DNA of 42,620 nucleotides from a virus (lineage: Duplodnaviria; Caudoviricetes). A model generated the notes under the pieces. The model had not been told where the DNA came from. It searched no databases and was given only the letters and a program-made list of their open reading frames with translations. A program made the translations under genes and the position numbers. This document shows, piece by piece, positions 1-42,620 of this stretch (positions within the stretch are counted from its first letter, which is position 1; every line of letters starts with the position of its first letter). Location: IMG/VR virus record IMGVR_UViG_3300028920_000133, positions 1-42,620 of that record; one strand, 5' to 3'.

Positions 1-1
1 C

Positions 2-634
2 CGTGTCATCACTCTCGGCGGCAATCCAGAAGAAGACCCGCTTTACCAAAATCTTACATCAAGAGCAAACGCAATAAACGCATCCTTGACTGGCTCCGAG
101 GGAGTGCTTGATCTTAACGCTCCACCGGCAGATCAAACAGTTGGTGCCACAGATTCAGGTGCCGCATCAGGACAGGCCGGTGGACTCCTTGCCCCGGACC
201 CCATGAGGGCAAGGGCAGATGCTGCGCTTGCTAGCGGAGTTGGCGCTAGAACAAACCAGCCGCCAGCAAATGTTTCACCAGACGCAAGGCTGGCCGATGT
301 TAGACCCGTTCAGCCAAGACCGGACGCCTCAACAACTGGTGGAGCAGCGGCAGCAGAACAGGCAGTGGCCGAATTGCCAGAGTCTTACTCTGACCTTGAG
401 ATGGCAATTCAGATGAACAACGAAGGTAAGGGAAACTACGTTGACATCATGATGTCAATGGACAAGGGATACACTCCTGAAATTATTCAGCTATTGCTCC
501 AGAGGCGCAGAGAGATGGGCGGAGATCAAGCGCAACAGAGAATGAGTGAATTCATGTTCGGCGGCGGCGTACAGGCACCGCAAACAATTCCAGCCGCAAG
601 AGGTAGAATGCGTGGGCTGGGAGGAAATGGCTAA
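2..634 (+). CDS. Virion/ejection-region protein, C-terminal part (5' truncated by the window)
   Basis: The frame is open from base 2 through the TTG at 86 to TAA at 632-634. Low-complexity Ala/Gly/Gln/Pro protein; stop overlaps the ATG of the giant gene. Confidence 0.7.
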   Translation, partial: RVITLGGNPEEDPLYQNLTSRANAINASLTGSEGVLDLNAPPADQTVGATDSGAASGQAGGLLAPDPMRARADAALASGVGARTNQPPANVSPDARLADVRPVQPRPDASTTGGAAAAEQAVAELPESYSDLEMAIQMNNEGKGNYVDIMMSMDKGYTPEIIQLLLQRRREMGGDQAQQRMSEFMFGGGVQAPQTIPAARGRMRGLGGNG

Positions 635-3600
635 TGCCAAGACTATACGTACCGCAACTGGGGAAAGCTGTAGACTTCGCTGACGGCATGTCTGAAGAGG
701 AGATGCGTGCTGAGGCCACAGCACTTGTTAGTGCTAATCAGCAACCATCTTTCCAAGGCACTACAGATAAAGAAGATACACCACCAGACTTTGCGGCAGA
801 GAATCAAAAACTTTCCCAGGACTTTGCACAAGAGCACAACGCGGCAATGAACCTAAGGGAATCGCAGGGATACGACGAAGACCCTCCATGGCTGAACTCC
901 GCCAGGTCTGCGTGGCAGGGCGCTATGGGTGCGCGTGCTAGCGGAGCAAGGGTGATTGGTGAGGGCCTTAGCTGGCTGTCTAAGCTTGGTGGAATGGAGG
1001 GGGCCGAATACGACTTTCTGCGTGGTGAGAATGCTGATGATATGCAGCGTCAGGCACGCATTAAAAAGATGGCAACCGACGACCCGAACTTCGACTTTGA
1101 AAACAGTTTCCTTGGGTGGCAGGGGAATATTCCAGACACGGCCCGTGCGCTCTTGCAGGAGTCAGGACCCACGCTTGCCATGGCTGCGGCGTCTGCTCCG
1201 TTGGGAGGGATTGCTCCAGCGGCTGGCTGGCTTGGCGCTGTTTCGAAGGCACCCGTGTGGGCACAGGCCGCACTTAGGGTTGCTCCGTTCTCCGTTGCCA
1301 TGAGGGGAATGGAGGGTGCCGTTGAGGGTGGTGAAGTTGCGGACGAGATGAAGAGACGCGGACGGTCTGCGTCTGACGTTCAGGCTGCGGCGTTCAAGAC
1401 TGTAGCAGCAAACATCCCGCTTGCCGCTCTTGATGTTGTTCAGGCCGGTGCGTTTTTGAGCATGCTACCAAGCCCGGCAAAGAAAGCGCTCAGCAAAGTA
1501 AGCAGGGAATACATTGGGCAGATCCCAATGTCTGTCCTGACAAAGATTGCCACACTCGGAGCCACAACAACGTCAGAGGGACTGGAAGAAACAGTTCAGG
1601 AGGAGATCCAGAACTGGGCTGTTGGCGCTGGGTTTGACCCGAAGGTTGTATACAATCCCGTATACGCTGCGAAGAAACACCCGGCTGCGTTCAACCTTGG
1701 TGCCCTGACCGGCCTAACCATGGGTGGTGCCAACGTTGCTGTTGACACGGTAATCCGTGCAGGCATGGATCAGATGGACCCGGAACAGGCTGCGGAAATC
1801 TTCAGAGACCCAGCAACCGCCGAGGAAAACAAGCGCATCATGGACGCCATGCGTGCTGCCCAGGAAGAGGCGTTCAAGGCCAACACAGATCCAGACGTTG
1901 CAGAAACATCAGTCGCACTTACAAACATTGACCCAATGACTGAGGAAGAATTCAGTCAGGTTGACAATCAGTTGCTTGATGGGTATCTAGGATTGAGTCC
2001 AGAAGACCACGCCGCCGAGGCTGCGCAGCAGGCATCCGCAGGAGAGATGGACGCACCGGCAGTACAGACGTGGAGAGCGCGGCTGTACATGGAAGAGCAG
2101 GAACAGCAGTCAACAATGGCGTCTGTGAGAACAAAGAACGCAGCGCTGAAGGAGAAGCAGGAAGCCAAGAAAGCCGCAAGGGAAGCCAAGAAGGCAGAGG
2201 CTATCGACAAGGCCAACAAGCAGGCGCGGGAAGATTTCGACCAGCAGTACGGACAGTACATTGCCCAGCAGCAGGTTGAACAGAAGACGCTTGAAGACGT
2301 TGGTGCAACGGGAACCATTGTAGACGACGACAACGCTATCGATCTTGACCAGTTGGCACCAGATTCCGCTGCCGGAATCATGTCATCAATGGATGCAGCC
2401 GCAACGAAAGATGAGGTCTTTAGGATTGCGGACGCAGTTGACAGACGTGGGAACCTATCAAATGAAATTAGAAACCACGCATCCCAGGTTGCTAAAAATC
2501 TACCAACTCAGGCAGAGCTTGACGCAGCACCGGCTCCGCAGTTTGCTGCCGAAGATGAACAGAATGTGCCGGTGGGTGACACTCAAGAGATTGGTGCGGT
2601 AGGCAGCACCCAAGAAAAACAGGCCGAGGATGTCGATAGTGTTATCCCACCGGCCACCCCTGAGGCACAGGCCGAGATTGACTTTGACCCACAGCAGGCA
2701 GTGGCAGACGAGGAGAGTCCGTTTGTCATGGACCGCGTCCGCGACGAGCTTAAGTGGGCTGATGAGGTGTGGGCAACCAAGGATGGTGCGGCGTTTAGAT
2801 ACGGCGACACAAAAGGGAGAGTCAGGGCGGCAGACTTTGTTGACCAGAAGAAAGCAAAGCAGGCAGCCAAGAAGCACAGGGTAACAGGACCATTCACTGT
2901 GCCAGCCCTGTTTGAGCAGGACGCAAGAACGGGCGATATTACGATTACCCTGTCAAGGGGTTACGATTTCAACACAAGGGCCAACAAGCAGAGTCTCAGC
3001 CATGAGGCGTTTCATGCCGCGAAGAGACTCGGCGTCTTGTCAGACGCGGAAGTTGCGTCAGTCTTCCAGCCATACTGGAGACAAGCGCTGAAAGAATCAG
3101 GCGTCAAGGTTAAGATGTCGGCAAGGGAAGCCCTGGGGGCAGATCCCAAACAGGTGCTGTCTGACAACATCACAGTTAGTGACATGTTGCAGTTGACTGA
3201 AGAGAAGGTTGCAGACAATTATGGCAACTGGGCACCCAAACATGGAAAAGTCTTGGGAAAGATTTGGCAGTGGATAAAGAACCTAGCACAGGTTGCTATC
3301 CAGGATGTGAAGGAAATACCTGGAAAACAAGCAGCTTACGAGAAGCTTCGCTCTGGCGAGGGAGTTGAGAAGGCTCCAGCAAAACCGGCGAAACAGGTCG
3401 TTAATAATGATCAACTTATTAACACTAACAAACAAGGTCAAAATGAAGGGATGTCTGCCGAAGATAAGCAGGCTGAGAAAGACTACCAGGAGACCGTAAA
3501 ACCTGGACTCAACAAGAAGGAAATCAAGAACCTCGCCCGCAAGGCAGAGAAGAACAAGAAGAAGCTGGACAGGGCAGACTCCGCACTTGCCCAGGTTAGG

Positions 3601-6600
3601 TCAAAGGTCCCTGATGTTGAGGCTGCAATCTGGACCCCGACAAAAACCTTCAGAGCACAGACGCACTTCATGGCATACGATCAGGCCATGGAAGAGGGCA
3701 ACCAGGACATCTTTGGCGAGTTCGGGAAGGACTGGATTGACGGGTTTGTGTTCCCGGACGGATCGTTCTACAACCGCGACGAGACGATGGAGAGAATCGG
3801 CATCGCAACCAGCGAAGAGCTGCGTGCAGTAAAGGCAGGAAAGACAGCCGAGTCAGCATATGAAACAACGGCAGAAGAGAACCCTGAAGTCACAGACGAC
3901 GACATTGATGCCCTCGCCAGCCTGAGCGCACAGATCAGATACACTCCAGAACAACTACGGAGAGCGCAGGCAAAGTCAGAAGCTGAGGCGCAGGAAATGT
4001 TCGGAGATGAACAGGGCAGACCACGCGCCGTGTTCACAAGACAACGCATGCTGCGCCACCTTGGTGTTGACCAGCGCGATCTCCCAGGAACATATCTTGC
4101 AGAGCGTGAGAGACTGCTTGAAGAGGCTAACAACGTAGCCCAGGAAGAGCTACTGGCCCAAGTGAGAAGCGTCAAGGTGCTATCGCCACTGAAGAAGTTC
4201 CTGAGCAAGGCCCACCCGCTGATGTTTGACGAGAACGGCGACCCAATCCTGCTGTTTCATGGAACGTTTGCTAACATCGAAGAAATCGATCTGAAGAAAG
4301 TGTACCCAGGCGGGTACATCGGGAGAGCTTTTTATACTACAACTGACCCGGCTGATGCTTCTGAGAATTATGCCGACGAGGAGACCGCAAACCTCAGCGC
4401 ACGCCGCAGAGGAGTTGTGCGGGACATGGAGTACGAAATTCAGGAAGCTCTGGTACAGGACATCAAGCCCAGCAAAGTTGCTGAGATGATTGCGAATGAC
4501 CACGGATTTACCTTGACTGCGGCTGACAAAAAGTTTGTGAAGAAACTTGACGCACCAATCAATATTGACATGGATATGTTTGAAGATCATTGGGACGCAA
4601 TTGGCGATGACCAGTTCATGCGTGATAGCCTAAACGCAGAGGCGCTTGCTGAGTGGGCCGGAACTAAGATTGCCGTTAATGATGGCGGGGCAAGAATCTA
4701 TATGATGGTTATGTCTGCCGAAAACCCACTTGTTCTTGGCGCGTCAGAAAACAATTCAGACCAGACGTATTTTGAATATTCAATTGACCCAACAACAGGG
4801 GAACCAAGTGGATCTCTTAACGACTTTGTCCGCGCATTGGAAGATATTTCAATCGGGTCAACAGACGCAACCGTTGCTGATGCTGTCGTCGAAGAATTTG
4901 TAGACAGGATTGCAGAGTCTATTTCATATGTCGGGAAAGAAATTGAAGATGGTGTTTCTGCAAGAACAATTTATAACGCTCTTTCAGAAACAGATTCACT
5001 GTACGATGTTAGACTTGAACAGTCCTCACCCGGCGAAGAGGTTTCTCCCGGAGAAATCTTCCGACAAGTAATCGACAAGATGGGTTACGATGCCGTGATT
5101 ATGGACGCTGGCGTTTTCAATTGGGTCAAAGAGAGTAACACTAAGCACTACATCACCTGGAAGCCAGCGAACGTGAAGTCATGGTCTGCCCCTGCCCCAA
5201 CGAAAGAATCCACAAACATCGCGGCGCAGGTTAAGCCGATCAAGAACAGGGAAATGTTTAAGATCTGGTTCAAGGGGTCAAAGGCTGTGGACCCGGATGG
5301 CGAGCCATTGAGGCTATTCCATGGGACCGTTTTGGCGGGTGAAGATTTTGAATTCTTCGATCCAGAAATGTCAATCGGTGGCGAGCCGGGAGACGGCATC
5401 TACCTTGCCACAAACCCGGATGTTGCGAACAGGTACGCCCCCAACATTAAGGGTGGCGCAGTCTATGAGGTATACCTGTCTATCAAGAATCCATTCCTGT
5501 ATGACGAGGTTCACTCAGGTCAGGACGCGAAGCGCATCCTTGATGCCGTTAAGCTAATCTCCAAGAACAGCCCGCTTCTTGACATCGCGCCAGATGCAGT
5601 TGAGAAGCTTGGCGAAAAGTTTACCGGAAGACAGCTAAGCAAGACAATCGGCAGCATGGCAATGACCCCGGTTCTTGAAGAGGCTGGATACGACGGTGTC
5701 ATGCACAGGGCCGCAGATTGGGTTGGCAACCCGGCTGAGCCTGGGGCGGATACTGGAGACTACGGCAACACATGGGTTGCGTTCTATCCGCAGCAGGTCA
5801 AGTCCATCAATAATGAAGTGTGGTCACCACAGGCCAAAGAAATGCTGGGTCAGGTAAGACTTGCAAGGGATGTTCCTCCAGGCATGAGCCTTGATGAATT
5901 CAACGCGGCAATGGCAGCAGACCCAAGGCTACACCTGAAGAACTGGTATGCTGAGCGCGAAATCAGAGTACACTATGCAGCCGTTGAGGGCAGAAAACTA
6001 CAGAAGAGAATTGCCGAGGTAGCTGGGCAGAAAAACTGGGCAAGACAGTACAAATATGGGCAGAAAGCCAGGGACCTTTCCAAAGCAATTCATGTATGGA
6101 TTGACCTACAAGCTGAACCAACTGCGTACAATAGATTTTACGATCAGCTAAGCAATTATCAGAAAGAAATTGTTGATCTTGCAATGAATGAGGTCGCAAA
6201 CTCACCAGAACTTCTTGCAATAGCTGATGAAATCAGGAGAGAATATGACAAAGCTGGACAGGAGGCTATGTCAAGCGGGCTTATTCACAACATGCGCGAC
6301 AACTATGTCAACCGCGTGTGGAGACTCAACGGAAAATCAGCCAGCGAAAGCGGGAGAGCGTTTGGAACAACAACGCGCCACCGTAGAAAGCGTGTCCTTC
6401 CAACAATATTGCAGGGGTGGGCTGACGGTCTTGACATGGCCGCAGAAGATGCCGTAGAAAACCTTGTCATATATAAGGAGGAAGTCGCCAGAGCTATGGT
6501 GAATAAGGAGCTGATTAACTACCTAAGGATGGCTAAGGCTGACCCCGCAGATCCAGACTCTCCGTATGTATTTACGCACATTAATCCCGGTGCATACAAC

Positions 6601-8589
6601 TACAAAGAGCTGAAGCATCCGAACATGAAATACTGGGTATTTGACGGCTTTAAAAACAAGGGAATAATTGAGGAAGAACCAACTACACCAAACTACAAAG
6701 TGGTTGGAAACAAGATGAGCTTCCGCAAATTCGCAGTCTATAAGCCTGGAGCAAAGGTTGCGAGCAGAGTCCTAAAAACATGGGACGAGGCAATCCAGTT
6801 CATCGCTGATAAGAATGACCCATCGCTTGAAATCCATGAGAGATGGGAGTCGTTGAGAAGTGAGCGTCTGTATGCTCCGGCCCAGCTTGCGGACCATCTA
6901 AACAAGATCACAGAAGAGGGTTATCAGGGCGACAAGATCAGGACCCTTCTCCGCTGGAACGCTAGAATCAAGTCAACCATCCTGCTTACCTCACTGTTCC
7001 ACCACATGGCGTTCGCTAGATCCTTCTGGCTTGGAACAACCGGCAAACCGCTCAGTGCATCAGGCGAAAAGATTTCTAAGATTAGAATTCTGAAGGCATA
7101 CCAGGAAGGTATGCGCATGATTGATGCGCACAACGCTGACGTAGAGACGTTGATTCGCGCTGGCCTAACCCTTGGCAGGCTACAGGACTGGGATGAAATT
7201 ATTCTCCAGGACAAGAACAGGTTCAGCAAGTGGATGGACAACCACGGCAGGGTATCAAGGCAGATTAAGAACCTTGCGTCAGAGCTGAGACAGAGACAGA
7301 CAACGTTCCTCTTTAAGAACTTCGGTGCCGGTCTGAAGGTTCAGGCTGCGCTTATTGAGCTTGCGCACAATAGGGAAAAGTTTGCCGGTAAACTGACAGA
7401 TGAACAGATCGCTGAGTACAGCGCAGAGATCATCAACCAGGACTTTGGTGGCCTGAACTGGGACCGCATGGGTGTTGGCAAGAAACGGCAGCAGATCATG
7501 CGCACCCTATTGCTTGCCCCCGACTGGACCGGAAGTAACTTCCTAACCATCAAGAGGCTCGCACAGGCAATCCTGCGTAAGGTGGACAATCCAAAAGAGG
7601 TCCGCCAGATCTATCAGAAGTTTTGGGCAGGCATCCTGATGAAGGGGATCATCTCCACCGTTGCTATGAACATGATCATGGCTGGACTTGGTAACGCAAT
7701 GAAGGGTGACGACGAGGAGAAAGACAACGCATTTACCGGATCGATGTACGCTTTTGAGGATGACTGGCAAAGACTGCTGTGGGCTGACGTGGATGTGACA
7801 CCGCTGTACACGCTGTGGAACAAGTTCACTGGCAGTCAGGACGACGGTAGAAGAAGATACTTCAGTATCTTCGGACACTTCAAGGACCCGGTGAGGTGGG
7901 CAATCGATCCAATGAGATCGGTAATCCACAAGGGATCACCGGCGGCGCGTGTCATTCTTGAGGCGATTGAGGGCACAGATTGGAAGGGTGACGGCTTCAC
8001 AACTGTGAGCGAATTGTTTGGCACAGATCAGGCCGGGTACTACAAGACAAGCGGTCCAGGCTACAAGGCTGGCGACCCCAAGGGAGGACAGCTAAAGGGC
8101 AAACTAACATCAAGAATGACAGATGCTCATCCGATTTCATATGACCAGATCCCAAGTTGGCTCATCACGCAGGCAAAGGGCAGCACACCTGTACAGGTTC
8201 AGGAAGCTCTCGCCGCAGTATGGGGGCAGAAGACTTGGTTTGATGCTCTGGCTAGATCCCTTGGTGCGCACATGTCTCCAAGTAGAGGAAGTCAGTTCGA
8301 CATTGTTGCAACAAGGCTGAAAGAGTTTCAGGATGAGATGAGCGCGCTTAAACTGACAGATCCCAAGAAGTACGCTCAGGAGAGAAGAGACAACATCGAC
8401 AAAGTCCGCGCCTTGATGGGGCTGCAAGGTTTTGAAAAGAGAATCAGAACGCTCAAGCTTAAGATCACAGCGCTGAGCAGGAACAAGACCATGTCGGATG
8501 ACAAGAAAGCAGAGAAGAAGAGGCTATATGAAAAGCAGATCCTAGAAATAGAACAACAGTACGTTGATAGATTCGGAGAATTCCTTTAA
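634..8589 (+). CDS. Giant (2651 aa) polyvalent-type virion/ejection protein with HExxH metallopeptidase motif and two ART-PolyVal-like ADP-ribosyltransferase domains
   Basis: HEAFH at 3001-3015. Domain 1: FHGT..G.AFYTT.DP..AS.NY...GYDAVI...KPANVKS (about 4220-5180). Domain 2: FHGT..GDGIYLATNP.VA.RY...VYLSIKNP...GYDGV...FYPQQVKS (about 5255-5815). Last gene before lysis. Confidence 0.8.
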   Translation: MPRLYVPQLGKAVDFADGMSEEEMRAEATALVSANQQPSFQGTTDKEDTPPDFAAENQKLSQDFAQEHNAAMNLRESQGYDEDPPWLNSARSAWQGAMGARASGARVIGEGLSWLSKLGGMEGAEYDFLRGENADDMQRQARIKKMATDDPNFDFENSFLGWQGNIPDTARALLQESGPTLAMAAASAPLGGIAPAAGWLGAVSKAPVWAQAALRVAPFSVAMRGMEGAVEGGEVADEMKRRGRSASDVQAAAFKTVAANIPLAALDVVQAGAFLSMLPSPAKKALSKVSREYIGQIPMSVLTKIATLGATTTSEGLEETVQEEIQNWAVGAGFDPKVVYNPVYAAKKHPAAFNLGALTGLTMGGANVAVDTVIRAGMDQMDPEQAAEIFRDPATAEENKRIMDAMRAAQEEAFKANTDPDVAETSVALTNIDPMTEEEFSQVDNQLLDGYLGLSPEDHAAEAAQQASAGEMDAPAVQTWRARLYMEEQEQQSTMASVRTKNAALKEKQEAKKAAREAKKAEAIDKANKQAREDFDQQYGQYIAQQQVEQKTLEDVGATGTIVDDDNAIDLDQLAPDSAAGIMSSMDAAATKDEVFRIADAVDRRGNLSNEIRNHASQVAKNLPTQAELDAAPAPQFAAEDEQNVPVGDTQEIGAVGSTQEKQAEDVDSVIPPATPEAQAEIDFDPQQAVADEESPFVMDRVRDELKWADEVWATKDGAAFRYGDTKGRVRAADFVDQKKAKQAAKKHRVTGPFTVPALFEQDARTGDITITLSRGYDFNTRANKQSLSHEAFHAAKRLGVLSDAEVASVFQPYWRQALKESGVKVKMSAREALGADPKQVLSDNITVSDMLQLTEEKVADNYGNWAPKHGKVLGKIWQWIKNLAQVAIQDVKEIPGKQAAYEKLRSGEGVEKAPAKPAKQVVNNDQLINTNKQGQNEGMSAEDKQAEKDYQETVKPGLNKKEIKNLARKAEKNKKKLDRADSALAQVRSKVPDVEAAIWTPTKTFRAQTHFMAYDQAMEEGNQDIFGEFGKDWIDGFVFPDGSFYNRDETMERIGIATSEELRAVKAGKTAESAYETTAEENPEVTDDDIDALASLSAQIRYTPEQLRRAQAKSEAEAQEMFGDEQGRPRAVFTRQRMLRHLGVDQRDLPGTYLAERERLLEEANNVAQEELLAQVRSVKVLSPLKKFLSKAHPLMFDENGDPILLFHGTFANIEEIDLKKVYPGGYIGRAFYTTTDPADASENYADEETANLSARRRGVVRDMEYEIQEALVQDIKPSKVAEMIANDHGFTLTAADKKFVKKLDAPINIDMDMFEDHWDAIGDDQFMRDSLNAEALAEWAGTKIAVNDGGARIYMMVMSAENPLVLGASENNSDQTYFEYSIDPTTGEPSGSLNDFVRALEDISIGSTDATVADAVVEEFVDRIAESISYVGKEIEDGVSARTIYNALSETDSLYDVRLEQSSPGEEVSPGEIFRQVIDKMGYDAVIMDAGVFNWVKESNTKHYITWKPANVKSWSAPAPTKESTNIAAQVKPIKNREMFKIWFKGSKAVDPDGEPLRLFHGTVLAGEDFEFFDPEMSIGGEPGDGIYLATNPDVANRYAPNIKGGAVYEVYLSIKNPFLYDEVHSGQDAKRILDAVKLISKNSPLLDIAPDAVEKLGEKFTGRQLSKTIGSMAMTPVLEEAGYDGVMHRAADWVGNPAEPGADTGDYGNTWVAFYPQQVKSINNEVWSPQAKEMLGQVRLARDVPPGMSLDEFNAAMAADPRLHLKNWYAEREIRVHYAAVEGRKLQKRIAEVAGQKNWARQYKYGQKARDLSKAIHVWIDLQAEPTAYNRFYDQLSNYQKEIVDLAMNEVANSPELLAIADEIRREYDKAGQEAMSSGLIHNMRDNYVNRVWRLNGKSASESGRAFGTTTRHRRKRVLPTILQGWADGLDMAAEDAVENLVIYKEEVARAMVNKELINYLRMAKADPADPDSPYVFTHINPGAYNYKELKHPNMKYWVFDGFKNKGIIEEEPTTPNYKVVGNKMSFRKFAVYKPGAKVASRVLKTWDEAIQFIADKNDPSLEIHERWESLRSERLYAPAQLADHLNKITEEGYQGDKIRTLLRWNARIKSTILLTSLFHHMAFARSFWLGTTGKPLSASGEKISKIRILKAYQEGMRMIDAHNADVETLIRAGLTLGRLQDWDEIILQDKNRFSKWMDNHGRVSRQIKNLASELRQRQTTFLFKNFGAGLKVQAALIELAHNREKFAGKLTDEQIAEYSAEIINQDFGGLNWDRMGVGKKRQQIMRTLLLAPDWTGSNFLTIKRLAQAILRKVDNPKEVRQIYQKFWAGILMKGIISTVAMNMIMAGLGNAMKGDDEEKDNAFTGSMYAFEDDWQRLLWADVDVTPLYTLWNKFTGSQDDGRRRYFSIFGHFKDPVRWAIDPMRSVIHKGSPAARVILEAIEGTDWKGDGFTTVSELFGTDQAGYYKTSGPGYKAGDPKGGQLKGKLTSRMTDAHPISYDQIPSWLITQAKGSTPVQVQEALAAVWGQKTWFDALARSLGAHMSPSRGSQFDIVATRLKEFQDEMSALKLTDPKKYAQERRDNIDKVRALMGLQGFEKRIRTLKLKITALSRNKTMSDDKKAEKKRLYEKQILEIEQQYVDRFGEFL

Positions 8590-8930
8590 TGTCTATACCA
8601 GAGTTCCCGCCTGATCACAAGATGAGACCCGACTGCGCGAAGGAGTTTGGAAAGATTGAGGCCACCCTTCACGAACATGAAACATTTAGAAGAGAAGTAA
8701 AAGAATCACTATCTGATATTAAGAGATCTCTTGAAACAATCGTAGAGATCAAAGAGATGCTCGCCGTTATGAACACTGAGAGGGCGGCAGAAATTGCCAG
8801 AGTTGCTGCGCTGGAAGCAACCGGAGATAAGCTTGACAGAAGAATGTGGGGCGAGAGAGTAAAGATAGGCGGGTTCTCAGTTGTGCTTGTTGGGCTTATC
8901 AAGCTCATAGAATTGCTGGGAGGAAAATAA
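8589..8930 (+). CDS. Small coiled-coil protein with C-terminal TM helix (lysis cassette, XhlA/holin-like architecture)
   Basis: Hydrophobic C-terminus IGGFSVVLVGLIKLIELL; translationally coupled to the endolysin. Confidence 0.55.
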   Translation: MSIPEFPPDHKMRPDCAKEFGKIEATLHEHETFRREVKESLSDIKRSLETIVEIKEMLAVMNTERAAEIARVAALEATGDKLDRRMWGERVKIGGFSVVLVGLIKLIELLGGK

Positions 8931-9382
8931 TGACCGGGCAAATTGTAGACCCATCTGGGAGACCCTATAGCTGGGGTGAAAGATCACTCAGAATCAGGAG
9001 GGGACTACATCCAAAGTTGTTGACAGTGTTCGATGCGGCGCTGTACTATAGGGACATAGCGCTGTTGGAGGGACACAGGGATGAGGATACTCAAAATTTC
9101 TACTACACTACGGGGAAATCTAAAGTCCAATATCCTAACAGCAAACATAACGTATACCCATCCAGAGCGGTGGATGCTATACCCTATCCGTTCAATCCCG
9201 AATGGTGGAACGTGGAAAGATATTTCTACGTATGGTGTGAGTGGGGTAGCTGGGTTAAGGGTCTCGCCGCTGGAAAAGGCATTAAGCTTCGTTGGGGGTT
9301 TGATTGGGACGGTGACTTCGACCTAAAGGATCAGACGTTCTACGACGGGCCACACTTCGAACTTTGCGAGGAGGAAGAATGA
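8930..9382 (+). CDS. Endolysin, M15-family (L-Ala-D-Glu) peptidase
   Basis: Motifs EGHR..Q, SKHN..PSRAVD, RWG.DWD and DGPHFEL. ATG at 8930 overlaps the upstream TAA and follows a GGAGG RBS. Confidence 0.9.
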   Translation: MTGQIVDPSGRPYSWGERSLRIRRGLHPKLLTVFDAALYYRDIALLEGHRDEDTQNFYYTTGKSKVQYPNSKHNVYPSRAVDAIPYPFNPEWWNVERYFYVWCEWGSWVKGLAAGKGIKLRWGFDWDGDFDLKDQTFYDGPHFELCEEEE

Positions 9383-9984
9383 GAAAACTATTCGTAGCAC
9401 TAGCGTGCATCGTACTACTTGGATTCGCTTCGATTGCTGAATCTGACATCACAATGCCATACTGCTCATGTGAGCAGTTGGTGTACCTCGGACAGCCAAT
9501 GCTCCCGGTGATTGAATCTGGACCGGCAGAGTCCTGGATTCTTGAAGACGTGCCCGGCATTATGTGGTACTTCGCTGTTGACCATGGCGACTTCCCGTGG
9601 TCTATGCCTGGGTACGGGTGGTTCGGATTTGAGCCTGTCACTGACCCACAGAGGCCAGAGGTGTCAGCCAACATCTACTCAACCAGCCTGCTTCTTAACG
9701 TGAAGTTCAACTACCTTGAATGTTGCAGCCAGTTCTTTGTGGATGTTAATGATCTACTGTTCTCGGACGATGGTGTCGCAATGCAGTGGGTGGACAGGAT
9801 TGGTTACTATGTTGGGGACTATGATGGGGTTGTGTATGTCGGACGCTTTGATCCTGACCAGCCAGTCCTGCGGGTCTTCAGCTATCGACACACGGATGAC
9901 CACCTTGTAATGGTTGCGTACTACAACATTCTAATCAGCCCCACGCCATACAGCAAGAGGGACATGAATGCGACGGTGGAATAA
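9379..9984 (+). CDS. Secreted/exported hypothetical protein in the lysis cassette
   Basis: N-terminus MRKLFVALACIVLLGFASIAES looks like a signal peptide; GAGGAGG RBS. Confidence 0.65.
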   Translation: MRKLFVALACIVLLGFASIAESDITMPYCSCEQLVYLGQPMLPVIESGPAESWILEDVPGIMWYFAVDHGDFPWSMPGYGWFGFEPVTDPQRPEVSANIYSTSLLLNVKFNYLECCSQFFVDVNDLLFSDDGVAMQWVDRIGYYVGDYDGVVYVGRFDPDQPVLRVFSYRHTDDHLVMVAYYNILISPTPYSKRDMNATVE

Positions 9985-10559
9985 TGGGAATTTTCAAAGG
10001 ACTCAAAGGAAAAAAGATTGGCAAGAAAGCACTGGGCGTTCTCCAGTCTGTGGCACCAACGATTGCGCTTGCGCTCGGAGGACCACTAGCCGGGGCAGCA
10101 GTGCAGCAACTGAGCGTTGCCCTGACAGGAGGCAAGGACACAGACGAAGCTCAGATGGATGCGATGATCGCGGGCGGGGACTACGATACTGTTCTTGCTC
10201 TGAAGCAGGCTGAACATGATTTCGAAATCAAGATGGCAGAGATGGAGATCACCCAGGACCAGCTAGTGTTCCAAGACATTGACTCGGCCCGTCAGCGACA
10301 TATCCAGGTTAAGGACAAAGAGCCTGCCAGATTGGCATATCTCGCCATGATTACATTCGGTGTGCTGGTTGGATTGGTGCTGACTCAGCAGGAAACATTC
10401 TCTGGCAGTGAGTTCGCTACTGTTATTGTCTCCACCATCATCGGTGCATCCATTGGGTGGGTTGACAAGGCGTACAACTTCTTCCTTGGGTCCTCACGTG
10501 GCAGCAAGGATAAGTCAGATGCAATGATCAGGGCCATCGGAGAGTTCAAAAAACAGTAA
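9984..10559 (+). CDS. Holin-like membrane protein (3TM/GTA-holin-like)
   Basis: VAPTIALALGGPLAGAA, D.DSAR.R, two TM segments and YNFFLGSSRGS.DK, as in this holin class. Confidence 0.75.
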   Translation: MGIFKGLKGKKIGKKALGVLQSVAPTIALALGGPLAGAAVQQLSVALTGGKDTDEAQMDAMIAGGDYDTVLALKQAEHDFEIKMAEMEITQDQLVFQDIDSARQRHIQVKDKEPARLAYLAMITFGVLVGLVLTQQETFSGSEFATVIVSTIIGASIGWVDKAYNFFLGSSRGSKDKSDAMIRAIGEFKKQ

Positions 10560-10661
10560 TTTGAACGCATGTTTGGGAGTATGTTTTTTTTCATCGCATG
10601 TATTAATATTGTGTCATGATTGATTGACGGCTGTCAACAACCAGAAGAAAACTTTTTCCGC

Positions 10662-10691
10662 AAGATGGGGCTTCGGCCCCGTCTTTTTTTT
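10662..10691 (+). terminator. Rho-independent terminator ending the late/lysis operon
   Basis: AAGATGGGGC-TTCG-GCCCCGTCTT followed by a T-run. Confidence 0.9.
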
Positions 10692-10693
10692 GC

Positions 10694-10722
10694 TTGACAA
10701 ACAGGACGATCTGTGGTAGGCT
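10694..10722 (+). promoter_or_regulatory. sigma70-type promoter
   Basis: TTGACA-17 bp-TAGGCT with extended -10 TG. Confidence 0.7.
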
Positions 10723-10750
10723 GTGTGTCGAATTGGAAAACGGAGGTCAG

Positions 10751-11008
10751 ATGGTCAAGAGAAAATCGATTGTCAAACCCGGCGACCCTAACAGTGAGAT
10801 GTCTAGGTTTGTGGCCCAGGCCATCTCAGACTACCTTACCAGATCCAGGCGCGACAACAGGATGGTGATCAGTGTCAACGACGAGGAGCTTGCCATGATC
10901 ACTGAGGTAGCCAAACACCAGAACATGCCCAAGGCTACTGTACTTCGCGCATGCGCGATGCTTGGTGTGGCTCAGTTCCTTGAAGCAGTGGCGAAGCCAA
11001 AGAAATGA
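10751..11008 (+). CDS. Small DNA-binding protein (ribbon-helix-helix-like)
   Basis: GGAGG RBS; RMVISVNDEELAMI...KATVLR resembles the RHH pattern. Confidence 0.5.
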   Translation: MVKRKSIVKPGDPNSEMSRFVAQAISDYLTRSRRDNRMVISVNDEELAMITEVAKHQNMPKATVLRACAMLGVAQFLEAVAKPKK

Positions 11009-11442
11009 TAGACGAAATCTCACTCCGAAACCAGTACAGGCTGGAACTCTTTTGCGCCATTAGGGATTCGCTGTACATTCCCAGGCGTAGCCCACACGCA
11101 AGGAAGACGCCAACCAGCGACCGCATCTTTGAGAACAACTTCAACAGATACAAAGCAATCAGGGAGGAAGCAAGGGACTGGATCAGAGAGGGATCATGTG
11201 ACGCAACGGGCAAGACCCACGGGTTTGGTGTTGTATGGGCAACACTGATGATGCTCGGCTCAATCGACTGGAGCCTTGATGAGTTCGTTGAGAAGATGGA
11301 GGTTCTTTGGGAGAGAGTGGATGAAGACCCGGAGATAGGAGAATCGATACTCAGGCTGATGGGTGGCATCCTTGCCCAGGAGGATGGAAGGAGAGCCATC
11401 CGAGACCCACAGTCAGACTTCGACGAATGGCTTGGAAGATGA
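11005..11442 (+). CDS. Hypothetical protein
   Basis: ATGA overlap with the upstream gene; 145 aa. Confidence 0.65.
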   Translation: MIDEISLRNQYRLELFCAIRDSLYIPRRSPHARKTPTSDRIFENNFNRYKAIREEARDWIREGSCDATGKTHGFGVVWATLMMLGSIDWSLDEFVEKMEVLWERVDEDPEIGESILRLMGGILAQEDGRRAIRDPQSDFDEWLGR

Positions 11443-12134
11443 ACTTCTTTGAAAAGATTGCGGCAGTAGCTGGTATCCTCAGGATGAGCGGCAAGAAGAT
11501 TGTCGCCGTGAAGATATATGTTATGGAGAAGGATGCGGAAAAGGTTTTCCAGGAGTACAGAGAGATGGTTCCGGTGGCGAACCGAGCTATGCCGGACTCC
11601 ATTAACACCTCCAACAACTTCACCATTACCGCCTCCAACAACTTCAACGGCATATATCAAACGTACAGTAACATTTTAAACAGCCAAATGTACAGCATGC
11701 AACATGGATTTCCTGGGCAACTAAACCCAGACTATGAGCCGGATGCGTCACACCATGTCATCATTAGCACAGACTCAGACGAGACCCCGGCAGAGATTTC
11801 CGAGACGGCGACACGTACCGCGAAGTATAAGAACGCGCTCGCCAGCCGCGAACTACAGGCAGCAAACGAAAGAGCCATGGCCGCTTATGAATCCATGCAG
11901 CAGCAGTTTGCTAGAAACATGACAGACAAGGAACGGCTCAATCAGCAGCAGTGGCACCCGCCCGAGGTCACACAGCTCCAGCGAAATCAAACGTTCGGAA
12001 GTTATACTGGAAGTTATACGCAGCCTAGCTCGGCAGGGATGACAAAAGCGTATCCGGCCCAGGCAACCCAAAAAACATTTGGAATATCTGATGGTCTACG
12101 AAAAGCAATGAAAGCGATGAGGGGGAAGAAGTGA
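11439..12134 (+). CDS. Hypothetical protein
   Basis: ATGA-coupled ORF of about 231 aa. Confidence 0.65.
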   Translation: MNFFEKIAAVAGILRMSGKKIVAVKIYVMEKDAEKVFQEYREMVPVANRAMPDSINTSNNFTITASNNFNGIYQTYSNILNSQMYSMQHGFPGQLNPDYEPDASHHVIISTDSDETPAEISETATRTAKYKNALASRELQAANERAMAAYESMQQQFARNMTDKERLNQQQWHPPEVTQLQRNQTFGSYTGSYTQPSSAGMTKAYPAQATQKTFGISDGLRKAMKAMRGKK

Positions 12135-12316
12135 AGAAGATCAACATTCGCAGGTACAATCCCAATAAGGAACAGGCCAACTCCATGCATTTGGCGAACC
12201 ATGGTGGCTGGGTTCCGTACACGGACTACTGTAGAAAGGTTTCCCGCCTAGAAGCAAAGATCTCCCGCTTGCAGGAAACTATTATCAGGTCCAAGATGGG
12301 TGAGGTTGGGATGTAG
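12131..12316 (+). CDS. Hypothetical protein
   Basis: GTGA-coupled 61-aa ORF with a G.WV.Y.DY motif common in small phage proteins. Confidence 0.55.
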   Translation: MKKINIRRYNPNKEQANSMHLANHGGWVPYTDYCRKVSRLEAKISRLQETIIRSKMGEVGM

Positions 12317-12336
12317 TCCCTTCTCCAGCCGCACCA

Positions 12337-12366
12337 GCCGGGGAGCACCAGCTCCCCGGCATTTTT
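12337..12366 (+). terminator. Rho-independent terminator
   Basis: GCCGGGGAGC-ACCA-GCTCCCCGGC-ATTTTT. Confidence 0.8.
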
Positions 12367-12371
12367 AACTA

Positions 12372-12401
12372 TAGACAATGTACGCCCCGCAGTGATAGTA
12401 T
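12372..12401 (+). promoter_or_regulatory. sigma70-type promoter for the recombination genes
   Basis: TAGACA-18 bp-TAGTAT with extended TG, directly after a terminator. Confidence 0.5.
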
Positions 12402-12437
12402 TTAGGTAACATCGATTAACTCTGTAAGGGGGGCTGT

Positions 12438-12767
12438 GTGAGACTTGAACCAAAGAAGTCGCTTGAAAATTCAGTTGCAACCAGAATCAGGCAGACATAC
12501 AGAGACCCCGCGGAGTGGGTTGTCTACCTCAGAAACGGTGAGGTCTGCCACATCGTAGCTGACAAGTCTAACCTGCGAGTGGCGCGTGGCAAGGAACTCA
12601 ACGAATCACTCAGGAAACAAATGAAGGGAGACGTTGAATTCATTAAGCACAAGCACGTCAACCGAAAGGTGGACACCGAAACAATGGTTAGGGAAACAGG
12701 GCTGAACCTTGGCGAAGGCGTCGAAGTTAATAGCTCAGTACCGGGAGATGTAGATGTCGTCGTCTGA
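12438..12767 (+). CDS. Hypothetical protein
   Basis: GTG start after AAGGGGG; 109 aa. Confidence 0.6.
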   Translation: MRLEPKKSLENSVATRIRQTYRDPAEWVVYLRNGEVCHIVADKSNLRVARGKELNESLRKQMKGDVEFIKHKHVNRKVDTETMVRETGLNLGEGVEVNSSVPGDVDVVV

Positions 12768-13608
12768 CGTATCAATGTTCGCGGAAGACCACGAAAAACT
12801 TCTCGGCTACCACAAGGATATGCCGAACGATGAGTACCACTCAGGCCCAGGTCTATCCAAGAGTGGGCTTGACCTCATCGACAAATCAATTCGCCACTTT
12901 ATCATGCGTGATGAGGTTAGAAGAGAGACCGACGCAATGGTGCTCGGCACCGCAGTTCACAGCGCAATTCTGGAACCACACACATGGCCCGGCCAGTACA
13001 TTAGGGGACCAGAGGACTGCGACATGCGGACCAAGGAGTGGAAGGCAGCGCTCCAGACCGCAGTGTCGAACAGTCAGACAATCATGAAACCGGAGAACTA
13101 TGACAAGGTTGAGAACATCGCAACCTCTGCCCTGTCGATAGAAGATCCGTTGATTGATGACATCAAGAACCTCAACGGAATGGCAGAGTCTTCAATCTTT
13201 ATGAGGGATGGAGAGACAGGACTGCTCGTCAAGTGCAGGCCGGACTTCCTCATCCCTGAGAGGAGAACGATCCTTGACGTGAAGACGACCAAGGATGCTT
13301 CGCCGGATGGGTTCGCAAGATCATGCGGCATGTTCAGGTACGATGTACAGGATGCGATGTACACGGACATTGTTGAGAAAATGTTTGGTGGTCAGTGGGA
13401 CTTTGTATTCCTTGCGGTGGAGAATGTGCCGCCGTACAACGCTGGCATCTACAGGTTGTCCAAGAAGGACAAGGAGAATGGGAGGATCTTGTACCGGAGA
13501 AACATGGCTAAGGCCGCGGAATACTTTGGCGGGTACTCAAAGGTGACGGCATATTCCGACAAGCTTGAAACAATTCAAATCCCATACTACTTCAGGAGGA
13601 ATCTGTGA
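12754..13608 (+). CDS. RecE/exonuclease VIII-like PD-(D/E)XK exonuclease (DUF3799-like)
   Basis: YH...GLSKS.L, GTAVH.AILEP, KCRPD, DVKTT and Y.VQ.A.Y motifs. Confidence 0.88.
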   Translation: MSSSDVSMFAEDHEKLLGYHKDMPNDEYHSGPGLSKSGLDLIDKSIRHFIMRDEVRRETDAMVLGTAVHSAILEPHTWPGQYIRGPEDCDMRTKEWKAALQTAVSNSQTIMKPENYDKVENIATSALSIEDPLIDDIKNLNGMAESSIFMRDGETGLLVKCRPDFLIPERRTILDVKTTKDASPDGFARSCGMFRYDVQDAMYTDIVEKMFGGQWDFVFLAVENVPPYNAGIYRLSKKDKENGRILYRRNMAKAAEYFGGYSKVTAYSDKLETIQIPYYFRRNL

Positions 13609-14300
13609 TTTCAGAAGACGATCCGGTCGGTGTCGAAACAACGTATCTCTGGGAGACAGTGTGCGACTCTGACCCAGGCACACTGAAGCACGTTACGCAG
13701 CGTGGTGGATTCACGGCCATCGCTGCGCAGGCACAGATCAAGAGAGCCACGGAGCTGTGGGGTCCATACGGATACAAGTGGGGGCTGAGGGACTGTAAGT
13801 TCAGCGGTCTTCCTGGGCAGGACGGTGCCGGGCTAGCGTGCCTTACGCTTGACGCAACGTTCTTCTACCCGTGCAGCCTTGACGGAGTGGTGCGTGAAGC
13901 GGTGTTTGAAATTTCCAGCGACATCGCGTATGACCCAAGGGGAGAATGTCGAAAGAAGCTCATGACAGACGTGACGACAAAGGCTCTGTCAAAGCTCGGA
14001 TTCAACGCTGACGTGTTCCTTGACCAGATGAAGTGGGACGGGAACAAGTACATCAACAAGGTGAAGAAGGAGCAGGAGCAATCCGGCAAGCTCGCCGCAG
14101 TAGTTGATCTCCAGAAAATCAAGGACGACAAAACAAAAAACTTTGTCAGGGCATGCGTGGGAACTGGTGCATCTGCTGACCAGATCTCCAAGCTTCTTGG
14201 CGTTGAGGGATACGAATCTCTCAATGAAATCACGGTGAAGGAGAAGCGTGTTGCGTTCGTAAAAGCTTTGCGTGAGATGGTTGACAACAACCCTGCATAG
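13605..14300 (+). CDS. ssDNA-annealing recombinase (Rad52/Sak-like)
   Basis: FTAI...QI..ATE.WGP.G..WG and KK..TD..TKALS.LGFNADVF; lies between the exonuclease and SSB. Confidence 0.65.
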   Translation: MISEDDPVGVETTYLWETVCDSDPGTLKHVTQRGGFTAIAAQAQIKRATELWGPYGYKWGLRDCKFSGLPGQDGAGLACLTLDATFFYPCSLDGVVREAVFEISSDIAYDPRGECRKKLMTDVTTKALSKLGFNADVFLDQMKWDGNKYINKVKKEQEQSGKLAAVVDLQKIKDDKTKNFVRACVGTGASADQISKLLGVEGYESLNEITVKEKRVAFVKALREMVDNNPA

Positions 14301-14309
14301 TGGTAGGAT
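14281..14309 (+). promoter_or_regulatory. sigma70-type promoter for ssb/replication genes
   Basis: TTGACA-17 bp-TAGGAT with extended TG. Confidence 0.65.
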
Positions 14310-14354
14310 GAATGTCCTGTCAGATTATTAACCCTTTACACAAATGGAGAGAAC

Positions 14355-14720
14355 ATGGGAGTCAACAGAGTAACGCTTCTTGGTAACGTTGGACGTGAGC
14401 CTGAGCTGCGGCAGGTTGGTGAAAATACGGTAGCCAACTTTTCACTGGCAACAACTGACCGCAGGTTCAAGGACAAGGACGGGAAGCCGCGCACAGAGTG
14501 GCACAACGTCTCAGCATGGGGCAAGCTAGCCGAGATCATTGGTCAGTATGTCAACAAGGGAACCACGCTCTACCTTGAGGGTAGAATCCAAACCCGCAGC
14601 TACGACAAGGAAGGCGTCAAGGTCTACCGCACTGAGGTCATCGCAGACCAGATGGAGATGTTGTCGAAGAGCGAAGCCGCTCCGGCACCAAGCAACACCA
14701 TCTCCGAAGACGACTTCTGA
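14355..14720 (+). CDS. ssb: Single-stranded DNA-binding protein
   Basis: VNRVTLLGNVGREPELR, TEWH.V..WGKLAE, EGRIQTRSY and an acidic C-terminal tail ending in F. Confidence 0.96.
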   Translation: MGVNRVTLLGNVGREPELRQVGENTVANFSLATTDRRFKDKDGKPRTEWHNVSAWGKLAEIIGQYVNKGTTLYLEGRIQTRSYDKEGVKVYRTEVIADQMEMLSKSEAAPAPSNTISEDDF

Positions 14721-14980
14721 TGAAGTACGAAATCCAAACACTCAACGGGGACAAGGATTATCCCATCAACGTCAACCTCACAATCGAAACGCCGGAAGAG
14801 CTTGGCGATTTGGTTGGCCGCGCTGGCTTGATGATTGGTAGGAATCTTGAAATCAAGAACCTACTCAGAAACGCTCAACCGTTTGATGATCTTCCGGCCC
14901 CGGCTGATCTGCCAATGGAGAATTTCTATGTTGAGCTAGAAGAGTTTGTCGCGGAATTTCTCTACGACGAGGAGGGGTAA
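14720..14980 (+). CDS. Hypothetical protein
   Basis: Coupled 86-aa acidic ORF. Confidence 0.6.
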   Translation: MKYEIQTLNGDKDYPINVNLTIETPEELGDLVGRAGLMIGRNLEIKNLLRNAQPFDDLPAPADLPMENFYVELEEFVAEFLYDEEG

Positions 14981-15433
14981 ATGGGCTGGGGGAAAACGCC
15001 ATCTGGGATGCCTATGCCCACCTGGGTTGAGGCTGTGGACGAAGAGTTCGAACAACTGAATGAAGCGGTAGAAGCACTGCATGATGACTCCATTGCCAGG
15101 AAGGCAACATGTGAGCACCTCATGTATGGAATAAAGGGCCAACGTGAACGGGTCGATGAACTGTATGGCATCGTCAAGAGGCAGGCGAAAGCGCTTCAAG
15201 ATCAGCAAAAACAGATTGACGTGCTGAGGGACCTGGTGGAGTCGATGTATAATCTGTTTGACCACCTGTCTGACACGACATTCGACAACACACACTGGTC
15301 GATTGACGGTGAGTTCTTCACGCTCAGTGAAATCGCCTGCGCTCTCTTTGAAAAGCTTGGACTGGGCATCAAAGCAGAGCCTCCGAAGGAGTCCACGTTC
15401 GAAATCATTGACGCACCCAAGGAAGAAGAGTAG
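14981..15433 (+). CDS. Hypothetical coiled-coil protein
   Basis: GAGGAGG RBS; 150 aa. Confidence 0.6.
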   Translation: MGWGKTPSGMPMPTWVEAVDEEFEQLNEAVEALHDDSIARKATCEHLMYGIKGQRERVDELYGIVKRQAKALQDQQKQIDVLRDLVESMYNLFDHLSDTTFDNTHWSIDGEFFTLSEIACALFEKLGLGIKAEPPKESTFEIIDAPKEEE

Positions 15434-15437
15434 CACC

Positions 15438-15665
15438 ATGCCGCTCTTTGAGTATCGCTGCACCTCCCTCTCCTGCCAGCTACTAAGCCAAGAGCTAGTG
15501 CTGGCGGGGGAGGCCCCGGAGGAAATCAAGTGCGCCCACTGTGGGGCACCAGCAAAGAAAACAATTAGCTCAGTCGTTCACAGGTTCTACGGGCCTGGAT
15601 TCTACAAACCAAACGTGCGCAAACGTGGCGAGGGGATTGGAACCAAGAGAGCAACAGAGGAGTAG
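15438..15665 (+). CDS. FmdB-family zinc-ribbon protein
   Basis: MPLFEYRC....C ... C..CG ... F.GPGFY. Confidence 0.8.
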   Translation: MPLFEYRCTSLSCQLLSQELVLAGEAPEEIKCAHCGAPAKKTISSVVHRFYGPGFYKPNVRKRGEGIGTKRATEE

Positions 15666-15673
15666 GGAGCTGA

Positions 15674-16387
15674 ATGAAATATCTCTCAGTAAAAAATTGG
15701 GATAAGCATCAATCGGTAGTTCCTGAATCAAGAAGAAAAGAATACATTGCACTTCACACAGCGCTGATCGACGACCCTGAGTTTTGGGATCTACCGCCAG
15801 ATCAACAGATCCTCGCAGTCAAGCTGTGGATTCTGCGTGGCAGAATAGGGCAGAACATACCCGCTGACCTGAGCTACCTGACAGACAGGATCGGCAGGTT
15901 CGCTGGTGACGACCTTGACTGGCTGATAGAAGACGGCTGGTTCTCCTACACTGACGAGAAGAAGCCAAAGAAGAGGGGAACCAAGAGCTACAAAAAGCGG
16001 CAGGGCTATACGGAAGACTTCGAAGAGTGGTACAAGCTGTACCCGCGCAAGAAGGTGAAGTCGGATGCCTTCCACGCATGGAACCAGACTGAGAAGGTCA
16101 GGCCCAACCAGGAAGAAATGATTCGCAAGACAAAGCTCTACGCCGAGAGTGTGAAGGACACCGAAGAGAAGTACATCAAGCTCCCCGCTGGCTGGCTTAG
16201 GGATAGAAGATGGGAAGACGACCTGAAGTCTACCAAGAAACCACACAGCAGAGAGAGAGCGCTCAACAGGATGCTTGACGCCGAGCAAGTTGAACACTTC
16301 GCTCACCCGAAATGGAAGACGTATGTTTCAGGCGTCATCGCTGGCGAGATCAAGCCTGGGTTCAAGGAGTTCCTGAGTGATTCATAG
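15674..16387 (+). CDS. Phage replication initiator-like protein
   Basis: VKNWDKHQ N-terminus; FEEWYKLYPRK..K..AF.AW and YIKLPAGWL...RWED; directly upstream of DnaB. Confidence 0.75.
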   Translation: MKYLSVKNWDKHQSVVPESRRKEYIALHTALIDDPEFWDLPPDQQILAVKLWILRGRIGQNIPADLSYLTDRIGRFAGDDLDWLIEDGWFSYTDEKKPKKRGTKSYKKRQGYTEDFEEWYKLYPRKKVKSDAFHAWNQTEKVRPNQEEMIRKTKLYAESVKDTEEKYIKLPAGWLRDRRWEDDLKSTKKPHSRERALNRMLDAEQVEHFAHPKWKTYVSGVIAGEIKPGFKEFLSDS

Positions 16388-17690
16388 CAGCAACCAGGAT
16401 GCGGAAGCGGCGGTGATCTCCGCAGTGCTGCTAGACCCGGCGATCCTGCCAGAGGTGGCTGATCTTCTGACGGCGGAAGACTTCTACTCTGACCAGCACA
16501 AAACTGTTTGGGAATGTATCATGGAGCTGGAGGCATCAGGCATCCACGCCGACATGGTCACAGTCACAGACAGGTTGCGAAGCACTGGCAGGCTAAGCCG
16601 GGTGGGTGGTGCTGCTGCCCTGTCGCAGATGACAGATGTCCTACCGTCGTTCAGTCAGGCAAGAGACTACGCTGGCATCGTCCGTGATGACTCAACCAGC
16701 CGCAAGATCGGTGCGATCATCATCAGGAGTAAGTCAATGGCTGAGTCCGGGGCCTCATCGTCTGAGGTCCTGGACTTCATCCAGACTGGCCTGGATGAAC
16801 TGTCATCTACCGAAGCGTCAACCGTAGGTAAATTGCACGACATCGCCTCTGAGATCGCCGCTAGATCCAAAGACATGGTTGGGGGTAGGGTCGGAGTTGA
16901 GGGCGTTTCTACGGGCCTCCAGGGGCTTGACAGGTACATCACAACCCTGCACCCAGGAGAGCTGTACATCCTCGCAGCCCGGCCATCGGTTGGGAAGACA
17001 TCGCTGGCGATCACAATCACGGCGAACGTGGCACGTGACGGTGGACGTGTGCTGTTCCTGTCGCTGGAGATGACCAAGCGGGAGCTTGGGGAAAAGCTTA
17101 TTGCCATCGAAGCAGACGTAGACACAAGGTCATTCAGAACCGGCAAGTTCAACATGGACGGAACACCGAATGACCTGGAGCGTACTGAGGATGCGGCAAA
17201 AGTTTTTGTGGATTGGGACGTAACCATCGACGACCGCGCAGGTCTGTCAGCGCAGCAGGCGAGAGCGACGGCACGCAAGGTGCAGGCTGGTGGCAAGCTG
17301 GACCTCGTCGTCATCGACTACCTACAGTTGATGAGCGGGCCAGGAAAGACAAAGAACGAATCCGTCGAAGCGATTAGCAAGGCGATGAAGAATCTCGCCA
17401 AGGATCTCAAAGTCCCGGTAATTGTTTTGAGTCAGCTCTCAAGAACGTGCGTCATTGAGGGACGGGAGATGAGACCAAGGCTGTCGGATCTCCGTGACTC
17501 TGGATCAATTGAGCAGGACGCAGACAAGGTGATCTTCCTTGTCAGAGACAAAGAGAACAAGCCAAGGATAGCTCAGGCGCAGATCGCCAAGAACAGACAG
17601 GGTCCGATTGGTGATCTGCCACTTAACTTCAACCCGGCAGTGTCCCTGTTCACTGATGGATCATGGGAAGATTGGGTGAAAGATGACTGA
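16377..17690 (+). CDS. dnaB: Replicative DNA helicase DnaB
   Basis: AARPSVGKT Walker A, FLSLEM, IDYLQL, LSQLSR, RP.LSDLRDSGSIEQDAD and AKNRQG. Confidence 0.97.
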   Translation: MIHSSNQDAEAAVISAVLLDPAILPEVADLLTAEDFYSDQHKTVWECIMELEASGIHADMVTVTDRLRSTGRLSRVGGAAALSQMTDVLPSFSQARDYAGIVRDDSTSRKIGAIIIRSKSMAESGASSSEVLDFIQTGLDELSSTEASTVGKLHDIASEIAARSKDMVGGRVGVEGVSTGLQGLDRYITTLHPGELYILAARPSVGKTSLAITITANVARDGGRVLFLSLEMTKRELGEKLIAIEADVDTRSFRTGKFNMDGTPNDLERTEDAAKVFVDWDVTIDDRAGLSAQQARATARKVQAGGKLDLVVIDYLQLMSGPGKTKNESVEAISKAMKNLAKDLKVPVIVLSQLSRTCVIEGREMRPRLSDLRDSGSIEQDADKVIFLVRDKENKPRIAQAQIAKNRQGPIGDLPLNFNPAVSLFTDGSWEDWVKDD

Positions 17691-17856
17691 GGAATACCTT
17701 ATCGTTATGCTGCTTACGTGGGCGTCTGGCATCAGGTGTGGCTGGACAATGGACGCGGACCCAACGGCGGCGTCAATCTGGACAATCCCGTTGGCGCTCG
17801 GATGCTCTGCAATGGCGGCAATGCAAACCGCGAAAATGTTTCTGGAGATTGTATGA
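17683..17856 (+). CDS. Small hydrophobic hypothetical protein (57 aa)
   Basis: Read manually (MTEEYLIVMLLTW...). Fills the gap between dnaB and the MazG-like gene with overlapping start/stop codons. Confidence 0.5.
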   Translation: MTEEYLIVMLLTWASGIRCGWTMDADPTAASIWTIPLALGCSAMAAMQTAKMFLEIV

Positions 17857-18170
17857 CTAGCATTAGTGAGTATCAGGCGTTGTGTGCAGCGTGGAGAAGG
17901 AAAAACTTTCCTGACACCACGGCAACGGAGCAGTACATGGGGATGGTTGAGGAGCTTGGGGAACTCAGCCATGAGCTACTGAAGGACAAGCAGGGGATCA
18001 GGAGTGCCAGCGAAGCAAAGGCAAAGGACGCAGTCGGTGACCTGATGATCTTCACCTTGAACTTCTGTTCAATGCAGGGCTGGGACCTGGAAGAGATCAT
18101 GGATGAGACCTGGGCAGAGGTGTCCCAGCGCAACTGGATAGACTACAAGGAGGACGGTGTTGGGAAGTAA
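17853..18170 (+). CDS. MazG-like NTP pyrophosphohydrolase
   Basis: EELGEL...DAVGD motif; GGAG RBS before the ATG at 17853. Confidence 0.8.
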   Translation: MTSISEYQALCAAWRRKNFPDTTATEQYMGMVEELGELSHELLKDKQGIRSASEAKAKDAVGDLMIFTLNFCSMQGWDLEEIMDETWAEVSQRNWIDYKEDGVGK

Positions 18171-18480
18171 AAGGGGAAAAGATTTGTGCGACTATGTCAA
18201 GCTTCAAACTTCCGGCGAGGAGATCACCAAGCTCGTCGTAGAGAAGAACCGCGCCTACGGTGATGCGGTGACAAAGGTCAACGCCATCCTCGCAGAGCTT
18301 TACCCCGACGGTGTTGAGCCTGATAGGTTCTCGGACATGCTGCTCCTAGTCAGGGTGCTTGACAAGCTGTGCAGGATTGCTGCCGGTGACCCGGACGCAT
18401 TTGGGGAATCACCGTGGCGTGACATTGCCGGGTATGGAATCATCGGCATGGCGAAGGATGGAGACAAAGAGGATGGTTGA
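18157..18480 (+). CDS. Nucleotide-modification-associated domain 1 (DUF1599-like) protein
   Basis: KNRAYGD...R..DKL.RI...ESPWRDIAGY. Confidence 0.65.
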   Translation: MLGSKRGKDLCDYVKLQTSGEEITKLVVEKNRAYGDAVTKVNAILAELYPDGVEPDRFSDMLLLVRVLDKLCRIAAGDPDAFGESPWRDIAGYGIIGMAKDGDKEDG

Positions 18481-18766
18481 AGATCTGAGACACTACATTG
18501 ACAGTCATCCGGGTGACACGGCGTCGCTCATCGTCAAGTATATCGACGAGGTCATTATACCAGTTCTTGCTACCAGAGACGATGATGAAACAAGGGAGTC
18601 TCTGGTCCAGCAACTACTGGAAAAAGACAAGATCATCGAAGAGCTGGAGAGCATCATCGAAAAGAACCACAGGACAATCGACACGCTGCAAGAGGAGAAC
18701 CGTGATCTGAGATCCGGCACGGTTATCACAAAGCACATCTCAGACCCACGCCAGTATGGAGATTAG
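18473..18766 (+). CDS. Hypothetical coiled-coil protein
   Basis: Overlapping start; heptad-rich C-terminal half. Confidence 0.6.
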   Translation: MVEDLRHYIDSHPGDTASLIVKYIDEVIIPVLATRDDDETRESLVQQLLEKDKIIEELESIIEKNHRTIDTLQEENRDLRSGTVITKHISDPRQYGD

Positions 18767-18968
18767 CAAAAAAGAATTCAACATAGTTAGGTTGAGGGTA
18801 ACCGATTCCCTCGGCAACACAAAAGAATTTGAAACATTCATCCCGGCAGTCAAGACAGATGGACAGGTCACATCAATAGAAGTGACCGGCGTCAGCAGAG
18901 ACATCAGGTTCTCTGGAGACTGGGCCTATGAGTCTGTGACCAGGGAGATGTGGGACGAGACAACATGA
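18756..18968 (+). CDS. Hypothetical protein
   Basis: 70-aa ORF in a tightly packed operon. Confidence 0.55.
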   Translation: MEISKKEFNIVRLRVTDSLGNTKEFETFIPAVKTDGQVTSIEVTGVSRDIRFSGDWAYESVTREMWDETT

Positions 18969-19180
18969 AGTTCATGCTGAGAGTTGAGCACAACGAAGAG
19001 CAAGACGAGACACAACTCAACTTCCAGTTCATTGTAAATGAGAGCGAAATGATGAGCGTGTCAAAGGACCTCATGAGGTACGTCACAGGCAACAGGGGAG
19101 ATCCAACGCACGCGAAAAAGATTTTGGAAAAGCTACTCCACAGGGCAGAGATGAAGAAGTTTTGGGACAAGGGATTCTAG
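18965..19180 (+). CDS. Hypothetical protein
   Basis: ATGA-coupled ORF. Confidence 0.55.
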   Translation: MKFMLRVEHNEEQDETQLNFQFIVNESEMMSVSKDLMRYVTGNRGDPTHAKKILEKLLHRAEMKKFWDKGF

Positions 19181-19189
19181 GAGACAAAC

Positions 19190-19498
19190 GTGGAAGCAAC
19201 CGTAAGGATACATGACCATCCAGACAGGTGCTCAAAGGTAGTAGACTTTCGCTTTGAGATTCCTGAAACGTACATCTCAGAACTCGGCGCGGTCGCAGGA
19301 GCATACCTTAGTGACAGGTCTCCGGTCGGTGCATTCATTGCCCTTGGAAAGGCGATGATGCTATGCACGGACGACGAGAACGTTGGTGCGCTGGAGGACC
19401 TGACCAGGGAGGTTGCGAAGGCTCACAAGAGACATGTGTCTTACATGCTTGCACGTGACGTGGAAAGGGCAATGCTAAATGGCAAAGGCGGGCGGTAA
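19190..19498 (+). CDS. Hypothetical protein
   Basis: AGGAG RBS and GTG start. Confidence 0.6.
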   Translation: MEATVRIHDHPDRCSKVVDFRFEIPETYISELGAVAGAYLSDRSPVGAFIALGKAMMLCTDDENVGALEDLTREVAKAHKRHVSYMLARDVERAMLNGKGGR

Positions 19499-19919
19499 GA
19501 AAAGCAGGAACAAGGGAGCAAGCGGCGAGAACGAAGCATGTAAGTTACTGAGGAAAGATTTCCCTAGTGTTTGCAGGGAGCTGGAGCAATACCAGAAGAC
19601 CCTTGGTCGTGACCTCTCAAACACTGAGCCGCTTTGCATCCAGGTAAAGCGTCACAAAACAATTTCAAAATCTGAAATCTGGAAAGCGTTTTACGAGGCT
19701 GAGTCATCAGTTGATTCTGAATACACTCAGCCCATCGTTATGTTCAGGGAGGACTATGGAACATGGCAGGTAGCCACGACGATGGAGGTAATGCTATCTC
19801 TGATGGAGATGGACGCGGTGGACCCGGACGTATCACTGATGCTTCAGATGGAAGCAGATCAGTTTCTGACTTGGCTCGCAAAAAGCAGAGAGTGGGAGCC
19901 AAGCGACCGGGTGAGATAA
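19479..19919 (+). CDS. Holliday junction resolvase-like PD-(D/E)XK nuclease
   Basis: SRNKGASGENE...GRDL...IQVKR...P.VMFR...W.V. Confidence 0.75.
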   Translation: MAKAGGKKSRNKGASGENEACKLLRKDFPSVCRELEQYQKTLGRDLSNTEPLCIQVKRHKTISKSEIWKAFYEAESSVDSEYTQPIVMFREDYGTWQVATTMEVMLSLMEMDAVDPDVSLMLQMEADQFLTWLAKSREWEPSDRVR

Positions 19920-20383
19920 GCCGCGAAGGACGTGCGCTCTGCTACTACCTTGAGGGCGGCGGCGAATCCACACCAATGGGCAAGGTTGGGATTGGCCGGG
20001 GAACCACTGACAAGACAGGGTACATGGACCTGAAGGCAGAAATTGGTGACTCACTCAGGCGCGTGACTGAGGAGGAGCGCAGGTTGACCGGTCGGAGTGT
20101 TCGGGTGAATACGCTGGTCAAGCGTTGGGCAAACTATCTGGCAATGGTCAGGGCAAGGAATGCCCTCAAGACCTACACAAGGCTATCAAAGAAAGCGCAG
20201 AACTCCCTCCCCTCACCCTGGGCCTACGAGAAGCTGAAGGATGCAGAGGAGGGAATTCTGACTGAGCAGAAAACTCTTGAAGAAACATCTGAAAGAAACG
20301 AAAAGATTCGCCGGAGCACACTGTACATCAAGCTGATGGATGTGTTCAGGCAGGAGTTGAACAAACGCAACGTTCGCATTTAG
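19892..20383 (+). CDS. Hypothetical protein, last gene of the + strand replication block (start uncertain: GTG 19892 or ATG 19975)
   Basis: Basic helical ORF; its stop overlaps the convergent gene's stop. Confidence 0.55.
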   Translation: MGAKRPGEISREGRALCYYLEGGGESTPMGKVGIGRGTTDKTGYMDLKAEIGDSLRRVTEEERRLTGRSVRVNTLVKRWANYLAMVRARNALKTYTRLSKKAQNSLPSPWAYEKLKDAEEGILTEQKTLEETSERNEKIRRSTLYIKLMDVFRQELNKRNVRI

Positions 20384-20883
20384 AACCAACTGATTTCCCT
20401 GAGTTCTTCATGGTCAGGGATCGGACAGTCCTTCAGGTATGTCTTGTACTTAACCTTCCAGATCTCGGGGTCAGCATCGACCGGGGCAAGGAATGAATTG
20501 ATCCGAAGACTTCTGGTGTCAAGCCCCTTCGCCTTGATCAGCTCTGTCAGCTCTGGAATCCTTGACACATCCCTCCAGGTGTAGAGCGACAGGGTGATGC
20601 CGTCCACATACGACAGCGTGTCTGCGATAAAGGACAGGTCGCCATCCCATGCGCTGTACACGTAGACCTTAGCGTCTGTCTGACGCTTGATCTCCTCAGC
20701 AACAGTTCGCAGCAGACCGGGTCGCATCAACGGCTCACCTCCAGTGAGAATGATTTCGTCATACCCACTGAGGTCTTCGTTGAAGAAGAACGGTTTCACG
20801 CTACCGCACTCAATGCTTTTGTTCGGACACGTTGAGCATGCCCTGGGACAGTCGCGCCACAGTATTAGTCTGAGCGTTTTCAT
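20380..20883 (-). CDS. Short radical-SAM-fold protein
   Basis: CPRACSTC (CxxxCxxC), IILTGGEP and DGITLS; GGAGG RBS before the ATG at 20883. Confidence 0.8.
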   Translation of the reverse strand: MKTLRLILWRDCPRACSTCPNKSIECGSVKPFFFNEDLSGYDEIILTGGEPLMRPGLLRTVAEEIKRQTDAKVYVYSAWDGDLSFIADTLSYVDGITLSLYTWRDVSRIPELTELIKAKGLDTRSLRINSFLAPVDADPEIWKVKYKTYLKDCPIPDHEELREISWF

Positions 20884-21089
20884 CCGAAGATCCTCCCAAT
20901 AAAAACGGCAAGCACCCACAGGAGGAAGCACAGAATAATGGCGGGCCACCAGACGCCAAAGCAAATTGCAATGATGCCATGTTCAACCATCTCTGTCATG
21001 CTCACCGCAGGAGAAGTCTCCTCCAAAAAGGTTGCAACCATTAATGCCGTGAAGACCATCACTCCCAAGTAAGCCCAAAGGTAAACCAT
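20880..21089 (-). CDS. Small membrane protein
   Basis: Two hydrophobic segments; GGAGGAG RBS. Confidence 0.6.
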   Translation of the reverse strand: MVYLWAYLGVMVFTALMVATFLEETSPAVSMTEMVEHGIIAICFGVWWPAIILCFLLWVLAVFIGRIFG

Positions 21090-21481
21090 CACTCCTCCCC
21101 AATGAAGTTCGCCCGCTCGCCGGTGTTGTCGGGGACGTCGTCGTCGATAGCGGCGCGGCACTGATCCAGACAGTCATTCCACTCTTGGTCGCACGGCGGC
21201 TCAAACTCTGGGCCACCCTTGCTGACACCGTGGTGGAGGTGGACGATCCAGTTCAGCAGATCCCGCGCCTCGGCAAGACTGTCACTCAGGTTCACATTTT
21301 CAATGTGCAGCCGGATTGACTTTCTGAGTGCGGAGTCGCGCTCCTTCTTCATCTCGGCCAGCTCGGCGGTGAGGCGGCGACAATCGTCGTGTTCGGCGGC
21401 GAGCGCAGCACCTAGCTTTTCAACGTCGGCCATTAAACGACGCTCTTCCTGTGTCGGATAGTCGGCCCTGAATTCAGTCAT
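21089..21481 (-). CDS. Hypothetical coiled-coil protein (Ead/Ea22-like mosaic type)
   Basis: RRLTAELAEMK and LAEARDLL modules shared with neighbouring genes. Confidence 0.6.
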   Translation of the reverse strand: MTEFRADYPTQEERRLMADVEKLGAALAAEHDDCRRLTAELAEMKKERDSALRKSIRLHIENVNLSDSLAEARDLLNWIVHLHHGVSKGGPEFEPPCDQEWNDCLDQCRAAIDDDVPDNTGERANFIGEE

Positions 21482-21798
21482 CACTTCACCTCCCCAGCGT
21501 CGATGGCGGCGCGGGACATTAAGTTGTCCCACTCGTCAATCTTCTCGCCCAATTGATCTAGCCACCTAGACTCCTCAGAGCCGCCGAAGCAACATGCTTC
21601 ATATCCCTCTCGCAGCAACTCCCGCAGCTCGGCGTTCTCGGCGGTGAGGTGGTGCAGCCTGTCATCCTCCTCCTTAGCCTGAGAATGGTTGGTGAATGGT
21701 CCAACACAGACCCAGTGTGCCGTGCTGTTGAGCCGGTGTTTTGCTTCTGGGTCTTCCATTAGAGCCGAGTCGCCACAAACAACCCATGTTTCCATCAC
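21481..21798 (-). CDS. Hypothetical protein (mosaic coiled-coil type)
   Basis: LTAENAELRELL module. Confidence 0.6.
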   Translation of the reverse strand: MMETWVVCGDSALMEDPEAKHRLNSTAHWVCVGPFTNHSQAKEEDDRLHHLTAENAELRELLREGYEACCFGGSEESRWLDQLGEKIDEWDNLMSRAAIDAGEVK

Positions 21799-22535
21799 TC
21801 ACCAATCCTTTCTAGCAGGGCGTTGGTTGCTCCATACCATTCCTCAAACAGTTCATTGCACGGATCTGCCGCCTGTGCCAACAACTCCCGCGCCTCGGCA
21901 AGCTGGTCTTTTAGCTTTGCGTTTTCAACCGCGCACCGCTGCTCGGTGTAAGATGGGAGTTCGCCCTCTGCCCGTTCTTTCATCTCGGCAAGCTCAGCGG
22001 TGAGGCGTTTGACTAGATCGTCAGTACTGATTGCCTCAGCTCGCTCAAATGCTGCATCGTTGATGGTGCGGCGGACCTCGGCAAGCTCGTCTTCCAGTGT
22101 TCCCTTGACCGCCCTCACAGTTTCGATCTCACCCTGAAGCCGGACGTTGTCGCGCCGTAACTCGGCAAGCTCGGCATCCTTGCGCTCATGACTGGCATAC
22201 AGTTGTTGGATGCGCTCCTTGGATGCCTCAACCTCACCCTCCAACGACGCAATGTCGGTAGCGGCACGGGAATAGCGTGAGGTCATGGCGTCAAGCTCGG
22301 CTTCCAGTTCTTCGATGCGGTCGTCCTTGGGGTCATGTGGTGGGTTGGCCCTGAATGCTTGGTATACTTCTTCGCAGATACGCTCCCGCTGCTTCATCTT
22401 GTCAAGCTCGGCTTCCAGCTTCCGGTTCGTGGACTCTTGTTCAAACAGTCTGATCTCAAGTCTTCCAATGCGCTCACGCAGCCCACGGTTTTCGCCCTTC
22501 AGAAACATGTACGCGCACTTGTCTGTCTTGCCCAT
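21795..22535 (-). CDS. Hypothetical long coiled-coil protein
   Basis: Repeated LEAELD/AELAE heptads; GGAGG RBS. Confidence 0.7.
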   Translation of the reverse strand: MGKTDKCAYMFLKGENRGLRERIGRLEIRLFEQESTNRKLEAELDKMKQRERICEEVYQAFRANPPHDPKDDRIEELEAELDAMTSRYSRAATDIASLEGEVEASKERIQQLYASHERKDAELAELRRDNVRLQGEIETVRAVKGTLEDELAEVRRTINDAAFERAEAISTDDLVKRLTAELAEMKERAEGELPSYTEQRCAVENAKLKDQLAEARELLAQAADPCNELFEEWYGATNALLERIGE

Positions 22536-22538
22536 CTG

Positions 22539-23228
22539 TCAGCCTCCATGTATTTGGGAAAGTTTTTCAATTGCTCCGGCGTAGGCTTGGTTGACCTCCT
22601 GGATTCTATTGCTGTAAACTCTTTTGTAGTATTCACTTTCGCTGATCGACCTGAGTGTGCTCTCAACCTCCTCATCTTTCCATGTGTCAATGAGGTACCT
22701 GTCATGCTGACACATGTGCTCCCTGAACGCAAGCGTATCACCACGCTTGACGTAGATATCAGGCACGCAACTGTTAGCCAAGCCAGTCCGGATCATCACA
22801 CGCGATGCATTGAGCAGGGTCGCTATGAACCCGGAGGAGTTGATGGCAACCCCATCCTTTGGAATGTCAAGACACAAACCACCATGCCCACACCACCTGG
22901 AGCTAAGTCTTTCCGCGTATCTGTGGTGCTTGTTGTAGCATTGGCGGGAGTATTCATTGAACACTCTCGGGCCTGAGCGGTTTGCATAGGTCACCCCAGG
23001 CGCACAAGAAAACTGGATGTTGTATGCGTCGTTCTGCCATATGATTTTATTGTCCCATCCTCTCCCACAGACTCTCCAGAGCGAAAGCTTTGCGAAGTAA
23101 CACCCCTCACGGAACAACGTGGTTGTGATTTGGTTGGGCCACGCATTCAGATCTGCCCCGTGTTGCAGCTTCAGCTTCACAAGTTTTTTGTGGAGTCTGT
23201 CAACCATGTTGTCCGTGATTGTTTGCAT
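22539..23228 (-). CDS. Hypothetical protein
   Basis: GGAGG RBS before the ATG at 23228 (MQTITDN). Confidence 0.65.
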   Translation of the reverse strand: MQTITDNMVDRLHKKLVKLKLQHGADLNAWPNQITTTLFREGCYFAKLSLWRVCGRGWDNKIIWQNDAYNIQFSCAPGVTYANRSGPRVFNEYSRQCYNKHHRYAERLSSRWCGHGGLCLDIPKDGVAINSSGFIATLLNASRVMIRTGLANSCVPDIYVKRGDTLAFREHMCQHDRYLIDTWKDEEVESTLRSISESEYYKRVYSNRIQEVNQAYAGAIEKLSQIHGG

Positions 23229-23229
23229 C

Positions 23230-23466
23230 TCAGTCCTCCGGCTCCATGTCAAGCTCATCAATGATCGACAGACCCAGCCCCATGCAGTCGGGGCAGGGGA
23301 CGAGGGTGTCCTCGTCGTCGCAGTTGCGCTCCCACACCTCACCCTTGCCACCACACCACACACACTTTGCGGTGGCTGCGCACATTGCCTCAACTTCCTC
23401 CATCTGCTTGGCGAACGTTGACCAGTCTTCGTAACCGTGGACGGGATCTTCAGGTGTTCTTTTCAT
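23230..23466 (-). CDS. Small Zn-finger protein (CxxCxGxG...CxxCxGxG)
   Basis: CVWCGGKG and CPDCMGLG DnaJ-type repeats. Confidence 0.65.
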   Translation of the reverse strand: MKRTPEDPVHGYEDWSTFAKQMEEVEAMCAATAKCVWCGGKGEVWERNCDDEDTLVPCPDCMGLGLSIIDELDMEPED

Positions 23467-23855
23467 CGGTTGCTCCCTTTCTGGATCTGTTCTTTCATCT
23501 TGATCGCAGCCTTGTGGATTGTGCGCTCGGAATTCTTTCGCAGGATATGGTTGATCTGGTACGCCAGTGCGGCTGACCCGGTCGCAATCTCTGTGGCGTG
23601 TATCGTTGTGTCTGTGCCCTTGGCTTCATTGATTGCGTGCTCGGTAACCGTGTTTGCGATGAGCGAAGTTGTGAAGTGTACAGCGATGTCATTCAGGGCG
23701 GCGGCGACAACATCCAACGCCATGTAGATTGTCCAGCCGACAACCCAGATGATGAGTGCGATGGTTCTATGTTGCTCTTCCTTTAGGAAAAAGCTGGCGA
23801 CGAGGGCAACGATGGCGATGAACAGGTAGCTGCGGGCAATAGACTTGATGCGCAT
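23463..23855 (-). CDS. Membrane protein with two N-terminal TM helices
   Basis: AGGAG RBS; hydrophobic N-terminus. Confidence 0.65.
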   Translation of the reverse strand: MRIKSIARSYLFIAIVALVASFFLKEEQHRTIALIIWVVGWTIYMALDVVAAALNDIAVHFTTSLIANTVTEHAINEAKGTDTTIHATEIATGSAALAYQINHILRKNSERTIHKAAIKMKEQIQKGSNR

Positions 23856-23864
23856 GTTTTTCTC

Positions 23865-25205
23865 CTAGTATCCGTAGCCGTGAGGCACATCGATTTCAAT
23901 AATCTGTCCGAAGGGGATCTCATTGTCCGGCCAGTAGCACTTGACACTGTCAACCGGCTGGGTCGAAACCCACAGAACCGGGAACGATGGTACCCTATCC
24001 GGGAACGAACCGCACTCCATGTCGGAGCACACTATCATGGCGGTCGGGTCGCGGTCAACGTTTTCCTCCACCCACTTGAACGGGACGGGGAAGTACGTGC
24101 CGCCGTACCCGGAGTCGTCCTTGATGGGCAGGTCCTCACGGGTGTACTTCTTCACGCCCTGAATGTCAGAGTCGAAGTAAACCACGGTGATCTCCATGTC
24201 GAACTCCTCCAGCATTGCGTTGAGTTCCGACAGGAACTGCCGCCGCTCAAGCTTGGACACGGAGCCGGAATAGTCCATCGCAACGATGAGCCTCGGCTTA
24301 CCCTCGGAGTGCAGGCCGGGGAAGCTGAAGTCCTCACCGGAGTAGCGGCGGTTGCGGCGGGTGAATGAGTAGTCGTCCTTTGTGGTCTCTTCCAAAAAGT
24401 TGCGAAGCACTTGACGCCAGTCAACCTTGGGGTTGGTCAGCTCGTCGATCATGCCCTTCATCCAGCCGGGCACGGACCCCTGCATTTTCTGCGCGACCTG
24501 TGCGGCCTGCACCATTTTTACCGCCCAGTCCTGCTCCAGCTTGCGCTGCTTGTCGCGCTCCATGCCTCCCTGTGGGGGCTGTTGCTGCTGCTGCTGGTCA
24601 CCGTCCTGGTCACCGTCCTGGTCACCGTCCTGGTCACCGTCCTGGTCACCGTCCTGGTCCTGGTTGCCTCCTCCCTGCGGAGGCTGCACACCAACACCTC
24701 CACCTCCACCGCCGCCTTCGCCTTCACCTTCGCCGTCGCCGTCTTCGCTCTCCTCCTCCTCCAGGATCTTGTACGCCTGTTCGATTGTGACGGACGGGCT
24801 GATGTCGGGATGCGCAGGCCACGTTGGTGGGAGTTCGAACCCGGCCTCACGCGCAGCCACTCCGGTGATCATGCTGGACGCCATGTTCCAACGCTCGGCC
24901 TTGCGAGCACCACGCCGGAACGGGTGACCAAGACCGCACGCCAGCGACCCGGCTGCGAGAACACCCTTAAGCTGGTCGTCGGTTGCGCTGGCAACGAACT
25001 CATCCGGGAAGCTGAAGACCTCGCCGTCCACGGTCGGGATCTTCGTCTTCGCACCGGCACGCTTCAGGCCCAGGTTGAAGGCAAGCGTTGCGAACATAAC
25101 CGCGTCGAAGCTCATGGAGCCACGCGCCTTGGTCAGTCTCTTGGAAAAGGTTTCGTCGTCCATGATCGGTTCGGTGTCGGCGTTGGTCGGCATGGCGGAT
25201 GTCAT
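23865..25205 (-). CDS. DUF2201-type metallopeptidase-like N-domain plus vWA domain protein (peptidase motif degenerate)
   Basis: P.VDWRQVLRNF, RRNRR, MIDAS motif DYSGS, GYGGT.F and SDME. The N-domain reads GVLAAGSLACGLGHPFRRG. Confidence 0.85.
   Translation of the reverse strand: MTSAMPTNADTEPIMDDETFSKRLTKARGSMSFDAVMFATLAFNLGLKRAGAKTKIPTVDGEVFSFPDEFVASATDDQLKGVLAAGSLACGLGHPFRRGARKAERWNMASSMITGVAAREAGFELPPTWPAHPDISPSVTIEQAYKILEEEESEDGDGEGEGEGGGGGGGVGVQPPQGGGNQDQDGDQDGDQDGDQDGDQDGDQQQQQQPPQGGMERDKQRKLEQDWAVKMVQAAQVAQKMQGSVPGWMKGMIDELTNPKVDWRQVLRNFLEETTKDDYSFTRRNRRYSGEDFSFPGLHSEGKPRLIVAMDYSGSVSKLERRQFLSELNAMLEEFDMEITVVYFDSDIQGVKKYTREDLPIKDDSGYGGTYFPVPFKWVEENVDRDPTAMIVCSDMECGSFPDRVPSFPVLWVSTQPVDSVKCYWPDNEIPFGQIIEIDVPHGYGY
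24594..24653. repeat. Five perfect tandem copies of the 12-mer CTGGTCACCGTC (encodes DGDQ linker repeats)
   Basis: Read directly from the sequence; in frame within the vWA gene's acidic linker. Confidence 0.95.
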
Positions 25206-26080
25206 CGCGCACCTCCCTGGATTGTGGTGATACTGCTTGCGAGTGCCTTGGCTGCGGCGTTGCGCTTGGCGTCGTCGTCGCGCAGGTCGTCAGCGCCCAC
25301 TGCGACAATCGCCTGCTCAATTTCGCTGACCAGTTTGTTGATGGTTTGGTCGTCGCCAATGTTGAGATCCTTCAGCCAGCGCTGCTGCTCCTGGATGTTG
25401 GCGACAAGCGACCTGCGGATGCCGCGCGGGTCACCCTTGCGCAGGACCCTGAGCGATTTCCTGAACACCTCAACGGCCTCGGCGGCGACGGCGCTGCGCA
25501 TGTCCTCCATGCGCTCGGCCATCTGCGATTCGAACGACCCAGCGATCTCCTCCACTGCCTCACGCGGCACGTCAAGCAACCAGTCAGGCTCGGACGGGAG
25601 TTCGTTCACGTAGTATTTCAGGTTGAACTTGCCGCTGAACTCATTGGTCGTCGGGTAGTCCTCGGCCTTGAACACCGGACCCAGGCGATCAGCCTGCTCG
25701 GCTACGATGCCCGGCCATTCAAGGGCCATCTCTTCGACGACTGCCTTGAATTGTTTCTTGTAGCTCTCCATCGTCTTGGCGTAGTCCAGTAGATCCTGGC
25801 CTCGGACGATGCCCACTCTGCGCCCGGCCCACGGGCGGGTCTTGCGGTAGTGGTAGCGGCGAGCCTGTCCCAAAATCTTTTTGGCGAGTTCCAGCCGACC
25901 GTCGATCACGGTGCGCTTGGTCACCTTCACGTCGTCGTGGTCGATCCCGTGCGCCTTGGCGCTGGCCTCGGTCATGTCGAAGTCGATCTTCTCGGGGGTG
26001 TAGCACGCTGCCTCAAACGTGATGAGTGCGAATCCCTGACGGGCGTTGGCGATGGCGGTTTCGATATCGGCAAATGTCAT
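25202..26080 (-). CDS. DUF3150-like helical protein
   Basis: AR.YHY..T.PW...G...LG..F..EDYP......KF; lies between the MoxR ATPase and vWA genes; GGAGG RBS. Confidence 0.65.
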   Translation of the reverse strand: MTFADIETAIANARQGFALITFEAACYTPEKIDFDMTEASAKAHGIDHDDVKVTKRTVIDGRLELAKKILGQARRYHYRKTRPWAGRRVGIVRGQDLLDYAKTMESYKKQFKAVVEEMALEWPGIVAEQADRLGPVFKAEDYPTTNEFSGKFNLKYYVNELPSEPDWLLDVPREAVEEIAGSFESQMAERMEDMRSAVAAEAVEVFRKSLRVLRKGDPRGIRRSLVANIQEQQRWLKDLNIGDDQTINKLVSEIEQAIVAVGADDLRDDDAKRNAAAKALASSITTIQGGAR

Positions 26081-26111
26081 GGCTGACCTCCTGTTCGGTT
26101 CGGTCGTTTGT

Positions 26112-26167
26112 GTGAGACCCATGTAACGCACCCTTCACTACGTTCAGGGTGCGCTACAGGGTCACCC
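26112..26167 (-). repeat. Intergenic hairpin H1 with conserved loop (+ strand CT-TCACTACGTTC-AG)
   Basis: TGTAACGCACCCT / AGGGTGCGCTACA arms around TCACTACGTTC. Confidence 0.9.
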
Positions 26168-26174
26168 CAGGTTG

Positions 26175-27269
26175 TCACCCCTCAATCACGTCGGGGTTGT
26201 TCTGGAACCACTTGACAAAGTGGTTGGTGTTGGCGATGTCGGGGCAGCGGGTGAAGGCGTCCTTCACCGCGAAGGCACCGAAGTCTTGCGGCAGCTTCGC
26301 AACCAGTTCGAAGAACTGTTTCGCGTTTGCCTTGGTCGCACGCCCTGCGATGGCCGCAGTCGTGGCGTACAGCACGTCCACTTTGTCCAGGCCAGGGCAC
26401 TTGAACGAAGACGGGTCGGTGTAGAGCAGGTCGATGTTCGGCAGGGCATGGAACATGCGGGAGAAGCCCAGCCACTCAATGGCCCAGCCGCCGTCGGTCG
26501 CACCGGCATACATCGCAAGCTCCAGCCCATCCGGGATGCCGTGAACGTAGGCGTCGAAGGCGTTGGTCACCGTGCGGGGGGTGCGCTCATTGTCGCAGCC
26601 GAGAGACGGCTTGAACTTGGGGTTGGCTCTCGCCCACAGGAACTCCAGCCCACGGAAGCGGATGAATGCCACGCACTCAGGCGGGTAGTTGTTGGCGATG
26701 GCCCACTTGGAGTAGTCCTCCACGGTCGGCTCCACCGTGTACAGGAACGCCCTGGTCTTGATGGTCGTGAGGAATCCCTCAACACCGGCCTTGTCCTCCG
26801 CACGGTTGGCGCACATGATGAACCGCACGTGGTCGGAGATCTTGTGGCCGTCGATCCTACGCTCCAGGATCAACTGCTGGATGGCGGCTTGCACCATGCG
26901 CGGTGCCTGCCCGAAGTCGTCCAGGAACACAACCAGCGGGCGGTCGGCTTCGATCATCCGGCGCAGGTCGCCGAAGGCGAAGAACTCTGCCCACTTGACA
27001 CCGTTCTCGTCGGTGTTGAAGCCGGGCATGCCCTTGAAGTCGGTCGGGTCTGCGACCTGGGGATGCATGATCAGGATGTCATACGGGAGATTGTCCAGCT
27101 CGTAACGCAGGTTGGCGACAACCTGCTTGGCGATGTCTGTCTTCCCGATACCGGGCGCACCGAAGAGGATGCAGTTCTGCCGGTGCTGGACGTGAAACGT
27201 CAGGGCCTTGATGGCCTCCCCAATGGTGATGGTTGCGGTGCCCTGCGAAACGCTGGTGTTCTGTGCCAT
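26175..27269 (-). CDS. MoxR/AAA_5-type ATPase
   Basis: Walker A GAPGIGKT, DPTDFKGMP, Walker B VVFLDD, ANR.EDKAG and TPRT. Confidence 0.9.
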   Translation of the reverse strand: MAQNTSVSQGTATITIGEAIKALTFHVQHRQNCILFGAPGIGKTDIAKQVVANLRYELDNLPYDILIMHPQVADPTDFKGMPGFNTDENGVKWAEFFAFGDLRRMIEADRPLVVFLDDFGQAPRMVQAAIQQLILERRIDGHKISDHVRFIMCANRAEDKAGVEGFLTTIKTRAFLYTVEPTVEDYSKWAIANNYPPECVAFIRFRGLEFLWARANPKFKPSLGCDNERTPRTVTNAFDAYVHGIPDGLELAMYAGATDGGWAIEWLGFSRMFHALPNIDLLYTDPSSFKCPGLDKVDVLYATTAAIAGRATKANAKQFFELVAKLPQDFGAFAVKDAFTRCPDIANTNHFVKWFQNNPDVIEG

Positions 27270-27413
27270 GCTGACCTCCATGTGTGTTGCGGGTTAGTAG
27301 ATATGCGCTCAGTGACAGTTGTTGTTTCTGCTTTCGCCGCTTGTGTCTCCGGCGAAATACTTTGTACCTTCGCCGCACTGAGCGTAGCCTTCTGGCTCCG
27401 CCCAACCTGGACA

Positions 27414-28022
27414 TCAGTTCACCGGCTCGTCGTCGCTGAACTTGGCGGCAGCCTGCATGCTCTCTGCGGTCGGGACGCTTGCGTTGGGGTTGATCACCTG
27501 CCCGCTCTGCCCGTCCACCTCCATGATCTGCCCGATCTTCGCAACGTATGCCTCGGCAGACATACAGGCGAAGGGAACAACTTCCGTGAAGAAGTTGGTG
27601 AACTCTTCGCCACCATCCACCTCTGCCTTGGCGTGCATGTCTGCGAGGGAATCGAACATCTCATGCAGTGCGTCTGCGTCTGCCCGGCCAACGATCCCTG
27701 CGGGGACACCATTGGGCGAGGTGATGGTGATGCAGCCGTTCTCTTCCAGGTCGTTGCCAACGACAACCATGCACATGAGTTGAGGGTTGGCGTCCTGGCA
27801 GAACAGCATGATCTCCTGGGTCACGCGCTCAATCGGGATATCGACGATGCCGGTGCTGGCAATCAGCGCCTCAACCTCATCGCCTCCCATGGGCGTGGAC
27901 TTCTGCGACACAAGCTGCACCTGCGTGGTTGTCTCCGTTACTGGGCAGACAAACGCAAGCACAAGCTGCGCATCGATCACGTGGTTTTCGAAGTTGGCTT
28001 CCTTGCGGGTGATCTCGGTCAT
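27414..28022 (-). CDS. Hypothetical acidic protein
   Basis: AAGGAG RBS before MTEITRK. Confidence 0.65.
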   Translation of the reverse strand: MTEITRKEANFENHVIDAQLVLAFVCPVTETTTQVQLVSQKSTPMGGDEVEALIASTGIVDIPIERVTQEIMLFCQDANPQLMCMVVVGNDLEENGCITITSPNGVPAGIVGRADADALHEMFDSLADMHAKAEVDGGEEFTNFFTEVVPFACMSAEAYVAKIGQIMEVDGQSGQVINPNASVPTAESMQAAAKFSDDEPVN

Positions 28023-28073
28023 ACTATTTCTCCTTTGTCCAATGGTCCGTTGATAATTGGCGACTGTCAACAA

Positions 28074-28373
28074 CTATTTTCGCATCATCCACCGGGACAG
28101 CTCGGCCCACGTGGTCACGTGCTCGGGATAGTGGTAGCGCAAGCGCTCCGGGATTGCGGAATGGTCGCTGACCCTGTCGTACCAGTGAGACTTCCCATCC
28201 TTGCCCATGCACCACGGGTCGCTGTACTCGTAGTGGTGCGGGATCGGTGCGCCGGTATGCAGTGCCTGATGCACGGCGCGTCGGTAGGCCCGGTGCCATT
28301 GCCGCTTGTCGTCCTTTTCGCTGGGGCTGGTCGTCCAGCCGCTGACGGGGGAGCGTTTGAAGCTGCGGGCCAT
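28074..28373 (-). CDS. Small basic phage protein
   Basis: MARSFKRSP...SEKDDKR.WHR..R...DPW.M.KDGK; GGAGG RBS. Confidence 0.7.
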   Translation of the reverse strand: MARSFKRSPVSGWTTSPSEKDDKRQWHRAYRRAVHQALHTGAPIPHHYEYSDPWCMGKDGKSHWYDRVSDHSAIPERLRYHYPEHVTTWAELSRWMMRK

Positions 28374-28405
28374 GTCTGCCTCCAATCGGTTTGGGTTTGT
28401 CGGTG

Positions 28406-28465
28406 GGGGGAAGTAGGATCTCTACCCCCTTCACTACGTTCAGGGGGTAGAGATCCTACTCCCCC
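28406..28465 (-). repeat. Intergenic hairpin H2 with conserved loop
   Basis: 19-bp perfect arms AGTAGGATCTCTACCCCCT / AGGGGGTAGAGATCCTACT around TCACTACGTTC. Confidence 0.92.
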
Positions 28466-28758
28466 GGTTTCTGCGGCATGATTTTGAAGTAGCCCTGCAT
28501 ATCTTCAGGCGGGGGAGTGGTCAGCGGCACATGCGCGGATGAGATGAACTTGTCGTCGCTAATGATCAGATTCCAGGTCCCGTCTGTCCACTTGATAACC
28601 CGCAGCCTGCCGATTCTGAAAGGCATCTTCGCCCACAGCTTGGACGTCACGTCCAGGCGCAGCGTCTTGAACTTCGCACCCCCACCGTGCGAGCCTGCAA
28701 GGTACATGGGCCGGTCAACAATCGCCTCATCCCAGGACATCGCGGTCATTTCAAACAT
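28456..28758 (-). CDS. Hypothetical protein
   Basis: GGGAG RBS before MFEMTAM. Confidence 0.6.
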   Translation of the reverse strand: MFEMTAMSWDEAIVDRPMYLAGSHGGGAKFKTLRLDVTSKLWAKMPFRIGRLRVIKWTDGTWNLIISDDKFISSAHVPLTTPPPEDMQGYFKIMPQKPGE

Positions 28759-28855
28759 GTTTTCTCCCTTCACCACGGGACCGACGCGCCGGTATCGCGG
28801 TCATGCATGATGAGATCGTAGATCTCTTGCGCATCATAGCCGTCGTCGCTGTAGT

Positions 28856-29032
28856 TCATCGCTGCTCCCTTTCGCTGAAAAGTTTTTGCATGACGTACCG
28901 TGGCACATGCTTGGTCATTTCGCCTGCGGTTTTAGCGGTGCGCACATGTGCCTTGGCGATCTTCAGGGTTTCGATCTCATCTTCAATGATATCTACGATA
29001 TCATCACGGTCGGTCAGCTTTGCGTCCATCAT
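28856..29032 (-). CDS. Hypothetical protein
   Basis: ATGA-coupled to the upstream gene. Confidence 0.5.
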   Translation of the reverse strand: MMDAKLTDRDDIVDIIEDEIETLKIAKAHVRTAKTAGEMTKHVPRYVMQKLFSEREQR

Positions 29033-29352
29033 GTGGAACAGTGTCCGTGCTGCACGGCCCCGGCCTTGAGCCACTGGGTCCGACCGATCCACTTGTCAAG
29101 TTCCTCGCCCTCATCCTTCAGGCTGTAGATCTTCACGACCTGATCGGTGGCGGTGTCCCAAACCGACAGGCGATCCCACTCAAACGGGTGGCCGACAAAG
29201 CCGAGCTTGCGCGTCATGACCAGCAGACCCGACGCCATGTCCAGGGCAAGCTCACGGGTGATTGCGGTACCGACAACGGTAGGGCGATTGGCGAACGGGT
29301 AACGGTTCCCACCTCGTCGGGCGTGCGCCTCTTCAATCACGATCTCGTACAT
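29029..29352 (-). CDS. Hypothetical protein
   Basis: GGAGGTG RBS. Confidence 0.65.
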   Translation of the reverse strand: MYEIVIEEAHARRGGNRYPFANRPTVVGTAITRELALDMASGLLVMTRKLGFVGHPFEWDRLSVWDTATDQVVKIYSLKDEGEELDKWIGRTQWLKAGAVQHGHCST

Positions 29353-29416
29353 ATCTCACCTCCAAATGGTTTTCGAAATACCCTCAGCCGGGGAGGGTAT
29401 TCCGAAACTCACTCGG

Positions 29417-29617
29417 TCAGCCCGCCTGCACCCAGGTTACCCAGGGCGCAACGGTGCGGGCGGTATCAACGTCGGCGGTCGCCACCTTGACCAGCCATTC
29501 CTCGTCCACCCATGCGGACTCGGCTGTGTAGTCCACGGTAAAGTTAACGCCCGCTGCCGAAAGCAGCCCGGCCACCTCGGCCACGTCGTCGCTAAACATG
29601 AGATCCGCCTTGTGCAT
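29417..29617 (-). CDS. Hypothetical protein
   Basis: GGGGAG RBS before MHKADL. Confidence 0.55.
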   Translation of the reverse strand: MHKADLMFSDDVAEVAGLLSAAGVNFTVDYTAESAWVDEEWLVKVATADVDTARTVAPWVTWVQAG

Positions 29618-29618
29618 G

Positions 29619-30323
29619 TTACTCTCCCCTCGCAACTGCGCTAGCCTGTTTATATTTCGACCCGTGCGCCTCCAGCCCGACGACAAACGTCCGGTCCCGG
29701 CGGGCGCAGAGACCGCAGGTCTCGCACGTTACCTCGCCCGCCTTGGCGGGACACATCACGACCTTGTGACCGTCGGGAGTCCGGTGATTTTTCTTGGTTC
29801 CCTTTGGAACCACTACGGCAACCGGCCCGATGCCGAGAGCCACCAGCTTGTCCGCATGGGCAAGGTTGTTCGCGCTGAGGTTCACGGTGAACCCGTTGTC
29901 GTTGGCGAACTTGATCAGTTGTCGGTTCGACTCGGCTACGCCGGGGAGGTCGGTATCCTCATCCAGCACAGGCTTGTGTGTGTAGGTAAACCCTCTGCGC
30001 CCACGGTTAGCCTCCACCTTCCGGCGAAACATTTCCGGGTTGATCACGTCGCCCTCGCCGGGTTGGTCGCCCACCATGCAGTCGCGCCACACGGTGCCCT
30101 CAGGCATGCACGTGATACCCTGGAGGAACTCATCGTAGGGCAACCCCCTGCGCCCAGCGGTTACCTCGTACCAGTGCATGTTACAGGGGAAATTCTCCCC
30201 GAAGCATCCGTTCCCCTTGAACGGACAGGCGGGCGGGCAGGTCGATTCGGGCGACGTGGTTCGGTGGATCGCGCCCAGTTTTTTGTGCTTTGTGGCGGGC
30301 GAGATGTGGTATAGCTCGGGCAC
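29619..30323 (-). CDS. Cys-rich phage protein (Gp88/DUF7227-like, probable Fe-S binding)
   Basis: TCPPACPFKGNGC, GFTYTH, GFTVNLSAN, CPA...C..C.LC and AHG; GGAGG plus GTG start. Confidence 0.7.
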   Translation of the reverse strand: MPELYHISPATKHKKLGAIHRTTSPESTCPPACPFKGNGCFGENFPCNMHWYEVTAGRRGLPYDEFLQGITCMPEGTVWRDCMVGDQPGEGDVINPEMFRRKVEANRGRRGFTYTHKPVLDEDTDLPGVAESNRQLIKFANDNGFTVNLSANNLAHADKLVALGIGPVAVVVPKGTKKNHRTPDGHKVVMCPAKAGEVTCETCGLCARRDRTFVVGLEAHGSKYKQASAVARGE

Positions 30324-30355
30324 TGCTACCTCCGTTTAGTTTTGGTTTGTAGGGC

Positions 30356-30406
30356 TGTTAGTATCTCTCACCCCTTCACTACGTTCAGGGGTGAGAGATT
30401 CTAACA
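30356..30406 (-). repeat. Intergenic hairpin H3 with conserved loop
   Basis: 20-bp arms with one mismatch, TGTTAGTATCTCTCACCCCT / AGGGGTGAGAGATTCTAACA, around TCACTACGTTC. Confidence 0.92.
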
Positions 30407-30413
30407 CCTCTTT

Positions 30414-30650
30414 TCAGTCGGCCAGCCCGGCGCTTTTCCAGACGGCGGCCTTCACCTGATACCTTAGCCGGTCTCGCAGCCGCATGGTATCATAAAGCAT
30501 GCGCTTTTCATAGTCAAGCCGGGTCGGGTCGCCGGTTTCGGCTTGCCACTCCCGCGCCTCTTCAATCCTGCGCCTGCATGCACGCAGTTCGTTACTGAGG
30601 GCGAACAAGACGATACAAGCTTGCGAACGGTCCAGCGTATACTTTTCCAT
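30414..30650 (-). CDS. Hypothetical protein
   Basis: GGAGGTG RBS. Confidence 0.6.
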   Translation of the reverse strand: MEKYTLDRSQACIVLFALSNELRACRRRIEEAREWQAETGDPTRLDYEKRMLYDTMRLRDRLRYQVKAAVWKSAGLAD

Positions 30651-30661
30651 GTGCACCTCCG

Positions 30662-30892
30662 TTACTTTCGGCGCGGTCGCAGCCCAGCGGCGATCCGTGC
30701 AAGGTTATTCCCCCAGGTTTCCGGTGCATTTTCCAGATCTCGGAGCCGCTGCCCCGACTGGACACACACCCTCTTCACCTGCGACTTACTCACGGGCACG
30801 GAGCGTGGTTTGGTCTCCTCAATTTTGCTGGCAAGATTTTCGAATACCCTGCGCCATTCCTGCTGACGTTCCTTTTCGGTTTTTTTCACGGT
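30662..30892 (-). CDS. Small basic hypothetical protein
   Basis: AAGGAG RBS and GTG start (ORF track gives 30889). Confidence 0.55.
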   Translation of the reverse strand, partial: TVKKTEKERQQEWRRVFENLASKIEETKPRSVPVSKSQVKRVCVQSGQRLRDLENAPETWGNNLARIAAGLRPRRK

Positions 30893-30957
30893 GTCTCCTT
30901 TCGCACGGGTTAAGTCCCGCTTATGCTACCGCCCACACGGGGGCGGTAGGGAAAGCG

Positions 30958-31116
30958 TTACTCAGTGATCAGTTCGGTCGCCACGAATCCGGGCAGCCTA
31001 GACCACATACACTCCAGCGTTTCAATGGCGCGGTAGAAGCCGCGCACGGTCGGCTCGCCTACTTGGAGACTGACGGATTCACGGTCGGCGAAATGAATGA
31101 CGAGATATCCACGCAT
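30958..31116 (-). CDS. Small hypothetical protein (52 aa)
   Basis: Read manually (MRGYLVIHFADRES...); fills the gap between neighbours. Confidence 0.5.
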   Translation of the reverse strand: MRGYLVIHFADRESVSLQVGEPTVRGFYRAIETLECMWSRLPGFVATELITE

Positions 31117-31117
31117 G

Positions 31118-31384
31118 CTACACCCCCAGGATGTTAGTCAGAGATTTTGCGATGGTGCGGAGAGTGTTACGATGGCTGATCCGTTCGGCCATCAGTACCG
31201 CGTAGCGGTCGCGCTCTTCGAAGCTACCGTGCGCGTGGTGCTGCTTTCGCGCCGTTTCGAAAAAATCAATACAATCTTGGATTGTGTTGATCTCCCCACG
31301 GATGCACGTCAGTAACTCCGTGAGATTCGGGTTTTTCGGCAGGCTCCAGAGGTCGGGCGTGGTCGCGTCCTTTTTCGTGCGCAT
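31118..31384 (-). CDS. Hypothetical protein
   Basis: GGAG RBS. Confidence 0.6.
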   Translation of the reverse strand: MRTKKDATTPDLWSLPKNPNLTELLTCIRGEINTIQDCIDFFETARKQHHAHGSFEERDRYAVLMAERISHRNTLRTIAKSLTNILGV

Positions 31385-31387
31385 AGG

Positions 31388-31669
31388 TCACTCTCCAATC
31401 AGGTTCAGGTTCCAATCGATCATGACGTCCCCGTGAAACGACACGAAATCTTCGATCTCGTCGGTTTCCATGAGAAGATCCACCTCTTCGAAGCAGCGCA
31501 GTCGGACTTCAAAATCCCAGATCAAACCTCCCCAGTATTCCGCCCACTTGCAATGCACGGTATAATCCAGCCCGCGCTTGGTCAATTCGCCTGCGATATA
31601 TCTCGCATTATCCTCAAAGTAGGCCGTGCCTTCGGCGGTGTCAATCTTTGTCGGAAAAAATTTCGCCAT
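31388..31669 (-). CDS. Hypothetical acidic protein
   Basis: GGGAGG RBS. Confidence 0.65.
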   Translation of the reverse strand: MAKFFPTKIDTAEGTAYFEDNARYIAGELTKRGLDYTVHCKWAEYWGGLIWDFEVRLRCFEEVDLLMETDEIEDFVSFHGDVMIDWNLNLIGE

Positions 31670-32014
31670 TGTAGCCTCCCCAGCTTGTTCTCAGAACCGA
31701 CCTCACGCATGATGAATCACCATCGTAGCGTGCGCGGTTCTCAGAACACTCCGTGGTCCTGTCCTCTCTTGCCCGTTCGCTTCGCAGCGGTTCGGGACCG
31801 TTGATCAGTCGCCCGTCTGTTTATAACCCGCATGGTTCTTTCGCACCCGTGGGATTGAAAGCTATAACGTGGCACCCCAGGCTAGACTGTCGGGTAGCTC
31901 ACACCCTGTACGCGGTCTCCGCACCTACGCAAGCGCCTGTGGTTGGTTCGCCGGGCCGACGGGCCGTGCGGCGTGGTAACCTAGACTTGCAGCCTGCTAC
32001 CGCGTACTCTTCGA

Positions 32015-32026
32015 TTGTCAAAGAAC
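32015..32026 (-). promoter_or_regulatory. boxA-like antitermination site in the early operon
   Basis: The - strand reads GTTCTTTGACAA, nearly identical to the boxA before the tRNA array. Confidence 0.55.
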
Positions 32027-32089
32027 TGTTGGGTCACGAAACAAACCCCACATACGCAGCCGGTTAAGACTGCGCATGCGGGGGTGGTC

Positions 32090-32293
32090 TCAGCCCGCCT
32101 TGCGAACGGTGATCAAAACACCATCATCGTCGGAGTAGGTCACCAAGGTCGCACGGGTGAGCGTGGTTTTGATTTCGCGGATGTGGGCGCTGATGGCCTC
32201 CAAGACTTCGCCTAGCGGCGTGGTGGAATCGCATCCAAGATAATCGATGTGCTCAAATTCGCCGTCGGTGTAGGTTGCAACGATTTCGCGCAT
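32090..32293 (-). CDS. Hypothetical protein
   Basis: AAGGAG RBS before MREIVATY. Confidence 0.6.
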   Translation of the reverse strand: MREIVATYTDGEFEHIDYLGCDSTTPLGEVLEAISAHIREIKTTLTRATLVTYSDDDGVLITVRKAG

Positions 32294-32428
32294 AGGTGAC
32301 TCCTTTTCGCTTGCGGGCATGTGGTTATTTCGCTTGCGGGTGAACGAAAAACCGCCCACGTGGTGTCACCAACCTGCAATCCGCATCATGGCGGTGCCGG
32401 TTAGCGCTCTTCACGTGAGCGGTATTTG

Positions 32429-32620
32429 TCATTTCGCCTCCGCGCCGGAAGCTTCGCGGAAGTAGTCGGCGGAGATCTCCACGGCGGAGACCAGTTCTTC
32501 GCGGTATCCGCATGCGGTCCAAAGCTGCGCGACCACGTCAAGGTACCGCGCCAACTCGCCAAATTCCTCCGGCACGTTCGCCTCGCAGATGATTTCGTTC
32601 GACCAGTCCAATTTTGCCAT
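32429..32620 (-). CDS. Hypothetical protein, first gene of the - strand block
   Basis: GGGGAG RBS. Confidence 0.6.
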   Translation of the reverse strand: MAKLDWSNEIICEANVPEEFGELARYLDVVAQLWTACGYREELVSAVEISADYFREASGAEAK

Positions 32621-32628
32621 GTTTCTCC

Positions 32629-32708
32629 CCCGTTTCTCCGAGTTAGGTTGTATATATCTCTCTCACCCCTTCGGGGAGAGATATATACAACCTAACTCGG
32701 GAAACGGG
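32629..32708 (-). repeat. Long hairpin H4 (about 33-bp arms) upstream of the first early gene
   Basis: CCGAGTTAGGTTGTATATATCTCTC / GAGAGATATATACAACCTAACTCGG; shares TCTCTCACCCCTTC with H3. Confidence 0.9.
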
Positions 32709-33138
32709 TGGAGGTTACGCCGATCAGCCCGTTTTCGGCACCGGACCAACCTGTCACAAACGACCCAACCTGACTAACCTGACACACCTGACAATCCTGC
32801 CACGGCGTGCATTTTGAGCACAGCGGCACTATCCGACCAAGCATGCCCAATCGGCCACGGCGTGACCATCCGACCAAGCTTGCCCATCATGACGATCAGG
32901 TGCGAAGTCTGAGAGGTTCGCCCACAGCCCGCAGGTAGTTCTCCGCATGCCCGGAATTTGAACGCTAGCGGGCCTGAGCCTGCGCGGAATGCTACCTGCG
33001 TGGGTCAGGGTATAAACGGGCGCACATGCGGTTTAAGGGCCGTTTCTGTTCGAAATTCGCCTAACGTTAACTTTAGTTAACGTTTCGACAAATTGGGGTT
33101 GTTGCAAGATGCAACACCCTACTACGTAGGGAGTTGAA

Positions 33139-33495
33139 ATGGGGAACAAAAGGGAAAAGAGACCGCTGACGGAGATCCTACAACGGTACGGGGAAGCGAA
33201 GCTTCCAGGTTCGGAGCTGAAAGCCAAGGAACAACTAGCCGAGAACGTCTGGTCTCTCCTGACCAACGGGAAACTTTGTTTCCCGGATCACCGAGAGATT
33301 AAAGCCAGCGTGAAAGATTGGAAGGATACTGCTCAGTGGTTGTACAACCACTGTGATGGCGGCTTCCGTCCAACAGATCTCTCCGGCTCTGGACTAGAAG
33401 CGAAGCTTCAGTCCATGTCGGCAGAGGATCTTCGGTCCCGGATCTCGGCAGTCCGGTCGAAGCTGGAGCAGGAGACGGAGTCTCCTGAGGATTGA
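33139..33495 (+). CDS. Terminase small subunit-like protein (tentative)
   Basis: 118 aa; LTEIL...AQWLYNHCDG...MSAEDLRSRI resembles TerS-like proteins. First + strand gene after the divergent region. Confidence 0.45.
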   Translation: MGNKREKRPLTEILQRYGEAKLPGSELKAKEQLAENVWSLLTNGKLCFPDHREIKASVKDWKDTAQWLYNHCDGGFRPTDLSGSGLEAKLQSMSAEDLRSRISAVRSKLEQETESPED

Positions 33496-33693
33496 AGTCT
33501 GTGCACGAAGCTACGCTTTCATGCGCGGACTTTACGACGCGGTGTAAACGGAGGCGCGGCTGCGGTATAGCCGGGGGTGACGCGGTGTAGCTACCTAGGC
33601 GTAGTAGCGGAAAAGCCTCCAGCGACGAATGTCAATAACGTAATACCTGTCAGAGAAATGGCGCAAACATTTTTGGAAACTGCCTTGACGTTA

Positions 33694-33723
33694 TTGACAA
33701 TCTCATGGCGACAATGATATAAT
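33694..33723 (+). promoter_or_regulatory. Consensus sigma70 promoter for the HNH gene
   Basis: TTGACA-18 bp-TATAAT with extended TG. Confidence 0.8.
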
Positions 33724-33746
33724 TCATATAACGTCGGAGGTTTGTC

Positions 33747-34232
33747 ATGGGATACAATGAGATTGTCATGGGATACAATGAAGCGTATAGCGAACTACAG
33801 AAAGAATATGCTAGGCAGTATTACCAGAAGAACAGAGAGAAGATCAACGCAAGGAGAAGAGAGAAGTACAGGAAGGACCTGGAGGAATCCAGAAGGCTAG
33901 CAAAGAAGAGGCAGTCTGAATTCCGTAAGGCCAATCCCAAATACTACAGAAGGAAATACTACAAGAGCAAGAAGAAGCCAGACTGGGTAAAGAAACCGAT
34001 CTGGTGGAGAAAGGAATTCGTCAACCGATATAAGGAGATGGTGGGCTGTGAAGAGTGTGGCGGTAGATACAAGGGCTACGTCCTAGACCTGCACCACATC
34101 GATCCAGGGCAAAAGAGTTTCACAGTGAGCGCCTGCAACGTAAACCGTAAACATGAACTCATCAGGCAAGAGATCAAGAAGTGTGAGGTTCTCTGTGCAA
34201 ACTGTCACAGGGAACTCCACTACAACGCTTGA
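33747..34232 (+). CDS. HNH endonuclease
   Basis: CEECG...LDLHHIDP..K...EI.KC.VLCANCHRE.H with a basic N-terminus. Confidence 0.88.
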   Translation: MGYNEIVMGYNEAYSELQKEYARQYYQKNREKINARRREKYRKDLEESRRLAKKRQSEFRKANPKYYRRKYYKSKKKPDWVKKPIWWRKEFVNRYKEMVGCEECGGRYKGYVLDLHHIDPGQKSFTVSACNVNRKHELIRQEIKKCEVLCANCHRELHYNA

Positions 34233-34258
34233 CAGTAGTTGCCAGAACATGGTAGGAT
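34229..34258 (+). promoter_or_regulatory. sigma70-type promoter
   Basis: TTGACA-18 bp-TAGGAT with extended TG. Confidence 0.6.
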
Positions 34259-34267
34259 GTAATCATT

Positions 34268-34474
34268 ATGGAGAACAAGATCAACACGGCATTGCTCCAC
34301 AACGGACAGTGCTTCAACAGAATGGTCCGTGAGCTAATCAACATGACACAGGCTTCCAGGAAGAAGCTGAGCATGGAACAGGTAGTCATCATGAAGGAGA
34401 TCTACAACATTGCCAGATGCTGGAAAGATCAGATTGAAGAAGACCTAACCGATAAAAACGTTACGAAGACGTAA
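34268..34474 (+). CDS. Hypothetical protein
   Basis: 68-aa ORF just after a promoter; possibly leaderless or short-leader. Confidence 0.5.
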   Translation: MENKINTALLHNGQCFNRMVRELINMTQASRKKLSMEQVVIMKEIYNIARCWKDQIEEDLTDKNVTKT

Positions 34475-34714
34475 CATCTTGTAAAGAAGATGTAAAAGTT
34501 TTGGCTAAACCCCTAAAAAGTTGTTGACAGTCGTAGTCCAAGTATGACACAATACTAATACATGGGATGGGATGAAAAAAAACAAACACTCCCAAACATG
34601 CGTTCATTTTCAATGAACGTTTATTTTTGGAGGACACCATGACCTGAGGTCACACTGGTTGAGCTAGCTTTTAAGTATAAGGTTTTAGTGGAAACAGCTA
34701 GCGGGGGAAACAAC

Positions 34715-34939
34715 ATGTCCAGATTTTTTGTAGGCAACATTCCTTACGAGACAACACCTGAGCAACTGAGGGAAGCTCTCAGTGAGTTCAGGCCAGGGCA
34801 GATTGACATGGTACATGACAAGCTCACCGGAAGGTTCCGTGGCTACGCCTTTGTCGAAATGGATGCCGACTTTGATACCAATGAGAAAGTTGTTGTTGGA
34901 ATCAGGAACCTCTTTTTCGGACGTACCCACTTTGAATAG
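34715..34939 (+). CDS. RRM (RNP-1) RNA-binding protein
   Basis: RNP2 FFVGNI and RNP1 RGYAFVEM, with D..TGR.RG. Confidence 0.85.
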   Translation: MSRFFVGNIPYETTPEQLREALSEFRPGQIDMVHDKLTGRFRGYAFVEMDADFDTNEKVVVGIRNLFFGRTHFE

Positions 34940-35573
34940 GGAAGAGTTTGAGGCCAACTGCTGGCAGGACAACCCTGTCGAAAAGCTTTTTGACAGTGAG
35001 GAAGAACATCGCATTGTCGCTGGCTGGATTATTGCTGGTAACAGAATACAGACAGACGATCCAGAGATTATAATCCAAGCGACTGAGCCTACGACAAAGA
35101 GGTATGGCAAGAACATTGTTCTAAAGGGATCGAAGACGAAGGTTGCCATGCACGACTTTGTCTCTGGCTATCTGGATGACTTCTCCATTGCTACGGCCAG
35201 GAGGATAGAAGGCGGGGCTGTTCCACAGTTCAGGGAGATAGATGGAGAGACCATGGCTGCTAAGCTGAAGGTTGCTCACATCAATGACATCGCGAGATTC
35301 TTTTGTGATGGATCTGTTCCGCTTATTCCGGGCGTGTCCTTTGATGGTGACACCAGTGTGAAGTGTCCCATCCTCCCTTCGCTGTGTACTGAGCTGGACG
35401 AAAAACGACCTGGGTCATTCATATATCTTAGGGGTCGCCTGTTTAAAATCGTTGAGTCATACGACAAGAGGGGGCGGGGTCCATTTCCATACGCCATGAT
35501 ATCAACGTGTATGGTGATCCCTCCACAGTTTGAGAAGGTCGGTGCGATACCAATATCAATTGGTCAAATTTAG
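34881..35573 (+). CDS. Hypothetical protein (start uncertain)
   Basis: Long ORF overlapping the 3' end of the RRM gene and ending at the tRNA promoter. Confidence 0.6.
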   Translation: MRKLLLESGTSFSDVPTLNREEFEANCWQDNPVEKLFDSEEEHRIVAGWIIAGNRIQTDDPEIIIQATEPTTKRYGKNIVLKGSKTKVAMHDFVSGYLDDFSIATARRIEGGAVPQFREIDGETMAAKLKVAHINDIARFFCDGSVPLIPGVSFDGDTSVKCPILPSLCTELDEKRPGSFIYLRGRLFKIVESYDKRGRGPFPYAMISTCMVIPPQFEKVGAIPISIGQI

Positions 35574-35576
35574 TTG

Positions 35577-35645
35577 TTGACAAACTCCGCATTGTTGTGA
35601 TATATTGATTGGGTGCCTGCCAACAGGCATAGCGTTCTTTGAAAA
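35577..35645 (+). promoter_or_regulatory. tRNA-array promoter with boxB-like hairpin and boxA
   Basis: TTGACA-18 bp-TATATT, then hairpin TGCCTG-CCAA-CAGGCA, then GTTCTTTGAAAA. Confidence 0.75.
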
Positions 35646-35660
35646 CAGCGACAGTCATTA

Positions 35661-35733
35661 AGCGGGTAGGGCAGGTGCCCAGCCGGGTCTCATAAGCCCG
35701 GCTTGCAGGGATCGTTACCCTGGCCCGCATCCA
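35661..35733 (+). tRNA. tRNA-Met(CAT), initiator-like, atypical D/T loops
   Basis: CT-CAT-AA loop, 1:72 mismatch, T-loop ATCGTTA, encoded CCA. Confidence 0.7.
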
Positions 35734-35741
35734 TTATATAT

Positions 35742-35817
35742 AGCTTCGGGGTCCGTTGGATGGACGCTTGGTTGTCAGCCAAGGTCGAAGCGGGTTCGAT
35801 TCCCGTCGAAGCTGCCA
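35742..35817 (+). tRNA. tRNA-Asp(GTC)
   Basis: AGCTTCG/CGAAGCT acceptor; CTTGG-TTGTCAG-CCAAG; TTCGATT; CCA. Confidence 0.85.
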
Positions 35818-35823
35818 GTTTAT

Positions 35824-35900
35824 CTGTGTGTAGCTCAGTCTAGCAGAGCACCTGCCTTGGGAGCAGGGGGCCGTGGGTGCAAATCCTACCACACAGACCA
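35824..35900 (+). tRNA. tRNA-Pro(TGG)
   Basis: Cloverleaf; CCTGC-CTTGGGA-GCAGG; CCA. Confidence 0.9.
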
Positions 35901-35991
35901 GATCGTAGGCCGGGGAGAGCGGGGCCAGGGCGTCAACTGAGAGGGCGTTACCTGCGGTGTATTCCAATTCCTACGTGTGGCTCCGGCTTGC

Positions 35992-36065
35992 AGGGGTATG
36001 GTGTAACGGTAACATCTTCGGCTCCAACCCGAAGGATCTGCGTTCGAATCGTAGTGCCCTTGCCA
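35992..36065 (+). tRNA. tRNA-Trp(CCA)
   Basis: TTCGG-CTCCAAC-CCGAA; CCA end. Confidence 0.9.
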
Positions 36066-36180
36066 ATTTAGGTTCCACCTGACCAGCCCTGACGAAGGCG
36101 AACAGAGTGGGCGGACGACAGGTTACCCCTGAAAGAGTGTGCGCGGGCCTCGCCCCCGTGGTGGGCAAATTCTGCGCCAT

Positions 36181-36256
36181 GGGTCTGTATCTCAGTTGGT
36201 AGAGAGTCCGGCTGTTAACCGGAATGTCGTAGGTTCAACCCCTACCGGACCCGCCA
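36181..36256 (+). tRNA. tRNA-Asn(GTT)
   Basis: TCCGG-CTGTTAA-CCGGA; CCA. Confidence 0.92.
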
Positions 36257-36258
36257 AT

Positions 36259-36334
36259 GGATCAGTAGCTCAGATGGCAGAGCAGTTGGTTTACACCCAG
36301 AAGGTCGTAGGTTCGAAACCTACCTGATCCACCA
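36259..36334 (+). tRNA. tRNA-Val(TAC)
   Basis: TT-TAC-AC loop; GGATCAG/CTGATCC acceptor; CCA. Confidence 0.88.
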
Positions 36335-36419
36335 CACGTTGCTCTTCCCGGAGAGATGGCCTAGTCTTGTGCCGGATAAACAAGCAACGGCGGGGGAGCC
36401 GGGACCATCCCCCGTGACC

Positions 36420-36494
36420 GCCCCATAAGCATTTAAAGTGATGCAGTGGTCTTGTAAACCTCAGAACCGGGGGCAGTACCTGGATGGGGCTCCA
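36420..36494 (+). tRNA. tRNA-Thr(TGT), non-canonical T-loop
   Basis: GCCCCAT/ATGGGGC acceptor; CT-TGT-AA loop; T-loop GGCAGTA; CCA. Confidence 0.75.
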
Positions 36495-36506
36495 ATTAAA
36501 ACTTGT

Positions 36507-36582
36507 GCGCCTGTAACTCAGCGAACAGAGTAAGTGGCTACGAACCATTTGGTCGGAGGTTTGAATCCTCCCAGGCGCTCCA
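36507..36582 (+). tRNA. tRNA-Arg(ACG)
   Basis: CT-ACG-AA loop; GCGCCTG/CAGGCGC; CCA. Confidence 0.88.
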
Positions 36583-36585
36583 TAT

Positions 36586-36661
36586 GCGGGTATGGTGTTT
36601 AACGGCAGCATTACAGTCTTCCAAACTGACGGTCCCGGTTCGAATCCGGGTGCCCGCTCCA
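36586..36661 (+). tRNA. tRNA-Gly(TCC)
   Basis: CT-TCC-AA loop; GCGGGTA/TGCCCGC, U73, CCA. Confidence 0.9.
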
Positions 36662-36720
36662 AATAAAAGAGAAGGGAATGAGAACCTGTACACCTGAGCG
36701 AAATAAAATGTTACATGCAA

Positions 36721-36795
36721 GCTCCCGTAGCCTAGCGGAAAGGCATCTGTCTTCTAAACAGACCAACGTAGGTTCGAATCCTACCGGGAGTGCCA
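36721..36795 (+). tRNA. tRNA-Arg(TCT)
   Basis: TCTGT-CTTCTAA-ACAGA; CCA. Confidence 0.9.
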
Positions 36796-36821
36796 ATACA
36801 ATAATCCCACTGGAGAACAAG

Positions 36822-36911
36822 ATGAGCAGATGTCCATATTGCGGTAGCAAAGAGATCAAGAATCGGAAAGAGAAGAGAGTCTGTTCGACGTGTAAGGCTG
36901 TTCTAAGATAG
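36822..36911 (+). CDS. 29-aa zinc-ribbon microprotein inside the tRNA array
   Basis: GGAG RBS; MSRCPYCGS...VCSTCKAVLR. Confidence 0.55.
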   Translation: MSRCPYCGSKEIKNRKEKRVCSTCKAVLR

Positions 36912-36912
36912 C

Positions 36913-36986
36913 GGGAGTATAGTAGAGTGGCGCTACAGTAGGCTTTTAACCTTCTAACCAGGGTTCGATTCCCTGTGCTCCCACCA
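36913..36986 (+). tRNA. tRNA-Lys(TTT)
   Basis: CT-TTT-AA loop; TTCGATT; CCA. Confidence 0.85.
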
Positions 36987-36988
36987 TT

Positions 36989-37081
36989 GGAGGGTAGCGA
37001 CCAACGGTGGTCAAGCGGTCTTGAAAACCGTGCCTTCGGGTTAGTAGCCCGGCGGGGGTTCGATTCCTCTGCCCTCCTCCA
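36989..37081 (+). tRNA. tRNA-Ser(TGA)
   Basis: GCGGT-CTTGAAA-ACCGT; long variable arm; CCA. Confidence 0.88.
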
Positions 37082-37099
37082 TTAACAACACACAGTCAT

Positions 37100-37176
37100 G
37101 TTGAGGGTAGCTCAATTGGTAGAGCGCGTGGATGTGGCCCACGTCGTTGCGGGTTCGATTCCCGTCCCTCACCCCA
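37100..37176 (+). tRNA. tRNA-His(GTG)
   Basis: G-1:C73; CGTGG-ATGTGGC-CCACG; CCA. Confidence 0.9.
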
Positions 37177-37317
37177 GAGTCTTTCCTGAGCGTTTGTGCT
37201 ATGATGGAAGCAGCAATCCATCAATATCCCCAAGGTTTCCGTGGACTCCGGCTGGTAGTCGGCCAGCTAAGGTGCTCAGGGGGTGGCATAACGATTAATG
37301 GGATCAGGAGTCCATGT

Positions 37318-37398
37318 GCCCCGGTGGTGGAACTGGTAGACACGCTGGTCTTAGGAACCAGTCTTCGGGTGAGGGTTCGAATCCCTCCTGGGGCACCA
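37318..37398 (+). tRNA. tRNA-Leu(TAG)
   Basis: CTGGT-CTTAGGA-ACCAG; CCA. Confidence 0.92.
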
Positions 37399-37414
37399 TT
37401 ACATAGGAGAACAA

Positions 37415-37819
37415 ATGTTTTATAAGTGGGACGTAGAGACGGACGAGATCACAAAATGTGATGTCAACGAATTCTGTGAACGATATGAACGCGAAGTAGA
37501 CGCGAAGGAAAGCGGAGATCCCAACCCAAGACGGCTGGAACTCAAAGAGTTCAAGATCTTCGGGTTCACAATTGCCTGGGTCTCCACTGTCTTCCTCGGC
37601 GTTGACCACTCCTGGGACGATGCGGACATGCCGCTGCTGTTTGAGACCATGGTCTTCCCAGGCGGATCATACCTGGAGAGTTACTGCGAAAGGTATGAGA
37701 CAAGCGAAGAGGCAAGACGCGGACACAAGATCGCTGTGCGCTGGACCTTCTGGCGTTTGCCGAAGTTCCTTTATCTAAGGCTGAAGGACAAGCTAGGGAA
37801 AGGCGACGGAGATTGGTGA
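37415..37819 (+). CDS. Conserved-looking phage hypothetical protein in the tRNA array
   Basis: AGGAG RBS; VSTVFLG.DH...LFETMVF.GG...RY.T.EEA..GH motif. Confidence 0.7.
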   Translation: MFYKWDVETDEITKCDVNEFCERYEREVDAKESGDPNPRRLELKEFKIFGFTIAWVSTVFLGVDHSWDDADMPLLFETMVFPGGSYLESYCERYETSEEARRGHKIAVRWTFWRLPKFLYLRLKDKLGKGDGDW

Positions 37820-37886
37820 GCCGTGACTGCCTGCTAAGCAGTTGGTCCTCCGGGGCCTGAGAGTTCGATTCTCTCCCTTTCCGCCA
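37797..37886 (+). tRNA. tRNA-Ser(GCT)
   Basis: GGAAAGG/CCTTTCC; ACTGC-CTGCTAA-GCAGT; long variable arm; CCA. Confidence 0.88.
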
Positions 37887-37895
37887 AAGCATTCT

Positions 37896-37971
37896 TGGGG
37901 AGTAGCTCAACCGGAAGAGCAGCGGACTCTGAATCCGCGTGTTGAGAGTTCAAGTCTCTCCTCCCCTGCCA
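37896..37971 (+). tRNA. tRNA-Gln(CTG)
   Basis: GCGGA-CTCTGAA-TCCGC; CCA. Confidence 0.9.
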
Positions 37972-38045
37972 GGGGCCTTGGTGTAATGGAAGCACGTCAG
38001 ACTTTGAATCTGACAGCGCTGGTTCGATACCAGCAGGCCCTTCCA
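37972..38045 (+). tRNA. tRNA-Gln(TTG)
   Basis: TCAGA-CTTTGAA-TCTGA; CCA; directly abuts the previous tRNA. Confidence 0.9.
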
Positions 38046-38048
38046 TAC

Positions 38049-38123
38049 GGGTCGGTAGCCAAGCGGTAAGGCATGGGATTGCAAACCCCATCAACGTCGG
38101 TTCAACTCCGACCCGGCCCTCCA
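38049..38123 (+). tRNA. tRNA-Cys(GCA)
   Basis: TT-GCA-AA loop; U73; CCA. Confidence 0.9.
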
Positions 38124-38130
38124 GATGTTT

Positions 38131-38223
38131 GCCGAGTGTTCCTCATCGCGGTCTGTAAAACCGCGGGCCATATAACTATGTGAGGTGGTTGGTCAGATGG
38201 TTCAATTCCTTCACTCGGCACCA
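38131..38223 (+). tRNA. Atypical tRNA-Tyr(GTA) lacking a D-arm
   Basis: GCCGAGT/ACTCGGC-A-CCA; GCGGT-CTGTAAA-ACCGC; T-arm present; only 10 nt in place of the D-arm. Confidence 0.65.
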
Positions 38224-38227
38224 AACT

Positions 38228-38302
38228 GCATCGGTAGCTCAGGAGTAGAGCGCCTGCCTGAAGAGCAGGGCGTCGGTGGTGCGATTCCATCCCGGTGCAC
38301 CA
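38228..38302 (+). tRNA. tRNA-Phe(GAA)
   Basis: CCTGC-CTGAAGA-GCAGG; CCA. Confidence 0.88.
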
Positions 38303-38304
38303 TA

Positions 38305-38447
38305 TGGTTCTGTAGCTCAACTGGTAAGAGCGGGAGCTTAACGGCTCCGACACACACTTCGCGGCGAAGTAACCCACGTCGGGAGAAATGTGTAGGCAGG
38401 ACTGGTTACCCTGTCGGTGCGGGTTCGAATCCCGCCAGAATCAACCA
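38305..38447 (+). ncRNA. tRNA-like RNA with a large structured insertion
   Basis: Canonical D-arm (TAGCTCAACTGGTAAGAGC), T-arm (GCGGGTTCGAATCCCGC), acceptor TGGTTCTG/CAGAATCA and ACCA end; 143 nt in total. Confidence 0.7.
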
Positions 38448-38450
38448 TAA

Positions 38451-38524
38451 TGGCTCATGGTGAAATGGTATCACAGGCGACTGATAATCGCCTATTCTTG
38501 GTTCGAATCCAGGTGAGCCAACCA
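38451..38524 (+). tRNA. tRNA-Ile(GAT)
   Basis: GGCGA-CTGATAA-TCGCC; CCA. Confidence 0.9.
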
Positions 38525-38534
38525 AGTGTAATCA

Positions 38535-38609
38535 GACCCTGTAGGATAATGGTTAGTCCACTAGGCTTTCAACCTAGATATCGGGGTTCAATTCCCCGCG
38601 GGGTCACCA
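38535..38609 (+). tRNA. tRNA-Glu(TTC)
   Basis: CTAGG-CTTTCAA-CCTAG; CCA. Confidence 0.9.
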
Positions 38610-38612
38610 TGA

Positions 38613-38687
38613 TCACCCCTAGTTTAATGGCAAAACGGCCAACTTATAATTGGTTGATTCCTGGTTCGACTCCAGGGGGGTGTACCA
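38613..38687 (+). tRNA. tRNA-Ile(TAT)
   Basis: GCCAA-CTTATAA-TTGGT; TTCGACT; A73; CCA. Confidence 0.82.
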
Positions 38688-38688
38688 T

Positions 38689-38771
38689 GCTGGAGTGGCG
38701 AAATTGGAAAACGCGCCGGATTCAAACCCCGGTGTTTCGGCTTAAGGGTTCGACTCCCTTCTCCAGCACCA
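38689..38771 (+). tRNA. tRNA-Leu(CAA)
   Basis: GCTGGAG/CTCCAGC; TT-CAA-AC loop; variable arm; CCA. Confidence 0.88.
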
Positions 38772-38917
38772 CAAAAACATGTGCGCTTAAAGATGACCAG
38801 CCTCACTCCCGGTGGCTCCGGGAACCGCTGTCACACCCACCCGATAGGGTCCTTACATCCCTTAGCCGGGGTTGCGGCAGTCACGGCTGCCCAGCGTAAA
38901 ATGTGTCGGGGCGCACC

Positions 38918-39406
38918 TTATATGTGTCTAATTCTGTGGCACGTTGGGCACAGTATAACAAGGTTTTCGATTGTATTGTTGTCCCTGTTATTATCAATGT
39001 GGTGGACTTCAAGAACGCTTGGCACCTCTGCCCATCCACAGTCCAGGCATTCGTGTTTATGTTCTCTTAGTGCCCTGGTTCTATATGTACGTTGCCCGCA
39101 AGCATAGTGAGGAGGATGGATTTCACTGAGTCCGCTTTCGATTCTTTGGCCGGTATCCTTGCATTTTCTACAGCAAAAATGAAGACCGCTTTTGGATGCC
39201 TTTATCCGGCTTGGCATTTTGTAAAATTTTTTCCCACATTGAGCGCAGACGACATTTGGCTGGTGGTTAACCCTGCGCTGGTTTGAAATCGATTCTCGTC
39301 GGCACCTCTTGCTGCAATACTTCGACAATCCCTTGCCGTGCCCGACGTATGAGGCTTCAAATTTTTTTCCACATATTTCGCATCGTCTTATCTTGTTGGC
39401 TGCCAT
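38918..39406 (-). CDS. HNH endonuclease with N-terminal Cys4 zinc modules, antisense within the tRNA array
   Basis: CEICGKKF..YCSKRC, CAQCGKKF..FCCRKC, LEVHHID.NR.NN..ENL..LCPTCH; GGAGG RBS. Confidence 0.9.
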   Translation of the reverse strand: MAANKIRRCEICGKKFEASYVGHGKGLSKYCSKRCRRESISNQRRVNHQPNVVCAQCGKKFYKMPSRIKASKSGLHFCCRKCKDTGQRIESGLSEIHPPHYACGQRTYRTRALREHKHECLDCGWAEVPSVLEVHHIDNNRDNNTIENLVILCPTCHRIRHI

Positions 39407-39419
39407 TGTTCCTCCGTGT

Positions 39420-39494
39420 GGGGGTGTAGTGTAAATGGGAACACGCAAGTCTTGCAAACTTGAGTTGGAGGTTCGATCCCTCTCATCTCCACCA
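39420..39494 (+). tRNA. tRNA-Ala(TGC)
   Basis: G3:U70; CAAGT-CTTGCAA-ACTTG; CCA. Confidence 0.92.
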
Positions 39495-39505
39495 TTCCAA
39501 GATGG

Positions 39506-39535
39506 ATTATACCACACTTGGTGCAAAGCTGTCAA
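39506..39535 (-). promoter_or_regulatory. Consensus sigma70 promoter on the - strand driving the HNH gene
   Basis: The - strand reads TTGACA-18 bp-TATAAT with extended TG. Confidence 0.8.
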
Positions 39536-39685
39536 CATCCACCATTATATTTAATCATATATATTATTATATAATAAGCTGTAAACGGGCGACTTCGTTA
39601 ATTGTAAGTTATTCATTACATGGGGGTTATGTTGCACGTAAACGTGAAACCGTCGTATTTATTATATATTATATAAGTCTAATTA

Positions 39686-40507
39686 ATGCAAATACCTGAA
39701 AACGCTAGACTTAGATATGAAACACTCACAGGTGACTCAAAGAAAACTTTTCTGAAAAGATACAAGAGACTCCGCAAGAAGGAAGGGAGAACCCCAGAAG
39801 TAGCGTCACTATTATGTTCTGGACTACTGCCTGACAATCTACGAAAGTGGCCCCCTGGACTTAGGTACAAGTTACACAATAGGGTTATTCAACATAACTT
39901 GATGGTTGGGACTGCGGCATGGCATCACGCACAGGAAGCCGAAATTGAAAAGATGGCTGACTGGATGGATGGGTGGTGGAAGCGTAACCATGAAAGGAAT
40001 GACATGTCGCTGAGTAACAAAGATTTCAGAAACCGGCTTGAGGCCGGTAAGAAGTTTGAGGGGATGGTTGTTGACAGGCTGGTTGAGTTGGGTATACCGA
40101 CTGACCAGATTGAATGGAATGAGACCGACGAGAAGCTTCTAAAGAAATGGAAGAAGGAAGACTTCACCAAGTACGACGTTGACATCGTAGCCTGTGACAA
40201 GATCATTGAAGTCAAATCCAGACAGTCAACATGTAAGTTTACCTGCATCGATGACTTCCCATTCCCCGACATCTTTGTCGATACGGAAGGAGGATGGCAG
40301 AAAAAGCTTAAGAAACCAGACTACTACGTTATCGTTTCGCAGGATACCGGAGGGATGCTTGTCATTCCAGGAAACACAAGGGATCAGTGGAAGACAAAGA
40401 AGATCTATGATAAGCTGAGCGGGTTTAAGACGAAGACCATGATTGCCGACAAAGAGTTGGCAAAAAGTTTTGAGTGGATGGCAGAAGAGATACAAAAAAG
40501 TTGTTGA
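39686..40507 (+). CDS. PD-(D/E)XK nuclease-like protein (possible internal start at 40004)
   Basis: G..FE..V...DVDI...IIEVKSR...PDYYVIVS; AAGGA lies before the internal ATG at 40004. Confidence 0.65.
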   Translation: MQIPENARLRYETLTGDSKKTFLKRYKRLRKKEGRTPEVASLLCSGLLPDNLRKWPPGLRYKLHNRVIQHNLMVGTAAWHHAQEAEIEKMADWMDGWWKRNHERNDMSLSNKDFRNRLEAGKKFEGMVVDRLVELGIPTDQIEWNETDEKLLKKWKKEDFTKYDVDIVACDKIIEVKSRQSTCKFTCIDDFPFPDIFVDTEGGWQKKLKKPDYYVIVSQDTGGMLVIPGNTRDQWKTKKIYDKLSGFKTKTMIADKELAKSFEWMAEEIQKSC

Positions 40508-40533
40508 CAATATACCACAGTGTGTGGTACCAT
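40504..40533 (+). promoter_or_regulatory. sigma70-type promoter
   Basis: TTGACA-18 bp-TACCAT with extended TG. Confidence 0.6.
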
Positions 40534-40576
40534 GGTCTATATTGGATATATTTAGCAGGTTTTAGTGGTGGGGAAC

Positions 40577-41017
40577 ATGGAATATCTCAATCATTTTGAA
40601 GAGGAATCTATCAAAGTTCTCGCAAATGATATTGCAAGAGAGTTCATGAAGGATAGAATTACTGGGCAGAGGCAGGTAATAAAGATGTTTCACCTGCGTA
40701 CTGGCACCATATCCTGCTCCGTTCGTATGTCCAAGGAGGGTCATGTTTGGTTCAACGCCACCATGCCAGCCATGAGACACAACTGCGTAACCAGCAAGCC
40801 GTCAGCACCGTCTGGCGTGCTGATTGGCTCCAGGTTTGATGCCACAGACTTCGTTGAGTGGATCATTGAAGAGCTGAGAGAGACGCTCATCAGGGCTGAG
40901 ATAGTAAAGAGGATTGAGGCAACCGCGAAAAACAACCTGCTCTCAATAATCATGAACAAGCAAAACATGAGTGTGGTTGATCCAGCGGAATGTCTCGGCG
41001 CAAGCAGAATCACATAA
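40577..41017 (+). CDS. Hypothetical protein
   Basis: ORF of about 146 aa after a promoter. Confidence 0.6.
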   Translation: MEYLNHFEEESIKVLANDIAREFMKDRITGQRQVIKMFHLRTGTISCSVRMSKEGHVWFNATMPAMRHNCVTSKPSAPSGVLIGSRFDATDFVEWIIEELRETLIRAEIVKRIEATAKNNLLSIIMNKQNMSVVDPAECLGASRIT

Positions 41018-41042
41018 CAATCAGAACGTTTCGTATTTTACT

Positions 41043-41066
41043 GGCCCCGGCTTTTGCCGGGGCCTT
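41043..41066 (+). terminator. GC-rich hairpin, possible weak terminator
   Basis: GGCCCCGGC-TTTT-GCCGGGGCC with a short T-tail. Confidence 0.45.
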
Positions 41067-41077
41067 GGAGTTTATGA

Positions 41078-41257
41078 ATGCACTATTCGCTGTCTGTTTA
41101 CTGTCCACGGTGCGGAAGAACTGAGGACGGCAAAGTAAGCACAGAATCCGAATCCATCGTCTGCGGTGCCTGTGGGCACGTGATTGCCAGATGGGAGGAG
41201 GAGCGTGAAGATTACAGTTGGGTTAATGTAGATGAGCCAGATCCTAACACCCTATGA
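41078..41257 (+). CDS. Small zinc-ribbon protein (59 aa)
   Basis: Read manually: MHYSLSVYCPRCG...VCGACGHVI; GGAG upstream. Confidence 0.5.
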   Translation: MHYSLSVYCPRCGRTEDGKVSTESESIVCGACGHVIARWEEEREDYSWVNVDEPDPNTL

Positions 41258-41942
41258 TGAGGACTTTAGGGATGACCTTGAGTTCGCCACCCTGGCGCAA
41301 GTCGAACTCCTCAACAGAGAGTATGCAGAAGACTTCTACCTGTGGTGCGTAGATCTTGTACGCACGTCAGATGAGGCCACGCAACAACTGCTTGCTTTCC
41401 CCTCCGATAAAGCCTACCTGAAAGACCTTGCCTACATTCTTCAGCATGAGCCACGGGTGGCTATCCCTAAATCTCGCCGCATGTTTGTGTCCTGGCTGGT
41501 GTCGCTGTACTGTCAGTGGAAGGCAAGATTCCACCCGCATAACGCCATCTTCTTTCAGTCAGACACTGAGTCGAAGTCAGCTTACATTACAGACAAGAGA
41601 ATCAAGTTCGTTGAGGACAACCTTGACCCGCTGTTCCGAAAAGATTACGAAGTCTTGAAGACGAAGTCTGGTCTTGTTGGGCGCATAACCTACAAGAGCA
41701 CAGGCTCATATGTTTGGGCGATTGCCTCTGGAGACTCACAGATCCGGTCATACACCCCCTCGGTGCTTGTGATGGACGAGATTGAGTTCCATGGTGAGGG
41801 TGCTGCTTCCATGGCCGCGGCATTGGCTACCATTGAGAAGAAGGCTCAGATCATTGTTATTTCGACTTCCAACGGTCCCGGCAAGCCGCTGGCACAGATA
41901 TGTGCTGGGGCGGGTTTCAACAGATGGAAATCAGCAAAGTAA
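41232..41942 (+). CDS. Terminase large subunit, ATPase domain only
   Basis: IPKSRRMFVSW (Walker A-like), IRSYTPS, VMDE (Walker B) and IIVISTSNG (motif III); stops at 236 aa. Confidence 0.8.
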   Translation: MSQILTPYDEDFRDDLEFATLAQVELLNREYAEDFYLWCVDLVRTSDEATQQLLAFPSDKAYLKDLAYILQHEPRVAIPKSRRMFVSWLVSLYCQWKARFHPHNAIFFQSDTESKSAYITDKRIKFVEDNLDPLFRKDYEVLKTKSGLVGRITYKSTGSYVWAIASGDSQIRSYTPSVLVMDEIEFHGEGAASMAAALATIEKKAQIIVISTSNGPGKPLAQICAGAGFNRWKSAK

Positions 41943-41979
41943 TTGGGCCACACGGCCCGCTTAAGAACCGGGAGGAAGC

Positions 41980-42620
41980 GTGGGAATCCCCGTAATTCTA
42001 CAGGACAACAGCGAAGAACCCAGCACGCTGAGTGCGTATAGCGTAGCCAACGGAATGGAGTTCCGCGACAACATCGCCGCCGAGCAGTTGTTGAAGTCAG
42101 CCGAGGATCTAACGGATGATAGCTACTGGACAAACACAAACACAACTGACGTCGCCCAGCCTGATGGGTCAACGCTTGTAACCGCAACAGCAAACGGCAC
42201 GTTTCCGAGTATTCAGCAGAATACAATCAACTGGATTCCGGTCTGGGCAAAAAACTTCGGTGCCCAGGTCAGTTTCAGGGCCGGAACAAGCACCGAAGCA
42301 ACTATCAGCGTGTTTGCTAATGGGGGCATCGGCTTGACGGGAACATCCGCTGAAATCGTTTCCGGTCCTGGCGCAGTGTCAATGGTGAATAACCGCGCAG
42401 AAATCACAGGGCTATCAACGACCGAATACACGACAGTCTTCATGAAATGTCTGGAAGGCGTGGATCTTCCTTCCACAAACGACCTTGTCCTGTATCTTTA
42501 CCCAAATTTGGTGAGCGATGGAAATGCTAACGTAGCCGGGGATTCCGTCTACATCAACCTCCCACAACTGGTCATTGGCGACCAAGTCAAGACCCGCCCC
42601 ACGCAGACCGATGTCAACGA
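41980..42620 (+). CDS. Beta-rich structural protein (fibre/decoration-like), truncated by the window end
   Basis: GGAGG plus GTG at 41980; frame open to the end (MGIPVILQDNSEE...LLKSAEDLTDDSYW...PQLVIG); Thr/Ser/Asn/Gly-rich. Confidence 0.65.
   Translation, partial: MGIPVILQDNSEEPSTLSAYSVANGMEFRDNIAAEQLLKSAEDLTDDSYWTNTNTTDVAQPDGSTLVTATANGTFPSIQQNTINWIPVWAKNFGAQVSFRAGTSTEATISVFANGGIGLTGTSAEIVSGPGAVSMVNNRAEITGLSTTEYTTVFMKCLEGVDLPSTNDLVLYLYPNLVSDGNANVAGDSVYINLPQLVIGDQVKTRPTQTDVN

Follow-up and report, generated by a model that had tools for sequence, protein, structure and literature searches.

Intercistronic hairpins occur at the early RNase III sites R0.3-R1.3 of phages T3 and T7, where a hairpin of about 20 bp lies ahead of the ribosome-binding site (RBS); the stems are conserved, the loops are variable, and folding is mostly confined to one strand. 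Integrons form arrays of gene, bulged hairpin, RBS and gene with diverse stems, in which the attC site carries the consensus RYYYAAC...GTTRRRY (R''/R' boxes), varies in its terminal structure and is served by a cognate integrase. In the T4-type phages, the PeSL cassettes, as far as they are described by Arbiol 2010 (PMC2839356), are repeated stem-loops between small, variable early genes that combine a terminator with a sigma-70 promoter, are conserved in sequence and are exchanged via short common homology including the Shine-Dalgarno region. The CGTC/TGTC REP repeats of bacteria have a terminal tag and a stem of 8-9 bp, and are dispersed and often dimeric (Di Nocera 2013, PMC3733652, in the part covering these repeats). 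GCGNAGC and CCGAAGG are described as extra-stable DNA loops that form mini-hairpins at the G4 origin, RSF1010 ssiA and the N4 promoters (PMC13037366, in the part on these loops), and the L7Ae-binding K-loop Kl is given as GTGTGAACGGTGATC (PMC3711428, in the part on this loop).

We analyzed a 42,620-nt stretch of phage DNA (hereafter, the window) for which an original prediction proposed three early-gene hairpins with a common apex. These hairpins are real: the apex 15-mer occurs three times in the window (26133-26147, 28429-28443 and 30374-30388, all on the minus strand) and not once in 100 shuffles. The identical apex of H1-H3 spans 19 nt (CCCTGAACGTAGTGAAGGG). The stems had been assigned 13-20 bp, which is too short: they comprise about 18 (H1), 24 (H2), 20-25 (H3) and, in the fourth hairpin, H4, 38 pairs (arms 32625-32662 and 32676-32713), with DNA folding z-scores of -3.6, -7.9, -8.0 and -12.0, respectively. 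The predicted location just past a stop codon holds for H1 and H3 (8 nt and 2-7 nt after TGA, respectively), but not for H2, where the stop codon TAG of the upstream gene (28456-28458) is within the 5' arm. No gene precedes H4, which heads the operon and contains the RBS of the first gene (ATG 32620) in its 3' base. Its cGAAg apex and the stem sequence in common with H3 (ATCTCTC...GGGGTGAGAGA) were correctly recognized; the apex is accompanied by a 4-nt 3' bulge (GTGA/TGAG). Likewise, the ACAAAC... leader, GGAGG and a start codon follow each of H1-H3 (starts at 26080, 28373 and 30323). The A+C content of these leaders is 71-82%, but such leaders are not hairpin-specific, with 3 of the 15 other listed ones (27268, 25205 and 31116) at 71-75%.

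Table 1. Hairpins, leaders and relevant genes in the window.
Feature	Position	Strand	Details
RecE-like exonuclease (DUF3799), neighbouring gene and SSB	12754..14720	+	
RusA-like Holliday junction resolvase	19479..19919	+	phrog_244, E 6e-14
292-aa gene behind H1	25202..26080	-	DUF2201 metallopeptidase/vWA gene next
Leader and GGAGG behind H1	26081..26111	-	A/C-rich
H1, GA-capped palindrome	26112..26167	-	AAA ATPase/292-aa gene junction; core stem 26116-26163, loop 26135-26145
AAA ATPase upstream of H1	26175..27281	-	phrog_1297
99-aa ORF behind H2	28074..28373	-	without family match
Leader and GGAGG behind H2	28374..28406	-	A/C-rich
H2, palindrome	28407..28465	-	24 bp; loop 28431-28441
DUF7227/phrog_2554 gene behind H3	29619..30323	-	
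Leader and GGAGG behind H3	30324..30350	-	A/C-rich
H3, palindrome	30351..30411	-	arms related to H4; loop 30376-30386
First early ORF, 63 aa	32429..32620	-	directly behind H4
H4, operon-head palindrome	32625..32713	-	38 bp; cGAAg apex and GTGA bulge

The early operon resembles an integron array in alternating genes with bulged hairpins of diverse stems and an RBS. The order RYYYAAC...GTTRRRY of attC is absent from H1-H4, in which the terminal structure is fixed instead, and neither PF00589 (tyrosine recombinase) nor PF01797 was found in the 42.6 kb fragment. The resemblance to the PeSL cassettes lies in the recurrence of stem-loops among small, variable early genes and in the proposed exchange by short homology. 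In contrast to the PeSL cassettes as described (PMC2839356), H1-H3 have neither a U-tract nor a downstream promoter, their stems are mutually unrelated in sequence, and the G.A/GNA cap is fixed. A promoter search downstream of H1-H4 returned none, with only weak, intragenic minus-strand matches nearby. H1-H4 are not in the terminator list of the window and have A/C-rich sequence 3' of them; the loop of a T-tailed terminator at 10672 is UUCG. Rfam covariance models (including hammerhead and twister) matched only tRNAs at the gathering score in the window and 14 carrier loci, and a low-stringency search of the same set gave miRNA matches only, all sub-threshold.

The hairpins belong to an uncatalogued family common to many unrelated phages, including cultured marine ones. 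Scan estimates put the carriers of the apex at about 470 stretches in viruses and 5,700 in bacteria. The apex occurs in three settings: on long stems in the intergenic space before early genes of phages; on short stems of 4-9 bp within replication-initiator genes, on the non-mRNA (template) strand; and in TGTC-tagged REP-like repeats. All 24 tested ORFs containing the 15-mer (drawn from the 26 short-stem matches among 52 distinct matches in L001-L080) match PHROGs of replication-initiator, primosomal or DnaD-like proteins, and the caps in initiator genes adjoin simple-repeat tracts. In bacterial genomes, 92 of the 130 distinct matches are GTCA-tagged REP-like repeats, often inverted dimers. 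The TGTC-AT-tagged REP-like repeats of many bacteria bear the identical apex, which is all they have in common with the phage elements: H1-H4 lack the CGTC/TGTC tag, and whereas REP stems, as described in PMC3733652, carry a tag, are short and dispersed and often form dimers in both orientations, those of the phages are untagged, long, single and polarized. The cap is always on the coding strand, with a co-oriented RBS and start codon within 75 nt in 60 of 68 cases and none with these in the reverse orientation only. Bulges limit most helices to 7-10 bp and cluster at 7-9 and 16-18 bp. H4 belongs to a second family, whose members head the early operon in cyanophages P-SSP7, P-GSP1, P-SSP2 and P-SSP3 and in roseophages CRP-1 and CRP-345; cyanophages appear to carry the operon-head copy only. 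The P-SSP7 copy (nt 331-420) sits 125 nt inside the 206-bp terminal repeat, at the place occupied by phiOL in T7. Of the cyanophage H4-type copies, 14 have a -10 box, and in 8 of these it ends 6-9 nt ahead of the stem base.

Cap variants retain structure (tandem G·A, a 2-bp mini-stem and a GNA or TTTA loop) rather than sequence. The R..Y pair among 94 caps is A-T in 37 and G-C in 53, with 4 mismatches, and the middle loop base is free; long-stem copies favour A-T 21:1, and other settings favour G-C. The GNA triloop is found in 13 of 15 stemmed matches vs 8 of 73 unstemmed ones. The orthologous caps in L152 and L164 switch to AA-CC-GAA-GG-GA, most phage variants retain ...RUGA, and HMO-2011-type caps retain ...RTGA with the 2-bp mini-stem broken in several variants. 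H4-type apices have TTTA loops in 25 of 29 cases, the others being CTTG or GAA; TTTA and CTTG are stable DNA loops. A GNA triloop with a C-G closing pair and a free N is present, as in a cGNAg mini-hairpin. The hairpins of N4 promoters are short and on the template strand; the phage elements here are long and on the non-template strand. The C-GNA-G triloop is shared with the mini-hairpins described in PMC13037366, and CCGAAGG is within H4 and the L152/L164 variant. RNA energy rules favour the inner cap by 1.2 kcal/mol, and the DNA parameter set gives no gain. The cap covaries as structure, and the selection on structure proposed in the original prediction is supported. The accompanying claim that an invariant loop implies a recognized sequence is weakened, given that the same apex occurs on REP-like repeats and on the antisense strand of replication genes, and that orthologous copies exchange it for other G.A/GNA or TTTA caps. 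The fixed loop is likely there to cap and stabilize folded DNA and not to serve as a code word.

The hairpins likely mark joints at which early genes are swapped. In an 18-locus marine family (the L134 family), six or seven different ORF types occur behind one hairpin, the leader and RBS are duplicated by inserted ORFs, and 39 of 76 alignment ends lie no more than 80 nt from an apex (4.7% of the sequence), although these counts are not independent and swap points near hairpins are expected at any gene boundary. L416, the sole true relative fetched (45% aa), lacks H1 and has an extra 71-aa ORF at the H1 junction. ORF gain, loss and swapping between relatives, as in PeSL cassettes, is thus far seen in the L134 family, and one junction differs in L416; joints between hairpins were not found in the shallow contigs of the window's own phage. 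Members of the DUF7227/phrog_2554 family are also close to hairpins of this kind in L150, L168, CRP-345 and loci of cyanophages. The RusA-like resolvase is a candidate cruciform cutter, and the RecE-like exonuclease, its neighbouring gene and SSB are candidate annealing machinery; resolvase and RecE-like genes are present in the window and in L139, L147 and L150. No protein family is common to all scanned carriers.

Judging from these sequence features, the best explanation, to which we assign a probability of roughly 40%, is that H1-H4 are DNA cruciforms or hairpins marking cassette-exchange joints; among the three options originally offered, the one of cGNAg DNA hairpins at cassette joints fits best. 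The strand-symmetric palindromes would act as folded DNA, either a cruciform or a single-strand hairpin, and the fixed apex, as a predicted stabilizing cap, would make the joints preferred places for early-gene gain, loss and swap. The cap probably folds as Y-GA, 2 bp, a GNA triloop and GA-R, that is, tandem sheared G.A pairs and a mini-hairpin, and would ease extrusion on the non-template (lagging-template) strand, when early transcription is strong or during replication. The extruded junction might then be nicked or cut, for example, by the phage RusA-like resolvase, or the fork might stall, and RecE/annealase-type repair would use the repeated leader-plus-RBS as short homology, so that whole ORFs would move while each hairpin would remain intact. 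The transcript copy would fold too, and RNase III might plausibly cut the longest stems (H2 and H4) as a side effect. In favour of folded DNA count the use of the cap in initiator genes and REP-like repeats, its covariation as structure, the scarcity of G.U in the stems, the gene swaps in the L134 family, the altered H1 junction of L416 and the resolvase and RecE-like genes. The absolute polarity and the cyanophage -10 boxes fit an RNA 5' stem-loop at least equally well and count against folded DNA, as does the apparent presence of only the operon-head copy in cyanophages, where shuffling explains nothing. The same holds for the energy rules on the inner cap, the broken mini-stems of HMO-2011-type caps, the A-T preference of long-stem copies and the lack of H1 in L416.

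Punctuation of the early RNA is a tentative alternative, and rather doubtful: the hairpin at the operon head would shield the early message at its 5' end, and those inside the operon would be decay barriers or RNase III sites, resulting in single-gene messages, each with an open A/C-rich ribosome landing site. The layout is that of T3/T7, where hairpins precede the first gene and separate the early genes, each with an A/C-rich leader and RBS behind it; the stems begin at the stop codon, in several cyanophage copies the start site coincides with the base of the stem, and the L134 family has a sigma-70 promoter 39-49 nt upstream of its first loop. Short helices suit RNase III avoidance, as would those of 7-10 bp between the bulges. 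The layout envisaged in the RNase III or 5' stabilizer option stands, but the conservation pattern is the reverse of that of the T3/T7 sites, and the stems fold equally well on either strand. G.U accounts for 11 of 1440 pairs (~1%) in 68 GA-capped stems, 4 vs 290 Watson-Crick pairs in 16 cluster representatives, and 0 vs 915 in 29 H4-type stems (symmetric aligner), compared with 33 of 189 (17%) in ten T3/T7 RNase III-type regions (T3 sites from annotation, T7 gaps picked by gene positions), 29 of 391 in the tRNAs of the window and 11 of 213 in one-way terminators. Clustering leaves the G.U:A.C ratio weak on its own (4:3 in total, 3:0 within the first 18 pairs), and template switching without selection could remove G.U. 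The sense-minus-antisense folding energy averages -1.2 kcal/mol, and is -3.9 to -13.8 in 8 of the 10 RNase III controls. Moreover, the loops are of the DNA type, unlike the UUCG of the terminator at 10672, and the same cap occurs in initiator genes, where the mRNA copy does not exist.

The K-loop option fares somewhat worse and, on sequence grounds, is unlikely: the tandem G.A with R-U-GA would be a K-loop-like site, or the 3' GUGA would be recognized by a factor of the host or phage, perhaps in antitermination as at put or nut sites, with the factor loaded anew along the operon. The K-turn signature (tandem G.A, R-U before the second GA) is present in H1-H3 and most variants, GTGA before a purine-rich arm is common to the H4-type and GA-capped types, HMO-2011-type caps keep the 5' GA and 3' RTGA despite inner variation, and the T before GA is kept 21:1 in long-stem copies. 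The same early operon contains what we take, from the boxA consensus, to be a boxA-like word, which we count in favour of this option. K-turns require G1b, G2n and an unpaired L3. Orthologous ...GTAA, AA...GGGA and ...ACGA caps lose G1b, G2n or U-L3, the position following the first GA and L3 covary as a Watson-Crick pair, and the H4-type apices have no 5' GA, making a K-turn impossible. Kl as given in PMC3711428 shares the UGA-ACG...GUGA apex with the phage sequence (TGAACGTAGTGAA), a 2-nt insertion apart and with different closing pairs, but the motif is lost in H4 and several orthologous variants. A K-loop could apply to H1-H3 but fails for H4 and for the orthologous variants in one family. 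L7Ae (PF01248) was not detected in the window (about 43% complete) and occurs in 7 of 14 control genomes, but not in the alphaproteobacterial (Caulobacter), cyanobacterial (Synechococcus) and Bacteroides controls for the host groups, and the lack of a protein family shared by all carriers also argues against this option.

A role of the folded non-template strand in marking sites of primosome loading or R-loops, such as the cap appears to have in initiator genes, is improbable. The association with simple-repeat tracts in 24 of 24 such genes, the mini-hairpins at the G4 origin, RSF1010 ssiA and N4 promoters (as covered in PMC13037366) and the phiOL-like place of the P-SSP7 copy favour priming, but the initiator copies are short and on the template strand, whereas H1-H4-like copies are long, on the coding strand and one per joint, and the skew profile tracks gene direction, giving no independent origin signal. 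Very improbable is that stable caps nucleate fold-back copying in replication or repair, with the palindromes as by-products that the phage tolerates. Such an origin would correspond to the almost perfect Watson-Crick pairing of the arms, whose slippage-type bulges lie in CT/AG runs, to the inclusion of adjacent stop codons or RBS in the arms and to the absence from L416, but the fixed polarity, the clustered bulges and the same H4 architecture across cyanophages, roseophages and the window phage argue for selection.

Extending the reading of H1-H4 as folded DNA at cassette joints beyond the window, it is conceivable, if doubtful, that many unrelated dsDNA phages, from T7-like cyanophages to a sediment phage, use a shared two-part DNA-structure system that drives integrase-free shuffling of the early array. 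One part of this system would be a long bulged cruciform where early transcription begins, the other the G.A/GNA-capped cruciforms at gene joints; early transcription would extrude them, the resolvase encoded by the phage would cut them, and the array would comprise host-takeover genes. A loop that stays invariant while the stems vary may be a thermodynamic cap, the DNA counterpart of UUCG, and not a protein-binding word, which calls for caution in reading such loops. The occurrence of the family in cultured phages, such as the model cyanophage P-SSP7 and roseophage CRP-345, makes the choice between DNA and RNA directly testable. Phage early regions show the fastest gain and loss of counter-defence genes, a turnover that may reflect passive homology-driven recombination or be aimed by dedicated sites; if the present reading is true, a shared DNA-structure mark would be a dedicated site that aims early-gene recombination.

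The hairpins in the small-gene block are real. The apex shared by the palindromes H1, H2 and H3 occurs exactly three times, always on the coding strand, and in none of 100 shuffles; the identity spans 19 nt, and all four hairpins, H4 included, fold far better than shuffled sequences. The original prediction gave the H1-H3 stems as 13-20 bp, which is too short (18-24 bp measured), and its placement of each hairpin just after the upstream stop codon fails for H2, whose palindrome contains that codon; H4 heads an operon, with no gene preceding it. The predicted A/C-rich leader does follow the hairpins, but it is also found at hairpin-free genes and is not specific to them. A promoter inside the stem (TAGAAT in H3, TAGGAT in H2) was rejected, as no suitably spaced -35 match is present and its position, judged by eye, is not constant among families; an Rfam search detected no ribozymes in the hairpin slots.

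Sequencing runs that match the 42.6 kb fragment, which CheckV puts at ~43% complete, come from marine sediment, with small shares from salt marsh. The fragment also encodes a terminase and 23 tRNA genes, and its small-gene block is termed early by inference from the gene layout. Single low-depth contigs from run X10 represent a related strain, for the most part 90-99% alike, in which the HNH endonuclease gene is missing and the first ORF after H4 is different.

Hairpins and other features of the phage fragment (window coordinates)
Feature	Position	Strand	Description
Replication module		+	RecE-like DUF3799, SSB, initiator, DnaB, RusA-like resolvase
Polyvalent protein	634-8589		2651 aa; two ART-PolyVal ADP-ribosyltransferase stretches; probably an injected virion protein
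Related ~80-nt blocks	10562-10641 and 34520-34606		Opposite orientation, 24 kb apart; both with TTGACA promoter-like sequence; possibly a common promoter/operator
Small-gene block	~20.4-32.6 kb	-	Includes DUF7227, AAA ATPase, DUF2201 metallopeptidase/vWA gene
H1	26112-26167	-	G.A/GNA apex
H2	28407-28465	-	G.A/GNA apex
Intergenic palindrome	29365-29410	-	15 bp, GGTATTTCGAA in 3' arm; resembles the 41-bp palindrome hosting CGTC-1 REP dimers in H. neapolitanus, described in PMC3733652
H3	30351-30411	-	G.A/GNA apex
Apparently non-coding stretch	31670-32030	-	~350 nt within early block; RNA fold z = -2.1; no match in Rfam
boxA-like sequence	~32014-32026	-	GTTCTTTGACAA, containing TTGACA; resembles an rrn boxA antiterminator
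Terminator-like hairpin	32046-32083		T-tailed, on the - strand; precedes GTTCTTTGACAA
Part of the first ORF after H4 that differs in the X10 strain	32443-32588
H4	32625-32713	-	cGAAg apex
HNH endonuclease gene	33747-34232
138-nt tRNA	38306-38443		Called by Rfam, missed by ARAGORN; possibly carries an insertion

Scans for the apex yielded 133 loci from 17 of 64 parts of IMG/VR (~470 stretches estimated in all) and 123 loci from 2 of the 64 GTDB parts (~5,700 estimated), and the apex was found in three settings. In class A, a long intergenic stem stands ahead of a leader and a start codon. Among 68 distinct class A hairpins scoring at least 10 (drawn from the window, two cultured-phage regions and loci L001-L289), a start in the same orientation lies within 75 nt of 60; no hairpin has only a reverse start, and 8 have neither, in some cases because the contig stops. 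Three or more GA-capped hairpins cluster in L098 (230-370) and in L015 (~1400-1515), in AT-rich non-coding sequence where no gene starts downstream; these clusters are origin- or terminus-like.

Class B comprises short stems within a long ORF of the opposite strand, where the motif encodes 'SSLRSE'; 26 of the 52 distinct hits in L001-L080 have short stems, and each of the 24 ORFs tested matches a replication-initiator, primosomal or DnaD-like family. In this setting the cap cannot belong to the mRNA. In class B loci such as L010, L024, L029 and L080, and in L144, the G.A/GNA cap lies on the template strand of the initiator-gene linker region, often accompanied by extra GC-rich mini-hairpins and simple-repeat tracts; in these phage replication-initiator genes, this is a likely origin signature. 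Class C consists of GTCA-tagged REP-like repeats (92 of 130 distinct bacterial hits), which resemble the CGTC/TGTC REP superfamily (PMC3733652). The TGTCAT-tagged repeat with this apex (L292-L414) is very widespread, in Bacteroidota, Chloroflexota, Firmicutes and others; no GIY-YIG or tyrosine transposase that could mobilise it is encoded by any of 31 ORFs neighbouring REP-like copies.

With H3 or the L031 hairpin as query, BLAST against cultured phages returned nothing meaningful. Among seven cultured phages with a DUF7227-like gene (PAK_P1, CRP-345, CRP-361, CRP-114, Lucius, RcZahn and 45A6; CRP-361 and CRP-114 alone as whole records), such hairpins were present only in CRP-345.

When the triloop was left free in the pattern, GNA was recovered in 13 of 15 stemmed versus 8 of 73 unstemmed hits; with the flanking pair free, A-T or G-C was found in 90 of 94 distinct hits, and REP-like copies and L138 contain additional types of mini-stem. 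We read the apex, from its sequence variation, as a probable structure: Y-GA, two pairs, a GNA loop and GA-R. Tandem G.A pairs are stable in the YGAR context. The cGNAg loop is described in PMC13037366 as an extra-stable DNA motif; RNA energy rules likewise favour the inner cap. A purely thermodynamic cap would be at odds with the A-T preference of long-stem copies (21:1) and with the HMO-2011-type caps, in which the interior varies and ...RTGA is constant.

By its sequence, H4 is assigned to a second hairpin family. A pattern derived from H4 and CRP-345 yielded 63 stretches in IMG/VR; together with those two, 29 sequences are distinct. Stems are mostly 30-45 bp, interrupted every 7-11 bp, and the apex has 2-4 bp with a TTTA, CTTG or GAA loop and a GTGA bulge on the 3' side. 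BLAST identified the element in P-GSP1, P-SSP2, P-SSP3, CRP-1 and CRP-345; the P-SSP7 copy (331-420) lies 125 nt inside the 206-bp terminal repeat. The element is positioned ahead of the first early gene, and in HMO-2011-type loci, as in the window, a GA-capped hairpin follows ~1-1.4 kb later. Long non-coding leaders with tRNA-like arms are found behind the hairpin in P-SSP7 (L611:420-1079) and P-SSP3 (L612:730-1070). A -10 box is visible in 14 copies: in 8 of these it ends 6-9 nt short of the stem base, and in the other 6, for which a shorter stem was computed, the gap is 12-18 nt; no comparable promoter was seen before H4 of the window.

We tentatively favour, with a probability of about 0.4, the reading that these elements are folded-DNA joints where genes move. 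The cap would help the non-template strand to extrude, after which a resolvase would cut or a fork would stall, and repair via the short leader-RBS homology would shift whole genes. Cassette behaviour is seen across one marine family of 18 loci, in which the ORF after the same first hairpin belongs to any of six or seven types, as judged by eye. At two junctions in the operon's conserved portion no hairpin is present. In this family, 39 of 76 alignment ends, which are not independent, fall within 80 nt of an apex, a zone making up 4.7% of the sequence. Inserted ORFs duplicate the leader-RBS; hybrid hairpins were never seen, and small plain hairpins can replace capped ones. Exchange at the apex itself was rejected, since the arms remain self-complementary and the breakpoints map to the RBS or to the base of the stem. 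Searches of viral contigs with the ATPase and the 292-aa protein gave no loci, and a metagenome scan over 23 of 64 parts recovered the window itself and L416. In L416, the only relative recovered, the H1 junction has an extra Zn-ribbon-like 71-aa ORF instead of a capped hairpin; thus, the junction is plastic and H1 dispensable there. Several DNA contigs (~2-20x depth; 8 of 10 matching runs) end at palindromes, which assembly alone suffices to explain.

RNA stabilisation or processing, rather unlikely overall, gives the best account of the start-site alignment in H4-type copies. G.U accounts for 33 of 189 pairs in RNase III controls (five T7 gaps and five annotated T3 sites), for 29 of 391 in tRNAs of the window, 11 of 213 in 32 one-way terminator-like hairpins, and 11 of 1440 in class A stems. 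Single-linkage clustering placed the class A stems in 16 groups, one with 48 hairpins, and the representatives gave 4 G.U versus 290 Watson-Crick pairs. With a symmetric aligner, H4-type stems have 0 G.U versus 915 Watson-Crick pairs; RNA folding of three cultured copies gave 1-2 G.U apiece. The strand difference in class A folding averages -1.2 kcal/mol, about equal on both (-0.9 to -6.4 for H1-H4). The G.U:A.C ratio by itself decides neither for DNA nor for RNA, and template switching could also produce G.U scarcity.

A GUGA or K-loop read by a protein is unlikely: the apex nearly matches a validated K-loop, but this reading is weakened by H4, by the distribution of L7Ae and by orthologous variants, GAACGTAAGTAA or AACCGAAGGGA taking the place of the cap at one position in the marine phage family. 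Priming is improbable, and an origin as scars highly so. These readings are mutually compatible.

Rfam contains no match to the hairpin elements, and no published account was found in open-access text. The layout works like that of PeSL cassettes and of T7 RNase III punctuation, but lacks defining features of each. The cap itself is a known DNA motif; what is new is its setting.

Follow-up and report, generated by a model that had tools for sequence, protein, structure and literature searches.

Between tRNA-Phe, 2 nt upstream, and tRNA-Ile, 3 nt downstream, a phage tRNA array carries a 143-nt gene for a tRNA-like RNA in which two extra hairpins, predicted to pair through their loops, stand in the variable region. 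It is a real, structurally conserved gene, known from two sequences, and a variant of a kind of RNA that has been named but not explained. We are highly confident of its anatomy and of the conservation of most of its helices in one relative, a phage contig here called X4. The window, that is, the whole 42.6-kb phage contig that was analysed, encodes a DnaB-like helicase, an SSB, an exonuclease, an endolysin and a terminase large subunit, and its DNA is best represented in marine-sediment and salt-marsh metagenomes (run X1 left out). Besides the ARAGORN genes, the array holds Thr(TGT) and Tyr(GTA)-like genes, both missed by that program; according to ARAGORN (35661-39494), Ile(TAT) is present, there is a single CAT gene, and the array has neither Leu(TAA) nor Thr(GGT). 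The features of the gene and its setting are as follows.

35577..35606, + strand: sigma-70-like promoter at the head of the array, 11/12 with an extended -10 (consensus match only)
35661..39494, + strand: phage tRNA array, 23 ARAGORN genes, encoded CCA in 23/23
38305..38447, + strand: tRNA-like RNA gene, 143 nt (142 nt if the 5' end is 38306), a six-way junction
38305..38312, + strand: 5' strand of the acceptor stem, 8 bp with 38436-38443, one of them G.U; no X4 difference listed
38313..38332, + strand: U8-A9, class I D arm and G26 (GCTC/GAGC, A14, A15, G18G19, A20a, A21)
38333..38348, + strand: anticodon-place hairpin of 5 bp, its 6-nt loop (TTAACG) one nt below canonical
38350..38393, + strand: extra hairpin V1, helices 38350-54/38389-93, 38357-60/38382-85 and 38362-66/38377-81, 10-nt loop 38367-76
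38395..38415, + strand: extra hairpin V2, a 6-bp stem (pair probability 0.97-0.99) capped by a 9-nt loop (38401-09)
38369-74 with 38404-09, + strand: predicted loop-loop (kissing) helix, 6 bp, duplex -6.8 kcal/mol
38416..38435, + strand: 3-nt linker whose last base, U48, is the Levitt partner to A15, followed by the T arm with T loop TTCGAAT
38436..38447, + strand: 3' strand of the acceptor stem, discriminator A38444 and encoded CCA, the last A being T in X4

Fold of the RNA and its conservation in a relative

The tRNA frame drawn in a preliminary description of this DNA, namely an 8-bp acceptor stem (38305-12/38436-43) with an ACCA end, a D arm and a T arm, was found in full, as was its anticodon-place hairpin with a 6-nt loop (38333-48, TTAACG). 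At the sequence level the elbow contacts of a canonical tRNA are present (U8-A14, 15-48, and G18/G19 with the T loop), and the variable loop is replaced by 70 nt (38349-38418) ahead of the T stem. The acceptor branch is 8/5, since the CCA sits one base beyond its canonical 7/5 place, where no NCCA is read; counted from this CCA, G38307.U38441 is pair 3.70. The possibility that the eighth acceptor pair is a mere juxtaposition of U-1 and A73 was dropped, because a 7-bp stem would put the CCA one base further in. The whole RNA folds at -54.9 kcal/mol (z -2.6), with 0/200 shuffles as good.

Within the insert, the inner ACACA/TGTGT stem described earlier has pair probabilities of 0.69-0.74, and the two halves of the suggested GTAACC/GGTTAC pseudoknot are indeed complementary, lie in the V1 and V2 hairpin loops and keep most of their pairing in X4. 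At least six contiguous Watson-Crick pairs between the loops arose in 0.66% of loop-letter shuffles (P 0.0066), and the V1/V2 kissing topology in 0/300 shuffled inserts. The register of the middle V1 helix, which has a pair probability of only ~0.2, was taken from X4. Of the insert architecture first proposed, the loop-loop helix thus held, whereas the closing stem (CC)GACA/TGTC(GG) did not: its pair probability is 0.00, and 2/4 of its pairs are broken in X4. Since the V2 changes that break these two pairs are in step with the hairpin 38395-400/38410-415, we regard the architecture as settled. With the closing stem rejected, the insert consists of two adjacent hairpins and a loop-loop helix, and not of one closed domain.

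The comparative support comes from one diverged homolog on one contig, known as a list of differences. This contig, X4 (871 nt, depth 5.6), was aligned to 38049-38489, where it has 34 other letters and one gap relative to the window; 31 of the differences are listed, 19 of them within the tRNA-like gene. Among the 47 modelled pairs, four underwent two-sided compensatory changes, and 4/4 of these are still Watson-Crick. Considering position only, at least four such double hits have a probability of 0.003 if 19 positions are drawn at random, and of 0.0007 if the 12 changed paired positions are taken as given. Four other pairs changed on one side, one from G.U to G-C and three with loss of the pair.

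38335/38346, + strand: compensatory pair in X4, anticodon-place stem
38397/38413 and 38398/38412, + strand: compensatory pairs in X4, V2
38421/38433, + strand: compensatory pair in X4, T stem
38354-38389, + strand: pair lost in X4, end of the V1 outer helix
38364-38379, + strand: G.U pair lost in X4, V1 inner helix
38369-38409, + strand: pair lost in X4, end of the kissing helix

V1 thus shows one G.U to G-C change and two lost pairs. Read by hand, the kissing helix of X4 has 7 bp, gaining 38375-38403 and 38376-38402 for the loss of 38369-38409. In the D-arm segment the differences are confined to loop positions 38325-26, while the 6-nt anticodon-place loop and the acceptor stem are unchanged; X4 reads CCT in place of CCA, and A20a is also lost. 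The preliminary description had allowed for a decaying pseudogene should homologs fail to conserve the insert; X4 keeps most of the insert pairing, with two compensatory changes inside the insert.

Divergence between the window and X4 amounts to 19/143 in the tRNA-like RNA, compared to 1/75 in tRNA-Cys and 1/75 in tRNA-Phe. This indicates that the shape of the RNA is kept while its sequence is free to vary, unlike that of its decoding neighbours. Within the gene, the insert varies faster (11/70) than the 5' body (4/44). Contigs from runs X2 and X5 are identical to the window across the gene and therefore add no covariation.

Known tRNA-like RNAs and look-alikes

The check with ARAGORN and Rfam proposed in the preliminary description gave a divided answer: ARAGORN misses the gene, and Rfam matches it only with the generic tRNA model RF00005 (44.2 bits, cut-off 29), handling the insert as unmodelled, with no other family at its cut-off. 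Common to the RNA and a canonical tRNA of RF00005 are U8, A14, A15-U48, G18G19, the T loop, a 4-bp D stem and the CCA; it differs in its 6-nt anticodon loop, 8/5 branch and 70-nt variable region. This combination, an RNA missed by ARAGORN and filed as a tRNA by Rfam, implies that genome annotation overlooks the class.

As a kind, however, the tRNA mimic is not wholly new. Phage T5 RNA1 (NC_005859 30501-30644, 144 nt) and RNA2 (32959-33083, 125 nt), both annotated as 'tRNA-like stable RNA with unknown functions', have the same general build: they are of similar size, lie inside a phage tRNA array, and place acceptor, D and T arms around a long hairpin of several helices and, after it, a short one. 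They differ in having two hairpins between the D and T arms, compared to three here, and their sequence likeness to the tRNA-like RNA is limited to the D and T loops. Judged by eye, RNA1 has loops with only ~3 bases of complementarity, a D arm resembling the leucine type and an annotated end without an encoded CCA. Phage T4 rnaC and rnaD (species 1 and 2 RNAs), which measure 139 and 119 nt, are likewise stable and belong to a tRNA cluster. At its end rnaC has a T arm, but its predicted fold has other helices and no D arm, so the tRNA-like RNA is not of the rnaC type, and rnaD is without a TTCGA T loop. Phage tRNA arrays hold tRNA-like RNAs (T5 RNA1 and RNA2, T4 rnaC) whose annotations barely mention function.

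Other known systems share single traits. In the available text of PMC5389517 and PMC7609411, tRNA-Sec has a 13-bp acceptor branch, as has the tRNA-like RNA, and allo-tRNAs are tRNA-Sec-like with 8/4 or 9/3 branches (12 bp), some of them with extra stems and translation-inactive; the tRNA-like RNA differs from both by its 8/5 branch, its class I D arm, the absence of a UCA anticodon and the lack of a match to RF01852. GOLLD and ROOL also occur in phage or prophage tRNA arrays and have kissing loops, but are several hundred nt long and have no tRNA frame (excerpts of PMC12990946), and neither gives an Rfam match on the tRNA-like RNA. Two further candidates were rejected: YrlA, the Y RNA-like RNA with a permuted order (T arm before D arm), since RF02553 scores 17.4 bits (cut-off 69) and only across the boundary of tRNA-Phe and the gene, and tmRNA, for which the permuted Rfam model reaches 10.5 bits on the T arm only and ARAGORN finds none. 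Among the virus tRNA-like candidates in the accessible portion of PMC10690425, none has a two-hairpin kissing layout, and a literature search, mostly of open-access and recent papers, yielded nothing pointing to a kissing-loop architecture on a tRNA frame.

Close homologs were equally scarce in the sequence collections. A blastn search of the gene against 50,697 phage records returned 25 short D- or T-arm matches, none spanning the insert; an exact 25-mer had 0 hits in IMG/VR; kissing-motif scans gave 1 locus and 68 loci with no family member; a terminase-based locus search yielded 0/23 candidates; and scans for the TTA loop gave 43 viral, 91 metagenome (one being the window) and 70 genome loci, of which only L129 (the same locus as L098) has the same topology. 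All patterns fixed D- and T-arm letters, so that diverged members may be missed.

Less close look-alikes are numerous. A scaffold set drawn from at least 450 loci (including 125 of ~3000 and 120 of ~220 in two scans) yielded at least 201 different closed tRNA frames whose D and T arms are 55-105 nt apart. At least 34 of these frames carry a 5-bp hairpin directly after the D arm; at 70% identity they form at least 24 clusters. Although no pattern fixed them, positions 15 and 48 match as G-C or A-U in 23/24 listed clusters (null 12.2, p 5e-5), a match that may be a legacy of the parent tRNA and not a product of selection. A 7-nt loop is found in only 7/24 listed clusters, and CCA follows N73 in 6/24 and comes one base later in 3; L035, L311 and L378 (3/24 clusters) are probably anticodon-stem inserts instead. 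The inserts among the listed scaffolds fall into several unrelated families, and Rfam, run on the scaffolds of 20 loci, matched the generic tRNA model only.

Among the listed look-alikes, L098/L129 is the only one with the two-hairpin kissing layout, formed by 5 Watson-Crick pairs; this pairing is reached by 10/300 shuffles and was chosen from 55 scaffolds, which makes it weak. It differs from the tRNA-like RNA in having neither the G.U nor an encoded CCA, and its locus has no ARAGORN gene and no RF00005 match in the 37.5-kb record (by a loose search, in which the RNA itself likewise went undetected). L196, L157, L044, L085 and L034 were dropped as relatives on account of their different topology.

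Several other groups emerged from these scans. Scaffolds L017, L025, L061, L083, L122, L138, L156, L191, L213 and L216 are, with others, among 42 of 205 that rebuild a canonical anticodon arm once a single 43-73-nt insert is removed. In 30 of the 42 the cut falls after the second stem base (28/29), mostly in Asn(GTT) and Lys(TTT); TTACT occurs in 20 and C(A/T)GCAA in 14, and L017 and L063 have no Rfam match. These scaffolds may represent a class of small introns in phage tRNAs that has not been catalogued. In L003, L037, L039, L048, L051, L057 and L084, the anticodon loop holds a T-arm-like hairpin and then a D-arm-like segment, a permuted tRNA-like unit nested in a tRNA; L003 matches the generic tRNA model only. 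Two related-looking families with a pseudoknotted variable region (L027, L062, L068, L070, L095; and L401, L403, L406, L417, L421) have a 5' linker that pairs with an inner loop, and an unannotated record of a gut phage matches L027 at 94.5%. A frame family with two variable-region hairpins (L345, L357, L363, L365, L388, L392, L420, L428, L437, L442) recurs at ~78-85% identity in 10 plasmid records (Salmonella, Enterobacter, Citrobacter, Serratia), with no annotation beneath the 8 matches listed, and offers a cultured system for the class. On metagenome contig L172, a match to archaeal-type RNase P RNA (833-1115, + strand; 87.5 bits, cut-off 84) lies ~380 nt upstream of a three-arm tRNA-frame RNA.

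Decoding, splicing and proposed role

All of the array tRNAs (23/23) have U33 and purine 37 in a 7-nt loop. The tRNA-like RNA, with a loop of 6 nt, lacks the canonical decoding arrangement of a 5-bp stem, a 7-nt loop, U33 and purine 37, and V2, when read as an anticodon arm, would offer GGU but has 4/5 pairs and U37. Removal of an intron was rejected as well: no single cut at an intron-like position (the 5' anticodon strand) rebuilds a canonical anticodon arm, and this failure counts because the test has power, with 42/205 other scaffolds rebuilding such an arm compared to 18/4100 shuffles. A wider excision scan was uninformative, as ARAGORN called 716/850 products. Rfam detected no group I intron or other ribozyme on the gene. 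No splice joints are listed in 8 runs (3 RNA libraries), which is weak evidence given that these are contigs only and that a single listed RNA contig enters the gene; that contig covers 38155-38377 at a depth of 2.3 and may be DNA, and none is listed over the 3' half of the gene. We consider it very probable that the RNA is neither spliced nor used in decoding. The earlier view that it is a tRNA mimic, and neither an intron-bearing tRNA nor a tmRNA, is supported by the structure kept in one relative, the intact core contacts and the non-canonical anticodon loop.

With the CCA as reference, the base at N73 is A, and pairs 1-72, 2-71 and 3.70 are U-A (not G-C), G-C and G.U, respectively. A G.U at 3.70 occurs in 1/23 array tRNAs (tRNA-Ala) and in the tRNA-like RNA, with no change listed in X4. 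According to the available text of PMC9976931, G3.U70 is the main alanine determinant, and the E. coli leucine identity set consists of A73, A15-U48, G18G19 and A20a; 4/4 elements of the latter are present in the window, and A20a is changed in X4. As read from the sequence, the alanine marks lend some support to the synthetase-binding idea of the preliminary description. Long scaffolds that combine an 8-bp stem with U70-C71 were found at 8 loci, none of the family of the tRNA-like RNA, and the alanine mark is thus known in two close sequences only.

Our tentative reading is that the RNA would mimic a tRNA without decoding and compete for host proteins that bind tRNAs, for example tRNA-cleaving defence enzymes. 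It would be co-transcribed with the array from the promoter at 35577, which, judging from its consensus match, is the likely source of the transcript, and be excised unspliced from the array transcript by the host tRNA machinery, which also matures engineered tRNA scaffolds (PMC3753655). From the intact elbow contacts and CCA we infer maturation by RNase P and 3' trimming. With a 6-nt loop at the anticodon place, it would probably not decode. V1 would fold back at its A-rich internal loop, after which its loop would pair with that of V2, and the two hairpins would form a rigid lobe on the variable-arm side, expected to hinder ribosome entry. Charging with alanine through G3.U70 and A73 is conceivable, though we hold it somewhat more loosely than the mimicry itself, and leucine would be the second candidate. 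As a competitor, the RNA would be a decoy. Phage tRNAs are known to counter PARIS and other defences that cut tRNAs, which makes such a setting plausible, although the source, in its available text, concerns cleavage-resistant working tRNAs and not RNA decoys (PMC11455837). The loops of the class range from 4 to 8 nt, which does not point to imitation of a single nuclease's substrate. If these RNAs are decoys, they would constitute an RNA-based counter-defence distinct from the cleavage-resistant tRNAs described, and a small RNA with a covariation-supported fold and a specific identity signal allows direct tests. An extension that we judge decidedly unlikely is a natural alanine-charged 8/5 mimic whose variable-arm loops would kiss between molecules. 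The resulting multivalent rings, resembling aminoacyl-tRNAs, would sequester immunity proteins that sense or cut tRNAs, and the RNA would be one case of a wider habit among phages of attaching folded modules to tRNA frames.

Other explanations start from the same evidence. The tRNA body might serve only as a frame for maturation and stability, with the kissing module working as an aptamer for a host or phage protein or as a contact that joins RNA molecules into dimers or rings. Many unrelated inserts do sit on the same tRNA frame, CCA follows N73 in only 6/24 look-alike clusters (one base further in 3), the acceptor, D and T arms serve maturation and stability in engineered tRNA scaffolds (as far as the text of PMC3753655 is available), and GOLLD and ROOL of tRNA arrays oligomerise via intermolecular kissing loops (excerpts of PMC12990946); moreover, V1 is far longer than V2, so pairing within one molecule demands a fold-back. 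Rough geometry would nevertheless permit that pairing, 5+6 stacked pairs being set against ~10 folding back. The faster change of the insert (11/70 vs 4/44) leaves no fixed binding sequence apparent, and the anticodon-place loop and the G.U pair are unchanged in X4; we consider this explanation unlikely. That the gene is a tRNA inactivated by an insertion and now drifting, its fold a leftover, would fit a divergence tenfold above that of the neighbouring tRNAs, the change of CCA to CCT and the three lost pairs in X4, and the absence of a close homolog from the scanned collections. Drift of this kind is hard to square with four two-sided compensatory changes, two of them within the insert, with the gain of a G-C from a G.U, or with a loop-loop helix that is re-formed and longer in X4, and we hold a relic to be very unlikely.

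Two further readings would return the RNA to translation. V2 could be the anticodon arm (loop C-U-GGU-U-A) of a masked or intron-bearing tRNA-Thr(GGU), in which a 64-nt insert (38333-38396) would loop-pair with the anticodon until its removal. The register, retained in X4, suits Y32-U33 and a variable loop of 5 nt, the array is without Thr(GGT), and small intron-like inserts do occur in phage tRNAs, as the single-cut test showed. The rebuilt arm, however, has 4/5 pairs and a U37 where 23/23 array tRNAs have a purine, there is no group I or other ribozyme match, the 8 runs list no joints (weakly, as noted above), and G3.U70 is a ThrRS antideterminant in yeast (available text of PMC9976931), which together make this reading highly improbable. 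Barely more than marginal, finally, is an RNA that enters the ribosome, either as an alanine-charged mini-tmRNA-like rescue factor or as a short-loop frameshifting decoder. The alanine marks are as in tmRNA, which is alanylated through G3.U70, and the loop region reads C-U-U-A-A in an array without Leu(TAA). The tRNA-like domain of tmRNA lacks a complete D stem and anticodon hairpin, whereas both the D stem and the anticodon-place hairpin are complete here; neither ARAGORN nor Rfam finds a tmRNA, and on these grounds the mini-tmRNA idea of the preliminary description was abandoned. The insert is also nearly all paired, leaving no free template, and the arm has 16 nt, not 17.

The array and its surroundings

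The array holds further unusual features. The tRNA-Thr(TGT) gene (36420-36494, + strand) has an unusual T loop and falls below the Rfam cut-off. Two gaps in the array, 35901-35990 and 36068-36180 (+ strand), measure ~90 and 113 nt, the second terminating in CCA; in pseudoknot-free folding they do no better than shuffles (z 0.21 and 0.24), and they have no Rfam match. Homologs of an in-array ORF (37415-37819) yielded no genomic context. At the 3' end of the array, an HNH endonuclease ORF (38918-39538, - strand) lies on the opposite strand and overlaps tRNA-Ala, and a 12/12 promoter match in its region (39535-39506) is directed into the array. A small RRM protein (Pfam PF00076; 34688-34939, + strand), encoded ~700 nt upstream of the array, is a candidate partner for the array RNAs, and a 2651-aa polyvalent-type phage protein (634-8589, + strand) contains ART-PolyVal ADP-ribosyltransferase domains.

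The Tyr(GTA)-like gene (38131-38223, + strand), which ARAGORN misses, has no D arm; in its place, 38141-45 pairs with 38181-85 of a long variable region. In X4 that helix has undergone two two-sided compensatory changes (38143/38183 and 38145/38181) and the anticodon stem a third (38152/38160); the 7-nt loop is intact. The gene likely specifies a working tRNA with a pseudoknot in place of the D arm, arguably of equal interest to the tRNA-like RNA.
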